Assembly: GCA_037379345.1 (NCBI GenBank)
Contig: CM074521.1
Coordinates: forward strand, 6,138,001 to 6,202,000
DNA from: Perna viridis
Lineage: Eukaryota
Direction of reading: 5' to 3'
Length of the DNA stretch: 64,000 nucleotides
The notes beneath the pieces were generated by a model. It did no database searches. It was not told the origin of the DNA and was given only the letters and a program-made list of their open reading frames with translations. A program made the position numbers and the translations under genes. Within the stretch, counting starts at the first letter, position 1, and each line of letters opens with the position of its first letter. This document shows, piece after piece, positions 1 to 64,000 of the stretch.

Positions 1-978
1 ATGTAGTACATCTTTATATCATATAAAACATAACTACACAAAAGTGTTCAATATAGAAATAAAAGTGTGGAAAGCATGGGGGATAGTTATGATGTATAGA
101 GTAATATTTTACACCATTCTTTTTTGAAAAATGCCATACATGTATACTGTAAAAATTACTAATTTCACTATTTTTGCAGTGGAAGGAAAAGGTTGAAAAA
201 TAGTACCCCTGAAATTTATTTATATCACTATATAACAGATATTAATTTTTGAAACCACAAAACTTGATACCCCTAAATGTGGTCACTTGACAGAATCCTT
301 GAAAACTTAACAACCATGAATTGTCATTCATTAACAGTAGTTGTATCAAAATTATTCAAGAATTTAGTGAGCATGCTCACATACTGGACACATCCACATA
401 GGAAGAGAGTCAGTTTAAGGTTGGGGAATTTCATACACTGATGATGCAAAAAAAAACCAATTTTATCTCCTTTGACTGTTTGATTCAAGGAGTTTCATTT
501 AAATATACAATACAAGTAAATTGCCCGAAAATGTATCATTCATTTGACGAACTTTAGGAACAGATACTGAGGGTTCCCAGAGCTAATCTGACGGTTTTGA
601 AGTTAGTACAAATAAATATATTGATATCTTGGCAATGTTAAATGTATTATTTTTGTCTGGCAACAAAATTTTCTAAATAAAACATGCAAAATTTGTCCAA
701 AATAGTTTATTTTTTCCAGCAATGTTTTAAGCGCAGCAGTTGGTGAGGGCACCTTCTAACTTCTTATCTATTTCCTGTTTTTGACATTGCCCATAACTGA
801 AAAAGTAACCAGGAGACTATAATATGCAGTAGAGATAATTTTTTAAATTTTAATTATTTGTATAGTAGAAAGCTTAGTTGCAGGATAAAAAGATGTTTCA
901 GAAAGGCATTTCCCAAAACTAAGTTCAAAGGAGCAAAGCTCCAACAAAAATCTTAGGGATCAGCAAATCCTGATAAAA

Positions 979-1371
979 CAGTACCTGAACTGGTCCATGC
1001 AACTAAATTTGTGATTGATCAGTTTCTGATCATTCATCGATCCATCAAACCAATGTGTTAAACTGGTGATCGCATCACTTGACCATGGCGCGGTCAATAC
1101 ATTTTACAGATTCTGTTGTTCTATTTGTCAATTTTACACATATAAACATAATTTCAACATTCTACACATCAATTAATATTTTTACTTTCAGTCGATTTCA
1201 ACGTAAATTAATACTTTTATTTTACAATTGTTTTATTTTTATCAGATCATTCGTCATTTTACATAGCAAAACAGCAATTAAGTCAGTCAGAGGTCATCTG
1301 TTATCAATCAGCAATCAATCAGGCAGGGTTAGCGATCCATCAAATCGTTGCATGGATTGATTCAGGAACTG
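979..1371. mobile_element. Tc1/mariner-like MITE
   Basis: ~25-bp imperfect TIRs CAGTACCTGAACTGGTCCATGCAAC / GTTGCATGGATTGATTCAGGAACTG followed by TA. Confidence 0.55.
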
Positions 1372-1482
1372 TACAATTCTTCATTATTCATGACAATAGA
1401 AAAGAAAGTTTTAACATTTAATCACTTTTTCATTATTTTGGTGTTATATGAATTTTCAATCAAATTTATGTAGCTCTATAAC

Positions 1483-4400
1483 CTTATCCTGTATTGATGT
1501 CAGTTGACCTAGCTGTGCACCCTTTCCTCCAACCAGGCTACCATGACAACAAGCCTCATCTCGAAATGACAAGGTCAGAGCATCTTTTTTTATCTCTTCA
1601 ACCTCTGATTCCTCTCCTAACATGGGTACAGATTCTGGAGGAATATATGAAACTCCATCTGGATTTCTGAAAATGTTCATCAAAGATGAAAATAACTTAT
1701 GCTATATTTCTATGCACATAAACATGCATCACCTACATATACATGTAGTTTTCATATGAACACAATAATTATTGCCTATAACAAGCAGCTTTTAAAATTA
1801 TCAGACAGGTAGAAATATGTGCATGCAAAAATCTACAAATTCACAATTTCACAGTTTCATACCTCATAACCAGTCTTTTAGTTGTTGCACTTTTGAAATA
1901 GCTTATCTTAGATGATAAATATATAGTTTCTCTAAAATGCAGACCTGTATAAAACAGAAAAAACTTTAAAACATAAAACTATGGCATATGTAGATAAAAA
2001 AAAATAATCATGTTAATGGAACACTCAATGATAGCCTGCCATGTAATGATGGTGAAAAAAGGGGGATGGTAAAATTTTCAAAATGGCTTAACTCAAAAAC
2101 TGCATTTAGGAATTTCCTTAAAATTGTACTTACCCTTGACTTTAATAGTACTAAATAACTGTGCAAAGTTTAAAAAAATTCAATGATCTGCTCTCAGATC
2201 ATGCTAGAACACCAAATGGTATGGCAACCTTCTACAGTATAACTACCTATAATGGAACTCAACCAGACCAAATCCACTGACACCATTAACTTTGTAGTTA
2301 CAGAATTTTTCATAAACTATACTTCCTCGGTCGTCATGGTGATACCAAGTTGGTGTCCAGCTTCCTTCAACAACTGTATCATACCTTTTACCATCTACAA
2401 AATTTAAAACAGGAAAAATATCAGGCAAGGGAGACAAGACTGTTTAGGTCTATCATATACCTCTAACCCTTCAAAACAAACAGGCAATATACTAAATGTT
2501 GTTCTGGTAAAACACTGCTCTACACCAAGAAGGCAACCATAGGCAATCATGGCAAAAGACTAAGTGCTGTTTGGGTAGAACAGCTCTAACCTTAACTGGC
2601 ATCTAGGCAAGTGACTATTTAGGTCAAACATAACTCAATTCTAGACCAAATGTACATGTACACTGATATAGTTCTGGCAAAACATTGCTCTACACTTAAA
2701 AGGCAACTATAGGCAATAGATTAAGTGCTTCAATGTAAAATAGCTCTACCCTTGCCAGGCAACTAGGCAAGTGACTAATGACTCTTTAGATCAAACAAAT
2801 CCCTATTCCTAGAAGTTAACTAGGTAAATAAATTAGAGCTCTTTGTGTAAAACATAGATCCATCCCAAAAAAACAATTTTACATACACTTATAGATTTAG
2901 CTTTAACAGTTCTCATCTGCAAGTTGATACCATAAGAATATTGCACATATAATGGCATAAGCTACATATACCTGTTATTTTGACAAGTTTAAACTGGCTG
3001 TTTGGAGGTAAATGTATACAAACAATTTTTCTAATTTATCCAATTTTGGTGAATGCTCATTGGTGCACTGAGAAATGAAACCCTGGCCAAAGTGCCACAA
3101 AACTTGAGAAAATACTTAAGTCTGAGAAAGATTAAATGTTTGAGATGTCATTGATTTCTTAGATATTGATTGGAGTTACCATGGAAGTTAAGAATATTCT
3201 CAGAATTAAGTATTTTTTTTACTTTTGTTGTGCTGGGGCCAGAGTAAATATTTTGAAGAATTTATTTTAGTGGTTTTTAGAAAGACAACTAAACTATGCC
3301 AAAATTAGCACTCCAGAAAAATTAATAGCTATACCGTACATATTTTGTGATTTTTCTGCAAAAGTACTAACTCATCTTTACTCACTCTTTTTCATGACAT
3401 ACCCCAATAATCAAAATGTATTTGGAATGCTGTCATACTATTTCCAGAGTAATGATGGAGCATAAAGAAATGATATGCATGATTAATTCTAGATAAAGAT
3501 TTCCCCAATAAAGGTTAATATATAGAACATCATACATTAGTCTATTTTTTTTTTGGTTAAAATTTTATTTAACTCATGTACTTACTTGCATAAAATGTGA
3601 AACTGTAATTGTTCTTTGGACCGTCTGCTGGAGCAACATCCCAGAGTCTGATGTCTATATCGGATACAGAATGCTTGGCTCCATTTGCATGCATCAAGTA
3701 CCCTATTTTTATACTGCAACAGACAAATATCAACAACTTCTCCTTAGCATCATCCTCCAGATTAGCTCATACAAATGTATGTTCATGTATTTTGTTTTTT
3801 CAGTATAAGTATATTATATATAAACTTGAAAAAGAATTAAATGCCAAGTGGAGCAAGGCAATTCCCAATTTAAGAGAGGGTTTACGCCCAGCATGTCTGT
3901 CTTTGGACTTTGGATTCACGCCTGATAGCAAGGTGTTTGATGGTTTTTCCAATGAATCCCTACTACCACTGATTAAGGGCTGGCACTTATATTCATGAAT
4001 TACACCAAAATGGAAGTTATGGGTAAACTAAAAAATTTAAACTGAATTCAATGTTACAATATGTTGAGTGATGCATGTGTGAAGAAGTTAAAGTCATAAA
4101 CACTTCATTCCAGCATAGTTATCTGAAAAACTCTTACTGTGACATTGTGGATGGAGAACTCACAACACCAGTTTGGATCATATTACCATTCTGTAAAAAG
4201 TAAACATAGAAATGATACTTTTCTTTTACTTCTTTTTCAGGCTTACACAATTACACAAACTTTAACACAGAAACATCAAATCATGCCCTGGATTGAAACT
4301 TGCAAGGACAGAAGAAAATTAGTGAAGTAAAAAAAACACCCAAGCAGTTTGTACAACCTGGAAAGAAGCAAATAAAATGCTAAAATAAGAAAATTGAAAG

Positions 4401-7400
4401 CAAATGTAAATGCCCCTAGTGTACATGTACCGGTATCTGCAGGGGTCAATATCTAACAGCACAAAATGTTTTTTAATTCTATTCTTGCTTGTGACAATAG
4501 TGAAAATAAATTGATCATAAAAATAATTCAGTTTATTTATAAATGTGTATCATACATATGTTTGATCTGTTAAAATGATGTTAAGAATATATACATCTAT
4601 GACACATATATTTTATACATACATTTTATATTCATATTAAATAAGTCTATTACCTCCAAATAAATAAAATGTATGGCATATCTGTAAAATGACCTCCAGT
4701 CCCTTACACCTACAAAACATTTTTAAACTTTAAAATGCAATTCACACTAAAAATAAAAAAAATAAGCTCATTATGAAAATACCCCTGCATAAAATGGGGT
4801 TCAATGTTAAACGTTAATCTATTACAAATGTGTATGAAGGCAGTGTACATGTGTAAACAATCTGCCCTTTGTTTATCAGCATCAACACAGATGATTCAAT
4901 ATAGCTTGGTGATTGAAGATTGTCAATTTAGTATCACAACAGAAGCCGGAAATATGAGGCAGTAAGAACAATGGAAAAACTACAAAATTCAGGGAAGTTA
5001 TAACATACCAAACGAATGATCCCTGATTGCTTTTAAGATCACTGGTTTCTCATGGTATCCTTCAATGTATATCTTCCCTCGGAATTCTCCCCACTGTTCA
5101 TAATGGGTCTGATGTGTACTGAAACAAAATCAAAGTGGTGAGAACTTCAATAAAAACTGCTGTTAACTTTTATAACAGTTCATGTGGGAGATTCTCCCTG
5201 CCCCCTGACACTGTCTCCTGTTGGGGATTTTTACATAAAAGCAAATTTTATACGTACCGGTAAAAATTAAGTTATTTCGTATTCTTCACAGAAAATATAT
5301 TAATTTTTACCAAAATCCTACCACAAATCTTAACTTAATGTGGGAGATTTTTAATTTTTCATTAATTTTGTGGGAGTCTCCCCACTAATGTTGGGGGGGG
5401 GGGTAGATAACAGGGATAACAGGTATGCATTTATATGGACAAAATTACCATAATACATGTAAATGCATGTAATAATTTTTTACAGTTATTTAGCATAGAC
5501 TAATCCATTTTTGCTTGATGCATATGTATTGTTACTTTGAACATAAAATACAGTACAGTCCCTTAAACGATCGATTAATCTATTTGATGACCAATGAAAG
5601 ATTATTTACCAATCACTGAGGACTTGATAACCAATGACCAGTGAGCATTCTGATTTGTAATATTTTTAAATTTTGTCATATAACAGATGATAAATTTACA
5701 TGTATGTGAATTTCTAAATTTTTATTGGAATGAATCTAATGCTATGCTACTGTAAATTTACTTTGAATTCAATATATTGAATTATGTATTTTATCAAAAA
5801 AAAAAAAATGTGACAGGAAAGTTACTAAATTTTTAATTAGTATATTTGTGTAAAATTCAAAAAGTAAACTATACATGTCGTAAATATATGTAGCAATCAA
5901 TTGTCAGGTTGCGTAAAACAGACACAATCACCAATATGACAGATCAATGACCGATCTATAATGATTAATGACATACTGCAATTATAAAGGACCGCTTTGA
6001 ATTGCTGGTCAGATTATGGGATATCAATGACTTTGGGTTGGTTTACGCTGAATAAATAGCAAAGTGCTTCATGTTGCAGCATAAACTGACCTAAAGTCGT
6101 TTATGTTCCATAATCTAACCAACAATTGAAAACCATTCTTATATTTTAATTAAGAAATACCAGAAAACAAAAAAATTAGATCCCAATATATTGTTTTTAT
6201 AATCTGAAATCCACATTTATTTAACACAGATCAATACTGTCAGCTGTCAACTGATCACGCCATTTGTAATTTACGTGCATACTTTTGGTATATTGTGATA
6301 CCCCAATTGAGTTAGGAGGCGTGGCTTAAATACCAAATTAGGTTACACAAAATGGACAATGTTGCTCAATAACACTGAACTATTCAGAATTTCACAAAAA
6401 TTAAAAACATAGTTGTATGGATGGGTTTATGTACTATACAAGGCATTTTTCTAAGCTTTTAAATTTTGTTCCTTTTAGGGATTTTTTTCTTACCTTCGAA
6501 GTGCAGACCAGAATTGTTTGGTCCATGGTTCCCTAGCAACAGCATCAGCTAAAGCTGACTGGTTCATATCTGTGTCAAAACTAAATGGATCAGTAACTGC
6601 CTGCCACCTGCAAAAATGACAAGATAACGACTTTTTTTTCAAATGGACATATTTTTATGTAATAATAAAAACTTGTTTGCCAACATCACTAACCTATCAA
6701 CATTCTTAGTTTCAGGATCTTTATATTGCCTAACTTCATGTCACTCTCTTCATTTTGCTCAAGTCCATGATCTTCATTTTGCCCATTTTTATGATTATAT
6801 CTTTACCTATTTCACAATCTTTATTTTTACTAATTTCATGATTTGTTTTGCCCAAATTTATTTTGACTGATTCCATGGTCTTTGATTTATTATGGAATAA
6901 AATATAGGGAGTTTAAATTCTTGTCTTTTCTTCCAGTAAATCATAACACCAAATTAAAAATTGAAACCTCTTTATAATTTTTTAGATCTTGTTAAAATTT
7001 TGAAGACATTAATAAATATGAATCAAACTAGCAGACTTTTTTAAATTCAAGCTACATGTATGTCTTTCATTAATTTATACTTATCAAAACATGTACGTAA
7101 TAAATCTGTTTTATCACAATAATACATTAACATGAAATGTAAATGAATTATCTCCCTTTAGACACATGAGTGATGTCCCTTTATAAGCTTGCATGTATTA
7201 TATATTGTTTCACTCATATATTTGATCAAACACAGCAGCATACAATTTTAATATAAATACACCCTAGTGGGATTTGCAGAGGGAGGTGGATTCCTAAGAG
7301 TCCCCACTACCCTTGGCTGCAAAAAAACTTTTGAGACTGTTGAAAGGAGCTTAAAATGTGTTAAGCACTAATATGATTTTATGCTTTGCCTATGAGGACC

Positions 7401-10400
7401 AAAGCTCATTCAGACATTTTATTGATAATACTTCACCATGTTGTTATCACAATGATGTCAGGAATATGCAAGACTTCATATAACATTCACTTTGCAGTTG
7501 CATTAAAAAATCTAATAATTACTTCTGAATTTAACATATGTCATTTCTGACTGAAGAACTTTGAGCTTTTGACATTTAAGACCCCCCTAAATGTAGGACA
7601 TTGCTGATGCTTTGTCCCCTTTTACATCAAAGAAGATGTACATTATAACCTCCTCTAACCCCTCTAAAATATTAACTAGCATGACCAAGGGCCAGATGCA
7701 CTTACACCAAGGAGAACTGTACAGGTACTAAATTGTCAGTTTCGAAGAATCTGAAATGAAAAGGAAATTATATAATTGTATTTCAGTAACTATTCATTTC
7801 AATTTACTACAAAAATCTGTGTTGCTATAAACTACATGTACTTAGAGGATTATGGGTAATAAATGTTAACAAGCGTAAAACATCAGTACTGAACATAATA
7901 ACAAAATTTAACACTATTCTTACAAGTCAAAATCAGTTTTTATGACGGAATTGGACATACAGCCCAAACCAAATGATGCCTGCTTTATCAGGCATATATG
8001 CATGTTTTTTTATTATTTGTTTCACAATTTCACCGATTCTGATTCTGTCCATTTTTGAAAAAAATAAACTAATGCACAAGTACTATTTTTTGCAGTTACA
8101 TAACTTGTACCGGTATCATATGAATGGTGTTACCTACATGTATGAATGTTCTTTTGTTATATTTTTGCATAAATGAAATAATTATATCTATGTTAAAAAA
8201 GTCTTATTCACAGATACAGCTAGCTCTAAGAAGTTTTCCAACAAAAAAATGACAGAACTTACTTCATCTGGCCATTATAAGACACTTTCCATTTTTTCAT
8301 CGGCTCAATCATCTCTATTTTTAGTCCTCCTGCCTCATACTTATTTACTGCAGTATTACAGACCAATGTGTCAGGATGTAGAGGGTGCTGTAGTTTCATT
8401 CCCCCAGGCATCTCCAGTAGAAGCCATACTTCAGCCGTACGATTGTGACGCCTGGCTACACGTGTTACCAGCCTAACACCATCCTCATTGTATGACCCAA
8501 AATATACAGTGTCAATACCCTAAAAATAGGATAGTTTCTACTACTGTGCAACCAATTTATTAGGAAAATGAACCCCTTTGGACATCACTTTTCTTCCAAA
8601 TAAATCAGATGTTCAGATTAACAAGGTTCAAAATACATCTAAGGTCCTGTGGCCTGCCCTGTGGTGTGAGGTTTCCCTTGTCATTCATTGAAGACCCATG
8701 GGTGGCCTTAGGCTGACATTTTTAGTGGAATTGTTGTTTCTTTGACATATTCACCATATTCATCCTAGTTGTATATTTAAGTTAGCATGACATGAATTTA
8801 AAAGGGTTTGCTTTCGACCCATTTTATTGCATCATATTTACCTGGCATATTTTTTTCATGAAACTTGCTGAAAGCTGTTAAAGCAATTTTAAAATGATTG
8901 TTTGATTGAGTGTTGTTCAACCTCCAAAGACAGATATCTCATTCATTTCAATAATACAGAACTTGTGTCACAACTTGAGATGGATTTCAAAGAGGTAGAT
9001 CTAGGATAAGGGACACAACTCTTACAAATCAAAGGAACATTTGTATTTGCCATTTTCCATCAATCTCATGTAAGCATTGAAGTAACGCGGACTGATTTTA
9101 TTCTGTTTCAAATGTAAGCTTGAAAAGCTTTGGTGAAATTGATTATGATACAAGCCTATCACTGATTTCAAGAGTTATGTCCTTTACCCTAGGTTTACCT
9201 CTTTAAATGTGCAAGCCCACAGAAGCAACACTTGTTGGTAAGTGTTTCATCCACCTGAACAGAATCTATCGATCCAGATATGCCTAGTGCTTTGTACAGA
9301 AACATTGACTAACAATTATAAAGCCTCTGTATAATTTGGTTGGAGATATAATCCACAACCTTCTCCACTTGTGTTGAACACAGTTCCACAATACCAACCA
9401 GGCATTTTTTTTTTAAAATTAGTTGATAAAATCTTATTTGTAGGTGATGATTAAAATGTGGTTTTTTTTTTACACTTAACGGTCACCTGGTTGAAATTTG
9501 TCTTTCAAGGGCAATAAATTAAACAAGAAGTTATCCAACAATTTTGACTCAAGAAAACTTTGATAGGACTTATCAAAAGGATCATTTCAGTAAATGAAAG
9601 TCTAAATCCATCATAGTTTTCAAGACATTGGCTGAAAACTGTAAGAAAAATAAACCTGTCATTTTCCCCTGTCAAGGGCAATAACTCTTATAAGAAAGCG
9701 TCTGACAAATTTTATGCCTGAAGACTTTTGTAGTCCTAAAAATAAGGATCATTTCAAATATTGAAAGAATTTGGCTAAACCTAACGGTTCTGGAGATATA
9801 TTCGAAAAACTATTATCTGACCCCTATGTTCTACTTTTAGTAACAGCGGCCATGTTTTTTGACGTATCAAAATATCCCCACATCAATTCTATACAGGATA
9901 CCCCAAGGAACATTCATACCAAGTTTGATTCTAATTGGTCAAGTAGTGTCAGAGGAGAAGATTTTTGAAAGAAATAGCATTAAAAATAGCAAAAAGATGT
10001 CGAAAAAGGGAAATAACTCCAACATGGCTTCATAGATTAAAATGAAAATTTGACCACAGATAGATCTCATCATGCTTAACACTTTTACCCAGTCAGGATT
10101 GGGCTTCAGCTAACCATTTTGGAAGATATATGCGAAAAAATCAAAAATACCCATAGCCGTTCTATGCAGGATACCCCAAGGAGCATTCATACCAAGGTTG
10201 GTTCCAATTGGTCAAGTAGTTTCAGAGGAGAAGAATTTCGAAAAATTGTTAATGACAACGGACGCCAAGTGATGGCAATAGCTCACCTGGCCTTTGGCCG
10301 AGTGAGCTAACAAGAGTCTCCCAGGAGCCTGAATTGCTCACTAGGCTTAATTTTGTCCTTCAAGGGCAGTAAATTTAAGAATTTCTATCATAATTTTCAA

Positions 10401-12100
10401 GACCTTAGCTGAAAACTGTAAAAAAAAACTGTCATTTTTCCCTTTTCAAGGTCAATAACTCTTACAAGGAATCATCTAACAACTTTATCTCTAAAGACTT
10501 TTGTAGTCCTACTAATAATATGGATCATTTCAGCTATTGAAAGAATTTGGCTAAACCTAACAGTTTTGGAGATATATATGAAAAACTACTGTCTGACCCC
10601 TATGTTCTATTTTTGGTAACGGCAGTCATGTTTTTCAACAGATCACAAATCCACATTAGTTCTATGCAGGATACCCTAAGGAGCATTCATACCAAGTTTG
10701 ATTCCAATTGGTCAAGTAGTGTCAGAGAAGAAGAGTTTTGAAAAATTGTTAATGACAATGACGGCAGACGCCAAGTGATGGCAATAGCTCACCTGGCCTT
10801 CATCCGGGTGAGCTAAAAAGTCAATTTTGTGATCAGGAGCTTGATATTCATGCTGTGACGAGAAAATCTAAAAGTGAAAATAAATTATTTCACATGTGAA
10901 TTATGGATTTTACTATACAGGGAATATTAAATAAATCACTGCTATCTACATGTATGTGTGTATAATAATTATAAAACATAAATGAAGCTATGGTTATGAT
11001 TACTACACTATAGCTTACAAAGGGATCTTTATCTAACTCCTGACATTTTTCTAGTAGATGAATATCTCCTATTCCTAATCCATAACCTCTCTTATCATAT
11101 TGCTCTTTCTCAGAGGTCTTTGTTGTTTTGTTTTTCCTCTTGTTCAGTTTTAGTAGAAGTCGGAAGATAACTTTCTTTAATGTATACCATCTCCCTGTCA
11201 ATAAAAATGTGTATTAAGAGCATGAAATAATGAAAAATATTTCTCATCCAACATTTTCCAAAGTTACAGGCAGGTGGACAGGCTTTTTCTTTTTAAATTT
11301 TAATCAATTTAAATAAAAATTGACCAAATTTGGGGAAAAAATCCAAATATTTCTCATGGAGGGTGATAAAATTGGGTCAGGAGAAGATGAGAATCTAGGA
11401 TATTTTTTTATTTTGGCCTCAGGTGTTCAAATGAATGCAAGTTTGAGGTCTAGGACCCTCCATCTCTGACACAAGAACTTTCAAATATAATTAACATAGG
11501 CTCTGCATGGATCTTCAATACATTACACTGAATTTTTTCTGAGGACCTTCTGTTTATAAATGTACATCAAGTGACCTCTGACTTGACATCTACAGAAGTA
11601 TTGGACCTTTAATACTCCTCATTGAATCCCTACTGAGGACCTTCTGTTTACATCGAGTTTTGATTTGACATCTTCGAAGGACCTCCCATCTTCAAAAACA
11701 AAATTGAACCCTTGAGTATTGTACATTAGTGTTCTCCACTGGTCCTTTTATGGTAGTATGTGATCCTATTTTGATTTGATGTGATGCTATCTGAACTGAT
11801 TTTCCTGTAGATAATGTTACAAATGTGATGCTATAATTTCAAAGGAAAAGATGCTATCCAAATTATCTAGTTTACATTTGTACCAGGATGCCTTTTTTAA
11901 TTTTCTCTTCAATGTACATGTATAGTCAGGATTTGAAGCATGAATGGCCAACTCACTTAGCAGGCAGCAGAAAATAAAGGACCAAAAATTAAGTTCATAC
12001 CTGGTAACCTGTAAACACCATCTATAGGCTTGGGTTGTGGTTTCAGAAACTGCCACAGAAATACAAGGGCACATCCACCAATGGCTATGGACCACAACAT
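1483..12100 (-). CDS. Putative PEP-synthase/PPDK-family phosphotransferase (PigC/rifampicin-phosphotransferase/YvkC-like) with N-terminal membrane anchor and HYEQ/RDHS domain; 3'-partial, continues left of the window
   Basis: 11 GT-AG exons join in frame (457 codons): 12100-12001, 11194-11019, 8519-8263, 7750-7706, 6607-6494, 5118-5009, 4709-4654, 4190-4138, 3713-3586, 2394-2247, 1666-1483. Translation: MLWSIAIGGCALVFLWQFLKPQPKPIDGVYRLPGRWY...GIDTVYFGSYNEDGVRLVTRVARR...IEPMKKWKVSYNG...HQTHYEQWGEFRG...IRDHSFGVRDW...GFGLVEFHYR...SLVGGKGAQLGQL. GGKGxxL is the start motif of the PPDK/PEP-synthase nucleotide-binding domain. Confidence 0.85.
2440..2870. repeat. Degenerate ~170-bp tandem repeat (about 2.5 units)
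   Basis: GTTCTGG.AAAACA.TGCTCTACAC...AAGGCAAC.ATAGGCAAT...CTAGGCAAGTGACT repeated at ~2501 and ~2671. Confidence 0.7.
8987..9206. mobile_element. TTAA-flanked MITE, same family
   Basis: AAAGAGGTAGATCTAGGATAAGGGACACAACTC ... GAGTTATGTCCTTTACCCTAGGTTTACCTCTTTAA. Confidence 0.78.
9478..10819 (+). mobile_element. Two head-to-tail copies of a non-autonomous Helentron/HINE-like element (~9478-10310 and ~10309-10819)
   Basis: Duplicated body, which gives the near-identical pseudo-ORFs at 9771 and 10547. Each copy ends in the palindrome TAGCTCACCTGGCC...GTGAGCTAA, and copy 2 starts AACAAGAG. Confidence 0.7.
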
Positions 12101-13964
12101 AGCTGTTAGCCTATAAAATAAAACATATTATGCAGGGGTAAATATTAGGAAATACAAGCTGGTAGCCCATATTTTCTATATGTTCAACTAAATTTTTAAC
12201 AAAAGTTTTGTAGCCCAGCTCCAAATCTATTAGCCATGGGCTACTGGGCCACTGCTAATTTTATCCCTGTTTATAGTGCCATAAATATTAATGGGGGGAG
12301 TGTGTGAAAATATCACTACAATACCACAGGGTTATTACTTGTCATATGACCCTATTTATACAGTAAAGCAATAATGTTCTTTACAATTTTCAATGATAAA
12401 AATATATACACATGGATGCAAATTGCCAATCTCTTACTTTTAATTTTTATTTGGTACACATACAATAAAATAATCCTTGAATCAAATAACTCCCACATCC
12501 TCCTGATGACCCATGAGGGTAAACAACGATATGACAGTCAGCTGATTCAAGGGGTGTTCATAAAATAACATTGGCTGATCAAGGATTTGGAAAGTACTTT
12601 TTATCTTCTGAATCAAACTAAGATTGATGTTATTTTCGATAATGCCTCGAAAGAGAGAAATATTGATTAACATCCACAAAAATAGAAAGAAATATTGATG
12701 CCATTTTTATCAGCTTGACAAGTTTTGATCTTCGATTGGAATCAATCTCGGCAGTATGGGCAGCAATAAAGACTATAGCAAGCTTTTCTTGATTATTTGA
12801 CTATAATCACTTTTACAAGTCCCTGTGTTTGGAATGAAAAATGAAGGATTTCAAAGTTTTATTTGAACTTTCCCCTGTGGTATGTGTATTGCATGTTATT
12901 ATCTAATGAGGTGCATCAGATGAAACAGACCACAAGGATTTGTAAAAGTGATTGTATGCAAGATATACTATGGGGGGACGTTCTTACTCATATACCAGTG
13001 AGGCTCCCATATCAGCATATCTTGCATATAATCACTTGTACAAGACCTTGCGCTTTGAATGAGTATACACTGTAGAGTGCCCTGTGTTGCTTTTCAGATA
13101 AAAATACACGTTTCCATTTTGATAACCAAATTTAACATAAAGGTTAATTGCGGAATGTGAAAAAAAGAGAAACACAAACAGCCCAAGGCAACTCTACTAG
13201 CCAGCAAAATTATCCTGGTGTCATCAGTTCTCGATAGCATAACAATGTTTTTTACCTGTTTGTTGAACTACTTAAAGGGAAAGACTTTGCGACATTCTAA
13301 TAAATTACCTATTTACTTTCACTTTACAAACCAACTTTGTGACATCACAGTTCAACCGATCACGGTGGCGCCCATAGGCGCAGGAAATTCAAATTTCCTA
13401 ATAAAAATCTTGATTAATTAATTAAAAGGAAAATATTTTGTTTCAATTGAATTTTCATGAATATTTAACAGATTAGTTTCGATATTTATGACTTGCACAA
13501 TAACATGATCTTCTCCTTTAATAAACAAATTTTAAAGTCATTATATGAACTGATCTTCATTTTTATTTTCCCAGAAGACTGGCGTGATTGCATGTTTACA
13601 TTGTGAGAAAAACACATTATCTAATGACTTTATAGGTACTACATCATTAGTTCATGACAGGTATATGACTTTCTGTATGGAAGTCAGGAGAGACATAACT
13701 AGAAAGAAAAAAATAAAGAAAATAAGTAATATTTCATATTTTCAGGGTCCATTTAATGGACTCCATTTATTACTCCCAGTGAATGTTATAATTGATTAAC
13801 TTTGATATGGCTAAAAAAAGTTTTAATCATATCTTATATTTTTTAATTTGCTGTGATACATATATGGTGTTCCAAGCATACATGTACATGTAGGAGCAAT
13901 GATATACAAGCTTACTTGTAGTATAATTTGCCCCAAAAAAATAGGCTTTTCTACACTATATCTC

Positions 13965-15198
13965 TTAAGGAGGTAAACCTAGGGTAAGCAGGGATTTAGC
14001 CAGGATTTTCAACCCATTAGTCACTTTTGCGTAAGACTAAATCTCAATACTGTTTTTTTCTTTTCGCGTCGCAAATTTATCAGCATGCATGTATATACAT
14101 TTACTTATAACAACTATATTATAAATAATAACATGTTTATTTCTATTTCAACACTGGTATATAAATAACAGATAATTCATATTAATTCATACTAATAAAA
14201 AATATATAACAACATACAGTTTCTACATTAGCAACTATTCATGAATAAAAAATGCAAAAAAATACTTTGTTACTGTGTCATACATATCATGTGTGTAAAA
14301 ATCTAAAAATTATATACATCAGCTACTATTGTTGGCATGTGTCTAAGAATGTAAAGCACTGTTTACTTGATCAGTAATGCATAAACCTCCTGTCCTTAGC
14401 CATGCACCACAAAGTGAAAGCCCTCTTAAAATCAAAGTAAGTCCAGCATCTTGGCAGTCACGGCAGTACATAGCCCCATCTTTGTAGTATATGCATGGAA
14501 ATATCTTTGACCACTCTGGTTTAAATTTTGACTTTAATAGTCAATCACTGCGACTCTTTGTAGTAGTTGACTTATTTTTAGACTTTTGATCTTTAGGTAC
14601 GTTGTCATGTGACGACGAACTAAAATAGTTTGTAATGGCAGACATAGTTGCGATTCGAACTGTGATTGAAAAATCCAAACATCTTTCCATTTTAAATACA
14701 TACAATGACACTTTGAGTACTTTGAGAACGTGTCACAGCGCTCAACAAACAAATCATTGACATTAATTAATTTGTTTGTCAGGATAATTAGCCTCAACCA
14801 GGTGATCAAGCAAGGTGTGATCAAAGGTGATGCAATCAAAACATTGGTCATGATTGCTATAATAAAGTTGTCAATTATGGGGTCATGGGAACATCAGAGC
14901 GAAATATCAAGTGACGAATTGTGCACGAGAAAAATTTGCCACTTTCGAAAATCATTCATCAATGGCGAAAATGGCGAGCGCTAGCTAAATCACTGGGTAA
15001 GGAACAGAACTCATGAAATCAGTGATATGTTTGTATCATATTCAATTTCCCCATTGTCTCTCAAGCTTTTGTTTCAAGCAGAATACAATGAATCCAACTT
15101 AATTAGATGCTTACATAATATTGATATAAAAATGCTGAATACAAACGTTCCAATGATTTTCAAGAGTTGTGTCCCTTACCTTAGGTCTACCTCCTTAA
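13965..15198. mobile_element. ~220-bp TTAA-flanked MITE (Kolobok-like) split by the hAT insertion
   Basis: TTAAGGAGGTAAACCTAGGGTAAG ... CTTACCTTAGGTCTACCTCCTTAA inverted termini. Confidence 0.78.
13989..14995 (-). mobile_element. Internally deleted hAT DNA transposon (ZNF862/TTF-zinc-finger type) with 6-bp TSD
   Basis: TIRs CAGGGATTTAGC / GCTAAATCACTG, flanked by GGTAAG on both sides. Minus-strand remnant MSAITNYF...KFKPEWSKIFPCIYYKDGAMYCRDC (from 14645) joined to FDFKRAFTLWCMAKDRR (stop at 14371). Confidence 0.8.
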
Positions 15199-15809
15199 AA
15201 TAATGATAACGTCATGCTTTCAACATTTTTATGTAAGAAGTAATAAGATACAACCAGAACTGCGCACCATAGATTATTTTTATTGACATAGCCATGCTTT
15301 TATCCTGGCTGCACATGACAGCTGAATATATGACCTACCACTCTCAGTAAAAATTTGTTCACATTCAAAAAGTGTGATGGAAGAGGTGGGCACTTACAGT
15401 ATGAACTTTTGGGGGTTTAAGAGAACGGTAAAAGAAATAGGTACTAGCTAAATTTTATTGATATCATACATACAAATGTATACCTTTAAACGCAACATGG
15501 CGTAATCAAAGCCTGATTGAAGCAGGAAGTGTTCAGTAGGTAAATTCCTGGTGAATAGCCGACAAGTGCAATGCACGATACCCAAATTTAAACAAAGAAA
15601 TTAAGGAAAAATTATTGATGCAATTGGGCCTTTGGAAATTTAGATACTTTGAATGTTCACTAAAGCTTTTCTTCATCAGATACAATTTGAAGCAAACAAA
15701 AAATGAATGGCTTAATTAATTTAGACTAGGCTTACGAAGCATTAACGAAAGCAATATACAAATTGAAATTTATGTTTGAAGTCAATTTGTTAAAATAAGA
15801 TATATATAA

Positions 15810-16020
15810 ACCCTACATCAACTTCTTCAATCTTTAAATCTGCAAGGTACTGTCCCTGATCGGATGATCATCGCATCAGCTGTTCACTTTGTTTTGTTTA
15901 TCTTCATTAGATGACCTTTCACCTGTCATCTGTACCTTGGTATTTTTCCGATTGGTAAAAAGAACAGCAACAAACCAGTACCAGTTTCCCGCCAATAACT
16001 AAATATCGGATTTGGTTATT
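15810..16020 (-). promoter_or_regulatory. Candidate promoter/5'UTR exon of the PEP-synthase-like gene
   Basis: The ATG-containing exon has an acceptor at 12112-12111, so an upstream non-coding exon is needed. This region has a possible donor (gtaggg, 15816-15811), TGACCTTT, CCAAT boxes (~15951, ~15989) and TTTCCCGCC. Confidence 0.35.
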
Positions 16021-16581
16021 ACAATGTATTTATTGTAAAATACTAGTTTAATTATGTTAATATAAGAAATAATCGTGGATATAGCTACCAAAAAAAAATA
16101 ATAATAATAATAATAAAAAATGAAGTTGTCATCCCCGTGGGAGGGGACATGGATTCGCAGATCTGCAGAAAGCAGATATTTAAGCGGACATTTAAGAAGG
16201 GGTCTTGGAAAGGCCGATTTTTGCCATCACTATAGAATGGGTTCCAACCTCGGGTGCAGGATGCTGAAAAAATATATTTAAAAATATGAGTGAGCCTGTC
16301 AAAAAATGCTGCCATACGTATAAGGATGCTTATACATGTAGTTGATGATATGCATTTCCATAAATACTTCCTCCATACAATACTTATATATTTGTCGAGT
16401 TTTTATGATTGACTCACGGAAGTTGTATTCCCCTGTTGTTCTTATTCTATATTACATATAAAATGTAGACCCAAATTAATAGTTAACATTTTGAGTCTTG
16501 GATTTTATAATTTATGGAGAATAGTATAATTATGTTCACAACACAGGAAAGCATTGATTTTGCAGATGATATTGCCTTAAT

Positions 16582-17113
16582 AGCCAAAGTGGACAAAAAT
16601 CAACATTTTGTAATATTAGAAAATGAATTTTTGATATTAAAAAAATCATTTTTTTAATATTAGAAAAGATTTTTTAATATTAGAAATTCATTTTGTAATA
16701 TTAAAAATTCAGTTTCTAATATTACAAATTCCTGATTTAGTAATATTATAACATCACACATTTTGTAATATTACAAATTGAATTTTTAATATTAGAAAAT
16801 CACTTTGCAATATTGCAAAATCAGTCACATTTTTTTAAATTACAAAATAAATTTCTAATATTAAAAAATCGTAATTGAATACAACAAATCCATTTTCTGA
16901 TATTAGATAATCAATTTCTAATATTAATAAAAATCGGTTTTTTTTAATATTAGAAATTCAATTCAATTTTTGATATTAAAAAATTATTTTTTAATATTAA
17001 AAAAGTGTTTTTTGATATAAGAAATCTAATTTTTAATATTAGGAAAAAAATTGCAATATTAAAAAATCATTTTTATTTAATATAAGAAAATACACTTTTT
17101 GTCCACTTTGGCT
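16582..17113. mobile_element. MITE-like element with 18-bp inverted repeats enclosing an AT-rich ~21-bp tandem array
   Basis: AGCCAAAGTGGACAAAAA (16582) / TTTTTGTCCACTTTGGCT (to 17113), with about 20 degenerate, self-palindromic TTTxTAATATTAxAAA units between them. Confidence 0.78.
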
Positions 17114-19990
17114 TACCATATGTTTCTGTTTTGTTTTGTTTTGTTTTTTTGTTTTGTTTTTTTTTTTTTCGTGTGCGATATTACTGAAAATAAAGTGATA
17201 AAACGTACTATGGAAGTAACAACTCGATATGATAATACTAATCAGAAAGTTAAGTTGTAGAGTATGTAACGAAAAAAATAATCTAGGGGCTGTAATTTTT
17301 AAGTATTTATCCGTCTAAGAATTAAGCAAAATGTGTATAAGGTGTGGCACATGAAGAAAAATACACAGAGATTTTATTGCATTATCAAAGTATTTATAGC
17401 TCATAACCTCACGAAATTACTGTCAAAGTGTTTGTAATTTTTGCTTTTATAATATATTGATAGGTAAAATTTAGTTGAAATGCACTATGGAAAATTGGTG
17501 GGAACATTTTCCCGAACGTTTTCCTCATATAAGCAGTCAAAAATATCTACGTCATCGATGCTTCATTTTCCTATATAAGCAATATATCTGGAAAACCAAA
17601 TATATGAAATTAATTACATAATTTTGCATTAAAACAATTTGTTTGAATAAATAATTATTCTAATACCTGGGCCGACCAAAAATGTAAAGGCTAAAAACCA
17701 CTAATTCCACTTTCCATAGGCTTCTATGCTAATTTCACAATATTCAATGGCTTCTCTGGACTTTACCTTAACTTTAACCTGCAGAGGACTATATATCAGC
17801 ATGATTCTACATATGTCAGCTCACAATCCTCAGAATGGCATGTGGGGTTAGCAGACTTGCAGTGCAGTACTGGTCACCGGAAGTGAAGGGTCTATAAATA
17901 GCATGGGAAATCCCAGTGTTTTCACAAGATAGGGGTATATTTAAAAATCATTATGGAGATTAGGCTTCACATCACAAGAAGCAAAATGCACCTATAAAAT
18001 GTACAGAAATGTTTTTCCTTTCAGAAACTGTTTAAATTTTTTAAATAAGATGAGAACTTTTTTCACAGCACTATGAGGAACAGGGGTAATTTCTGCGTAG
18101 GACTATTTTTGCGTACGTTCCAAATGTTCATTGGTTGAATTGGTGGTCTGTAACCTAAACCTTCTGTATCCGGCTGGATCAAGGATTGTGGCGGACCAAG
18201 AATTATACGACACTGGGCAACCTAGACGCCACAGCTGGATCCGCCTATGTTAAAAATTTATATTAACAGGGGCGTAGCGCCTGGTACGGCAAGTACTGCC
18301 AGGGCATGCAGTAATTTTCCAAATTACGTTAGTTGGTACATAAAAGCGTTGCCAAACATTATTATACTGATTAAAACAAGTTGAAATATAGCAAATCGTC
18401 CTTCCCTCCGTCCAATCGGGATTCGGGTGCTATGCGTCTGAATTATGTTATTAATCCTATGTTCGTGACTGTTTTTGTAATTTCCATTGTTACTTTATTG
18501 TTGAGTCAACACTGAAACAATGTTAACATTTTTGTGGGAAACAATAATGTAAATTCAATGCAGAAATTCAACATATCCGATTGTAATATGTTGGTTTCAT
18601 GTTCTTGTGCTTATATAGGGATTAATATACAGTACAATTTCTAAATCGAACCCCTCCCAATTAAAACACCTGAACCCTCCTCAGGAGCATTCTATTGTTA
18701 AGAATATTATGGTATTATATAAAAATGGTGAATTATAGTCCACAAAACATAAACAGGTATACGTCAAAACGACCATACACAGAGAAAAGCGTAACCTTCA
18801 ATTTAGATTTTAAATCTTACCTACATAAAAATCAAACAAAAGTACGATACAAAAGAAAGAGGGAAAAGAAATTGTATACACTTTTAAATCTTATGAATGG
18901 TTGACCTTAAAAAGCCATTTAATAATTAAAAACCTGTCGACGATATGTATTCGCTTTTTAAAAATCATAACATTTTATTCCAGCAGGAATCTAATTATAT
19001 TTAAATTAATCCATTAGTTTAATTCTTCTTTTTAAAACTGACCGACTGTTTGCCAAGAGTCCATAGTTACAAGAGGTGAGTGCATGATTTTTGTTCATTA
19101 TAGCATTTGTCTTCTGTTTGAATGTACTCAAATGTAAATAAATAGTTTTATGGAAAAATTATGATATCAATGTGAAAACAATCTTTGTGATTTAACTCAC
19201 TGTTTATAAAAATCTGGCACTGCATGCAAGCGTACATTGAAAACCAAACCGTGAAAGTCGAGTCGCTTTTGTGGTGTTCATCGTCCTCATGAGGGCATAA
19301 CTTATCCTTTTGTAATTTCACTTCCAATTTTAAATAATTGAACAATTTGGCGCGTGTTTCTAGAAATGTTGAATCACACTCTTAACTGAGTACAATGTAC
19401 AAAATCCAATAACGTATTTTTGAGTATTCGTTGTATTCGTTATATTGTTCAAACTACTTTTTTTGGGTAGTTTCCCCCCCTTTTTTTTTTTTTTTTTTTT
19501 GTCATCTATACCTTATCTAGCTGTTAAAATAGAACGTCTGTATTAACTGATGTATGTAATATTTAGCTTGATTTTAAGTGTTGGCGGAATGAAGCATCTC
19601 ACGTAAGGCTCTTGTCTCCCAGTTGCAGACGACGTTGTCATAAAAAAGTTCCAGAAATTGTAACGTTTAGCCAGACACCATTTTGTAGTTTATGTTTGAA
19701 ACTAATGAATGATTCAGTGTTAATTCACTGAAGAACAATAGCTTAAACCGCCATTTTACTGTTTCCAGTATGAATTCGTTGACTTTAACAGTAATGCACC
19801 AGGATTCAATAATATGTATCGATCTTCATTGCTTCAGTTAAGCTAGTAATACAAATATCACAACCACTTAGGGCAATTTCATGACAAAGAAAAAAGATTA
19901 AAATCATCTGAGATTTTTTTATTGCAACAGTCTCGTTTGCATTGAGATGTTTCCAGACAAACGAGGAATACTTTAAAGATCACTTGAATA

Positions 19991-20071
19991 AATGTTACAA
20001 CAGGAAAAGGAAAGAGGATTGATAGACAATGTTACAACAGGAAAAGGAAAGAGGATTGATAGACAATGTTA
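19991..20071 (+). repeat. Perfect 37-bp tandem duplication
   Basis: AATGTTACAACAGGAAAAGGAAAGAGGATTGATAGAC twice. Confidence 0.9.
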
Positions 20072-21462
20072 GCCAAGTTGCGGAAGTTGTAGTTTTGTTT
20101 TGATTTGTTTTGTTCGTTTTTGTTTTTCTTTTTTTTTGTATGTGTGAGATCGAGTTTTACAATCTTATTGTTTGAAGTTGTGTTTAGTTGTTGTTTGTTG
20201 TGATCGTTCTTTCACTTCGTATGTACTTCCTTACAGGTGAACATCCTCTCTATTTGGAGAAATATAAAAAAGGTCGACTGTTACCTCAATACAGAAAAAT
20301 GGCCGATATCAGTAACCTTCAATTTTCATCTTATTGTCACTATATGTATTGTCTATATCGAGAATAGTGAATACGTCAAAGAGACAACAACCCCACCTGG
20401 ATGAAAAAAATAGTATTAGCTTGCCGAAATGATCTTTATGTAAGAAGCATTCCCGCTAAGAATCATGCAAAATGGTTGGAAACCCTACATATTTTATTTT
20501 TTGATATTTTGTGTAAAATGCTTAGGTAAACAAAAAATAACATGCGGATTTTCATAGAACCCGCGTTCATAACAGATATGAATTATATAGAATGTAGTGC
20601 AAAAATCAAAATTATGGGAGAAAACTCTATAAATGACAAAATACAGTACAAACGATTTTCAATGTGAATTACCTCCTATGAGCAGACATATGGAATGAAT
20701 GATTATACATTTCATCGTATAGACAAATAAATAACAAAAATGAAAATGTGTAGCCTTTTTTGGGGGGTAGGGGTGGGGGTATCACATATTACACAATTTG
20801 CATGATTCTTACAAATACTGATAATTAGCAATTCGTTCTAAATACACAAATATAATTTTGTTGAATACATAGAACACAAATTTCTACAATACTGTTTTTT
20901 ATTCCTAGTTCTGTCGGCCGTTGAACGAAATCTGATCTTTATGTTATTGATTCAAAAAAAAGTTGTCTTTTTCATTTTAATGTACACGCTTGTAAATAAT
21001 ATATCATTAATTCATAATTGTAGTTCACATGATATAAACACTCTTTTATTTTAACAACCAATATTTACTATGTGACTCATTCATATCTGTTCAAATATTT
21101 ACAATTCATGCAATTCTTGGGATAGATCCACCCACTTCAGATAACAAACGGAAAGATAATTACTAAGTCTACTAACGGTGTTTATTTTCCTTTGAAAACA
21201 ACACTGCTGTTATTTGCAAAACTTTTGCATCGAATATTTTCCATTTAAACTTCATTAGGGAGAAATTTGTCCATTACGTAATGTGCAAATTGCCTTTTCT
21301 ATTCACTGGTAAATTGCCTTATCCATCCACTTGCATTTTAACGTGAAACAATGCTGATATTGTTTAAAATATCGATACATGTTTCTGTTTAGATTTTGCC
21401 TTGACGACGTTACCACTTCTTATCTACCCATTATTTATTCCCATCTTATATCCCATTCATCA

Positions 21463-21464
<2 letters not shown>

Positions 21465-21508
<44 letters not shown>
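21465..21508 (+). repeat. (TC)n microsatellite
   Basis: About 22 TC units. Confidence 0.95.
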
Positions 21509-21513
<5 letters not shown>

Positions 21514-22134
21514 TCAATGTATTATTCACCGTCGCACTATCCTTTGATTAATAGATCGACATCACAATTTGATAAAATAGTTTATACACCGCCTTAAAAA
21601 CACTTCTTGCCAGCTGGGCTTTGATCACTTATTTTAATGCCATATCTCCCATAGATCCAAGCCTGATTTCTTGTAATTATCCCATAACCTTTTCCAAAAT
21701 GCCGTATCAGTATTAGTAAGACTCGATCACTTATTTTAATGCCCTATCTCCAATTGATCACATTGCCTATATCCCTTTCCCATTGCCATATAAAGTTTAT
21801 ATCATTCAAAGTACATCACTGGGTATTTTACATCATTTCATATGTCAAGATACACCGAATCTGAAAAACGTTATATCCTCTCCTGAATTCCAAATGCTGT
21901 TAATTTCCGGTACATTTATCATTATTACAATCGAAGTTCCTATTTTTTTTTCAAAATGAGCTGACATTTTTCATCCCGGTGGCATTGTTTTCTCTTTCAC
22001 ATATTCACCTATCTCTTCTCTTTACATTTCCTTCATAAGATACATGATCCAATTTTTGATGTTATGTACTCTTTTGTTTCATCAGTTCGTTTGATTGTGT
22101 ATTTGGCCTTTATCCAGGACCACACTGCATTCTC

Positions 22135-22420
22135 CCTGAAAAATGCTTATTATTACACATGAAAAATCATTTCATGTGATTTTCACACGAATTTTATGTG
22201 ATTTTCATCTGAATTGAGCAAGTTAAATTCGTGACAGAGTTCACACGAATTTCATGTAATTTTCATCTGAATTGAGCAAATAAACTCTTTAACAGAGTTT
22301 GCGTGAATTCAAGTGAATCGAAAATTCACGTGTAATCAATGTGAACTTTTCACACAAAGTTCATGTTAAATGAACGTTCAAGTGAAACTTACGTTTAGTT
22401 CATGTGAAGCTCGATTCAGT
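22135..22420. repeat. TTCACGTG/TTCATGTG-rich repeat with a ~59-bp internal duplication
   Basis: TTCACACGAATTT.ATGT.ATTTTCATCTGAATTGAGCAA at ~22181 and ~22240. Confidence 0.6.
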
Positions 22421-22559
22421 TGGACTTAACTAGAGTAATATTTGTCTGTTTTGGCCACTTACTATTATTTGCTGTGACTTAAAAGATCATTTAAAAGAAC
22501 ACGTCAAAGGGCTCATCAATTCAAATAAATATATACGTTCTTCTAGAAGAAAAAAACCA

Positions 22560-22762
22560 GGACGCGTACCCTAAAGGTGCACCTGACCGATGCTCCCAGT
22601 TTTTAGCGGAGTCTGAGTTGCAAATAAACTTTTGTTACTTTGTATATATCAGTTTGGTTAGTTCGTGTTCTTTGTTGTGTGTTTCTGTTTCCAGGACTGG
22701 TCTTTGTCCCTGGATTACATCCTTTTGATTTCCACTAGAATATTGGTTCCCTTGATTACTCC
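22560..22762 (+). mobile_element. 3'-end fragment of the same Penelope-like family
   Basis: GGACGCGTACCCTAAAGGTGCACCTG...GGTTCCCTTGATTACTC matches the 3'UTR at 28378-28655. Confidence 0.8.
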
Positions 22763-23364
22763 TTCTACCTCTCCTAAGTTTTCAGTATATTGAATTGTAA
22801 GCAATCACTGACCTAGTCTGGAAGTAAATAATTCAGGGTATATGCTAAAAAGTCCACTTATTTCTTACATTGTATATATTAAATATTTTAAAATCGTTTT
22901 ATTTAAAACCAAATATTTATGAAACGGTGTTAAACAGAAATTTAAAAATCGGAAAGGTAATTATGTACTTAATGTTGGTTTATATTAATCTAGATTTATA
23001 GCAACCCGAGTATCACCTATAAGCTTCATAATAAGTTAGATATAATTCCAGTTTAAACCAACCATGAAAAACTTGTTAGTATTACAAAAAAGATATCTAT
23101 TACCAAAGGGTGTTTAGTAGATGAATCAATTAAAAAGTACAATCTCGTTCGTTTCAATACCACGAAAATCATTAGAGAATCTGGGATACGATGAAATGAT
23201 CTAAAACCAAACCACTAGTAGTGCATTTGAACGATAAAATACAAGAGGCATCTTCTAGCCTTAACCCCCCCCCACCGCAATGAACATGTGTTGAATTATA
23301 CCACAATTCTAAAGAAAAAGTTTACAAATCAAGCACCGTCGTGAGAGTAATGGTTCAGTACAAC

Positions 23365-23676
23365 GTAATCAAAGGTACTAAGGATCAAGCGGTAATCGAA
23401 AGAATATACCCAATGAAAAAATGCATATGAAACAACCTTCTAAATGAAAACTATACACTATAAAAGCAGAGGACGCTTACCCTACCGGTGCACTTGGTCC
23501 ATGCTCCCAGTTATTAGTGGAGTCCGAGTTGCTCATTTGCTTTTGTTACTTTGTATGTATGATTGTAGTTACTTTATGTTCTTTTTTGTGTATGTCTGTT
23601 TTCCATGTCAGGTCTTTGTCCCTGGATTACATTCTTTTTTTATTACCGCTATAACCTTAGTTCTCTTGATTACTCT
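23365..23676 (+). mobile_element. Penelope-like 3'-end fragment (23465-23676, +) preceded by a short inverted copy of the terminus (~23365-23410)
   Basis: GCAGAGGACGCTTACCCTACCGGTGCAC...GATTACTC; upstream GTAATCAAAGGTACTAAGG...GCGGTAATCGAAAGAAT is the reverse complement of the terminus. Confidence 0.78.
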
Positions 23677-25334
23677 TCCACAATGGCGGGTATAGTTGTT
23701 ACTGTATAGTTTTAGTGTTTTAAATTTGTCGGTCTGACGTGAAATAAATGATTGTAAATTCAAGTAGTTTTCCAATGAATTTTGGTTTGTGCAAAAATAA
23801 TTATGAGTCATGGTTATTGTATTGGTAATCCGGTACCAAAATCAAAGCATATCTTTAATAATATCGAGTCATATTGATTGGAATTGATGTCCATAAAATT
23901 ATATTTTTTTTCCCACAATATGTCTATAGTTAAGCTTTTTTTGCAAGTCAGGACCTTATAGCAATCGAAACATTTTATAGTGTATACATACTTAAATTAG
24001 CTTTTTGCAACCCATGTAAAGGTTTATATTTACTCATATCGAGATGGCAATATGTGAGTAAAATCAAATCTGATTTAGATATCTACTTAAATTGACTTAA
24101 ACTACAATGGAAAACATTGCAGGATAGGTTTGCATGTGTTTCTAAAACGTATGGAAAAATAAGCTACGAGCCATATTGAAATATATGCTTTTGTGCATAT
24201 AATTCATATGAATTTAAAAATAATACAAAACCACATTTATAAGCAGATAAACACCATACGATTTTTATTCTCAAGTATTCTCTGAACTATTTCGTTCGAT
24301 CTAAACTGTTTTTCATATTGTTATTTAAGATATGAAAAACGTTTGTTTCAATTTTCCTGTTTATGTCCAAAAACATCATTTGTCGTATGAACATGTACCC
24401 GTGGCCTTAACTAGAGGGAGAAATGAGCGAAAACTTTTCCTTGTTTGTGCTCACTTCTTCCGAATGTTTTTGACAGAGTGAAGATTTTGTAATAGATAAT
24501 ATAGACAAAAATGTCAATATTGTTATTTTTCAAACAGAATTTTCTAATACTTCTCATTGTCTAGAGAGGGCCCTGATATTACTGAAAATATATCATACAA
24601 CATACTGTGTCAACAAACAAAAAATTAACAAAAAGGGAAAAAGTAATTACCCAAACTTCATTTAAACATTAACCCATTGTCATTTTCAATCACAATATAA
24701 AAGGCAAATAAATTTATTCTAGTTTATACAATTCATTAGGTGCAGAGTCTATTTAAACTCGGTATAAAAGTTCGATATAGGTAGTCAAAACACGAGAATT
24801 GATTTTCTCTGAACTTTAATAATTGTATATTCAAGTATTTCTATTCCACCTCGTTACCGATACACTTCACTGAAGTTGAAACTGGAGATGAATTAAGATG
24901 GAGTGCTGTTAATATCTAACTTGTATCGATCGTTATATCTTTACATCCAATGTAGTTACTTTGTGGAATTCATTAGGAAGTATTTTGCTAGTAACCAATT
25001 CGTTAAAATGGGGAAAACTAAAAGTACAAAGCATTACAGGTATTGGTTGAAATATTTTATCATTTCTTTTAGTTTCTTATATTTTTAACGATCTGATGAA
25101 AATCAAGTAGAAAACAAACTGTAAATGTTATCTTGTTGCTCTATATTTTCTGTTATTTTTCTTGAAATATCCTAAAATTGCTTTGCGAAATATTCTTTTA
25201 CTCATATTGTCATATTCATCTTCGGATTATTCCCGGAGTATTGTCGTTTTCGATAATAGCGTGAATGCCATCTACTTTCGATGCACTTGAGCGTTAACTG
25301 CGCTTCTAGTATATGACTAGTATAAGTTGCTTAA

Positions 25335-25530
25335 GAGTAACACAAGTAAATGAGCAACTCACAAATGAGTGACTCCACTAAAACTTGGATCATGGACCAG
25401 GTGCACCAGTGTGGTAAGCGTCGTCTGCTATTTAAAAAAACACCCGCCGAGTTGCTCATAAAAACTCAGGTCCAGGGTAGACGAAAGAAAAAAGGAAAAC
25501 TATGACACGTTGAACAAATCAGTTGTCACG
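25335..25530 (-). mobile_element. Penelope-like 3'UTR fragment
   Basis: Matches 28500-28690 (GACTCCACTAAAA...CATGGACCAGGTGCACC...CACCCGCCGAGTTGCTCATAAAAA...GGAAAACTATGAC). Confidence 0.8.
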
Positions 25531-27429
25531 GTGCAGATGGATCCATCGAAAAGAATTATGTTGATTTTGAATTTGTTTTATTGACCATTTCACTTTCCTG
25601 TTACTTTGGAACGTTGACCTTTGATAAACTCTCTTTTCATAGCGACGGTTAACCAAACCGAGAAACACACAAGATATCTTAAGATTACACCGTAATACCA
25701 GCCTTCCCCACCCCAAGTGCATTGCATGGTGCATAAACATGTACATCATATGCAAACAGGAAGATTTACCTTTGAAAGAGGGTGGTCAGTCTGTCTACTT
25801 GTCAACTGGGGGTGTAATATATCTAAACTTACTTGAAAATAGACAGGAAATGTTGAGTACGAATGGAATAGACATGTTTGCAAGTAACATTTGATGAGAG
25901 GTTACCCATTGAAACACGTGCATGCACAGCTTATATATCGAAATTTGTAATACATGAATACATAATTTGTATTGTATTTGAATAACTAAAACAAAATGTT
26001 GTTTTACAGTGAAGTGAAATGATGTTTTTACGTTCCATTTTCATATATTATTCGAAGACATAATAATAGTTTGTGGTACCTTATACTACATATAGAAAGA
26101 AATCCTGTGATGAACTACTATATTTATTCTACATCTCTAACGGTCTACGATTAGTTACAGAATGAATCAAAACCCTAACTTTAACCTTACCATGTGCAGA
26201 ACTAATTAATAGAATGATGGTCTATAGAATGTTACAATGGCAGTATTCCCACGATATCAATCATCATAATCTGAAGATCGGAGCTGTAGATATCAATGTT
26301 TATTCAAGTGTCAATCACTACATAGTTGTTCTAAGCAATTACCCCAAGATGACGTAGCAATCATTGTCTGATTTGTCGTCACCAAACAGAACTATAGCAG
26401 CTCTTACCAAGTCTCGCTTTTGAATATTTACAATGACAACACCCATTTATTATTGATACAGCCAACAAAACTTCCCGGTGGTCCCACTTAATTTGAAAGG
26501 ATTATGAAAAGTATGGCATGTTAAAATATTTGTACATCATCGTAAATTTTATCATGTTACTTTATGAAAAAAAATATATTTAATAAAAACAAGAGAAAGC
26601 ACACTGAATACAAATAGGTTTTCGATGTCATACATCCGGTAAATGTAGACTTTGTATCTTTGTGCATGTTAGTGAGATTTGGAGTATTTATAAACACGAT
26701 TTAAAATGAGCTTCTCAGTAATAGGGCATTTAAAAGGTTATCATACAATCAAACAATTAAGTAAAAGTCCACATAAAATTTAGATACTTCCTATGGTACA
26801 AGTGATTCATAATGTAGAAAAGACCCATCGAACAAACAATGTTTTTTTTTCGTTCTTCAGATGTATATGTTTAGTTAACATTAGCTTTTCCTGTAATACT
26901 GATCTGCAGTTTTGCGACAGTTCAGACAACCTATTTTTGACTTGAAACGTAAAGATACAGTGAAAGATTCACTTTTTGTCATGTAAAATTAATCTTCAGT
27001 ATGTTGTGAATATAATTGTGGGAAAATCAATCAATATAAACATCTATGTATTATTTGTCAAGATATAGAACCGATTTCAGGATTGAACGATATTTATGGG
27101 CCATATGCATACTGTCCTGAAAAATAAATTGTGCAGTGCATTCATTTCTAATGATAAACATATAATGGTCCAGAAAGAGCAGGAAAACAAGCCTGCAATA
27201 CTTCTACTACTGCAGTTCTAAATGAAAGCAATTTCAATAATTTCAATTCAAGACATAAAATTAACATATATAAATAACTCGACATGAGCATATATTTCAC
27301 CCTTCCATCACTACTGCTAAAATAACCACAATGAAGCAATGTTATTTCAAAGATTTATAGACTATCTACAACTTTGGGTCTAAAATAATGTTACTTTTGT
27401 TATTTTTATTAATGATATTTTCCGAAAAA

Positions 27430-27690
27430 GGTATTTTCGGGAGGGTGATGTCGTTGCTTAATATCCGACTGACTTGCGTCGTCGAATAAAAACTGGTAGT
27501 CACTGCTTTTCCGTCAAACATGAGGCATTTAGGGGATTGAGCAACGATTGGTTGGCTTGGAGTCCGAATGGGGCAATATGCCTACCTGTTGGCTATTGCT
27601 TCTATGAGCATTAAAGATCCGCTTAATTCAGTGTGTTGCATTCGTTCAATCAGGGGTCTGTTCAACAATAATCAAACCATCAATCAATCC
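27430..27690 (+). mobile_element. Decayed SINE with conserved core domain (Meta-SINE-like); related fragment at ~51753-51895
   Basis: AAAACTGGTAGTCACTGCTTTTCCGTCAAACATGAGGCATTTAGG...GATTGGTTGGCT...CTTCTATGAGC core and an (AATC)n tail. Family name is from recall. Confidence 0.6.
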
Positions 27691-28377
27691 TAATGGTATT
27701 CTGCAAGAGCATATGAACTATGCTCATATCAACTTCTTGTCGTTTCTTTGATAACGAAGCCCTGTTTTAACATGATCTTTCATTCTGGTTCTCTCATGTA
27801 TTATATGAGGTCTTGAATATTGTTATTACTTACTTTGGTTTAAAATGATCATAAATTTCTATCCCATTACATTTACATATATGCAGGGAAAGTACTCATT
27901 GCATCGCAGCTATTAATGAGCTCTTTTAAAAAATCGTCTTAAACATTATATAATCTTGAGAGTCTCTCACAAGAAAATGATGCCTAACGTTACCAACCAA
28001 AGGCTACTACAAAGCGTTTTAATGTAAATTATATCACATGTGAAAGTTGTCCATGCTGTTGGCTAAATTTTTATTGTATTGATGAACACTTTAAGTTCTA
28101 TACTAATCCGGTCTTAGTTTTGGGAATTTTGACCAATGACCAGATAAAATAGTATTATTCGTTTAGGAAGGATCATATGTGATATATTTCGACTGTTTAA
28201 AATTCAAAATCAATCTTATCATAGTAAAGCGTAGATCTTAAACTATGTCAAATATTGCTCTTTAATGTGCCTATGTCATCAACCTTTGAGTGTTTACACT
28301 GCAATATTTACATTTGATATTATTTAAAATCCAACTATGCATATCAATTTTAAAAAAGAAAATAAAAGTAGCCTAAG

Positions 28378-29477
28378 AGTAATCAAGGGAACCAAGGTTA
28401 TAGCGGTAATCAAAAGAATGCAATCCAGGGACAAAGACCAGACATGGTAACCAGGCATACACAACAAAGAACATAAAGTAACTAAAATCATACATACAAA
28501 GTAACAAAAGCAAATGAGCAACTCGAACTCCACTAAAAACTGGGAGCATGGACCAGGTGCACCGGTAGGGTAAGCGTCCTCTGTTTTTCTTAGAAACACC
28601 CGCCGAGTTGCTTATAAAAAGTCAAGTCCGGGGTAGACAAACGAGGAAAGGAAAACTATGACCCATTGAATAAATCAGTTTTCATGGTGCAAATGAATAC
28701 ACCATAACGATCCACGAGTTCATGATGACGACCATAAAACTTCTGTAGTGATGACTTCAATATTGTGGCAACATAACCCTGTTCCAGAAGCCTATTTGTT
28801 AGAGTTCTAGCGCGATACAAAAAGTCTGCGTAGCCTCGGCAGACTATGGCATAAGGTATGAGTTGTGATAAGAACACTCCATACGTAGGTGCTGAAAGGA
28901 TGTTGCCACTGATGAAAGGAAAGTTGACAATTCTGAATGAAAAGTCATTACGTTTGTCGTAAAGTTTGGCCAGTGGTTTTTCTTTACCATCGATTTCTAA
29001 GTGTAGGTCAAGATATGAGGCTGACTTCACTGTTTCTGTAGCATCCTTTATCTCAAGTTCTTTGGGGTAGATGCGATGTATCAAATCCCCGAAATTAGGA
29101 TTGTTTAAGATAATACGTTATCTATATAGCGGAAACTGAGATCAAAGGATCTAGCCAAACGATATTCTTTCTTTTGGATCAGATCAGCTATAAAGTCAGC
29201 CTCATAAGATAGAAGGAAAAGGTCAGCAAGTAAAGGAGCACAATTTGTTCCCATTGGAATGCCGACCGTTTGTTGAAAAACACGTCCACCACATTAGACA
29301 AATATGTTGTCGATTAGAAATTCCAGCATTTTGTAAACAGCTTCCTCTATATATATGATTTGGAATTATTTCTTACAAAGTATGAGGAATCTCTACCAAG
29401 AACTATATATTTGTATGTAGGTGTACCATCGTTTTTTGAAAAACAACGATGTACAATGTTTTTAAGTCGGGATTTTA
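28378..29477 (-). mobile_element. 5'-truncated, decayed Penelope-like retroelement (Naiad-type; RT with no C-terminal GIY-YIG) plus 3'UTR
   Basis: Frameshifted, stop-containing RT: FLIDNIFV*CGGRVFQQTVGIPMGTNCAPLLADLFL...FRYIDNVL...IYPKELEIK...SYLDLHL...LYDKRNDFSFRIVNFPF...KFYGRHHELVDRY. Stop at 28656, followed by a ~280-nt 3'UTR ending ...CCCTTGATTACTC. Confidence 0.88.
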
Positions 29478-31130
29478 CGTTTGTTACAGTTCATTTCGTT
29501 TGCGACAAATTAATTCAAAATTAGATATAAAATGATAGCATAGTGCAATACTTTAGATAATGGGTTTAAGGGGGGTACACGTTTGTTTAAAAAAATTAAT
29601 CCTTTCGTCAATGTAAATGTTGAAATAACTGAACATGAAATTTTAAAAAGATGAGCATAGATCGTCTACCTATAAAATATTAATATGCATATGTATTTCC
29701 CGCTGAAGAGGGTGTTTTATTTTGTTTTAGTGTGTTTGTTTGATTAATTTTTTTTGTAATTGTTTAGTTTTTGGATGTGTGTTTTGTTTTGTTTCATAGC
29801 TGGGTATTTTGTTTGTTTGAAACGCAACATATAAAAAAATAAATTTCTTCAAATTTTGAACATCATTTTGAATACCAAATAAGCATCACACTACATCATG
29901 CTTGCTTATATAATGAGTAACCACTTGTTTACACCATTTTGTGGTGTTCCTTTTTTACATGTGCTATATGTATATTTCCTTACTATTAAGGTAACTACCT
30001 TAAATTCCCGTTAAACTCACTTGGCTAAAATATAGTCTATCGGAAATTTATGAGTATTTACACAGGTCCAAAAATAAATAACGTAACACTTCTTAAATAG
30101 TCGTTCACACACGAAAAATATTTAAATGCAGGCATTTACACCAACTGGATGTAAATCAAAACTAATACAAACACAGATAAGTCAAATGAATGGAAATATA
30201 ACATATTTCCATCGATGCTTTCCTTTGTATTTAACCTTACCAAATGAATTACCTATATCGTACCTAATGTGTCCATCAACAAGATCATTTTAAACATCTA
30301 AGATATGACTGACAAAGTATTTCACAATCTCAATTTTAAATCAATTGAACATTACATTTTAGTACATTATTACGTTTTCAAATAAATGGTATTTGCGTGA
30401 ATTTTATATTAAACTGCAGTTAAATGTTTTGACGATTCGATATTTTACATTTCATTTGATCACTTTTTATATATTCCTCATAAAATTATATGTCGTATCA
30501 AATTAAGGTATAGTTTGACGTCTTTGAGATAAATTATTTGATATATTCAGCTTCAACTGTTTTATAACTATATCAAAACCTGAACAATTTGTCTCAGATC
30601 GATAGCATTTGTCCAGCTTAGCTATTTTCTGTGAAAATACCGTTGTTTGCTTGTTTGGATCAAAGCTGCAGTTCTACCTTTGAAATTATTTGGCGTCCGC
30701 TCAGCCATAAAAGTAATGATTAGGAAATCTTGGTTACGTGTAAATCATTTTGGTTTCAATGGAGACAAAAGCTTAATAATTATTAGTCATCAAAAGTACC
30801 GAAGATATTTTTTCTCATATACATATGTAATTATATATTAATGCTTTATGTCCAATAAAATTATTTTGCTACTAACATGCGTGTGTTTTTGAATATATTT
30901 AAACGATTCATGGTAATTTTAAACTGTTAGGGCTCCTTACGTTTCTCATGAACTACGGTTGTTTGAAGTAATGTGACACTGTTTACTGTTTAAACCAAAC
31001 CCCTTTATGAATTTCAAATTGGTTTGGTTTGGACAGGTGTTCTATTGACAATGGCCCCCAAAACTAAACTGATATACAGGGACTTTAAAAAGTGTCTGGT
31101 GTATACAGTTTTTTTTCTAATTAAACTGAT

Positions 31131-31480
31131 TTAAGGAGATAGACCCACGGTAAGGGACACAACTGTTTTGTTATTTTCAATGTATTATTTTAGTTATGTT
31201 ATGTTATTTGTTGTGTTTGTCTGTTTTCAATGTCTGGTCTTTGTCCCTGGATTACATTCTTTTGATTTCCGCTAGAATCTTGGTTCCCTTGATTACTCTC
31301 CTACAATTCATTGGAATGTGTGTATTTAGCATTTTACATCAATCTCATGTAAGCATCAATATAACTTGGACTGATTTAATTCTGTTTCAAATGAACGCGC
31401 GATAAGCTTTGGTGAAATTGAATATGATACAAACATATTACTGTTTTCAAGAGTTATGTCCCTTACCCTTCGCCACCTAA
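31131..31480. mobile_element. TTAA-flanked MITE interrupted by a Penelope-like 3' fragment (~31165-31299)
   Basis: TTAAGGAGATAGACCCACGGTAAGGGACACAACT, then the fragment ending GATTACTC, then the MITE body continuing to GAGTTATGTCCCTTACC. Confidence 0.75.
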
Positions 31481-32630
31481 AAGGGACTCTAGAACACTCG
31501 GATATAGACAGGTTTTCTAATTCAGTGTTCCGTTAAGACAAGTTTCACTGTGTATTTTCATATTGTCAGATGTAAATATGTAATTCTCAGCATGTTTGTA
31601 TAAATCTTGATTGAGATTATAAAGTTAATGTGATGCATTCATATTTTTAGAAGACAAAAGAGGACACAGCAAGTGAAGAGGTATGTTACAAATCAAAATC
31701 ACAATTATGAGATATAAATTTATCAGTCTAAAGTGGTTGTTGATATTAGTGGGATCTTTTGTATACAAACAAGTGGGCAACAATGATAGAATATGTGCAT
31801 GTGTAAAAATAGAGTCAAAACAAAACATCGTTGATGCAAATCCGTGTCAGTTTTTATGTTTATAATCAAAAATTTTATTTACAGAAGATCTGATGAACAA
31901 ACAAGCCGCTAATATTCTAGAACGTCCATTCATTAATGGGAAATATTTTACAAAATCCTTTTCAATGTTATCGATAACATAATATAATATATACTATTTT
32001 GCGCTTTTAGTTTAATTCTTACATATTTTTATCTCAGACTTCGGACCTATATTTCTGAAGGATTAAATATAAATCTATAGCATTTCACAGTGAATGAAGG
32101 TCTTAGTTGGGGGACTTAAGTACTCAAATTTGCATGCGTTTAAGTCAATACTTCTAGGTGTTTAAAAAGGAAAAACAAGATTCGTAAATCGTAAAAAGTA
32201 AGTGAAGTTAGAATGTATTGTTACCCAAAAAAATATGATCACTTTTTTTTAATATGACTATCAGCTTACTTTTTCATACGTGATTCTTTGTTATCATATA
32301 CACACTAGACATTAGAAAATCATAGTCAGATATGTAATAGGCACACGCAAACCGATGATTGTGTATTTTCCCTTCAATAGAGAATTATATTCTTAGGATT
32401 TTTATGTTCCGTACTATGTTTTATCAAATTTTGTTGAATGGTGGTTTACGTTTGTACTTTTTTTAACCATTTTATTTACGATTTAACCAGAACTTCAGAT
32501 TACAAGTAACAGAGGACCTGGAGGAAATGCGAGATCCAACAAGTCGACACATATAACCTGTATGAAATTAGATAAAATGTTACCCGTTTTACCCTGTTTT
32601 GCAAATTATTGACGTTGTATTTTTAGCCTC

Positions 32631-35600
32631 ATGGATGACAATGATGCCCTAATACAGATGTCAGAGGACATCAAGAAATGTTGGGTCAATGTTAGTGATA
32701 TACAGAATGTTGTGTAAGTAAAAATGTTGAAACAATACTTTATTTTATAATACATTTTATTAGAAAAAAATTCTTTTAACCATTTTCATAGTGTGACATT
32801 AAAAATGAGATGTATTTGTTAATTTTATTTTGTATGTCCTACTGGGCACGTCGATCATTATACTAGTATAGTGATGTCTATTTTGTAATTTGTGTAATTA
32901 GTTACACATTCTTGAATTTACTTGAACCATCGCATTATGTTTGATTTTTCCTCGTATTGGACTACAAATTGGAGAATTATGAACATTGATGACCAAAAAT
33001 ACCGTCAAATCAAACCTCAGTCCCAGACGTCAGTAGGATTTTTTTTACATATTTCCAGAGACAAATGGAAGAAAGTTGAAGATTCAACATTGGCAACAGC
33101 TATAAGAATTTGTATGAAACTGAAAGGAAAACAAGGTTTTCTTACCAAGTGAGTTTTCGTTGCTTTAGTTTCTGTTTTTTGTTTGTTTTTGTTTTGTTTC
33201 TGTTTGTTTTTGTTTGTTTTTTGTTTTTTCTTGTTTTCTTGTTTTTTTTATGCTGCTGTTATGCCGTTAACACTGCTGTTGGAGTAGTACAAAGCAATAC
33301 ATTGAACGTGGTTATCAACATGGTTAAAATAGTGAATGCTTTCCAAAAACAAAACAAAAATCCTGCAATTGAAAAATGTGCTATTTTGTTTTTTAAATTT
33401 CTCAGTGCTTATCAATATTTTTGTCTTACCACAGACTGGAACAAGACGATGCTTTCAAGTTCGGACTTGTGTATGACGAGTTTTCGCGATTGCTTTATAC
33501 CATTCGTTTAGCTTTCAGTGAGGCCGAATCAGGAGTATTTTCAAATGAGGAAGCAACAGAAAGGTATGATAATGTGTCTGTCAAACCAATTATGACAGCC
33601 TTTTAAAAAATCAAGATATTTACATTGAGTTTTGTATTTCATTGAAATTGCCAAAATGATCGATCGTGATTTGTCAAAATTTACCCTTGTCTTAAAGAAA
33701 ATGATTGAATATATACAATTTCTTTTCCACTGTTTTTATGAAGACTCAACGAAAATTTATCCACAAAAGTAAAGCGCCGCTTTAAGTAAATAGATCATTT
33801 ATACGACGGTGGCTATATCAGTTCCAAACGCTAGTTATAACCAACAAAATCGCTTAAAAACACGGAACCAACGACATATGCAAATTGAAATGTAATAACA
33901 AGCTGCTCGTTCCAAACTAATTTATGGATGCATTAAATGAACTATTATTGTACTTTGTAAGTGGACTAATAGCTCATAAATTATACGTTTAATATCCTCT
34001 TTTAATTATCTCCTACATTTATTTAATTTTTGGTTTCATAATTCTGTACCAGATTCTGTGAAAATGACTTACCATCCTTACTCGAACTATGGGGTAGCTG
34101 CTCATTGATAACAGCTGATTTAATGGTGGCCCTAATAATGGAGTAAGTATTATATTATATAGATATCATTCAATTGTTCTGAATATATATATGACTCAGA
34201 GTTCTGTGCCGTTTCACGGTGAATATAAGGACAGATCCAATCGTGTTTTTTTAAAGATTGGGATAGCATTAACACTTTTGGATTTGACTCTTTGTTCTCA
34301 GGCTTTATCTACTTGTGCCTTCCAATAATAGTCACAAAATAAATTTTCTTTTAACCAATCACGACTTGGATATTTCTGCCCTAAATGCATTCACCAAAAT
34401 GAGCATGTAATGGTTTTGTTTGTATAGTGGCATATTTTTTTTTTCGTTTTTGACCACCTTTATTTACAAATATGAGCCCTTGCACGTCAGTCCCCGAGTT
34501 GTCGCAAGCATATTTCACAATATCAAAAAAGAGAATTTCTTTTCTACTTAAGGCTACACAACTGTTTAGTATTATAAATAAAGATATAAATTCAATTTCA
34601 GCACAATCCTGTTGCCAGTTCCTGATTTATGTTGATTTTAATTTCGTTATCCCTCCATTTTTTAAATCCTGATTATTATATAATTATTATGAGAACACAC
34701 CAAAGGTTTTTCTATGAACAATTGCTTGGTTTTATCACTTTTTTTGTCCAGTTATGCAGTTTTTTACTTTAGTAATGGTTTTGTACTTGGTGTTAATATG
34801 TAGTCTCATATGAAGTCCCATTAAATACCCCATCTATGGACATTTTAATATCGCAATTGACCATTGATTGATTTTATCATTTATCTATAGTTTAGTCAAT
34901 GTAACTAATATTATATTCCTTCAACTTAATAATTAATTGATAGCTGCAATATCTATTTGTTGTATCTTTTAAACAATTAATATTGCACCTAATCAGTTGC
35001 CGTCTGTTCGTGTGCAAAATACCTGTATTGCATATCAGTTATGTACAAAGTATAACTAATTAGTATGTGACGCTGTACATGAATGTTCTTATGTTAATTC
35101 AGTTCTGATTGATGTAAGTGTTTGCTAAGATATTCATGAAATATCCAATAACACGCATTTGTATACAAAGATCAATCAATTCTAGGATTTTTACCCTTTA
35201 ACTACGTCAATTTCAACTACATGTATTTGCAATACGTTATTGAAGGAAAACAGTTGATATATTATACCTGCCTTTGTAAAATGCCACCACTAGAAAGAAA
35301 TTTCAACCATGAATATTACTCTTACAATAATGGTTGGTTACATTCATTGCACAAAGGTTACTTTTTTATTCATTGTTGAAACATTAATGAAGTTACTATG
35401 GAACATGTCACGAACAATGAACATGTATAAATTAGCAAGGTGTTCTTCTAATGATGTCTTGCTTGAGAGGAAATAATTTCTTTGATCTAATTAAAAGTAT
35501 GACTGTTAATTGCTATATAAAGCCAATGCATGTAAGATCTAACAAATTTTTCGTTACACTTTCTGTTTAAATGAATCTTCTGGTCTTCCAATCTGATTTC

Positions 35601-36618
35601 AATAAATTAATAACTATTTTGAAACCAACATCAGAACGAGGAAAACGATGATTTAAAAATGTTATCTAAGTGGGAAGTATACTGAATATTAATGTAGGAG
35701 TAGTGTTGTGATTTTCAATGAAACAGTCATCCACCAAAAGTCAAGTAACGAACAATTTAAATCTACAGGTCACCACATGGTCTTCCATGGCGACAAAAAA
35801 ATCCATACCATAAAGCAAGCTGTAAAAACCCCCAAAATAAATGAAGTGAAACTACTCTCTCATAAAAGTTTTGTTAGAACGATGTTATTTTAAAGAGTAA
35901 TCAAGGGAACCAAGGTTATAGCGGTAATCAAAAAAATGTAATCCAGGGACCAGACATGGAAAACAGACATACACAACAAAGAAAATAAAGTAACTAAAAT
36001 CATACATAAAAAGTAACAAAAGCAAATAAGCAACTCGGACTCCACTAAAACCTGGGAGCATGGACCAAAGTATCAGATGTACTAAAGTAAATTTTGTTTT
36101 TATGATCACTTATAAACCAATATAGGATATCAATTAGTTTTTATATCGTGGATTTATAGCTCTCGCCTAACCTTTTTGAATATAACACGAAGTGTGTAAA
36201 CAAAATTAACATAATTGGCAATCAAGTTTAATACGGAAATGCACCAACAATTTTCATTTCAGTTTATTTTCATAGAGAACCCTTTTAGACGCTTCAACAT
36301 AATACCTTAAGAAGTGTTGTATTTGCATACAATATCAAAGTACTTAATAAATTAAAGCTTTTCTTTTTGTATACAGTAACTGGGTTTCCTCCTCGGATGA
36401 TCATGACGACTTGGCAAAATCCCTCACTGTGTGTAGTACATATTGTGTCAAGCAGGTAGTGCTGAGTTGTGATGTGACCAAACATCCTATTCCAGACAAG
36501 TAGGTTTAGTAAAAAAATAATCTATATACATGTATATTTATATATCTTAAACTCTATTCGATGTTGAATGAAGTGTAATTCATAAGTGTCATCTTTTTTC
36601 CTCTTTTACTCGCATAAA

Positions 36619-36655
<37 letters not shown>

Positions 36656-39600
36656 TTTAAGTATCGTCGACGATCATGAAATCTTGATTCTTGAATTATC
36701 ATCATGGTCGTAATGTAACATCGCAATCTTGATACTGGTATAAAATATATTGGTTCGAACATACATAAGGGTTAGAGCGTCAGCGACGTCCTCATTAGAA
36801 ACAAAGGTGGCTCAAAATCGTTCAGTCGATATATTTCGTAAATTACCCAATGCTGTTAGGACGTAAAGTATGTTCAACATCGTGGTGCATTTAAAGCAAA
36901 GTCAAATGGCTCAGTCCCTCAAAGGCAAAGTCTAAATTCATACCAAAACTATATGACGCAGGTTTAACCCGTAATTATTATTGTTCTTCATAATTTGACA
37001 AAGCAAATTTTAAGTACCAGTCCACATAAAATTCAGACACTGCCAATGGTAAAGTGATCCATGGTGTAGAAAAACCCACCAAACAATGCTTTTTCAGTCT
37101 ATATATGCAATACTTTAACATAACAATTACCATTTCTGTATGCAGGTCTGCACTTTTTAGAAAATCATACATTCACCTCCCACTACAAACAATCAAATGA
37201 AGCCAATCCAAGAACGATAACTCTTGCAATAATTCCAATTTCATGTACAATCTATATAATTTTTATCTCAAAAGCGCAACAACCAAATGAAAAACTAAGA
37301 CTGGTAAAGTGTGGTAAGATGTGATCAGTAACTGTTTCTGAACTAAAAATAAACCTGACATTGGTGGGTTTTGACATGCATGAATCACCCCCTGTCTGAT
37401 TTTTAGAAAGACTGCTACTTAAGATATGAGCTGTGACTTTCAATATTTGTTAATGATACGAAACTACTTTAAGGGTTAACTTTCTGTCAGACTGAAATCA
37501 GGCTCTAAATGCTTCTGAGGTCTTAGAATAAATTTGTACTGATTGCCGTTATAAGGACTTCGTCCTCTATAAACCATTACATAAGAAATTGATTTAATGT
37601 CGTATTTAAGTGTACATTAATTCTATATTCTGTATCAAAACGCTATATCTATTGTATCATTCAAATACTGCAAAATAAAGAATTCATTATCTGAACTTGA
37701 AGGTTGGTATGCATGCGATCCAGGTATTAAAGTTGGCGATCAGAATAATGATCGCCAATTTTTAACTTAAAATAAATCAATAGTACTAGCAATCACAATT
37801 TACTTAAGTTATCTCGTGTCTTTTACAGGATAAAAGAAAATACCAAAGACGTGATATTCAAAGTAATAGAACATCTTACATTTGCAAGTGACTCTTTGAT
37901 AAAAGTTGTCAAGTGTGCAACGTCCGTCTTGTAAGTTTTATATGTTAGATTTCTATTATCTATTGTCTGAACGATAGCTAGTAAGACAAAGTACCAAACA
38001 TTGTATAAAACAGTTTTAAAAATCAAAGCTACTCAAAACCGTAAAGAAAGGTGTACAGAAGGTTGTGGGATAAACATTTAATTTTAGAAGTAACACGCTT
38101 TCTGATTATATAAAAAAAACTTTGTCCATCTCCTAGACTAAATTTTGTGATTCGACTGTGACGACATTTTTTTATGATTTACTCGCTTAATTTTGATACT
38201 AAAATTAAATTATAAGGAATGACTTATACTTTTTCGGTTTATTTAAAATAACCCCAATACCAATGGTGCACATTTGAAAATAGCTTGCTAAGGCGGTTAT
38301 TTAGTAGGCACCACTTTTTAAGGTCATTTTTTCATAGACCAAAAAATATAGCAGTCGTTCTTTACATATCTGATTTATTTGGTCATTCAAACAGAAAAAA
38401 ACCTATGGGGTCCTGTAAAGGGAGAAAGTTATGTGGGGGTCCTGCAAAAGGAGAAAGTTATGTGTGGGTCCTGTAAAGGAAGAAAGTTATGTGGGCGTCC
38501 TGCAAAGGATGAAAGTTATGTGGGATCGATCACCATTAAATAGTATTATAGAGAAACTTTAAGGCAATTTTAAGAGCTTTCGTGAACTTATTCGATAAAA
38601 TAAGCAGAAAATGGTATTTTATTTCCCGTACCCATTAATCATATTGTACCCAACCAGACACGGTAATGAAGAAATAAGAATTTTATAGATGAAATAAAAT
38701 TTTAGCGTGAATATACATTAATTGATATAGAAGAAAAAATTGAAATATTATTGTGTTAAATATGCCTTAAATACAATTTTAATTTTTTCTTCACATCTGA
38801 TTTTTTCAGTGAGGATCACCCTGCAGAAGACGCTATTCTGAATATGGTAACATGGTCTCTTTATGGGCTACACTATATTTCCCTCAACGTACTTCAACCA
38901 CTTCGTACAGGGAGGTAGGTACTCATGGAGTTACTTTTTTATGTAAAAAATGTATATGATGTAGAACATTTATAATTCAATCCCTGTAAACATTGTGGAA
39001 AATGTCAAATAGTCAATAAGATTCTTAGTCTTGTTATCACTGGACAGCAATGATCTGATCAATAAATGAAAACAAAAACTATCGTCAAACTCAATTTTTA
39101 GCTCTATTAGTTGTCGCTCTGCCATCTACACCAAAAAACCTAATGAAACATGTTTTGGGTGGGAAACCAACTTTAAACTTTGTACACTAAGTTAAAAATA
39201 AATGTAACCTTTATAAAAATTCAAGACTATTTGTATGAATATAATAAGGATTAGTGAGCAAATGATAACAGCAAACTTTTACTGGTGTTCCAAATCATTT
39301 AAAACTTAAATGTTTCCAGTCAATCAGTCGTTTGGATCAGGAAAAGTGAATTAAGGATATTTTGTAATTTTCAGTAAGGAAGATGTTGACGATGATCTAA
39401 AGAAATTTTCCAAGTCGCTTCAAGAACTGTTTCCACTATTAGGAGAGCTGTTGGAGAAACACAAATTAGAGTATGTAAATTTAAAACAACGGGAAGGCAA
39501 AAGCATCATACAAATTTGGTATTAAAGCATAACAAAAATATATAACCTGTGATTGTTTGGAAATATATTGTTAAAAAAACTTGCAATTTAAGCTTATTGT

Positions 39601-42600
39601 TCTCTTCTGTAATGTGTAACTTTCGAAAGTGTACATGCATCATTAATTTAAAAAAATAAAGAACTGAATGAATATAAATTCCGAAATCGTAGGGCAGAGG
39701 ACGAAGAGAAAAAAGACCACGTAGAAGAAAAGAAGGACGAAAAGGATGACAAAAATAGCAAATCTAAAGACAAAAACAAGAAAGAAGATAAGAAAGACGA
39801 AAAGAAAATTGAGGATGAAAACAAGGACAAGTAAGTACAATTCAGTGTAAAAAATTGTTACAGCGTTTTAGTGAAGTAATTGCCAAGTATTTCTTCATCA
39901 TTTAAAATAAAACAGTTAGATGATTTGATTTTAGTAAAACCAAAATAATGTTGTAAGTTGAAACTTTATTTCATATTTTGTTTTTGCAAAATGAAGAGTT
40001 TCTGTGGACGGGTTGTATTAAGTAAATTTAGGCAGACTGCTATGTATAAATATACCAAAGAAATCATACAACTAACAGCTTGTGATCATTATAACGTTAT
40101 ATATGTTACATCGTTGCCTGTATCAAATTAGGGCCATTTGGGTTGTCCCAACTATCCAGTTTTTGCCTTGATATTGTCATTGTCATATTGTTATATATGG
40201 ATTTTCCTACTTTTGGGTACTTATTTTGACATTGCCTAGAGTTTGCCTATTATTTCGATAATTTTGCTATAATTCTGTATTTACAGAGAACCTACCATCG
40301 ATGATTCTCTGAAGCAACTAGAAAGGAAGTATCAGCATTTTACAAAGGAATTTCTAGGAAGTGGAAAGTAAGTGAATAGTGCACTTTGCTTATGATAAGC
40401 TTTAAAAGGGTGGCTAGTGGGAGATATATATATATATATTGATCCATTGATCGCTTAGCATTGAAATTAGTTACATTGTTGGTTTGATATATATAATGAG
40501 CATGAATACCGGCGTTAAACTTTTCTCTTTGGAACAGAACATTATTACATTCTTCCTTCATGAGTCTAAGTTAAAATAGCGTCATACAATCTTAAACATA
40601 CATGAAATATGAAGGAATGGAATATCAAGCCACAGTGCAACAAATAAGTAACACAAAAAAAATCACACAAACATTCTGATATAAGACAAACATATTTATC
40701 TTGGACTACAGTTGAGTGTAATAACCAATACTCAAATTCATTTTAAAGAGTAAGCATTTGTCAAGAAGACCCCAATGGCAGTGACGTTACGTTGTATTAT
40801 CGTCCAGAGCAATACAATGAAATTGCTGACTGCACAGTTGGTCCATGTGAAATGAAAGACAGGAGTGCATGGATCAAGGACCTGCCACTTACGGAGGACC
40901 AAACATTGGTTTCTGATATTTACATTGTTCGAAACGGACCTTTAAAGACAAGCAGTGATGTTGAAATAGATTTCGTTGTACTACCTGTAGCAGGTGATCG
41001 ACCAATTATTGTCAAGGTCAACAGTGGGGGTAACTGGAATGATTTGGACGATGTACAACAGGTAATAAGAATTCGACAGATCTAATATCAGTTGATTTTA
41101 GGTTCCATAACTTAGGACAAGACCGTAAGCTCATCGACAACATTGAGTTATAATAAAATAAATTAATACATAGAAACACAATTCTGTTGAAAAATAACGG
41201 TTTTCTTGTACATACATTCTTTTTTCTTCGGCTCATGTTACATGTGACTGCAAAGCAGATGTACTGGTATATTTTCAAAACATCATCCATTGAAGTCTAT
41301 AACTTATTTGATTGGTTTTTTTTTCAGGAAGTGTCAGAAGCAAAAACGCACCTTTCATTCAAAATATCAAACTTGGAGGCTTTTATAGCATACACAGACA
41401 ATCCATCGGAAACAGTTGAAGTAACACCACAAGGATCAACATATACCAATGCTACAAATGAAAATGTGAAAGTTGTATTTCCACAAGACATAGTCGAATC
41501 CCCTGTTAAGGTTCAAATTAAGGTATGTGATCAATTGTTCATTCTAATATGACGTCCTTAACAGGCTTTAAGACCACAACTGTGGTCAAATTTCGATTGT
41601 CATATGAACAGCACGCGATTTATTAGGGTTGTCATTGGGCGTGGTTTGTGTGTGTGTAAATTAATGTCCACTTTAATCATGTAAAGAAACACACGTAACA
41701 CTCCGATGTGTATCAGCTGTTTTCATTCATTTCAGTATCACTCGGGGTAAAATAATGCGGCATAAATGGTCAGCCCGTGGTAAAATAATGATAAAATGGA
41801 GTTTCCGTGATTTATTTTTAAATACACAGGTATCCATATCCGATTCTGACAATGGTAGAGGTGATTTATGAGGCAGAAAAAAATCCTTGAACAAACAATA
41901 CTTGTATACCTTCATACTCCCATGTTTTAGGAAACTTAAGTCCTTTCAGCATGCAGATCTGTATTTTGGAGAGGAAAACACTTACATGCATCTCCGATAA
42001 AGAATACTTCAGAACAGGTATGTCAGCCCAATTTTTTTAATGGAAAAGCCAAGCATGAATGTTCACTTAAATATTCATCAGTATGCAATAATTATTTTGA
42101 AAATATCCTTCGCTCCCTTTCTTGTGATTTTGTCATGTTTCTATCTCATAGGTTGTTCATCATGACTCTCGGGAAGTCGCAACATATCGAGAAAAATGTC
42201 AGGACTCTGTGATGGGTATTGTGAGTCTATCAGACGCAGTTGAAATACGAAACGAAGGTGATGTTGATTTCAAAAAGAATACGACAGTGTTTGTTGGTAT
42301 GGATGATGCCAATAGCTCAGACAAAGACACAATCGTGGTAGTGATACGTTATACTGATAATGTGGTACAAGTGCTTGATAAGACGCAGTGTCGAATGACC
42401 AAGGAGGGGGACACCTACAAAGTCGAGTGCAAAGGAATTTGGAGGTATGGGTATTGTGAATTCAGAAACCGTTGCGTCCTTATTTATAAATGTTGTGTTC
42501 GTACTTCAAAATTACCTCATTTAATGTACTTTTGTTGTTCATCATTGGAAGAGTTTAGTGAGGTACACGAACGGTACATTCTGCTGAAATTGTAAATGAA

Positions 42601-45198
42601 TAAGACGGTTGGGTTTTCAGTTTTGTAAGAGAGTTTATATACTAAAACGTAAACTTACGTTCCTGTATGTTCGATGGAGTAGTAATGTTAAATTGGGAAC
42701 TAATCACTTGTTTCCATAAACTGCATATCAAATAAACTGACACACTTTGGTACGGGTTTCATCTTAGATCATTCCAGTTCTTATGTGTCAAATGTCCATG
42801 GAATTAGGCAGAAAACTACTGGGAAAATTCAAATAATGTTCTTAATATTTCTGTGTTTTCTTGTTTTCAGCTTAGCGGTTGCAAGGATTAAGAAAATCTT
42901 TTTGAACATGAGAGACTCTTTAAAGAAAGAATTTCTAGTAATGTCCGGGAAAGTGCAACTGTGTAATTTGGTGACATACATAGATGACTCGTCACGTGAC
43001 AAGGCAAAGGGCGGTGCAATGTTTTGGTTAGACGTCGTAGAAAAAAATATGCTCAGAGAGGACATTGAAATGAAATCACAATTAGGGTTCGTAGAGGTGA
43101 AACACAGCCGATCAAAGGATTTAGCTATACAACAAAACCAGACGTTTGACCTTGTACTGGAAGGTCAAGTGAAATTGACACTATCGTCTGCAACCAGCCA
43201 GCAGTTCAAAATGACATATCTTAAAGGTGCTGATAACCACCTGACAATACCCCTGGAAGTGAAAAGAGATCAGGAGAAAGACCCGTTTGCAACTTTTATT
43301 TTGACAGAGGAGGAGTCAGACACTCCTCAAAATGTGGTGTCTATTCCCGTTAGAGATTTATTTGAATTAAAGTCAGGTATGTACCAAAGTTAAATTATAT
43401 TGTATTTCAATAACCTTAATTTAAAGAAGTATGAATAAGTTATTCTGTACTTTCGTCAGTAGTTCTAATATTTTAAAGTGCATACATTATGCATAATTTA
43501 ATTTGAATTATAGGACTGAAGATTTTTTCCCATGTCGTCCGATATCTAATCCAGCTTAGAGAGCATACAATACAGCTATCCTCGCCTCAAGGAGTTTTTG
43601 TGAAAAACTACAGGATCAATGAAAACTAAATTCTATAACCACATAATATAATTATCGGGAACTGTGTTTGCAATTAAAATATATTTTCAATGTCGAAAAT
43701 TACAGCCTACTTTGAAAACATTTTAAAATGCTTTCACAGAAAGACTTTAAACGTAGCATCAGTAAAATGACATGGGTACCTTCTGGTATTTGTCTCTGGA
43801 TAACATTCTTTTGATTTCCGCTAGAATCTTTGTTCTCTTTACTACTCTTTTCAATTGAATTTTGACTTCACGTTTGCAGAGGACCTGGCATCACGGCCAC
43901 AAGTTAAACGAAGTGAAAACAACAACATGCGGGATGAATTAAGAAAGAAAGAAGAAGGTGAGATCGTCGGTCATATTTGTACACTTGATTGACTTTAAAA
44001 TGTGAATTTATATCAATTTTGCTATAAATGCAAGATACAGTGTGCAAGTAGGTCTTTAATAGACTTTCAAATATCTAGGGGGAAATATCTGCAAAGAGTC
44101 TTTAATACATAGAATAAAGAGGTAAATCTAAAAATATCGAACCCTAAGTGGTAGTCCATTCACAAGTAAATATTTTTTTCTTGTGTAAAGATGTCAAATG
44201 ATTGGTCGTTTTTTAACAATTCATTTTGTTACAACATACGAGAGATACTCGTTTCAACTAATTTTTTGTCTTCATGAATCACATTTTTTGTTTTACAACT
44301 CGTTTGTGCCAGTATAAGTGTTTCGTTACGTTGCCAATAATGACAATTAATGCATATGAACATGCATCATGCAATATTTGATTGAGGATTCGTCTTGATA
44401 AATTGACAGCGGTTTTTACTGGCTTCTTAAAGATGAAATCAGTCATTTAAAATGATACAATTTTGAAAAAAAAAATTTTTATTAAAGCCACACGTTCAAT
44501 TTTTGCAATACATATTTAATTTGCTCAAATTCTGGAAAGTATTAATATCTGCGGATACTTCTTCACTCTCTTAATTTACACAGTTTTGCAACGGAAACGT
44601 TTTATTTCCTGCTCTGATCACAGCAGTTAATATTTCCATTAAGATGATACATTTGAAACCTCTATTAAAATTGGCACAATTGGGTTCTTCAACAGAACTT
44701 CACTGTGAAAGTGTTGTTGTCGTTCAGGCATTTTCTTTTTAATTGTTTTGTTTCTTTTTTTTTCATCAACAAAAGCAATATAAAAGTGCACGTTTGCATC
44801 ATGGTGTTAAGCCCTGGATATCTTCAGTTAATTGAATTCAATTTGATCAAATTATTGTATATCATGTATATCTTATTTCAGCTGCTCGTTGTGTTCTTGC
44901 GCATGACAGTCTCATGGTCCTGTCAAGACAGCTTACAGAGAAAGACCTTAAAAAGTTAGCACTTCAACTTGGCGTAAGCCTCAGTCTTATAGAAAAAATT
45001 AAAGACCAAGTTGAAGGTGATACGGTTCGAACAAACTTTCAAACATTGTGTGAGTGGCGCGGGAAAACAGGGCGTGCAACAATGGTGGACTTCCTGGTAT
45101 CGTCATTGCGCACGTGTGGCAGAAGTGATTGTGCTAATGTTATCTCACATGTGAGAAGTTTACAAAGTGGTTTAATAAGGGAGGATTTTAAGCGATAA
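32631..45198 (+). CDS. Death-domain protein (~912 aa) with helical N-terminal region, charged linker, ZU5/UPA-like domains and C-terminal death domain (DTHD1/PIDD/ankyrin-like architecture)
   Basis: 16 GT-AG exons join in frame (2739 nt): 32631-32713, 33059-33148, 33435-33563, 34053-34142, 36377-36499, 37829-37930, 38810-38914, 39375-39470, 39693-39830, 40287-40367, 40749-41061, 41328-41522, 42152-42444, 42871-43376, 43880-43957, 44882-45198. ZU5-like segment VEVTPQGSTYT...VKVVFPQDIVESPVKVQIKV. Last exon has a death-fold pattern (LSRQLTEKDLKKLALQLGVS...NFQTLCEWRGK...LVSSLRTCGRSDCA). AATAAA at ~45302. The start codon is inferred. Confidence 0.82.
35893..36067 (-). mobile_element. Penelope-like 3'-end fragment in an intron of the death-domain gene
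   Basis: GAGTAATCAAGGGAACCAAGGTTATAGCGG...GGGAGCATGGACCA, nearly identical to 28378-28555. Confidence 0.82.
37010..37423. repeat. ~410-bp segment with an inverted copy at ~46178-46565
   Basis: CTGTCTGATTTTTAGAAAGACTGCTACTTAAG and GTACCAGTCCACATAAAATTCAGACACTG occur as reverse complements at 46178 and 46536. Confidence 0.85.
38405..38524 (+). repeat. ~30-bp minisatellite, 4 units
   Basis: GGGTCCTG(T/C)AAAGG.AGAAAGTTATGTG repeated four times. Confidence 0.85.
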
Positions 45199-46983
45199 AC
45201 ACATCTTTCAATACAGATTTTTTGCACCGTTGCTCAACCTATTATAATTTGTTCGAAAAAGCATTTTTTATATTAAATAAGTTCACTCCATTTGTGATGT
45301 TAATAAATCGAAAAATGAAACTTAAGAACAGAAGACGCGCTTACTTAAATTCAAACTTTTGATACCGGGGTATTGACAGCCAAGAATGGATGCTTACATG
45401 AAAAACAGATGTAAAACACAACAAACACACCAAAAATGCATATACTACCGGCCACCATCTTACTTTCGACGATTTTTTTTGCATTAAAAGTTACAAAGTT
45501 AATCAGCAACTCGGACTCCACTAAAAACTGGAGCATGGACTGGGTGGGGTACATAGGAATTTCCTATCTGTCAGTCGATCCACATTTCCTGTGAGGGCAA
45601 CGCCCCTAAATTCAAGATTTTTCAAAGGTTTGTGCATCATAAGCAGTTGTGTATGAAGAAATAAAATTGTTGGTGGACTCCAAAGGGAGATAATCCCTCT
45701 CAAGGGTTTTTTGTTACAACCTCGTTAGGCAGAGCTTCTAAGCGGTGAAGAAGTTTTGATCACTCGATTTTTAAGCAGGGGATCTTTAAGTAAGCTTGCT
45801 CATGGCATTTTTCGGTTCATATTTTGTTGATAGCTTGGTTTATAAAAGAAATAAAAATGTCTAACTTGCAAATTTGTTTTATTAAAAAATGCAGAAATAC
45901 CAAGGACATAACTAGGTTTAGAAAATTGTCCCTCGTACATTAATCAAATTTTCAAAGAACAAGGTTCAGCTTGATGGGTAGTTCTGTGTGTCAACCTTTG
46001 ACCTCAAGCCTATGCTTGCTATATCGTTATTCCAAAATTTTATAAACCTTTCCTCAAAGCAAACATTCTAAAAGGGGAAAAAACATTACATTCAAGCATG
46101 AAATGTACTGTTGACCAATTTATTTTTTCATTAATTTTCACTAAATTCAGATCTAGTGAAATCCATAAAATAAGTTTCTTAAGTAGCAGTCTTTCTAAAA
46201 ATCAGACAGGCAGGGGTTTCATGAATGTCAAAAACCCACCGAATTGTTTTAATTCTTGTTCAGAAACAGTAACTGATCACATAATTAGAGTCTTAGTTTT
46301 TCATTTGGTTGTTGTGCTTTAAAAAAAATATATAGATTGTACCTGAAAATGGCACTTGGCAAGAGTTATTGTCCTTGGTTTGGTTTCATTTGGTTGATTG
46401 TAGTGAAAGATGAATGTATAATTTCCTAAAAAGTACAGAAATGGTTATTGTTATGTTAAAGTATGGCATATATAGACTGAAAAAGCATCATTTGTTTGGT
46501 GGGTTTTTCTACATCAATAATCACTTTACCATTAACAGTGTCTGAATTTTATATGGACTGGTACTGAGAATACTTTTGATGTGTTTGAAGCAAAATTATA
46601 CAGCAGTAACATTGGGTTGACATAAAAACAATCTTGTTTCTGGTGATTGAATAAGTGTTTTCATTTTCAACATATGTGGTTATACAGAGCTGACCAAAAA
46701 AATGCAGAAATTTCCATAATCAGAAGTAAACATACAATAAATAAAAAGTACCTTAAATTCTGCTTTAATATGGAAGAAAATCATGTCAGTTTTCAATGAA
46801 CTGTGACAGGTCACATGACCAGATGTTGATGAATTGAACAAGGGTCAATATGCAGAATACAAACCTATATTTCCATTATTTATGCTGTATTTTTTTTCTT
46901 CAAAGACCACAATTCCTATGCCATTTAACACTGATCAAAAATGAAATAATTTATTACAAGATTAATAACAAGATAAAATACAA

Positions 46984-49900
46984 TCATAAGTCCGGAACGG
47001 TAACATTCATTTCTTCATCAGTTTCTATGCCTACCTCTTCCTGCAAAACAATAAAAACTTTATCAAGATGGATGAAATAGTAATCAAGGGAACCAAGATT
47101 CTAGATCGAAGAATGTAATCCAGAGACTGACCAGACATTGAAAACACAATCTAAACAAAGAATATAAAGTAACTACAATAATACATACAAAGTAACAAAA
47201 GGAAATAAGCAACTCGGACTCCACTAAAATCAGGGAGCATGGACCAGGTGCACCGGTAGAGTAAATGTCTTCTACTTTTCTGGGAATTGCTCATAAAAAG
47301 TCAAGTCCACGGTAGACGAAAGAGGACAGGAAAACTATGACATGTTGAACAAATCAGTTTTCATGATCCCCCTTAAATACCCTTTTGGATTCTTCAACCC
47401 CTGTAACTTTGGTGAAATTAATCAGTATTGAACTGCAAACTTCAAGTAGCTTTACCAACATTCCTAGAAATGAACACCGATACCCTGGCCAATAAAAATT
47501 TATTTGAGCCTTTAAGATTGATTGTAGAACTACCACAGATATTTTATGCATTTCAAGACAAGAACATTGTATCAAATGAACAGACCCTGCTTTGTACAAA
47601 TCCCACACAGAACAGGATTTTTGATGTGCTAGTTCAAAGATTTAAGAGCCATCACTCTATCTCCAATTTCCTGTATTCTTAGCAGAGAAGCAGTTACGAC
47701 CAATATTAAGTCTTTTTTTCCAACTTGGCTGAGGACCCACAACGGTCTCCAACTGAGGCATACACAATAACACAGAGGCTGTTTTGGGCTGGTAAAACAC
47801 TGCTTTGACTGGTAATAGAAGAACATTAAGAAAGTTGGCAAAAAACAGAAAAAAACAACAAAAAAAACAGGGATTCTGTCCTAGCAAGTCTCAAGCTAAA
47901 TTACAAGTATTTTGACTGTATCATTACTTACATAAAGCTGTTTCTTCGTCTTTGGATATCCTTCTAGTATAGCCCCTAATATGTCATTAGCCTAAAAGAA
48001 AAACAAAACTTCTACATTATTTATTGAGCAAATGTTTGAGATAGTGTAAAAAAAATAATTGTAAATCATTTTTGAGAATTTTTTTTTTTACATTTGTATG
48101 TAAAACTAAGAATGATAAAATTACTATTAGTTTCATTTAAAAAGCTTCTTTCAGTGGGGAGATAATTGGTGGGGAACATAACGGTAATTCTAGTTTTTGA
48201 ATATTACAAGGAAAAAAGTTCAGTTACAACAAACTTTCTTTTTGAAATATAAAAGAACATCAGATAAGTGTTCTTAATACATTTTTTTTTAAAATCCTAT
48301 AAACAAGTTTTCTAAGTTTGCTAATTAAGGAAAATTCCCTACAGAATTTATATATTGTTAAAAAACAACCACATTAAGATTAACTTATCTCGAAATCAGG
48401 TTTCACAACTGTTGGTCATCATTGAGAAAAATAAGGAAAATCTACGGGACAAAAATTATTAGGTTTGATCTACTGACGTTAAACCATCCAATAACCCAAA
48501 AAAAGTCTTTTACCAAAGATTTGTCTTTACTATTGTATACAAATAAGAAACAAACTAAAGTAAACATTTTACATGCTACTTTAAAGTATTTATAGAACAA
48601 ATTTTAGGTACCATTCTTTTCCTCTTCCGCCATTCTTTTACAAATTTTTCTCTTGACTTGTAAATCTGAAAGTTAGGAAAACAAATATACAAATAAAGTA
48701 ATAAATATGTAACAGTAATAACTTTTCAAATTGTATCGTCACTTTTCTTTTAACCGCTTATTAAAGTTGAATCATATAAACTTTTCTATAGAAGCTACTT
48801 TGTACATTCCAGATATACCCCACATAAACACTTCAATGCTTCTTTACGTCTAATTCTTGTACAAGAGGATAAATGTGACAACATTAAATACTGCAAAGTA
48901 TAAAATTGCCCATTTGATGGCAAAAAAAAAAAAAAAAAAAACCCTATACCTTACCTAACATGAATAATTTCTATGTCAAAAATGGTGGATTTGTTTCTGA
49001 CCATGTTTCACTATCTGCCTTATCTTAACATAGACAGACACTTTTATTATCATACCCTATCTTTTTCCCCAGGGGAAATCTGTACTGCACCTCCTTTCAG
49101 AACAGCTAGTTTTTCTTTACATTTCACACACTGAAAAAGTCGATACAATAGTTTAAATAAAAAGCTTCACCGAGCACAACATAATACTACCAAAATGGTC
49201 AAACCCTGAACAGTTGGGGCATGCGAGGACACGATATTTCTTTTTGACACACTTAAGCATAAGGACTCACAATGCATTATGGACACCACAATAAAATTTT
49301 CAAAATCATACAAAAATAAATAAGTCAATTCCTTCGGGTATGGCCCATTTGATCCCTTATAACATGAAAATGGTCCAAAATGCATAAAATCTGATGCATT
49401 TGTTTACCAGTAGAAAAACATTCTACATGGGTTTTAATATAACGCCTATTTTTACCCTTTTTGGCCCCTAAATAATTAATAGTACGGGCTATAACCTCAA
49501 AATTACATAGGAACCTTCCTTTAGTGGCTACTAATAGTTTATAAAAATTTCATAACAATTGGACTGCCAAAACTAAAGATATCACATGAAAATCAAGTGT
49601 CTTTGGACAATGACACCACCATACCAATAGACTACTGCAAATTTTTTGGGGTCATATAATACGACAATACATGTAAATTACGCACACTCTTCTAAACCTT
49701 TCTTTACTTTTAACTGTGAAACAAAATCCATGTTATTTATAAAAAGGAAAATGAAGCTTCCAATTAAATATTCTTTGCATCATTTCTGCTGAAATTCTTA
49801 TGGATTATCAAGCACTGATCCAAAGACAATGGGTCAGAGTATCTACTCCCCCATGAATTTTGCGGGGAAAAATTGTTTGCAGGAAATCTTGATTTTTTGC

Positions 49901-52900
49901 AAATTCTACCTCCATAACTTTTTTTTTACCTGGCTTGGCCAGACACTTAATTTCTATTATTGCCTACCCACCAAAGCAGATATCCTGCATTTGCCTCCGT
50001 TGAATGTTTATATATTTTAACCTTAACAAAGTCGCATAACAAATTTTACTAAACATTTGAATCTAATAAAGGCAGTTCCACAAACATCGAAGCAAAAAAT
50101 AAAACACCTTTTCGGCCATTTGAAACCACGACAAGAATCAGATGAACTTGGTACTGATTTAGCATGGCCTTATATAAGTATCTTATAATTGAATTCTGAC
50201 CTCATGTCCAAGCATTTCTAACTCTTTTTTTGCATCTTCTGTAGATATAGAGCTGTTCAAACCCTTTAATTCTAGAAAATAGACAAGAAACAATTTACAA
50301 AAGCAAATCTATCTGAGAGGTGGCTATAGTTAATGGTAAAGCATGATATACTGACCCTTCTGGTGCACTTGGGTCCATAAAAACATCTCAAATCGAGACT
50401 TTCCTAAAATCTTCCTCAGCTCAAATTCGACCAACAGATCACTTGAAACTGAAGATGCGAGGAAAAACAAAGGACTAGGAAATTCTCAACTTGAGATTTT
50501 TTTATGAAACTAAGGCCTGATGTCACTGTATTTTTTTTAAATTTTTGGTGAGAGTTCATATTTGCTAGTGTTTCAGTTTTTTCGCGTTGTCTTGTTTTCC
50601 TTATGTCCAGTTTGTATATGTAATTGAGTTTTATTCTGTTGTCCTCATAGGATATGTTTTTTGTCTCTGTTTCCTCTTTTCACATTTCGGCCATGTATTT
50701 GAGATTTTATATCTCCCAATTGTTTTTCTGTAATGATAACACATGACAAAAAAATCTTATTTTTCAAACTTCTTTCACAGTATGCATAACATTTTGTTCC
50801 TTTTCATAATAAAAGTAAGCATAATTTTTACATCTAACATTTTTTTTTGTGATCATGTGACATGGCAACAACACTGTTGAGAAGAAGAATGAAGTGAATA
50901 GGCCATGTCATCAAAAAAGACAATACTTCTCATACCAAAGTAGCCTTACACTGGACACCAGACGGCAAAAGAGAGGGAGACCTAAAACAACATGGAGGAG
51001 AACCATAGAAGCTGAGATGAAGGACAGAGTCCAAACCTAGAAAACTGTTGAAAGGATGGCCAAAGACCGCCACGGATGGAGATCCTTTGTTGCTGCCCTA
51101 CATGCAATCAGGTGTAAGGGGCAGTAAGTAAATATGTAAGATCATGCATCATTTAAACTTAAACCGTACAACAAATAAGCAACAGCATTGTTGAAATCAG
51201 AAATAAAGGTGTTAACCATAGAAGATTCTATCAAAACAGATCTCCATCTCAAAATTTCTCAAAGAGGGAGAATTTTTGTTTTCACAGCATGTTTTGACAA
51301 GAATTAAAGTAATTTATTACATTTAAGCATAAAATTCCAGTAAGATGGGAGATATTCCACTACAGGCGGGAGACTTGAATTAATGATGAAATATGGAGGC
51401 TCCCACCAAAAGCAGAAGACTTAACACCTATGTACCAGAGTCAAGTTTTCTATTCTCTTCCTGATTCTGTTTTACCAGTTCTGTTAGTTGACTTATCTTC
51501 ATGTCCATTTCCTTGATTTCATTGTCATCAACATCTGAAAATTGTGACTGAAACACAAGTAAAACGAATGAGTGATGACTGATTGTCTCTGAGTCATGAT
51601 AATGCATAACTAGAATGAATATGGTGAATAATGTGAAAGAGACAACAATCCCACCAGGATGAAAAATGTCAAGACCAAGGCCACCCATAGGTCTACAATG
51701 AATGACCAGAAAATCCTCACACCACAGGGCAAGCTGCAGCTGGCCCCAAAAACAATGTCTGATTGGGGTGGCATGCTTCTATGAGCTAACACAATAAATA
51801 TGCTCTATGGATATCAGACTGGTAAAAACATTCCTTTCTTGAAATGCATGAAATATCTGCAATAGAAAAGCACACCATAATCAATCAATCAATACAGTAC
51901 CAGGTAAATGTTTATCATTACATCCTTGTTGTATGAACCATCAGAAAAGGAAATTTTTAAATAAGGTAAAAAAAAATAAGCCATGTTTCCTGATACCAGC
52001 AAGAAAAAAAATAGGGTGGGTAGATAGGGGCATTATTTTTTAAAACATTTTACATTGAGTTAATTTGTAAACAATCTAGACTAAACAGTGTTGTAGCAAA
52101 AATTGCTAATAAAAGTTGAAGGTAGGCCAAAAAAATACGACTGGTATGGTAGCAGTAAACAGAGTGACATTTTGCCTAAGATTACCTGATCAGCAAAATA
52201 ACACTTCTGTTTTCCATTGACTTTCTCTTTTATTTTTCCTTGCTCAGTCAACATCTCACATGCCTTTGTAATTGCCTACAAATACAATGACTAAATTTAC
52301 CTATAGTGTTTAAAACATTAAACCAACAAAAACTTGCCTCAACCCCCTCCCCCACCAAATCACCTTATTCTTTTATACTGTACATGTATATGCATGGCAA
52401 AAACATTTTCAGATTTCAGTCCATAGTAATATCTAATATTTTTCTCTATAAACTGAAAAATGATATCTACATTGTATACATATTAACAACAGATTCATAA
52501 TATTCAAAGAATTTTACCACAAGCCTATGCATTCACTTTTTAAAAGTGAATATATTTGTTTATTATATAGATAGCAGTGATATACTGAATGTTCCCTGTG
52601 TGAAATTTTTTTTTTTAATTATATATGTAGGTCAGTACTCTTGGTTACACTGAAAATTACTTTAAAGTGCACGTAGGTATGTATATTGTTTCTGAGTTCT
52701 ACCATGGTGGTTGTTATATATTTAATTGTAAGCCATTTCTTTTCAAATCCACTCAGCAAGAATATATTTGTACATGTATATCATAATAGAAAAATTGTAC
52801 ATTTCTGCTACTATTTCTGCATGTAACACGTAACCATGTGGTGATTATCTTAAAAAAAAAAATAATAATAATAATAATTTGGGTTTGTACAGTTTCATAC

Positions 52901-55001
52901 CACATTATTACATATATTATTGTACAGGAACATACTTGGAAATTAACAAGTAGTTGAATTACTCTCCAAACCTTTCAAGACTTCAAATTTACTTTCAAGA
53001 ATGAAAGTCCTGCAGTTTTTAGAATCTTACATGTCTATGTACAACTGAAAGGTCCACAAGAAGAGATTGAATGGTCTTCAGTAAAAAATGTACATGTACA
53101 AATGTAGAAAATTGGTACATGTACTTGTAGGCTTAGGACCAAGGTGAACAAAATTTCAACGGTCCTCACCCCTGGACCTCGGACCAGTGCATATGAACCC
53201 ATGAACAATTTGGATGGGCCAACAATTCACAAAAATACATATACATGTCCAATGTACCTACAGTTTTTCCATGTTCTTTGTGAAGATTATTTAGGATATC
53301 TATGACACTGTAAGGTCTGTTTTGTTTGTTGAGGTAGTCAAGAACTGCAGAGATAGCTGTAAATAAACAAATCACATGTACATAGTATGTACACTACAAT
53401 GTACATGCTTTGTACATGTATACTGTAGTGTGTGAAACCTTGTTCTTTTTTTCTTCTTGGTGAAATTTCTTCACTTTTTACACAATTCCTTCATGCGTGT
53501 ATGATTTAAAAAAAAAAAAAAGTTCATCACAAATTTTTCTTAAATTTCAACACTTATCTCATTTACAAAATTGCCAATTTAATTACATGTATAATACAAA
53601 AAATGTATGCAAATGAAAACACAATATTATTGCCAGCTTCCAACATCACACACAGTGACAGAACTTATCAATCATCACAAAAAGCAGTCATTACATTAAT
53701 TAGTGTCATAATCTATTGATTTAATTAGCAAATCTTTTCTTTACACAAAATTAGTCACTCTGTAAAAACTAATAACATAATGATGTGATTAAGTTATAAT
53801 TAAGCAGTGTTCCAAGACAGATGACTTTAGATAAGTGACCAATAGTTATCAGCAAAACAGGAAAATAAAAATTTCACTTTGAAACACAATCAGTGAATGG
53901 GATTAAAATTTTAAGAATGGGCCACTTCTAATGATTTTCAGAACTTCAATGGGCCATTCTTTAACATTCTATGAAAAAAATTCTGATTTTAATGGGACTT
54001 TTTCAGCAGGAATGTGATATAAATCACAGGGCCCCCTTTAATCCTAATCACTGCACAGTGAAAGCCTTTCTTTATTCAACATGAAATAAGGATTCTTCTT
54101 GTTTTGCTTTGGTTATTTTTTGGTGTGATAATTCAATTTTTGTTACATGTACAAATGTATGTTTGTGCATGTGTGATTCATTGTTTATTGGATCCTGAAA
54201 ATTGCATACACTGTAATGCAAAAGTTATTTCGTCCATTTTAAGGCCAAAACATGGATTTTTCAAACTGTGGGAAATAAACCTTGCATTTTCAATATATAT
54301 GATGAATTTTCTATGACTGTTGATGCATAAAAGATTATTAGTATTGCCAATTTATGGTCCACAAACACTAATTTCTTATGGGATTCAGTATCCGGAGTCA
54401 TATTCTGATTTGGTTGCCCATAGCTCCTAACACGGAATTCCAAAAAGAATTACACAAAGAGTGACCAGTGCTCACCTTTAGCCAGTAGCTTAATCCCTTT
54501 TGGGATTCTGTGCCAAGATATTTTTTGTTTTGACCACAACATCGACGGTGGTCAAAACACAAAAAATATTTCCCTAGAGGGATTACCACTAGCCCAAAGG
54601 TAGTGGCTAGTAAAAATTGATCTGGGTTTGTGAAATGATGTGTACTTCTCTAGTTTCCGTCTAGTTGAATCCTATTCAGTCCTCCGTTATTCCTGCTAGC
54701 CTTTTAGAATTTTGTAAGAAAAGACAGAAAACACTAACAGGGAGCGTATATATAGACAATATATAAAGAAGATCTAGCTTATGGGCTAAACATTTCAGCC
54801 TGAAAATGTCTAAAGATTTCAGGTTCCAGTGCCCGCAGTGGGCTTACAGCGAGTTACACGACGTATGATACATTAACATTATTAGTGTCTTTTCAGATAT
54901 ACAAAAAAGTACAGTAAAGATATAATAGTATATCTGCATATAATATTCTATGTTATACTTATTAACGCATTGATACCAAGAGATTCTTTAGATTTACTCA
55001 T
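46984..55001 (-). CDS. PSMC3IP: Homologous-pairing protein 2 homolog (HOP2/TBPIP), 212 aa
   Basis: 9 exons in frame (639 nt): 55001-54977, 53356-53262, 52275-52186, 51547-51436, 50271-50201, 49130-49056, 48665-48612, 47991-47932, 47040-46984. HOP2 motifs: VLDYLNKQNRPYS, GKIKEKVNGKQKCYFADQ, KEWRKRKRM, ILEGYPKTKKQLYEEVGIETDE. Confidence 0.96.
47078..47368 (-). mobile_element. Penelope-like 3'-end fragment in the last PSMC3IP intron
   Basis: AGTAATCAAGGGAACCAAG...GGACCAGGTGCACCGGTAG...GAAAACTATGAC...AATCAGTTTTCATG; includes the RT stop region. Confidence 0.82.
50371..50518. mobile_element. Small palindromic MITE inserted in a diverged Penelope-like 3' fragment
   Basis: CATAAAAACATCTCAA...TTCCTA / TAGGAAA...TTGAGATTTTTTTATG inverted arms. 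Confidence 0.5.
50860..51131 (+). mobile_element. 3' end of an RTE-clade LINE
   Basis: Decayed RRRMK*IGHV...KVALHWTPDGKR/GRPKTTWRRTIEAEM...AKDRHGWRSFVAAL followed by a TAAGTAA tail. Confidence 0.85.
51610..51750 (-). repeat. Short interspersed repeat family (other copies ~8640-8770 +, ~20360-20405 -, ~21960-22010 +)
   Basis: Shared AAAGAGACAACAA.CCCACC.GGATGAAAAATGTCA...AAGGCCACCCA sequence. Confidence 0.65.
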
Positions 55002-55181
55002 GTTTTTGCATTTGTTTACGTTTGAAGTTTGGCGGGAGTTATCCAAGAGCAGACAACTGCTTCCTGTTTACTAGAGTTGTGTCCCCCTTGATGACGCACT
55101 TCCTGGATACCGTCACCTCGATCTATTATTTATTATATTCAACAACACAGTGTACGTTAGAATAAAAACAGATCAAGCAAG
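55002..55181. promoter_or_regulatory. Bidirectional promoter shared by PSMC3IP and ENKUR
   Basis: Divergent ATGs at 55001 and 55182. Contains TTTGAA (CHR-like, 55021) next to TTTGGCGGGA (E2F-like, ~55028), two TGTTTAC forkhead motifs (55013, 55065), CTTCCTG ETS-like motifs and TGACGCA. Confidence 0.75.
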
Positions 55182-57617
55182 ATGTACACACGGGACGACG
55201 AGCCAACTATTTACAATCTAATTCCAGAAGCAGAAATTAAGAAGGAAAAACCTCCAAGGTAGGATTTCATGTGTTAAAAAACTATAATAAAAGCAAACAA
55301 AAAACAAAGTTAGCTTAGTTATGTCAATAATGTCATCTACTGTATATACATTTGCTGAATGTTACCTTTTTGATAAAATGAAATCAAAGTAGTTTTATTC
55401 TTTTTCGTGTATATGTTGAAGTTTTAAAAGAATAATGCATATCAATTATTCCAAAGTTGAACAGTTCATGAATAAAATATTACTGAATTAAGTGAGACTG
55501 GAGAAATTGAAATTCATGCCACTTACTCCTTGAGCTTCTTCGTCAGTTCAAATCATAGTTCTGCATTTTACATGTTTGTTGTGATGACATGAAATCCGAT
55601 CAGTTGGAGTAAATTCATGTAAATCCATTTTTTGCCACCTTGCAGACCTTTTTATTGGACCAATATTACATTGTATATCATACCCTCAGTTTTTGTTTTA
55701 CTATTTTTAGACATCACTATCATTTACAACATAAAATATTGATATTTTATTATGCAGGTGCAATGTACAACATGAAACACAAGTTCATAAAAAACGTCAG
55801 ATCATACCCCAATAAATCTGGAATCAAATTTAACTTGGTCCGTTCCATCTTTTCACACCACAGGCATTAGTAATCTCTGCTTGGATTCAACCATGAATAT
55901 ATTTTTTTATGACCACCACATCTTTACATTATTGCAGAAAATTTGGCTAACATAAATCACATTTTTTTTTCTCTTTTAGACATGTCTCAAAATTCAGAGA
56001 TACAGCAAAGGAAGAGTATGTTAAAAGCAAAGGTGATCACAAAACAATGGGGCAAGCTAAAGTTCCTGTCAGGGACCCAGAAAACTTTATGAAGAAACGA
56101 GAAAAAGAACCAGTTTTACCAGACAGTAAGTACAATCTTTCCTAAATTTAGGGTTTTTGTGAACAGTTAAATATTGAGAAGGTGACAGTATTTAATACAT
56201 AATATTGTTTTCAAATCTTTGAAAAAATTCTACAACATATTTTTGGTCAATTTGAACCCTGATGTACTTAAAGTAATAATCAGTGTACTAGTGTTTGTTT
56301 TCAATCATCATTTTGGATAGTCTCACTCTTGAGTTCACAAGTCTTGAAGTGTAGGGATGGTTAAGCCTTTAAACATATCTTTGTTCATGACTTTGATTCC
56401 ATAATATAATCACTTGTGAGCACTTCATTATCATATATTTACATTCAATATTTTCATTTTAGGGAGAGAATTCCATTATCCAGATGAGACTAGAAGACGA
56501 CCACCTGTTCCAACAACCAAAGATCAACCTTTAATGGGCCTTAAGACATCAAAGAACTTCATCACAAACAATGCTGTGCAAAATATTACATCAGTACCTA
56601 AAGTTCCTGCAAAAATCTATGTTGACACAAGAAAGGGAGATAAAAATTTATTGGAACCATCGGGATTGGAACCAGTCTATGTTCACAGAAAGGTAAACCT
56701 CAGTTTTTCAGATATTAGGACTGAATTAGTCTTGGAATGAAGAGACTAAGAAAGAAAAACAGATGGTGTGAAAAGACATTAAATCAAGGGATCCAAAAAG
56801 GATATTTTAGAAAACGCTGTGATTTGAAAATATCAATTTTCTAGTAAATTGATTACTTTTTTCTTTGTTTTATTGCCATTTAATTACCCAAATGTATGGG
56901 ATAGCCTTCAACAAAGAATTGCACTGTACATTCTTTTGGTGTATTCTTCTGACATCAAATAGGAAATTGAAAATCCACTTTTCATATACTAATGCAATAA
57001 CTCAATTATGTATTGTACATTGGAAGGCTTTTAGAAGCAATGATACAGAATACAACACATTATCATAACATTTTTTCACAAAGAATGTATGAAGCATGCC
57101 CTTATGAATTGGGTACAGATGTGCTAAAGACATGTCCTCTAGCTTTTCAAAGGCAACATAGATGTATTTTTTTCTGCCAAAGCTATGTTGCTCTTTTCAA
57201 TAAATGAAAAGTTTCTTTTCAGGAGATTGGCCAATAGTACGTAAACATGACATGCTTTTTTTCTTTGTATGCAAATTAAATGTCATGTTGTATTTCTAAC
57301 AGGATTTCGGAGAAACACCAAAATACTTAGAAAAAAGAAAGGAAGAAATGAGAAGAGCACAAGAGGAATATGATGCATACGTGGCTGAACATTTCAGGAG
57401 GGGAGCAATGAGATCACTTTCAGCAGTGGAAAGAGAGGCAATTTTACAAGGACTTAAGAAAAATTGGGAAGAAATTCATGATCAATACCAAGGATTATCA
57501 GTGGTCACTGATACCGCTCCTAAGAAAAATAGGAAAGAGAGAATGGAAGCTGAAATGAAACAACTGGAAAGAGACATTGAAACCATTGAACGTCACAGTG
57601 TTATCTATGTTGCATAA
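55182..57617 (+). CDS. ENKUR: Enkurin (ciliary/flagellar microtubule inner protein), 255 aa
   Basis: 4 exons in frame (768 nt): 55182-55258, 55980-56125, 56463-56692, 57303-57617. Enkurin motifs: IYNLIP...KPPRHVSKF, KTMGQAKVP, KNFITNNA, LEPSGLEPVYVHRKDFGETPKYL, LQGLKKNWEEIHDQYQGLSVVTDT...KERMEAEMKQLERDIETIE. AATAAA at ~57728. Confidence 0.96.
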
Positions 57618-58784
57618 CTAAAATCTTTAAATATGAATCTAGTAGAAGAACTTGAATATTCTTACGTGGTGAATGAAAAAGACAGTGCTAAAAAAACATC
57701 ATTGTTATAAATTTCAAAAAATTCTCCAATAAAATAAGTTAAATTTCACCAGAAATTACCAACAATGTAAAAATATATCACAGTTTTAAAAATTTTGAGA
57801 AATGTAAAAGTGATGTATTCTGTGATAACAAAATATGTCCCTGTTTTGTTGAACATGAATTTTAGTTATTCATTGTACAGATAATGTATTTAACAAAAAC
57901 TTGTTCCCAAAGTAAATGTTATTTTATTCACTATGCGAACAGGTGTTTTTATATTATATTAAAATTTTAATTAAGTTTTTTTTTTCTTTTAATGTATTCA
58001 TACTCTGTATTACAACACATACTATATTGACTAGTAGTGCCCATATGTGTGTCTGGTTGGCAATTTTAATTGGTTTGTTTTAGAACTTGGGATATGATTA
58101 TGAAACTTGGTATAAATATACTTGTACTTGAGATTATAATGTAGGGGTTTTGCTGGCCTTAGATCATTATAGGCCCATTCATATAGGAGCCTATGGAAAT
58201 ATTCAGGATTTCAGTGGGACATTGAAAAAAAAGATGGACCCTTGCAAATTTTCAATTGGCCAGAAATCCCTTAATACTGTCATAAGGCACAAATAAACAA
58301 TGTATTTTGGTGCCTTATCAAGGACCCCAGTAAAATGAATGACCTGTTTAATTCTATTTCGACACATTTTCCCATACATTGAAAGGGCCCATCCCAAGAT
58401 AATTGCCATGATGTGTCTTTAGAGTAAAATGTACATGAATTAAAAGAAAAAAAATGGAGTTCCAGTAAATAGGGGAATATCATAAGGGTTACTATATGTA
58501 TAAATATATTGAACACATAAGCTGACAAGGACAAAACAAAAAAGGCAAAACATAGTCTGTTTGAAAGGCCAAAACATGCCATTAATCACAAGACTGTGAA
58601 AAGTCCAAGATATTTGCTATAGCATTAACATTTTCAAACATTCTTGTATTCAAACAAGTAATATGAAATAAGATTCAAAGTTGAAAAATCCATAAGATAA
58701 GTCTACAAAACTGGCATACATCTTTTTATTCATAATTGTGTTCTAGCTTGGATCTGAAAATAAAGAAGCACAAGTGGATGGCAC

Positions 58785-59007
58785 TTAAGGAGTAGACCTA
58801 AGGTAAAATACACAACTCTAAAATCATTGGAACGTTTGTATTCAGACTCTTTATATCATGATCAACAGCATGTAAGCATCAAAGTAACTTGGATTGATTT
58901 CATTCTGTTTCAACTGAAAGCTTGAAAGGCTTAGGTGAAATCGAATATGATACCAACATATCACTGATTTTAAGAGTTATGCCCCTTACCTAGGTCTACC
59001 TCCTTAA
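58785..59007. mobile_element. TTAA-flanked MITE, same family
   Basis: TTAAGGAGTAGACCTAAGGTAA ... TTACCTAGGTCTACCTCCTTAA; body matches 8987-9206. Confidence 0.8.
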
Positions 59008-60084
59008 AGTGAAATTAAATGAACCATAGACCTCAAATTTTTATAAATGTTTTAATACACCTACTTTATATTGCACTTTAATTTATCAGCATTGTTCATA
59101 TCATACAGAGGTGGCTTGGTAACATTTCATATCAAAATTTCATCAGAGCAATTAGAACTTATGAGGAGATACACTCCGAGGAACACAGGACTTATGGGAG
59201 GGGTGCAAAGCCCCTCATTTACTACCTACAACTAAAACTTTAATAAAGTTGGGAGTCAACAGGAAGAATGATTGCAGGTTCTGGAATATCTTGCTTTCTC
59301 ATTCAAACCTTCTTCCATGAACATATGAATATTATTAAAGGAATGTTTGTAATTTTATACACTTAAGTTAAAAACCCTGAAATAATAATTTATTCATTAT
59401 CAAAACATTTTAAGTTTGGGATTATTTGAACCAGGGAGTGCGGACCAATTGATGTTAATGACGTAGTACCAAGCCAGGTTATACAAAATAACCTGGTTTC
59501 CTCAAAGAGAACTAACCAATTAGAAATATTGTTATATATTAACTTAAATTATAAATCAGTATTATTGTTAAAAGTTCAAACACTTGGACTAAAATGCAAA
59601 ATACAAGGTTGGATTTTCAAGCAGTGTAAGACCTCTAGATATTAATTTTTTTTGTTGAAATGAAAGTTAATTTTTTAACCTTCGGAACTTCTATACAGAG
59701 ATATCATTACTAAGCATATCACAACATGTTACGATCATACAACATAATCATAATTTCTGGCAACTAATTCCTAAACAATAACCTCATCAACCAAAAAACT
59801 AATAACCTGTGGTACAACTTCATAGAGAGCTGTTCTGCTGACATCAAATGGAATTGATCAACAATGTTGCAGTGGCTGACAACACATGTTACAACTTGCA
59901 AATGATTTGTAATCATACAAAAACAGTATCTTGGAAAGAACATTCGAAGAAAATTAATATTTTTCAAACAGACAAAAAGAAAGCACTTGCTTGTTGAAAA
60001 ACTTTTAAACTTATCAAAGACATGTTTCGTCTATTACACATGGTCACTGTCCAGTCCCATAAAATTTTATAGTGACTGTTTGGA

Positions 60085-60690
60085 CAAATGCATGATACAG
60101 ATATGGAATTATTATGTAGTCATGATAATGCAGATGCCCCTGACCTAATCACAAAACTTAACATTAAAACCTTAAGAAGAAATTTTTAAGGCAATAGACC
60201 ATGACTGCAGTGGCATTTACATGACAGAGATGCAGAATTGTGATAAATTGATGCTAATGCAACAATGTATCAAATATGATTGACATAGCGCAAGTAGTTC
60301 ATATTAAAATTACATAATCAGACGTAACATTAAAAAGCTCAAGAAATTTTTAATTTCGAAGTCAATTGACCATGACTGCAGGAGCATATGCATGAATCCA
60401 AAACATAATTGTGATGCAGTGATACTAAACATACATGTACCAAATATGATTGACCTATCACAAGTTGTTCATATTATAGTGACCAAAGCAGAAAATTGAA
60501 CATTAAATTTTTAGCAGGAAATTTTAACTTCAAAGTCAATGGATCGTGACTTTTGGGATATCTGCAGGAAACAAATATGGAATTGCAATTTAATGATGCT
60601 AATGCAATTGCATACCAAATATGATTGACCAAGCACAAGTGGTTCACATTAAAATTTTTAAAACTAATCAGAAAACTCAGCATAAAAATC
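60085..60690. repeat. Degenerate ~172-bp tandem repeat (about 3.5 units)
   Basis: GACCATGACTGCAG...AATTGTGAT...CAAATATGATTGAC...CAAGT.GTTCATATTA recurring at ~60196, 60368 and 60540. Confidence 0.7.
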
Positions 60691-63383
60691 TTCATGTGGA
60701 TGCCGAAACACAATACCTTAGTCACACATTTCATAACTTGTTGTAGGCAAGACAAAAATGAAAATAAACCATATTTTCATAGTGTTGTCCAATTAAATAG
60801 AAATTAAGTTTGGTGTGGCTGCCTGTGGCCTAAAATCATACGCGTAGGAAACGGTACGGATGGTATTGCCCCAACCGCACCAATAATTTTGACAGGTACT
60901 GTATGCCATACCAATAACTTTCACGGTGAAGTCTTGTGTCCCTTACCAATAAGTTTTTGCCTCCTTTGCCTATGAAAATGATAAACACTTGATTAAATAG
61001 GCAGTGACTCTTTTGAACTGGGAATATTAAAAGAAAAGAAAATAAACAAAAACAATGTGCCTGAGAAATTTTATTGCAAAACATTCCTACATTGTGCATA
61101 TAATGCTCAATTGTTAAAAATCTTTTTAAAACCACTAACTTGTCATAGCTAATTCAGTCTGACTAACAAAGCTTGTAAGAACCTTTTTTTTCCATATTTC
61201 AGTCGAATGTTGTAAATCCATTTAAATACAATAGTCTCAACTGTCTAAAATGTCTTTAATTCCTTTTTTAAACCTATGAATTTTCAAATAGAAGTACAGT
61301 GTATCTGATGTTTTAAATTCAACATGTTATTTATATTAAGAGCAGTTCCATAAAAAGATATGCAGTATCCGGGGCAGGCATTTATTCACCAGGGGAGCCA
61401 CGCATAGAAGTTCTATTGATGTTTTGTATTAAATTTTATATTTTGTCAAAAGACCTGAACACTCACCCATATACAAAGAATAAAAGTGCCCCCATGTCCC
61501 TCATACATTTTACTGGAACAGCCTCAACTTCTTTTTTCCTATATGAATGCATATTATGTCCTCTATAAAGATTCAGGTTTTAAAAATATTTTTAAAAAAA
61601 GTTACTTAAACTGCATAAAATAAGATTTACACATGAATATTGGAAATAGAATGCCAACTTTTCAAATAAATGTATATATAGACACTGAGTCTATCTGTCA
61701 TAAAATTATGTAGTATTCCTTATACATAGTATCTGGTTGATGGAGGCACATTGATATACAAACAGAAGAGTACACAAACTACTTATTAAAGTTATTAGTT
61801 TTAATTAACATGACTAATAATCCACAAAATCGTTCCTAATTGACAATGAAAACAAGCTTCTGCCAACACATCAAGTGCTACTTCATCAAAACAATAAACA
61901 TCCTACTCTTAAAGAAAAAAACAATAACACAGAAACAAGTACATGAAGTAAATACTATCAATACACAACATCTCAGTATTACATATATTGCATACTGCAC
62001 AGAGTTTAACACAGTGAGGGAATAGGTTTGATCTTGCTTTGATTGAATGATCATTACCTTGACCTAGATAATTAAGTGCACAATTAGCCAGGAGAATTAA
62101 ACTTTCTATCAAACACAAATTTACATTTCTCCCAATCTAAGCCCAGTAATTAAATTGCACATGACTTTTTAACCATTGAGCAGTGATCAAATTTCTGAGA
62201 GAGTTTTCCCGCCATTTTACATTTCTACATATTTCATGGGATAATCATGTTCTCCTAAAATGCTCCTGAGGATAACAAGATTTCTCCACCTCAATAGATA
62301 AATTTAGATATAACCTACTTGCTGAAGCTTGTCGGTTGAAAATCTAAAATTTCACTATTTCAAGCAGAGAAATCTTGTAATCCCCTTGACATTGAAGGAG
62401 AATCTCTATGTACCTACATCTAATACAATGATAGAAAGTTTCGATTGTTAACTGTCCATTCAACTGCATAAAACATTTCCTCAGGTAATTGATATTCAAT
62501 CATTTGAAGACCATTTTTTTCCCATGATATCAAATATGTTACTCGTTGTAAGTAAAGCATAATTAAGTAGTGTCTTTGAAAGAATCATGCAAAATCTGAA
62601 AAATGTGATACACCCAAAAAAAGGCTACATATTTTTATTTTTGTAATTAAGTTGTTTTATGGGTCTATACTATGAAATATGTAATTATTCATTCAAATCT
62701 GCCTGCTCTTAGGAGATGATCAACATTGAAAATACAGTAGATTCTAATGTATTTGAGCACCATTTACAGAGTTATCTCCCTTAATTTTGAAATCTACAGT
62801 GCATTCTATTTAATTTTTATCTCCTAAGAGCACAGGTTATATGAAAAACCACGTTTATTTCTGTTTACTATGACATTTCAAACAAAATATCAAAAATCAA
62901 AATTTGTAGGCTTTTTACCCATTTTGCATGATCTTTAGCTCGAGTGCTACTTAAAATACTATATCTAAAACAAAACCTATAGTTTACATGATAAAACAAA
63001 AATCAGATTTAACTCAAAATGGTGATTGTTACTATAATCATATGTTTTGTTTCACCTCTTCAGCCGCTAGAAAATTCTACATAAAAAAAAAGATCTTCAA
63101 ATTAAATTCGAGATACATGTTATCTTTTAAATAAAAAAGCAGATGACATGTTGAAAATTGCTACATGATGAAGTCTAACTGCTATGAAAACTTCTTGAAG
63201 AAACAAATCAAAACTTTCAAATTGTTATGCATGAACAATGGCCAATAAGTATTTTGCATTTTTTTTCATATGCTGCCTTTTTGATATACATGTAAAATGA
63301 AACACCAGTTTGGTATTTTGATTATCAACTAAATGCAGTTAATGAGACTCTTGTCATAGATCATTCCCCATTATGTTCCAGAA

Positions 63384-63545
63384 TCAGGAGTCCATCATCA
63401 AAGCATCTACAGCACTCTGAGCTTCCATTCCCATAATGCTTTGTTCTTCTTGGGTCAGGCCGCTTTGACTGGATTCCCTTTCATGATATTCCTTAACTTC
63501 CTTGTCATATCTCTCTTTCTCATGTTCATACATGTCATAATAAAC
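63384..63545 (-). CDS. Terminal exon of an HMG-box protein (possibly NHP10/TFPT-like); the rest of the gene lies beyond the right edge
   Basis: Acceptor AG at 63547-63546, then VYYDMYEHEKERYDKEVKEYHERESSQSGLTQEEQSIMGMEAQSAVDALMMDS*. The Y...EKERY.KE.KEY pattern is helix 3 of an HMG box. The subfamily call is tentative. Confidence 0.72.
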   Translation of the reverse strand, partial: VYYDMYEHEKERYDKEVKEYHERESSQSGLTQEEQSIMGMEAQSAVDALMMDS

Positions 63546-64000
63546 CTATAAAAACAAACAAAAATATAAAATAATGTCCCAATTTTTAACCTACAATGTT
63601 AGATTTTCTATTCTCAATACTGAGCCAAATTATATATAGAATATACAACTATAGCAAGTTGATTATTGAAATTTCTCATATCTAGAGAAATAATTTTACC
63701 TACTTTTAATAGCAAGGCTTGCTTGAGATATTAAAACTATGAAAATTTATTTCTTGAGATATGAGAAATTAATATCATTGAGCTTGATGTTGTAGATTCA
63801 ATTCATTGTAATTTTTCAAAATGAAAACTTGGGCTTCATTAGGCATCATTCTCACAGCAGAAATTCTAGCTATTGTCTATCTATGACATCAACAGTTGTA
63901 ATGGAAGAAAAAAGTCATAAATGTCACAACCTCGCTTTCTACCAATGATATTTTATAGACAAAGTGATACAATCACACAACAACCAAACACCCCTTTATA

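What the first reader, a model, noticed from the sequence alone, without database searches (positions are those of the whole stretch)
1483..12100. Intron-rich animal gene for a membrane-anchored, bacterial-style PEP-synthase-family enzyme fused to an HYEQ/RDHS domain
Seen: an in-frame 11-exon CDS with a hydrophobic N-terminus (LWSIAIGGCALVFLWQFL), a ~350-aa domain carrying D-x-x-YF, EPMKKW, HYEQ-x-G, RDHSFGVRDW and GxGxxE motifs, then GGKGAQL. Established: GGKG starts the ATP-grasp domain shared by PPDK, PEP synthase, prodigiosin condensing enzyme PigC/RedH, rifampicin phosphotransferase and Bacillus YvkC; vertebrates lack classical PPDK/PEPS. Inference: the HYEQ/RDHSxG domain resembles bacterial tocopherol-cyclase/AttH/CrtC-like beta-barrel proteins. 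The fusion could therefore bind or cyclise a lipophilic small molecule and phosphorylate it at a membrane, as an uncharacterised invertebrate secondary-metabolite or xenobiotic pathway, possibly of old horizontal origin. I recall similar invertebrate proteins annotated only as 'putative PEP synthase', with no known substrate.
Basis: partly seen in the sequence, partly recalled or inferred. Interest (0 to 1): 0.75.

Follow-up and report, generated by a model that had tools for sequence, protein, structure and literature searches.

The report
Animal kinase fused to phosphate-removing enzyme
This is a real, expressed mollusc gene for a membrane-anchored enzyme that joins an ATP-using kinase to a relative of a bacterial enzyme that cuts phosphate off steroids, which suggests it removes water from a fatty alcohol in two steps.

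Summary
On the minus strand, 11 in-frame exons (window 12100-1480, 1374 nt) carry all the motifs reported. Spliced RNA contigs from 4 runs support 6 of the junctions. The gene runs about 57 kb beyond the window and does reach the ATP-grasp core and the catalytic-His swivel domain.

It is the orthologue of ~1330-aa proteins that RefSeq calls 'rifampicin phosphotransferase-like', 'putative PEP synthase' or 'YvkC-like', found in molluscs, echinoderms, arthropods, flatworms and sharks. It falls far below the curated cut-offs for all of those families.

The N-domain has the AttH-type double barrel (Z 25). Its only solved sequence relative is 25-phosphosteroid lyase (profile E 2e-20).

In bacteria the two halves are adjacent genes in 40 of 80 loci. 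In Actinobacteria the same domain is fused or adjacent to kinases of two unrelated folds in 9 of 12 loci.

Best reading (inferred, not assayed): an RPH-type dikinase phosphorylates a hydroxyl on a lipophilic substrate, and the N-domain then eliminates the phosphate. This amounts to an ATP-driven dehydration at a membrane. The substrate is unknown.

The gene family is already annotated. I did not find this mechanistic reading in print.

The parts
12001..12100 (-). Exon 1, coding part. It holds the ATG at 12100-12098 and a 19-residue uncharged hydrophobic segment followed by a K/P-rich stretch. This is the predicted N-terminal membrane anchor. An acceptor-like 'ag' at about 12111 suggests a further 5'UTR exon upstream.
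   Evidence: matches oyster residues 1-34, 50% identity; donor GT at 12000-11999; Kyte-Doolittle mean 1.73. No RNA was laid here.
11019..11194 (-). Exon 2. It encodes a basic amphipathic helix (RWYxLKK...LLKLNKRK) and a linker. The helix aligns with the N-terminus of the bacterial stand-alone proteins.
   Evidence: oyster residues 34-94; acceptor and donor read directly; alignment A5. No RNA was laid here.
8263..8519 (-). Exon 3. It is the start of the first beta-barrel (DUF7065 part) and carries the DxxYF and EPMKKW motifs.
   Evidence: 158 database hits; 59% identity to oyster residues 91-175; 95 bits to profile A2.
7706..7750 (-). Exon 4, a 45-nt micro-exon.
   Evidence: tblastn with the mussel orthologue, E 0.003; acceptor cag, donor gtaagt, phase fits E3 and E5. 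This is the least certain exon.
6494..6607 (-). Exon 5, the helical insert of the N-domain.
   Evidence: contigs in 4 of 4 runs; joint 5118|6494.
5007..5118 (-). Exon 6. It carries HYEQxG and RDHSFG, the signature block shared with 25-phosphosteroid lyase. The Asp aligns with the residue that reads Asn in the chain of PDB entry 9g4c.
4654..4707 (-). Exon 7. It carries VRDW, the invariant Arg and conserved Trp that complete the RDHSxGxRxW block.
4138..4190 (-). Exon 8, the start of the second barrel (DUF7064 part).
3586..3713 (-). Exon 9, second barrel.
2247..2394 (-). Exon 10, the end of the second barrel, with the GxGxxE motif.
   Evidence: (DUF7064, 16.6 bits, below the cut-off for this single exon).
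1480..1666 (-). Exon 11. It holds the inter-domain linker and the first strand of the ATP-grasp domain with GGKGAQL. N-domain and kinase are joined inside the mRNA here. The gene continues below window position 1 for about 45 kb.
   Evidence: (joint 1666|2247 in 4 of 4 runs; the contigs continue about 2.8 kb further).

Best explanation
The window holds the 5' third of a roughly 57-kb gene of about 38 or more exons, in a mytilid-like bivalve. The gene encodes a ~1330-aa, N-terminally membrane-anchored, two-enzyme protein.

The C-terminal ~880 residues form a rifampin-phosphotransferase-type dikinase. It has an ATP-grasp domain, a large substrate-binding domain and a swivelling phospho-His domain. 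By analogy with RPH, ATP is split to AMP and Pi, the beta-phosphate is carried on the His, and it is delivered to a hydroxyl of a small molecule.

The N-terminal ~330-residue double beta-barrel belongs to the DUF7065/DUF7064 family. The only characterised member of that family is 25-phosphosteroid lyase, which eliminates phosphate from a tertiary steroid phosphoester to leave an alkene.

Proposed mechanism (inferred): the kinase phosphorylates a hydroxyl on a lipophilic, membrane-associated substrate, and the N-domain then expels the phosphate as a leaving group. The net reaction is an ATP-driven dehydration, or other carbocation chemistry, at the cytosolic face of a membrane.

Shown here: the architecture, the expression on one transcript, the conservation of catalytic residues, the homologies, and the recurrent kinase partnership. 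Inferred: both activities, their order, the topology and the substrate class. The substrate is unknown.
For: Architecture:
- The oyster orthologue P0001 aligns exon by exon over residues 1-1310.
- Pfam places PPDK_N at 443-761 and PEP-utilizers at 1246-1316 in P0001, and DUF7064 in P0005.

Kinase:
- The best solved relatives are the Listeria RPH entries 5hv2, 5hv1 and 5fbs (E 2e-93). The codes 5FBS, 5FBT and 5FBU are confirmed as RPH-Lm in PMC4844700.
- RPH-Lm Arg666, Glu667 and Lys670, and the carrier His825, align with P0001 R1118, E1119, K1122 and H1280. These four are invariant in 14 of 14 diverse animal proteins, as are GGKG, RSS and other ATP-grasp residues. The window's exons carry them.

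N-domain:
- The AlphaFold2 model of a stand-alone family member has pLDDT 90.7.
- By Foldseek the top hits are 25-PSL entries 9g4c, 9fzn and 9g2i (E 5e-13). By VIA the values are AttH Z 25.3, kievitone hydratase 23.1 and 25-PSL 22.0. 25-PSL has the highest identity, 18%.
- 25-PSL was the top hit of all four family profiles searched against PDB sequences. E was 0.0064 (A1), 0.021 (A2), 7.7e-5 (A4) and 2.1e-20 over the full length (A5). The next hit in the A5 search had E 0.15.
- The signature RD[HR]SxGxR is shared. Its Asp reads Asn in the chain of entry 9g4c.

Coupling to kinases:
- In 40 of 80 bacterial loci, a ~336-aa homologue (E 1e-29 to 1e-59) lies directly upstream of the ~800-aa kinase on the same strand. 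The gap ranges from -68 to +162 nt, with a median of +3.
- In 12 actinobacterial DUF7064 loci, 4 are fused to APH/EcKL kinases, 2 are adjacent to APH kinases and 3 are adjacent to PPDK_N/PEP-utilizers kinases.

Expression: spliced contigs join the N-domain to the ATP-grasp exon in 4 of 4 runs.

Precedents for 'kinase then phosphate elimination':
- 25-HSK with 25-PSL (PMC8449060 and PMC11061730, passages read).
- ACAD10 and ACAD11 (PMC11342911, abstract read).
Against: - No activity was measured, and no substrate is known.
- The 25-PSL link is distant: 15-18% identity, and animal-only profiles give only E 0.006-0.02.
- Single bacterial sequences find nothing in PDB.
- By Z-score, AttH, the fungal Diels-Alderases and kievitone hydratase match the fold as well as or slightly better than 25-PSL. 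The fold alone therefore does not say 'lyase'.
- The partner kinase of 25-PSL is an ADP-forming APH-type enzyme, not a dikinase (PMC8449060).
- A stand-alone N-domain paralogue without a kinase is widespread in animals (78 of 78 hits) and is also present in this genome. The domain can therefore work without a fused kinase.
- 3 of the 12 actinobacterial loci showed no kinase.
- About 10 of 78 fused animal proteins have lost the motif Asp.
- The structural model is of a hemichordate paralogue, not of the window's own protein.
- The paper describing 25-PSL was not available, so I infer its catalytic residues only from the depositors' variant.
Confidence: 0.5

Rival explanations
1. The N-domain uses a different chemistry typical of its fold. 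It could be a hydratase, cyclase, isomerase or pericyclase, as in CrtC, kievitone hydratase, tocopherol cyclase or the fungal Diels-Alderases. It could act before the kinase, which would then trap the product by phosphorylation. Or it could use the phosphate as a leaving group for ring closure or substitution rather than simple elimination. This is.
For: - VIA Z-scores are 23-25 for AttH, kievitone hydratase and the Diels-Alderases, against 22 for 25-PSL.
- The nearest Atlas clusters overlap PF14249 Tocopherol_cycl.
- The stand-alone paralogue lacks a kinase.
Against: - None of those families is found by sequence with any of the four profiles, while 25-PSL reaches E 2e-20.
- The conserved R-D-[HR]-S..G.R block is shared with 25-PSL.
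- A partnership with kinases of two unrelated folds is easiest to explain if the domain acts on the phosphorylated product.
Confidence: 0.22
2. The protein is a kinase only. The N-domain is a non-catalytic lipocalin-like barrel that extracts or presents a lipophilic substrate from the membrane, or regulates the kinase. The end product is a stable phosphoester, for example an inactivated xenobiotic, as with rifampin phosphate.
For: - RPH and its relatives make stable phospho-products (PMC4844700).
- The bacterial gene pair sits in variable neighbourhoods. No other neighbour recurs in more than 5 of 40 loci. This is as expected for a self-contained detoxification module.
- About 10 of 78 fused proteins lack the motif Asp.
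Against: - Polar residues inside the barrel (H, E, Q, R, D, H, S, R, E) are invariant or nearly so from bacteria to animals. That is unusual for a mere binding barrel.
- There is homology to a lyase.
- The stand-alone form is even more conserved than the fused form.
Confidence: 0.18
3. It is what its database names say: a rifampicin phosphotransferase, a PEP synthase or a PigC-like ligase.
For: RefSeq gives these names to orthologues. The best PDB relative is RPH.
Against: - NCBIfam scores are far below the curated cut-offs: RIF_Ptrans_rph 394 bits against 999, PEP_synth 310 against 740, PigC 324 against 1300.
- Residues 757-1030, which correspond to the drug-binding part, do not align with RPH.
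- No PEP/pyruvate-binding domain was found by Pfam.
- RPH itself does not use pyruvate (PMC4844700).
Confidence: 0.03
4. It is an artefact, such as bacterial contamination, a pseudogene, or two neighbouring genes mis-joined.
For: None beyond the bacterial look of the domains.
Against: - GT-AG introns lie on a 39.6-Mb contig.
- Spliced contigs of 4.3-4.5 kb were found in runs from 4 studies.
- Orthologues are collinear over the full length.
- The gene tree follows animal relationships.
Confidence: 0.01

Closest known systems
Rifampin phosphotransferase RPH-Lm (PDB 5FBS/5FBT/5FBU, 5HV1-3; Stogios et al. 2016, PMC4844700)
   Same: - The three-domain order is the same: ATP-grasp, large substrate-binding domain, C-terminal swivel His.
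- E is 2e-93.
- The carrier His and the Arg-Glu-Lys phosphotransfer triad are conserved.
- It is presumably the same ATP to AMP + Pi dikinase cycle.
   Different: - The animal protein has about 430 extra N-terminal residues (anchor plus double barrel).
- Residues 757-1030 do not align with the rifampin-binding part.
- It scores 394 bits against the 999-bit equivalog cut-off.
- It is an animal gene with introns.
25-phosphosteroid lyase, 25-PSL (PDB 9FZN, 9G2I, 9G4C; Sterolibacterium denitrificans anaerobic cholesterol side-chain pathway)
   Same: - It has the same double-barrel fold (Foldseek E 5e-13; VIA Z 22, rmsd about 4 A over about 275 residues).
- The family profile matches it over the full length at E 2e-20.
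- It shares the DxxYF-like, Q.G, RD[HR]SxGxR and GxGxxE blocks.
- It works downstream of a kinase.
   Different: - Identity is only 15-18%.
- 25-PSL is a soluble stand-alone bacterial protein. According to PMC8449060, the gene for its APH-type, ADP-forming kinase partner 25-HSK has no lyase candidate beside it.
- 25-PSL has a long insert after the signature block.
- The animal substrate is unknown.
- I could not read the primary 25-PSL paper.
ACAD10 / ACAD11 (Paquay et al. 2024, PMC11342911, abstract read)
   Same: It is an animal bifunctional enzyme that first phosphorylates a lipid hydroxyl and then eliminates the phosphate to make a double bond. This is the same logic as proposed here.
   Different: The folds are unrelated: an APH kinase plus an acyl-CoA-dehydrogenase domain. 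The substrates are 4-hydroxyacyl-CoAs, and the enzymes are mitochondrial or peroxisomal.
AttH (PDB 2ICH), kievitone hydratase (7A0Q/7A0T), fungal decalin-forming Diels-Alderases (Fsa2, Phm7, CghA) and Pfam Tocopherol_cycl
   Same: They share the two-barrel fold at Z 22-25 and act on lipophilic substrates. Atlas neighbours overlap Tocopherol_cycl.
   Different: There was no detectable sequence match with any of four profiles. I know of no kinase partnership for them, and this was not tested.
Bacterial two-gene module: a DUF7064 protein followed by a PPDK_N/PEP-utilizers kinase (e.g. Bacteroidales, Christensenellaceae, Chlorobiota, Myxococcota MAGs, L007-L084)
   Same: Both halves are present at 27-34% identity over animal residues ~76-1322. 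The HYEQxG, RDHSxGxRxW and GxGxxE residues are the same. It is the unfused form of the same system.
   Different: It is two genes rather than one. It has no hydrophobic anchor (0 of 38). The first ATP-grasp subdomain is shorter, with GGKA in place of GGKG in the three looked at. It is uncharacterised.

Membership tests
Rifamycin-inactivating phosphotransferase (RPH; NCBIfam NF041857 / NF000283) | ATP-grasp, then substrate-binding domain, then C-terminal swivel His domain, with the carrier His and the Arg-Glu-Lys triad | tested here: met
   on orthologues. The window and its downstream exons carry GGKG, VRSSA..GEDG, the REWGK-type triad and the SHG His.
Rifamycin-inactivating phosphotransferase (RPH; NCBIfam NF041857 / NF000283) | Score above the curated equivalog cut-off | tested here: not met
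   For P0001 and P0181 the scores are 394 and 402 bits against a cut-off of 999, and 284 and 299 bits against 1700.
Rifamycin-inactivating phosphotransferase (RPH; NCBIfam NF041857 / NF000283) | Rifampin-binding domain conserved, and rifampin phosphorylated | tested here: inconclusive
   Residues 757-1030 of P0001 do not align with RPH-Lm in phmmer. Activity is not testable with these tools.
PEP synthase / pyruvate, water dikinase (TIGR01418) | Equivalog score, central His domain and C-terminal PEP/pyruvate-binding domain | tested here: not met
   The score is 310-342 bits against a cut-off of 739.75. The His domain is C-terminal, and Pfam finds no PEP-utilizers_C domain.
Prodigiosin ligase PigC / RedH | Equivalog score | tested here: not met
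   The scores are 324 bits against 1300, and 297-302 bits against 1350.
DUF7065 + DUF7064 (Pfam PF23213, PF23212) | Pfam matches above the gathering score | tested here: inconclusive
   Single window exons score below the cut-off: 12.3 and 16.6 bits. No joined model was allowed. DUF7064 matched at E<=0.01 in 57 of 62 stand-alone relatives. It scored above its cut-off in orthologue P0005 (29 against 24.7) and in the bacterial partners.
25-phosphosteroid-lyase family (phosphoester C-O lyase) | Sequence homology to 25-PSL over the whole domain | tested here: met
   Family profile A5 gives E 2.1e-20 over profile positions 27-336 and chain residues 15-353. The window's protein enters through its family: exon 3 scores 95 bits to A2.
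25-phosphosteroid-lyase family (phosphoester C-O lyase) | Same fold | tested here: met
   Foldseek E 5e-13 and VIA Z 22 for the model of paralogue P0014. This is not the window's own protein.
25-phosphosteroid-lyase family (phosphoester C-O lyase) | Signature residues (RD[HR]SxGxR, Q.G, GxGxxE) present | tested here: met
   Window exons E6, E7 and E10. The residues are invariant or nearly so in A4 and A5. The Asp reads Asn in the chain of entry 9g4c.
25-phosphosteroid-lyase family (phosphoester C-O lyase) | Eliminates phosphate from a phosphoester | not testable with these tools
   Needs an enzyme assay.
Kinase-plus-phospholyase two-step dehydratases (functional class: 25-HSK/25-PSL, ACAD10/11) | A kinase and a phosphate-eliminating module are physically or genetically coupled | tested here: met
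   They are fused in animals. They form an operon in 40 of 80 bacterial loci. 9 of 12 actinobacterial loci are kinase-linked.

The most novel reading that the evidence does not exclude
DUF7065/DUF7064 proteins are, as a family, phosphoester lyases that always work behind a kinase. An early animal inherited or acquired the bacterial 'lyase gene + dikinase gene' pair, fused it once and added a membrane anchor. The result is a previously unrecognised, ATP-driven dehydratase of hydroxylated sterols or isoprenoids. It persists from molluscs and insects to sharks. Its N-domain later duplicated into a stand-alone enzyme that serves other kinases, for instance the EcKL family. If so, a whole branch of animal lipid or xenobiotic metabolism is hidden behind the labels 'rifampicin phosphotransferase-like' and 'DUF7064 domain-containing protein'.
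Probability: 0.3. Interest if true: 0.8.

Novelty: new variant of a known kind. Interest (0 to 1): 0.6.

Why it matters
**Annotation.** A ~1330-aa enzyme conserved across much of the animal kingdom carries misleading automatic names: antibiotic resistance kinase, PEP synthase, prodigiosin ligase. My searches of the held library found no functional study of it.

**A testable mechanism.** Three links give it a concrete mechanism, phosphorylate and then eliminate:
- the N-domain's homology to 25-phosphosteroid lyase;
- the C-terminal part's match to RPH-type dikinases;
- the recurrent fusion or adjacency of the N-domain family to kinases of two unrelated folds.

This mechanism comes with clear mutants and read-outs.

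**Wider reach.** It also suggests a general functional rule for two Pfam domains of unknown function. It adds a second animal example, after ACAD10/11, of ATP-driven dehydration of lipids.

**Possible relevance.** It may bear on sterol or terpenoid handling, or on toxin and xenobiotic metabolism, in farmed bivalves. This last point is speculation.

Tried and rejected
Steps that led nowhere or were inconclusive:
- Pfam on single exon peptides gave only sub-threshold hints.
- A whole-genome search for PF00391 found nothing. This was a false negative, because the 72-position domain is split over three exons.
- PF23212 also found nothing exon by exon in this genome.
- The search for related loci with A1 failed for lack of a conserved stretch. 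With P0001 alone it found no relatives. Only alignment A3 worked.
- Animal-only profiles gave merely marginal PDB hits to 25-PSL: E 0.0064 and 0.021.
- Single bacterial N-domain sequences gave none.
- I looked for a third conserved gene beside the bacterial pair and found none. The best was Y_phosphatase3 in 5 of 40 loci.
- Neither tree can give the direction of transfer. The kinase tree is unrooted, and the N-domain tree is rooted only on distant actinobacterial sequences. Both are 'quick' IQ-TREE runs under LG+G4, and many rows have deviant composition.
- The 80 loci are the best of 589 by tblastn score, so '40 of 80' is not a frequency in nature.
- L060 (Mycoplasmataceae) matched residues 161-1324 but gave no intact kinase ORF under table 11, so it was not counted.
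- L043 (partial, at a contig edge) and L051 (E 9e-4, out of frame) were left out of the 40.
- In the phylum-wide actinobacterial sample only 3 of 61 genomes had DUF7064. In the family sample 8 of 41 did.

Literature:
- Searches for 'rifampicin phosphotransferase-like', 'DUF7064' and 'putative phosphoenolpyruvate synthase' + oyster each returned 0 papers.
- 'putative phosphoenolpyruvate synthase' alone returned 9 papers, all bacterial.
- YvkC / rifampicin phosphotransferase returned 13 papers. The only animal one is a shrimp expression table.
- Searches for a 25-PSL structure paper found only PMC8449060 and PMC11061730, which predate it. That paper and its supplements may already discuss kinase fusions or animal homologues. 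I could not see it.
- Supplementary files were not consulted.

Recalled and not tested here:
- M. tuberculosis Rv3168 (an APH-type kinase) lies next to Rv3169. The N-domain weakly matches the NCBIfam Rv3169 family.
- B. subtilis YvkC relatives phosphorylate flavonoids.

The structural model is of P0014, not of the window's protein. Searches went exon by exon or used database orthologues.

Full report
**1. What is in the window**

The window is G000:C11:6138001-6202000, on a 39.6-Mb contig of a 723-Mb genome with about 32% G+C. The feature lies on the minus strand.

I found the exons from three sources: stop-to-stop translation, tblastn of a database orthologue against the DNA, and direct reading of splice sites. 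There are eleven exons:
- E1 12100-12001
- E2 11194-11019
- E3 8519-8263
- E4 7750-7706
- E5 6607-6494
- E6 5118-5007
- E7 4707-4654
- E8 4190-4138
- E9 3713-3586
- E10 2394-2247
- E11 1666-1480

Their lengths sum to 1374 nt, which is 458 codons, with matching phases.

Searches went exon by exon or used orthologues returned by the tools.

**2. Expression and the 'one transcript' test**

I laid contigs of four runs from four studies on window 1401-7400. The tool only guesses that these runs are RNA. The pattern nevertheless looks like RNA, because the contigs cover exons and skip introns.
- All four runs show the same six joints with CT..AC ends (GT..AG on the minus strand): 1666|2247, 2394|3586, 3713|4138, 4190|4654, 4707|5007 and 5118|6494.
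- In run X1 one 4262-nt contig, and in X10 one 4501-nt contig, carries E5 to E11 and continues about 2.8 kb further. That is the length needed for the rest of a ~1330-codon reading frame.
- The end of the N-domain (E10) is spliced to the exon that holds both the linker and GGKG (E11).

The two domains are therefore on one mRNA.

**3. The rest of the gene**

PF01326 (PPDK_N) matches 6.8 kb below the window. I fetched 50 kb downstream.

The oyster protein P0001 has 1327 aa. Its cluster includes RefSeq records named 'rifampicin phosphotransferase [Magallana gigas]' and 'putative phosphoenolpyruvate synthase'. It aligns collinearly on the minus strand over residues 1-1310. A last exon lies at L006 ~5288-5341.

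The swivel domain is split over three exons (L005 ~6325-6402, L005 ~2814-2912, L006 ~6444-6533). This explains why the six-frame search for PF00391 found nothing.

The closest orthologue tested is the Mytilus edulis protein, at 69% identity over 1179 residues in 31 segments. Oyster gives 57% and abalone 52%. The genome is therefore probably that of a mussel relative.

**4. The family**

Exon 3 alone finds 158 proteins at E<=1e-3.

The full-length fused architecture occurs in the following groups:
- bivalves, gastropods and many sharks and rays (38 of 38 hits);
- sea urchins, a sea star, a katydid, a locust, sawflies, a scorpion, a millipede and a flatworm.

The names given by the sources are 'rifampicin phosphotransferase(-like)', 'putative phosphoenolpyruvate synthase', 'uncharacterized phosphotransferase YvkC-like' and 'prodigiosin synthesizing transferase PigC-like'.

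A ~410-aa stand-alone form of the N-domain is also widespread in animals (78 of 78 hits). It occurs in hemichordates, nemerteans, annelids, a brachiopod, crustaceans, insects and a lamprey.
- This genome has one at C6:37522182-37536850, with exon breaks at similar profile positions.
- In the N-domain tree the animals form one clade (99*). The stand-alone proteins form a clade (97*) nested among the fused ones. This suggests that the stand-alone gene arose by duplication of the N-terminal part.

**5. The kinase part**
- Pfam finds PPDK_N (443-761) and PEP-utilizers (1246-1316) in P0001.
- The best solved relatives are 5hv2, 5hv1 and 5fbs (E about 2e-93). PMC4844700 identifies 5FBS, 5FBT and 5FBU as Listeria rifampin phosphotransferase. 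It describes the ATP-grasp domain (1-314), the rifampin-binding domain, the swivel His825 and the Arg666/Glu667/Lys670 network (passages read).
- In the phmmer alignment, those residues fall on P0001 R1118, E1119, K1122 and H1280.
- All four are invariant in 14 of 14 diverse animal proteins, as are GGKG, RSS, ED and other ATP-grasp residues.
- Residues 757-1030 do not align with RPH.
- NCBIfam scores are far below every curated cut-off: RPH 394 against 999, PEP synthase 310 against 740, PigC 324 against 1300.

It is therefore an RPH-type small-molecule dikinase, but not a member of any named equivalog.

**6. The N-domain**
- *Pfam.* DUF7064 matches 57 of 62 stand-alone proteins and DUF7065 matches 35 of 62.
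- *Model.* An AlphaFold2 model of P0014, built with 16 sequences, has pLDDT 90.7. It shows an N-terminal helix, a second long helix and two beta-barrels.
- *Foldseek.* 25-phosphosteroid lyase ranks first (9g4c, 9fzn, 9g2i; E 5e-13 to 3e-12). AttH, the fungal Diels-Alderases and kievitone hydratase follow.
- *VIA-align.* All of these fall at Z 22-25: AttH 25.3, 25-PSL 22.0. 25-PSL has the highest identity, 18%. Unrelated barrels score below 9.
- *Sequence.* 25-PSL was the top hit of all four family profiles searched against PDB sequences. With the animal profiles, E was 0.0064 and 0.021. With 37 bacterial partners, E was 7.7e-5. With a mixed profile of 28 animal, paired-bacterial and actinobacterial sequences, E was 2.1e-20 over the whole domain. 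The next hit in that last search had E 0.15.
D, S, G and R of RD[HR]SxGxR are invariant across the mixed alignment. The Asp reads Asn in the chain of entry 9g4c, which is the complex with phosphate and product.
- *Atlas.* The ESM Atlas places the domain next to bacterial DUF7064/DUF7065 clusters, some of which overlap Tocopherol_cycl.

The nearest characterised enzyme, however, is a phosphate-eliminating lyase (PMC8449060 and PMC11061730, passages read).

**7. Partnership with kinases**

A scan of bacterial genomes with an alignment of animal proteins returned 80 loci.
- In 40 of them, a ~336-aa homologue of the N-domain (E 1e-29 to 1e-59 against an animal-only HMM) lies directly upstream of the ~800-aa kinase on the same strand. 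The gaps run from -68 to +162 nt with a median of +3, and nine loci have a 4-nt overlap.
- These loci come from Bacteroidota, Bacillota, Chlorobiota, Myxococcota and Spirochaetota.
- No third gene is conserved beside the pair.

I then searched actinobacterial genomes for DUF7064/DUF7065 independently of the dikinase. Of the 12 loci found in 10 genomes:
- 4 are single ORFs that fuse an APH/EcKL kinase to DUF7065-DUF7064;
- 2 have an APH kinase next door, one of them together with an FAD monooxygenase;
- 3 have a PPDK_N/PEP-utilizers kinase next door;
- 3 showed no kinase.

The domain thus pairs with kinases of two unrelated folds. This is what one expects if it acts on the phosphorylated product, as 25-PSL does behind 25-HSK.

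**8. Animal-specific features**

A hydrophobic N-terminal segment (17-aa Kyte-Doolittle mean >= 1.6) is present in 63 of 77 fused animal proteins, 63 of 66 stand-alone animal proteins and 0 of 38 bacterial proteins. The window's value is 1.73.

The basic amphipathic helix that follows aligns with the N-terminus of the bacterial proteins. Positive charges after the hydrophobic segment suggest that the catalytic bulk faces the cytosol, where ATP is available. This topology is inferred and was not tested.

**9. Origin**

In the kinase tree, the 14 animal proteins form one clade (100*) apart from 77 bacterial ones. Within that clade, molluscs, arthropods and sharks group as expected. Paired bacterial N-domains are sister to the animal ones.

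This fits a single fusion early in animal evolution. Whether the genes came by transfer of a bacterial operon cannot be decided from these trees.

**10. Reading and limits**

The most economical mechanism is a two-step, ATP-driven dehydration of a lipophilic alcohol. The known analogies are 25-HSK/25-PSL and ACAD10/11 (PMC11342911, abstract read).

It remains an inference for these reasons:
- the fold is shared with hydratases, cyclases and pericyclases;
- the stand-alone paralogue lacks a kinase;
- about 10 of 78 fused proteins have lost the motif Asp;
- no substrate is known;
- the paper on 25-PSL was not in the library.

My searches found no paper on the animal family.

Noticed in passing
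G000:C6:37522182-37536850 (+), loci L088-L095: A second locus in the same genome encodes the stand-alone ~410-aa N-domain paralogue. Nine exon matches cover profile positions 2-402, and the exon breaks lie at positions similar to those in the fused gene.
   Followed up: partly
L101 7516-9507 (-), L104 5985-7970 (+), L105 756-2795 (-), L106 7635-9698 (-): Mycobacteriaceae genomes encode 661-687-aa single proteins that fuse an APH/EcKL (ecdysteroid-kinase-like) kinase to DUF7064 (four of four) and DUF7065 (three of four at E<=0.001). This is an independent kinase fusion of the same barrel domain.
   Followed up: partly
L032 512-2767 (+) and 10 further 'solo' kinase loci among L016-L086: RPH-like kinases that lack the DUF7064 partner often have another partner instead. 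In 11 of 40 loci there is an upstream ~750-aa fusion of an FMO-like flavin monooxygenase with an acetoacetate-decarboxylase-like (ADC) domain. This may be a hydroxylase-kinase-barrel cassette of another kind.
   Followed up: no
L108 5975-9582 and L110 6743-11086: In two actinobacterial genomes the DUF7064/7065 gene is followed by a HAD hydrolase and lies beside an aldehyde dehydrogenase. In L108 it also lies beside bacterial-microcompartment shell (BMC) genes. L110 also has a PPDK_N/PEP-utilizers kinase about 1.3 kb away.
   Followed up: no
L103 4492-11060: A Mycolicibacterium cluster holds an FAD monooxygenase, a DUF7065/7064 protein and a divergent EcKL/APH kinase. It sits next to HMGL-like aldolase, acetaldehyde dehydrogenase and IclR-regulator genes, a neighbourhood reminiscent of steroid or aromatic ring-cleavage pathways.
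   Followed up: no
window 9646-10820 (intron 2): Intron 2 holds two to three copies of a repeat, with pieces of 64-137 nt at 76-93% identity and spacings of 273-776 nt. The repeat also gives repeated open frames on the plus strand. A similar run of repeated frames lies in the intron at L002 1080-1944.
   Followed up: partly
window 3167-3218, 5198-5383, 6369-6406 (introns): Short intronic stretches are covered at high depth by unrelated contigs with loose ends on both sides. These are most likely fragments of expressed repeats or transposons, not part of this gene.
   Followed up: no
alignment of 78 fused animal N-domains: A subgroup of about 10 fused proteins replaces the signature Asp (mostly by Gln), and also replaces neighbouring Ser, Trp and Glu motif residues. 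These may be catalytically altered or inactive N-domains.
   Followed up: no
P0014, P0181, L012 2902-3915: The N-domain weakly matches the NCBIfam 'Rv3169 family protein' model (25-40 bits against a cut-off of 150). By recall only, Rv3168 next to it in M. tuberculosis is an APH-type kinase.
   Followed up: no
L060 (Mycoplasmataceae MAG): The locus matches animal residues 161-1324, but the reading frame is broken under genetic code 11. This is probably because TGA codes for Trp there, so it would be a further paired locus that was not counted.
   Followed up: no

Follow-up and report, generated by a model that had tools for sequence, protein, structure and literature searches.

A run of symmetric phase-2 exons encodes a predicted nine-helix region in front of a ZU5-ZU5-UPA-death-domain module in Perna viridis

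Exon structure of the gene

The window analysed here, a stretch of 64,000 nucleotides from the bivalve Perna viridis (assembly GCA_037379345.1, contig CM074521.1, positions 6,138,001 to 6,202,000), carries an 18-exon gene on the + strand. It encodes a protein of 934 amino acids, and Mytilus proteins match this model over its full length. The first coding exon, E1 (25008..25039), encodes residues 1-10, an MGxxxS start with basic residues, and ends in phase 2; it matches the N-terminus of homologue P0001, and the annotated short isoforms in relatives do not include it. E2 (31651..31680), placed by homology to P0001 and P0002, is a symmetric phase-2 exon of 30 nt that encodes a basic segment (5 Lys or Arg of 10 residues). 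The exons that follow, all of phase 2-2, correspond to a series of predicted helices. E3 (32627..32713, 87 nt) encodes helix 1 and contains Met23, where the short isoform starts. E4 (33059..33148, 90 nt) encodes helix 2, E5 (33435..33563, 129 nt) helix 3 plus the initial 5 residues of helix 4, and E6 (34053..34142, 90 nt) helix 4. E7 (36377..36499, 123 nt) corresponds to helix 5 and a loop, and E8 (37829..37930, 102 nt) to helix 6. E9 (38810..38914, 105 nt) and E10 (39375..39470, 96 nt) encode helices 7 and 8. E11 (39693..39830, 138 nt), the exon with the lowest conservation, encodes a linker rich in Lys, Asp and Glu that is predicted to be disordered (pLDDT <50), and E12 (40287..40367, 81 nt) encodes helix 9, which runs directly into the first ZU5 domain.

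The remaining exons encode the C-terminal module. E13 (40749..41061, phase 2-0) holds the bulk of ZU5-N, E14 (41328..41522, phase 0-0) the end of ZU5-N and the start of ZU5-C, and E15 (42152..42444, phase 0-2) the remainder of ZU5-C, with a Trp at the position of the Ser nucleophile of self-cleaving relatives. The UPA domain is encoded by E16 (42871..43376, phase 2-1), a linker by E17 (43880..43957, phase 1-1), and the death domain and stop codon by the coding part of E18 (44882..45198); all exons from E9 to E18 are found in spliced contigs. Two mini-exons at 41830-42017 were rejected, as homologues and contigs splice E14 directly to E15. At 32491-32559, a putative exon of 69 nt is interrupted by a stop codon in the frame it would need; it may represent a non-coding alternative 5' exon.

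Nine of these exons, of 90, 129, 90, 123, 102, 105, 96, 138 and 81 nt, had been listed in a preliminary description made from the sequence. They are present with AG and GT ends, one common open frame and phase 2 on both sides, and the two peptides quoted from them are found in the translation. The run of symmetric exons is real, but it had been undercounted, E2 and E3 having been overlooked upstream: it comprises 11 symmetric exons (E2-E12) and 12 phase-2 introns without a break, E1 also ending in phase 2. Phase 2 accounts for 21% of human introns (PMC3632108). If phase 2 makes up 0.20-0.25 of introns, chance alone would produce 12 such introns in a row 0.001-0.011 times per 250,000 introns. 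Simulated genomes of 30,000 genes contained no such run when phases were independent, although the two settings most favourable to runs yielded 0.13-0.15 of them per genome. In the 10 kb that precede the ZU5 exon, a scan for splice sites found 12 candidates in phase 2, one in a second phase and none in the third, and in six control stretches it found 0-2 candidates per phase; the scan matrices were trained on the exons of this gene, so this enrichment is partly circular. The same scan marked two further, weak phase-2 candidates inside introns, at 34302-34406 and 38338-38463.

The ZU5-ZU5-UPA-death-domain module

Modules of the ZU5-UPA-death-domain (DD) type, as in PIDD, UNC5, ankyrin and DTHD1, normally sit behind LRR, Ig/TSP or ankyrin repeats. 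Homologues, fold and profile matches confirm that the window gene encodes a bivalve ZU5-UPA-death-domain protein; the module first described as ZU5-death-domain is present, but it has two ZU5 domains, not one. Its best match is ankyrin, both by fold (E 2e-17; Z 17.4, rmsd 11.0, 382 aligned) and by profile (ankyrin ZU5-ZU5-UPA-DD, E 6e-22). Residues 375-670 of the model align with ZU5A-ZU5B of ankyrin (3ud1; Z 15.1, rmsd 6.6, 267 aligned; E 9e-9), and Pfam ZU5 detects just 2 of the 22 family members, weakly. Residues 637-814 align with the UPA domain of NLRP1 (7crw_B; Z 10.8, rmsd 3.9, 128 aligned), and this domain is also matched by the ankyrin UPA profile. The C-terminal death domain passes the cut-off of PF00531 (E 5e-8).

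Self-cleavage in ZU5-type proteins involves an H/S-F-S motif and a Ser, Cys or Thr nucleophile at the end of a ZU5 domain (PMC9162469). The nucleophile position, located through an alignment with H-F-S-bearing mollusc paralogs rather than with PIDD1 itself, is occupied by Trp in all seven rows of the orthologue group of the window gene, and there is no Ser at the ZU5-N site. Of the remaining 15 family rows, 2 retain an intact H-F-S.

The window protein and ankyrin (ankyrin-B, 4d8o; ankyrin-1, 7tw3) have ZU5, ZU5, UPA and DD in identical order, with an all-helical domain in front of the module. Ankyrins are not known to self-cleave, and the window protein lacks H-F-S. The two differ in that the window protein has nine long helices (17-36 residues) instead of ANK repeats, which are short helix pairs; it also has a short C-terminus, and the sequence identity is 12-14%. 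No ANK family was matched in Pfam by three full proteins and seven N-terminal stretches. Spectrin binding by ankyrin is reported to use ZU5-N and UPA (bioRxiv 10.1101/2020.03.04.976142). PIDD1, NLRP1 and CARD8 share a ZU5-UPA-death-fold module with the window protein, which differs from them by the Trp in place of Ser at the ZU5-C end and by having no Ser at the ZU5-N end. It further differs from PIDD1 in having no Pfam match to LRR, and from UNC5 in having none to Ig or TSP, its N-terminal model being all-helical. DTHD1 was not among the 20 named of 70 representative matches.

The N-terminal helical region and its transcripts

The AlphaFold model of the N-terminal region, built on 7 sequences, has nine helices (pTM 0.80; pLDDT ≥90 at 237 of 351 residues). 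It predicts one fixed bundle of these nine helices, the last of them preceded by a charged, disordered loop encoded by E11. In this predicted model, seven of the eight internal introns map to loops or to positions no more than 2 residues from the end of a helix, where 28% would be expected (p 9e-4), and the eighth lies 6 residues inside a helix; the proposed correspondence of one helix per exon is thus borne out at the level of the prediction. The claim that the helices are amphipathic holds for E10 and E12, which exceed shuffled sequences in hydrophobic moment, but not for the other helix exons (2 of 9 in all).

The N-terminus had been described as belonging to no recognised family, and no known domain was recognised here either. 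No Pfam family came close to the cut-off with three full proteins and seven N-terminal stretches, no sequence of a solved structure matched at E <0.1, and Foldseek gave no match at E 0.001 in the PDB and viral models, negatives which do not establish a new fold. The top structural neighbours are designed helical repeat proteins (5k7v, Z 14.2, rmsd 4.8, 252 aligned; 8ga7, Z 13.7; 6u1s, Z 13.0, rmsd 3.5, 205 aligned), and the HEAT-type solenoid importin 13 (2x1g) also aligns (Z 13.0, rmsd 4.6, 216 aligned); with 9-12% identity and Z within the usual range of the tool for helical bundles, these matches do not warrant a family assignment. Vinculin/catenin-type bundles are absent from the best 50 structural neighbours listed. 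Helices 1-5 match the five-helix bundle of Mp1 (Z 11.1, rmsd 3.4, 147 aligned), and a lipid-binding role was considered and dropped because this Z lies within the range common for bundles.

All 78 possible exon-exon joints are free of stop codons, and therefore any subset of exons could be skipped in frame, as had been stated. In the transcripts and homologues examined, there is little indication that this happens. In each of the 4 runs, one spliced contig contains 9 of 9 GT-AG joints over E9-E18 and none that skips an exon there; the runs were judged spliced from these joints, contigs lose rare variants, and run X1 and run X18 apparently hold the same data, so that about three runs are independent. 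The contigs extend 746-869 nt upstream of E9, a length into which E3-E8, 621 nt in total, would fit. Four runs of the same species contain next to none of the words of the gene and are uninformative on its expression. Of 18 close homologues, 17 have no gap of 8 residues or more, and the other is a fragment beginning after the array. The annotated long and short isoform pairs of four Mytilus species and Mizuhopecten differ at the N-terminus only. Searches covering 517-1647 aa, which were incomplete and missed P0019, returned no separate shorter mytilid cluster. Dscam-like combinatorially spliced receptors have many internal isoforms in their transcripts; here, a single internal isoform was found over E9-E18 in the contigs and among the close homologues, so that the combinatorial splicing first proposed finds no support in them.

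Nor does the divergence of the helical region support a fast-changing sensor. The region is 69-75% identical to its mytilid homologues, near the 73-76% of ZU5-ZU5-UPA; among distant homologues, identity is 22-31% in the helical part versus 33-52% in ZU5-ZU5-UPA. The exon-sized length pattern is complete in the protein alignment for 7 of 10 distant homologues, which suggests a largely invariant exon number. The other three, all automated gene models, are without exon-sized blocks: exactly E10+E11 in P0023, about E9 in P0092 and several exons in P0025.

Origin of the array and proposed function

A paralog in the same genome (C11:33.06-33.08 Mb) carries an array of 8 exons, symmetric in phase 2 and 87-123 nt long, and repeats the later exon phases 2,0,0,2,1,1. 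The two genes have 9 (window gene) and 8 (paralog) helix-sized exons, and their N-termini do not align (probability 0.2%). The array design is probably old; it is common to both genes, the same layout being observed in the paralog. The 723-Mb genome holds at least six members of the wider family, at least two of them with the exon array; four other paralogs (C11 28.48 and 28.50 Mb, C13 23.46 Mb, C15 17.88 Mb) showed no phase-2 array in the roughly 10 kb scanned upstream of each, with 0-1 candidates. In the tree, the 11 long-N-terminus rows make up one side of a branch (98/98). Other, unstudied ZU5-ZU5-UPA-DD proteins of molluscs, such as those of Haliotis (P0042, P0052), Lottia (P0054) and Mytilus coruscus (P0074), share the module and belong to the same sequence family. 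They have N-termini of 2-120 aa, compared with 199-376 aa in the group of the window gene, and two of them retain H-F-S.

An origin of the array by exon duplication is plausible. The single symmetric phase and the one predicted helix per exon agree with it, while the exons show no similarity to each other: among 55 exon pairs, 1 reached p<0.05, uncorrected, at the peptide level and 5 at the DNA level, and exon profiles scored z 0.51 forward and 0.57 reversed, forward winning in 17 of 36 pairs. A phase-2 exon encoding one helix may have been duplicated repeatedly in a bivalve ancestor, leaving the present array as an old relic, which would have become frozen because each helix packs against its neighbours. 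In the LRR genes of Tetrahymena, a repeat binding surface is likewise reported to be built from phase-2 exons, symmetric and in tandem, each about 30 codons long; those exons are exactly 90 bp, similar in sequence, 1-50 per gene and spread over more than 1,000 genes (PMC6564038), whereas the exons of the window array are unequal in length, dissimilar in sequence and apparently fixed in number among orthologues, with two such genes found. It is distinctly unlikely that the region is an ordinary, pre-existing helical domain that acquired or retained its phase-2 introns at helix ends with no exon duplication involved. The missing repeat signal, the exon lengths of 81 to 138 nt and the intron 6 residues inside a helix would suit such an origin, but independent intron gain leaves unexplained why 12 of 12 introns are in the rarest phase, why introns fit helix ends and why the paralog is one helix-sized exon apart.

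We moderately favour a protein in which the nine helix exons build a fixed bundle in front of ZU5-ZU5-UPA-DD, an ankyrin-like scaffold that does not cleave itself, and not a sensor diversified by splicing. The scaffold role is likely, judged from the architecture. The bundle would bind partner proteins where ankyrin has ANK repeats and PIDD1 has LRRs, the ZU5-ZU5-UPA unit would remain uncleaved as one piece, and the death domain may recruit further death-domain proteins. The opposite proposal, that varying sets of helix exons are spliced out in haemocytes or challenged tissue and an immune adaptor thereby gains many binding surfaces, seems highly improbable. The frame-neutrality of every subset, the three automated models without exon-sized blocks (one of them exactly E10+E11), the two weak intronic candidates and the capacity of contigs to conceal rare forms speak for it. 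Against it stand the uniform joints over E9-E18, the absence of skipped forms in the 18 close homologues and five annotated isoform pairs, the lack of a separate shorter mytilid cluster in the incomplete searches, and exons that are not interchangeable copies; moreover, in an antiparallel bundle the loss of one helix would presumably flip the helices downstream of it. We give equally little credence to a bivalve-specific helical-repeat domain, with one helix per phase-2 exon as its unit, that is still modular, its paralogs having 9 and 8 units and tissues or challenged haemocytes skipping blocks such as E10+E11 to yield a repertoire of death-domain adaptors. If this were true, the domain would be nature's equivalent of the designed helical repeat proteins.

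A fixed adaptor of cell death or innate immunity similar to PIDD1 or UNC5, whose death domain, freed once the bundle senses a ligand, would seed a signalling complex, is rather unlikely, yet has several points in its favour. The death domain is weakly similar to FADD (E 0.005) and, by family profile, to RIPK1 and PIDD1 (E 5e-7 to 1e-6), the FIIND of NLRP1 and CARD8 is among the fold matches, and an expansion of death-fold proteins and TRADD-N proteins is reported in bivalves (PMC8195603, in the available part of which the window gene is not described). However, H-F-S is missing at both ZU5 ends, ankyrins far outscore immune proteins in the profile comparison, and there is no excess divergence among mytilids. 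The six family members and two array-bearing genes found in this genome, both lower bounds, indicate no expansion, which also counts against the immune adaptor.

As an ankyrin-like scaffold with a fixed bundle, the protein would bring a new type of N-terminal domain to the ZU5-ZU5-UPA-death-domain family and define an unstudied bivalve subfamily. It would also be a clean case of introns matching single secondary-structure elements of a well-folded domain from which sequence repeat is gone, the gene structure still recording the way in which the fold was assembled, and the difference between the paralogs, 9 against 8 helix exons, makes the duplication idea testable across bivalve genomes. Its significance is below that first proposed because the evidence favours a fixed protein over a splice-generated immune repertoire. 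Our literature search returned no account of ZU5-death-domain proteins in Mytilus or of DTHD1 with ZU5, and nothing on introns matching helices.

The only regulated choice visible is at the N-terminus, where the long form has MGxxxS and basic residues and the short form, from Met23, is without them. An MGxxxS/T start with a basic cluster nearby is given as the consensus for N-myristoylation (PMC4736023), and by its sequence this start is a candidate membrane anchor in mytilids. The window gene has the MGxxxS motif, as do 10 long mytilid-like rows, Ser6 being confined to mytilid-like rows; the Sinanodonta and Tegillarca rows have MG only, and the scallop rows start without MG.

The exon array and its intron phases

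The window gene, which lies on the forward strand, was modelled on P0001, a 941-residue unstudied Mytilus protein retrieved with the largest exon of the gene as query. It has 18 coding exons, E1 to E18 (25008-45198), which encode 934 amino acids without an internal stop. Exons E3-E10 and E12 are the predicted helix exons, E11 encodes a charged linker, and E13-E18 encode the ZU5-ZU5-UPA-DD module. A preliminary description had placed nine symmetric phase-2 exons in front of this module, and all nine were found at their positions and lengths, each bounded by AG and GT and lying between two phase-2 introns. The run exceeds that count. The intron after E1 is in phase 2, as are those on either side of every exon from E2 to E12, giving 12 consecutive phase-2 introns and 11 symmetric exons, followed by introns of phases 0, 0, 2, 1 and 1. 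Skipping is indeed frame-neutral, as none of the 78 possible joints among E1-E13 makes a stop.

Phase 2 is the rarest intron phase, with 21% in human, not molluscan, genes (available text of PMC3632108). With a phase-2 share of 0.20-0.25, a run of 12 such introns is expected 0.001-0.011 times per 250,000 introns. Simulated genomes of 30,000 genes contained no such run when phases were independent or mildly correlated; the two most generous settings produced 0.13-0.15 runs per genome. In a splice-site scan of the 10 kb immediately upstream of the ZU5 exon, 12 candidates were in phase 2, one in a second phase and none in the third; ten of the 12 are model exons and the other two have donors weaker than those of all true exons. 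In six control stretches each phase had 0-2 candidates; the control is partly circular because the matrices were trained on the exons of the gene itself. The closest published parallel in gene structure, as far as the available text of PMC6564038 describes it, is found in Tetrahymena LRR genes, whose arrays consist of uniform 90-bp phase-2 exons that resemble one another and vary in copy number; the present array differs from these.

Introns of the array contain two weak exon candidates that are in frame and phase 2-2, at 34302-34406 and 38338-38463. Neither has support from homologues, and the second extends into a 29-bp tandem repeat (38407-38524). A candidate alternative non-coding 5' exon at 32491-32559, directly upstream of E3, may yield the short isoform.

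Domains of the predicted protein

The N-terminal domain was folded alone with AlphaFold (residues 23-373 of P0001, 7 sequences). The model (pLDDT 83.7 overall and at least 90 for 237 of 351 residues, pTM 0.80) comprises nine helices and one disordered stretch, which corresponds to the charged exon E11. Seven of the eight introns within the bundle fall in loops or at most 2 residues from a helix end, a zone that makes up 28% of positions (p 9e-4), and this count drops to 0 when all introns are shifted by at least 8 residues forward or 13 back. The agreement supports, as a prediction, the earlier proposal of one helix per exon. Strong amphipathicity of these helices was not borne out, with two of nine helix exons exceeding shuffled sequences. 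The region had been described as unrecognised, and it has no significant match to a Pfam family, to a solved sequence or by Foldseek. Its nearest structural neighbours are designed helical repeats such as 5k7v (Z 14.2, rmsd 4.8, 252 aligned), together with importin 13 (Z 13.0, rmsd 4.6, 216 aligned), both Z values being in a range that the tool gives as common for helical bundles. The most fitting description of the predicted domain is a helical-repeat-like bundle without family assignment, which does not in itself prove a new fold.

In the module, Pfam detected the death domain alone. The best match of the P0001 AlphaFold model (mean pLDDT 75.8, pTM 0.65, 9 sequences) is the ankyrin-B ZU5-ZU5-UPA-DD tandem (E 2e-17; Z 17.4, rmsd 11.0, 382 aligned), followed by UNC5b, NLRP1 and CARD8, and a 22-sequence family profile again placed ankyrins at the top (E 6e-22). 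The gene is a member of the ZU5-ZU5-UPA-DD module family. The defining N-terminal domains of ankyrin, PIDD1 and UNC5 are missing from its protein, and it is therefore none of these. It represents a real and unusual gene structure, in which a domain without family assignment is joined to a known module. A search of openly accessible papers without their supplements found nothing on ZU5 with a death domain in Mytilus, or on DTHD1 with ZU5.

PIDD1, NLRP1 and CARD8 are self-cleaving proteins; they cut a Phe-Ser bond, and the nucleophile is Ser, Cys or Thr (available text of PMC9162469). At the corresponding position, which lies where the second ZU5 ends and was fixed by alignment to mollusc paralogs with H-F-S and not to PIDD1, all seven sequences of the orthologue group have Trp, while H-F-S is kept in two mollusc paralogs. 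Ser is absent from the end of the first ZU5 in the group. Judged from these residues, the protein is likely not self-cleaving. The gastropod proteins P0052 (Haliotis) and P0054 (Lottia) have H-F-S intact at the second ZU5 end and short acidic N-termini; they may be self-cleaving PIDD-like proteins.

Paralogs and origin of the array

Searches of the species' own genome (assembly G000) found at least six family members. One paralog, at G000:C11:33061012-33076086 (L021-L022; 33.06-33.08 Mb), is by similarity the orthologue of scallop P0030. It has a 723-nt low-complexity exon, eight symmetric phase-2 exons of 87-123 nt, nine consecutive phase-2 introns and a full ZU5-ZU5-UPA-DD module, and is open for 1086 amino acids from the 723-nt exon onward. 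Both genes have later phases 2, 0, 0, 2, 1 and 1, and a first ZU5 exon of 313 nt. Four further ZU5-ZU5-UPA-DD genes, two of them in tandem, lie at C11:28.48 and 28.50 Mb, C13:23.46 Mb and C15:17.88 Mb (L024-L036), with no evident helix-exon array. Locus L024 (G000:C11:28451251-28458919) has two tandem ORFs with long Pro/Gln/His-rich tails and an identical short C-terminal peptide; their short Cys-rich start presumably resembles VWC.

Identity to mytilid-like homologues is 69-75% in the helix exons, 73-76% in ZU5-ZU5-UPA and 75-76% in the death domain. In deeper comparison the bundle is less conserved, with 22-31% versus 33-52% for ZU5-ZU5-UPA. Neither the mytilid identity of the helix exons nor the number of family members indicates the rapid change or expansion of a diversified sensor. 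In a ZU5-ZU5-UPA tree, 11 sequences with N-termini of 199-376 residues are split from 11 with 2-120 residues by a branch of 98/98, or 99/98 once six long or redundant sequences are removed; P0038 was called helical by eye. All named sequences with long N-termini are from bivalves. Their single origin is allowed by the tree but not proven, because the root is midpoint only.

Duplication of a single-helix phase-2 exon, as proposed earlier, would most simply account for both the phase run and the helix fit, and it would have to be old. Those two features speak for it. Against it, comparison of the exon sequences gave no sign of duplication (p<0.05 in 1 of 55 peptide pairs; profile z 0.51 forward versus 0.57 reversed), and the N-termini of the window gene and the C11 array paralog do not align. 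Intron gain without exon duplication, which overlaps with the readings of the product as a fixed scaffold or a fixed adaptor, is a rather improbable origin.

Splicing, proposed function and neighbouring features

Contigs of four sequencing runs were compared with window 38530-45350. Each of the runs has one contig that spans E9-E18 with all nine GT-AG joints, and no exon-skipping joint between E9 and E18 was found in these runs. Two of them, X1 and X18, agree in both length and variants and could represent a single data set. Ahead of E9 the contigs continue for 746, 869, 795 and 746 nt, a length that could accommodate E3-E8 (621 nt). Among 18 close homologues (15 listed of the 19 members of one cluster and all three of the other), 17 align to the gene model without any gap of at least 8 residues, and the remaining one is a fragment beginning after the array. 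In four Mytilus species and Mizuhopecten, the N-terminus is the sole difference between the annotated long and short forms. The six Logan-derived full-length sequences gave no internal exon-sized loss, with P0022 poorly aligned before E4. These results argue against the combinatorial splicing suggested earlier. In its favour, exon-sized blocks are missing in three of ten distant homologues: exactly E10 and E11 in P0023 (M. edulis, a 177-residue fragment model), about E9 in P0092 (oyster) and several exons in P0025 (Mya). All three derive from genome annotation, which would readily drop symmetric exons, no frameshift resulting. Contigs lose rare forms, and low-level skipping could escape. Diversification of the array by splicing is very improbable.

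The gene product is probably a fixed scaffold. Partners would be bound by the bundle, which sits where known family members have ANK repeats or LRRs. The module that follows would remain uncut, and its death domain would serve to recruit further death-fold proteins. The ankyrin module works as one unit (available text of bioRxiv 10.1101/2020.03.04.976142). The long form starts in E1-E2 with MGxxxS and 8 basic residues in 20, and the short form starts at Met23. MGxxxS with basic residues matches the pattern of membrane anchors of the myristoyl-plus-basic type (available text of PMC4736023), and the motif is complete in mytilid-like sequences only. The product could also be a fixed cell-death or immune adaptor, which we consider unlikely.

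Intron 1 contains two fragments on the reverse strand (28659-29117 and 25522-25785) that we take to be reverse-transcriptase-like retroelement remnants; Pfam gave no match for the one searched. Intronic dispersed repeats at 41670-41820 and 43780-43835 are heavily covered by many unrelated contigs. Exons at 1459-8519 on the reverse strand presumably resemble a PEP-synthase/PigC-type phosphotransferase, with no Pfam match for three pieces. The window also contains a Hop2/TBPIP gene (51431-53393, reverse strand; PF07106, E 1e-9) and an Enkurin gene (56420-57614, forward strand; PF13864, E 3e-32).
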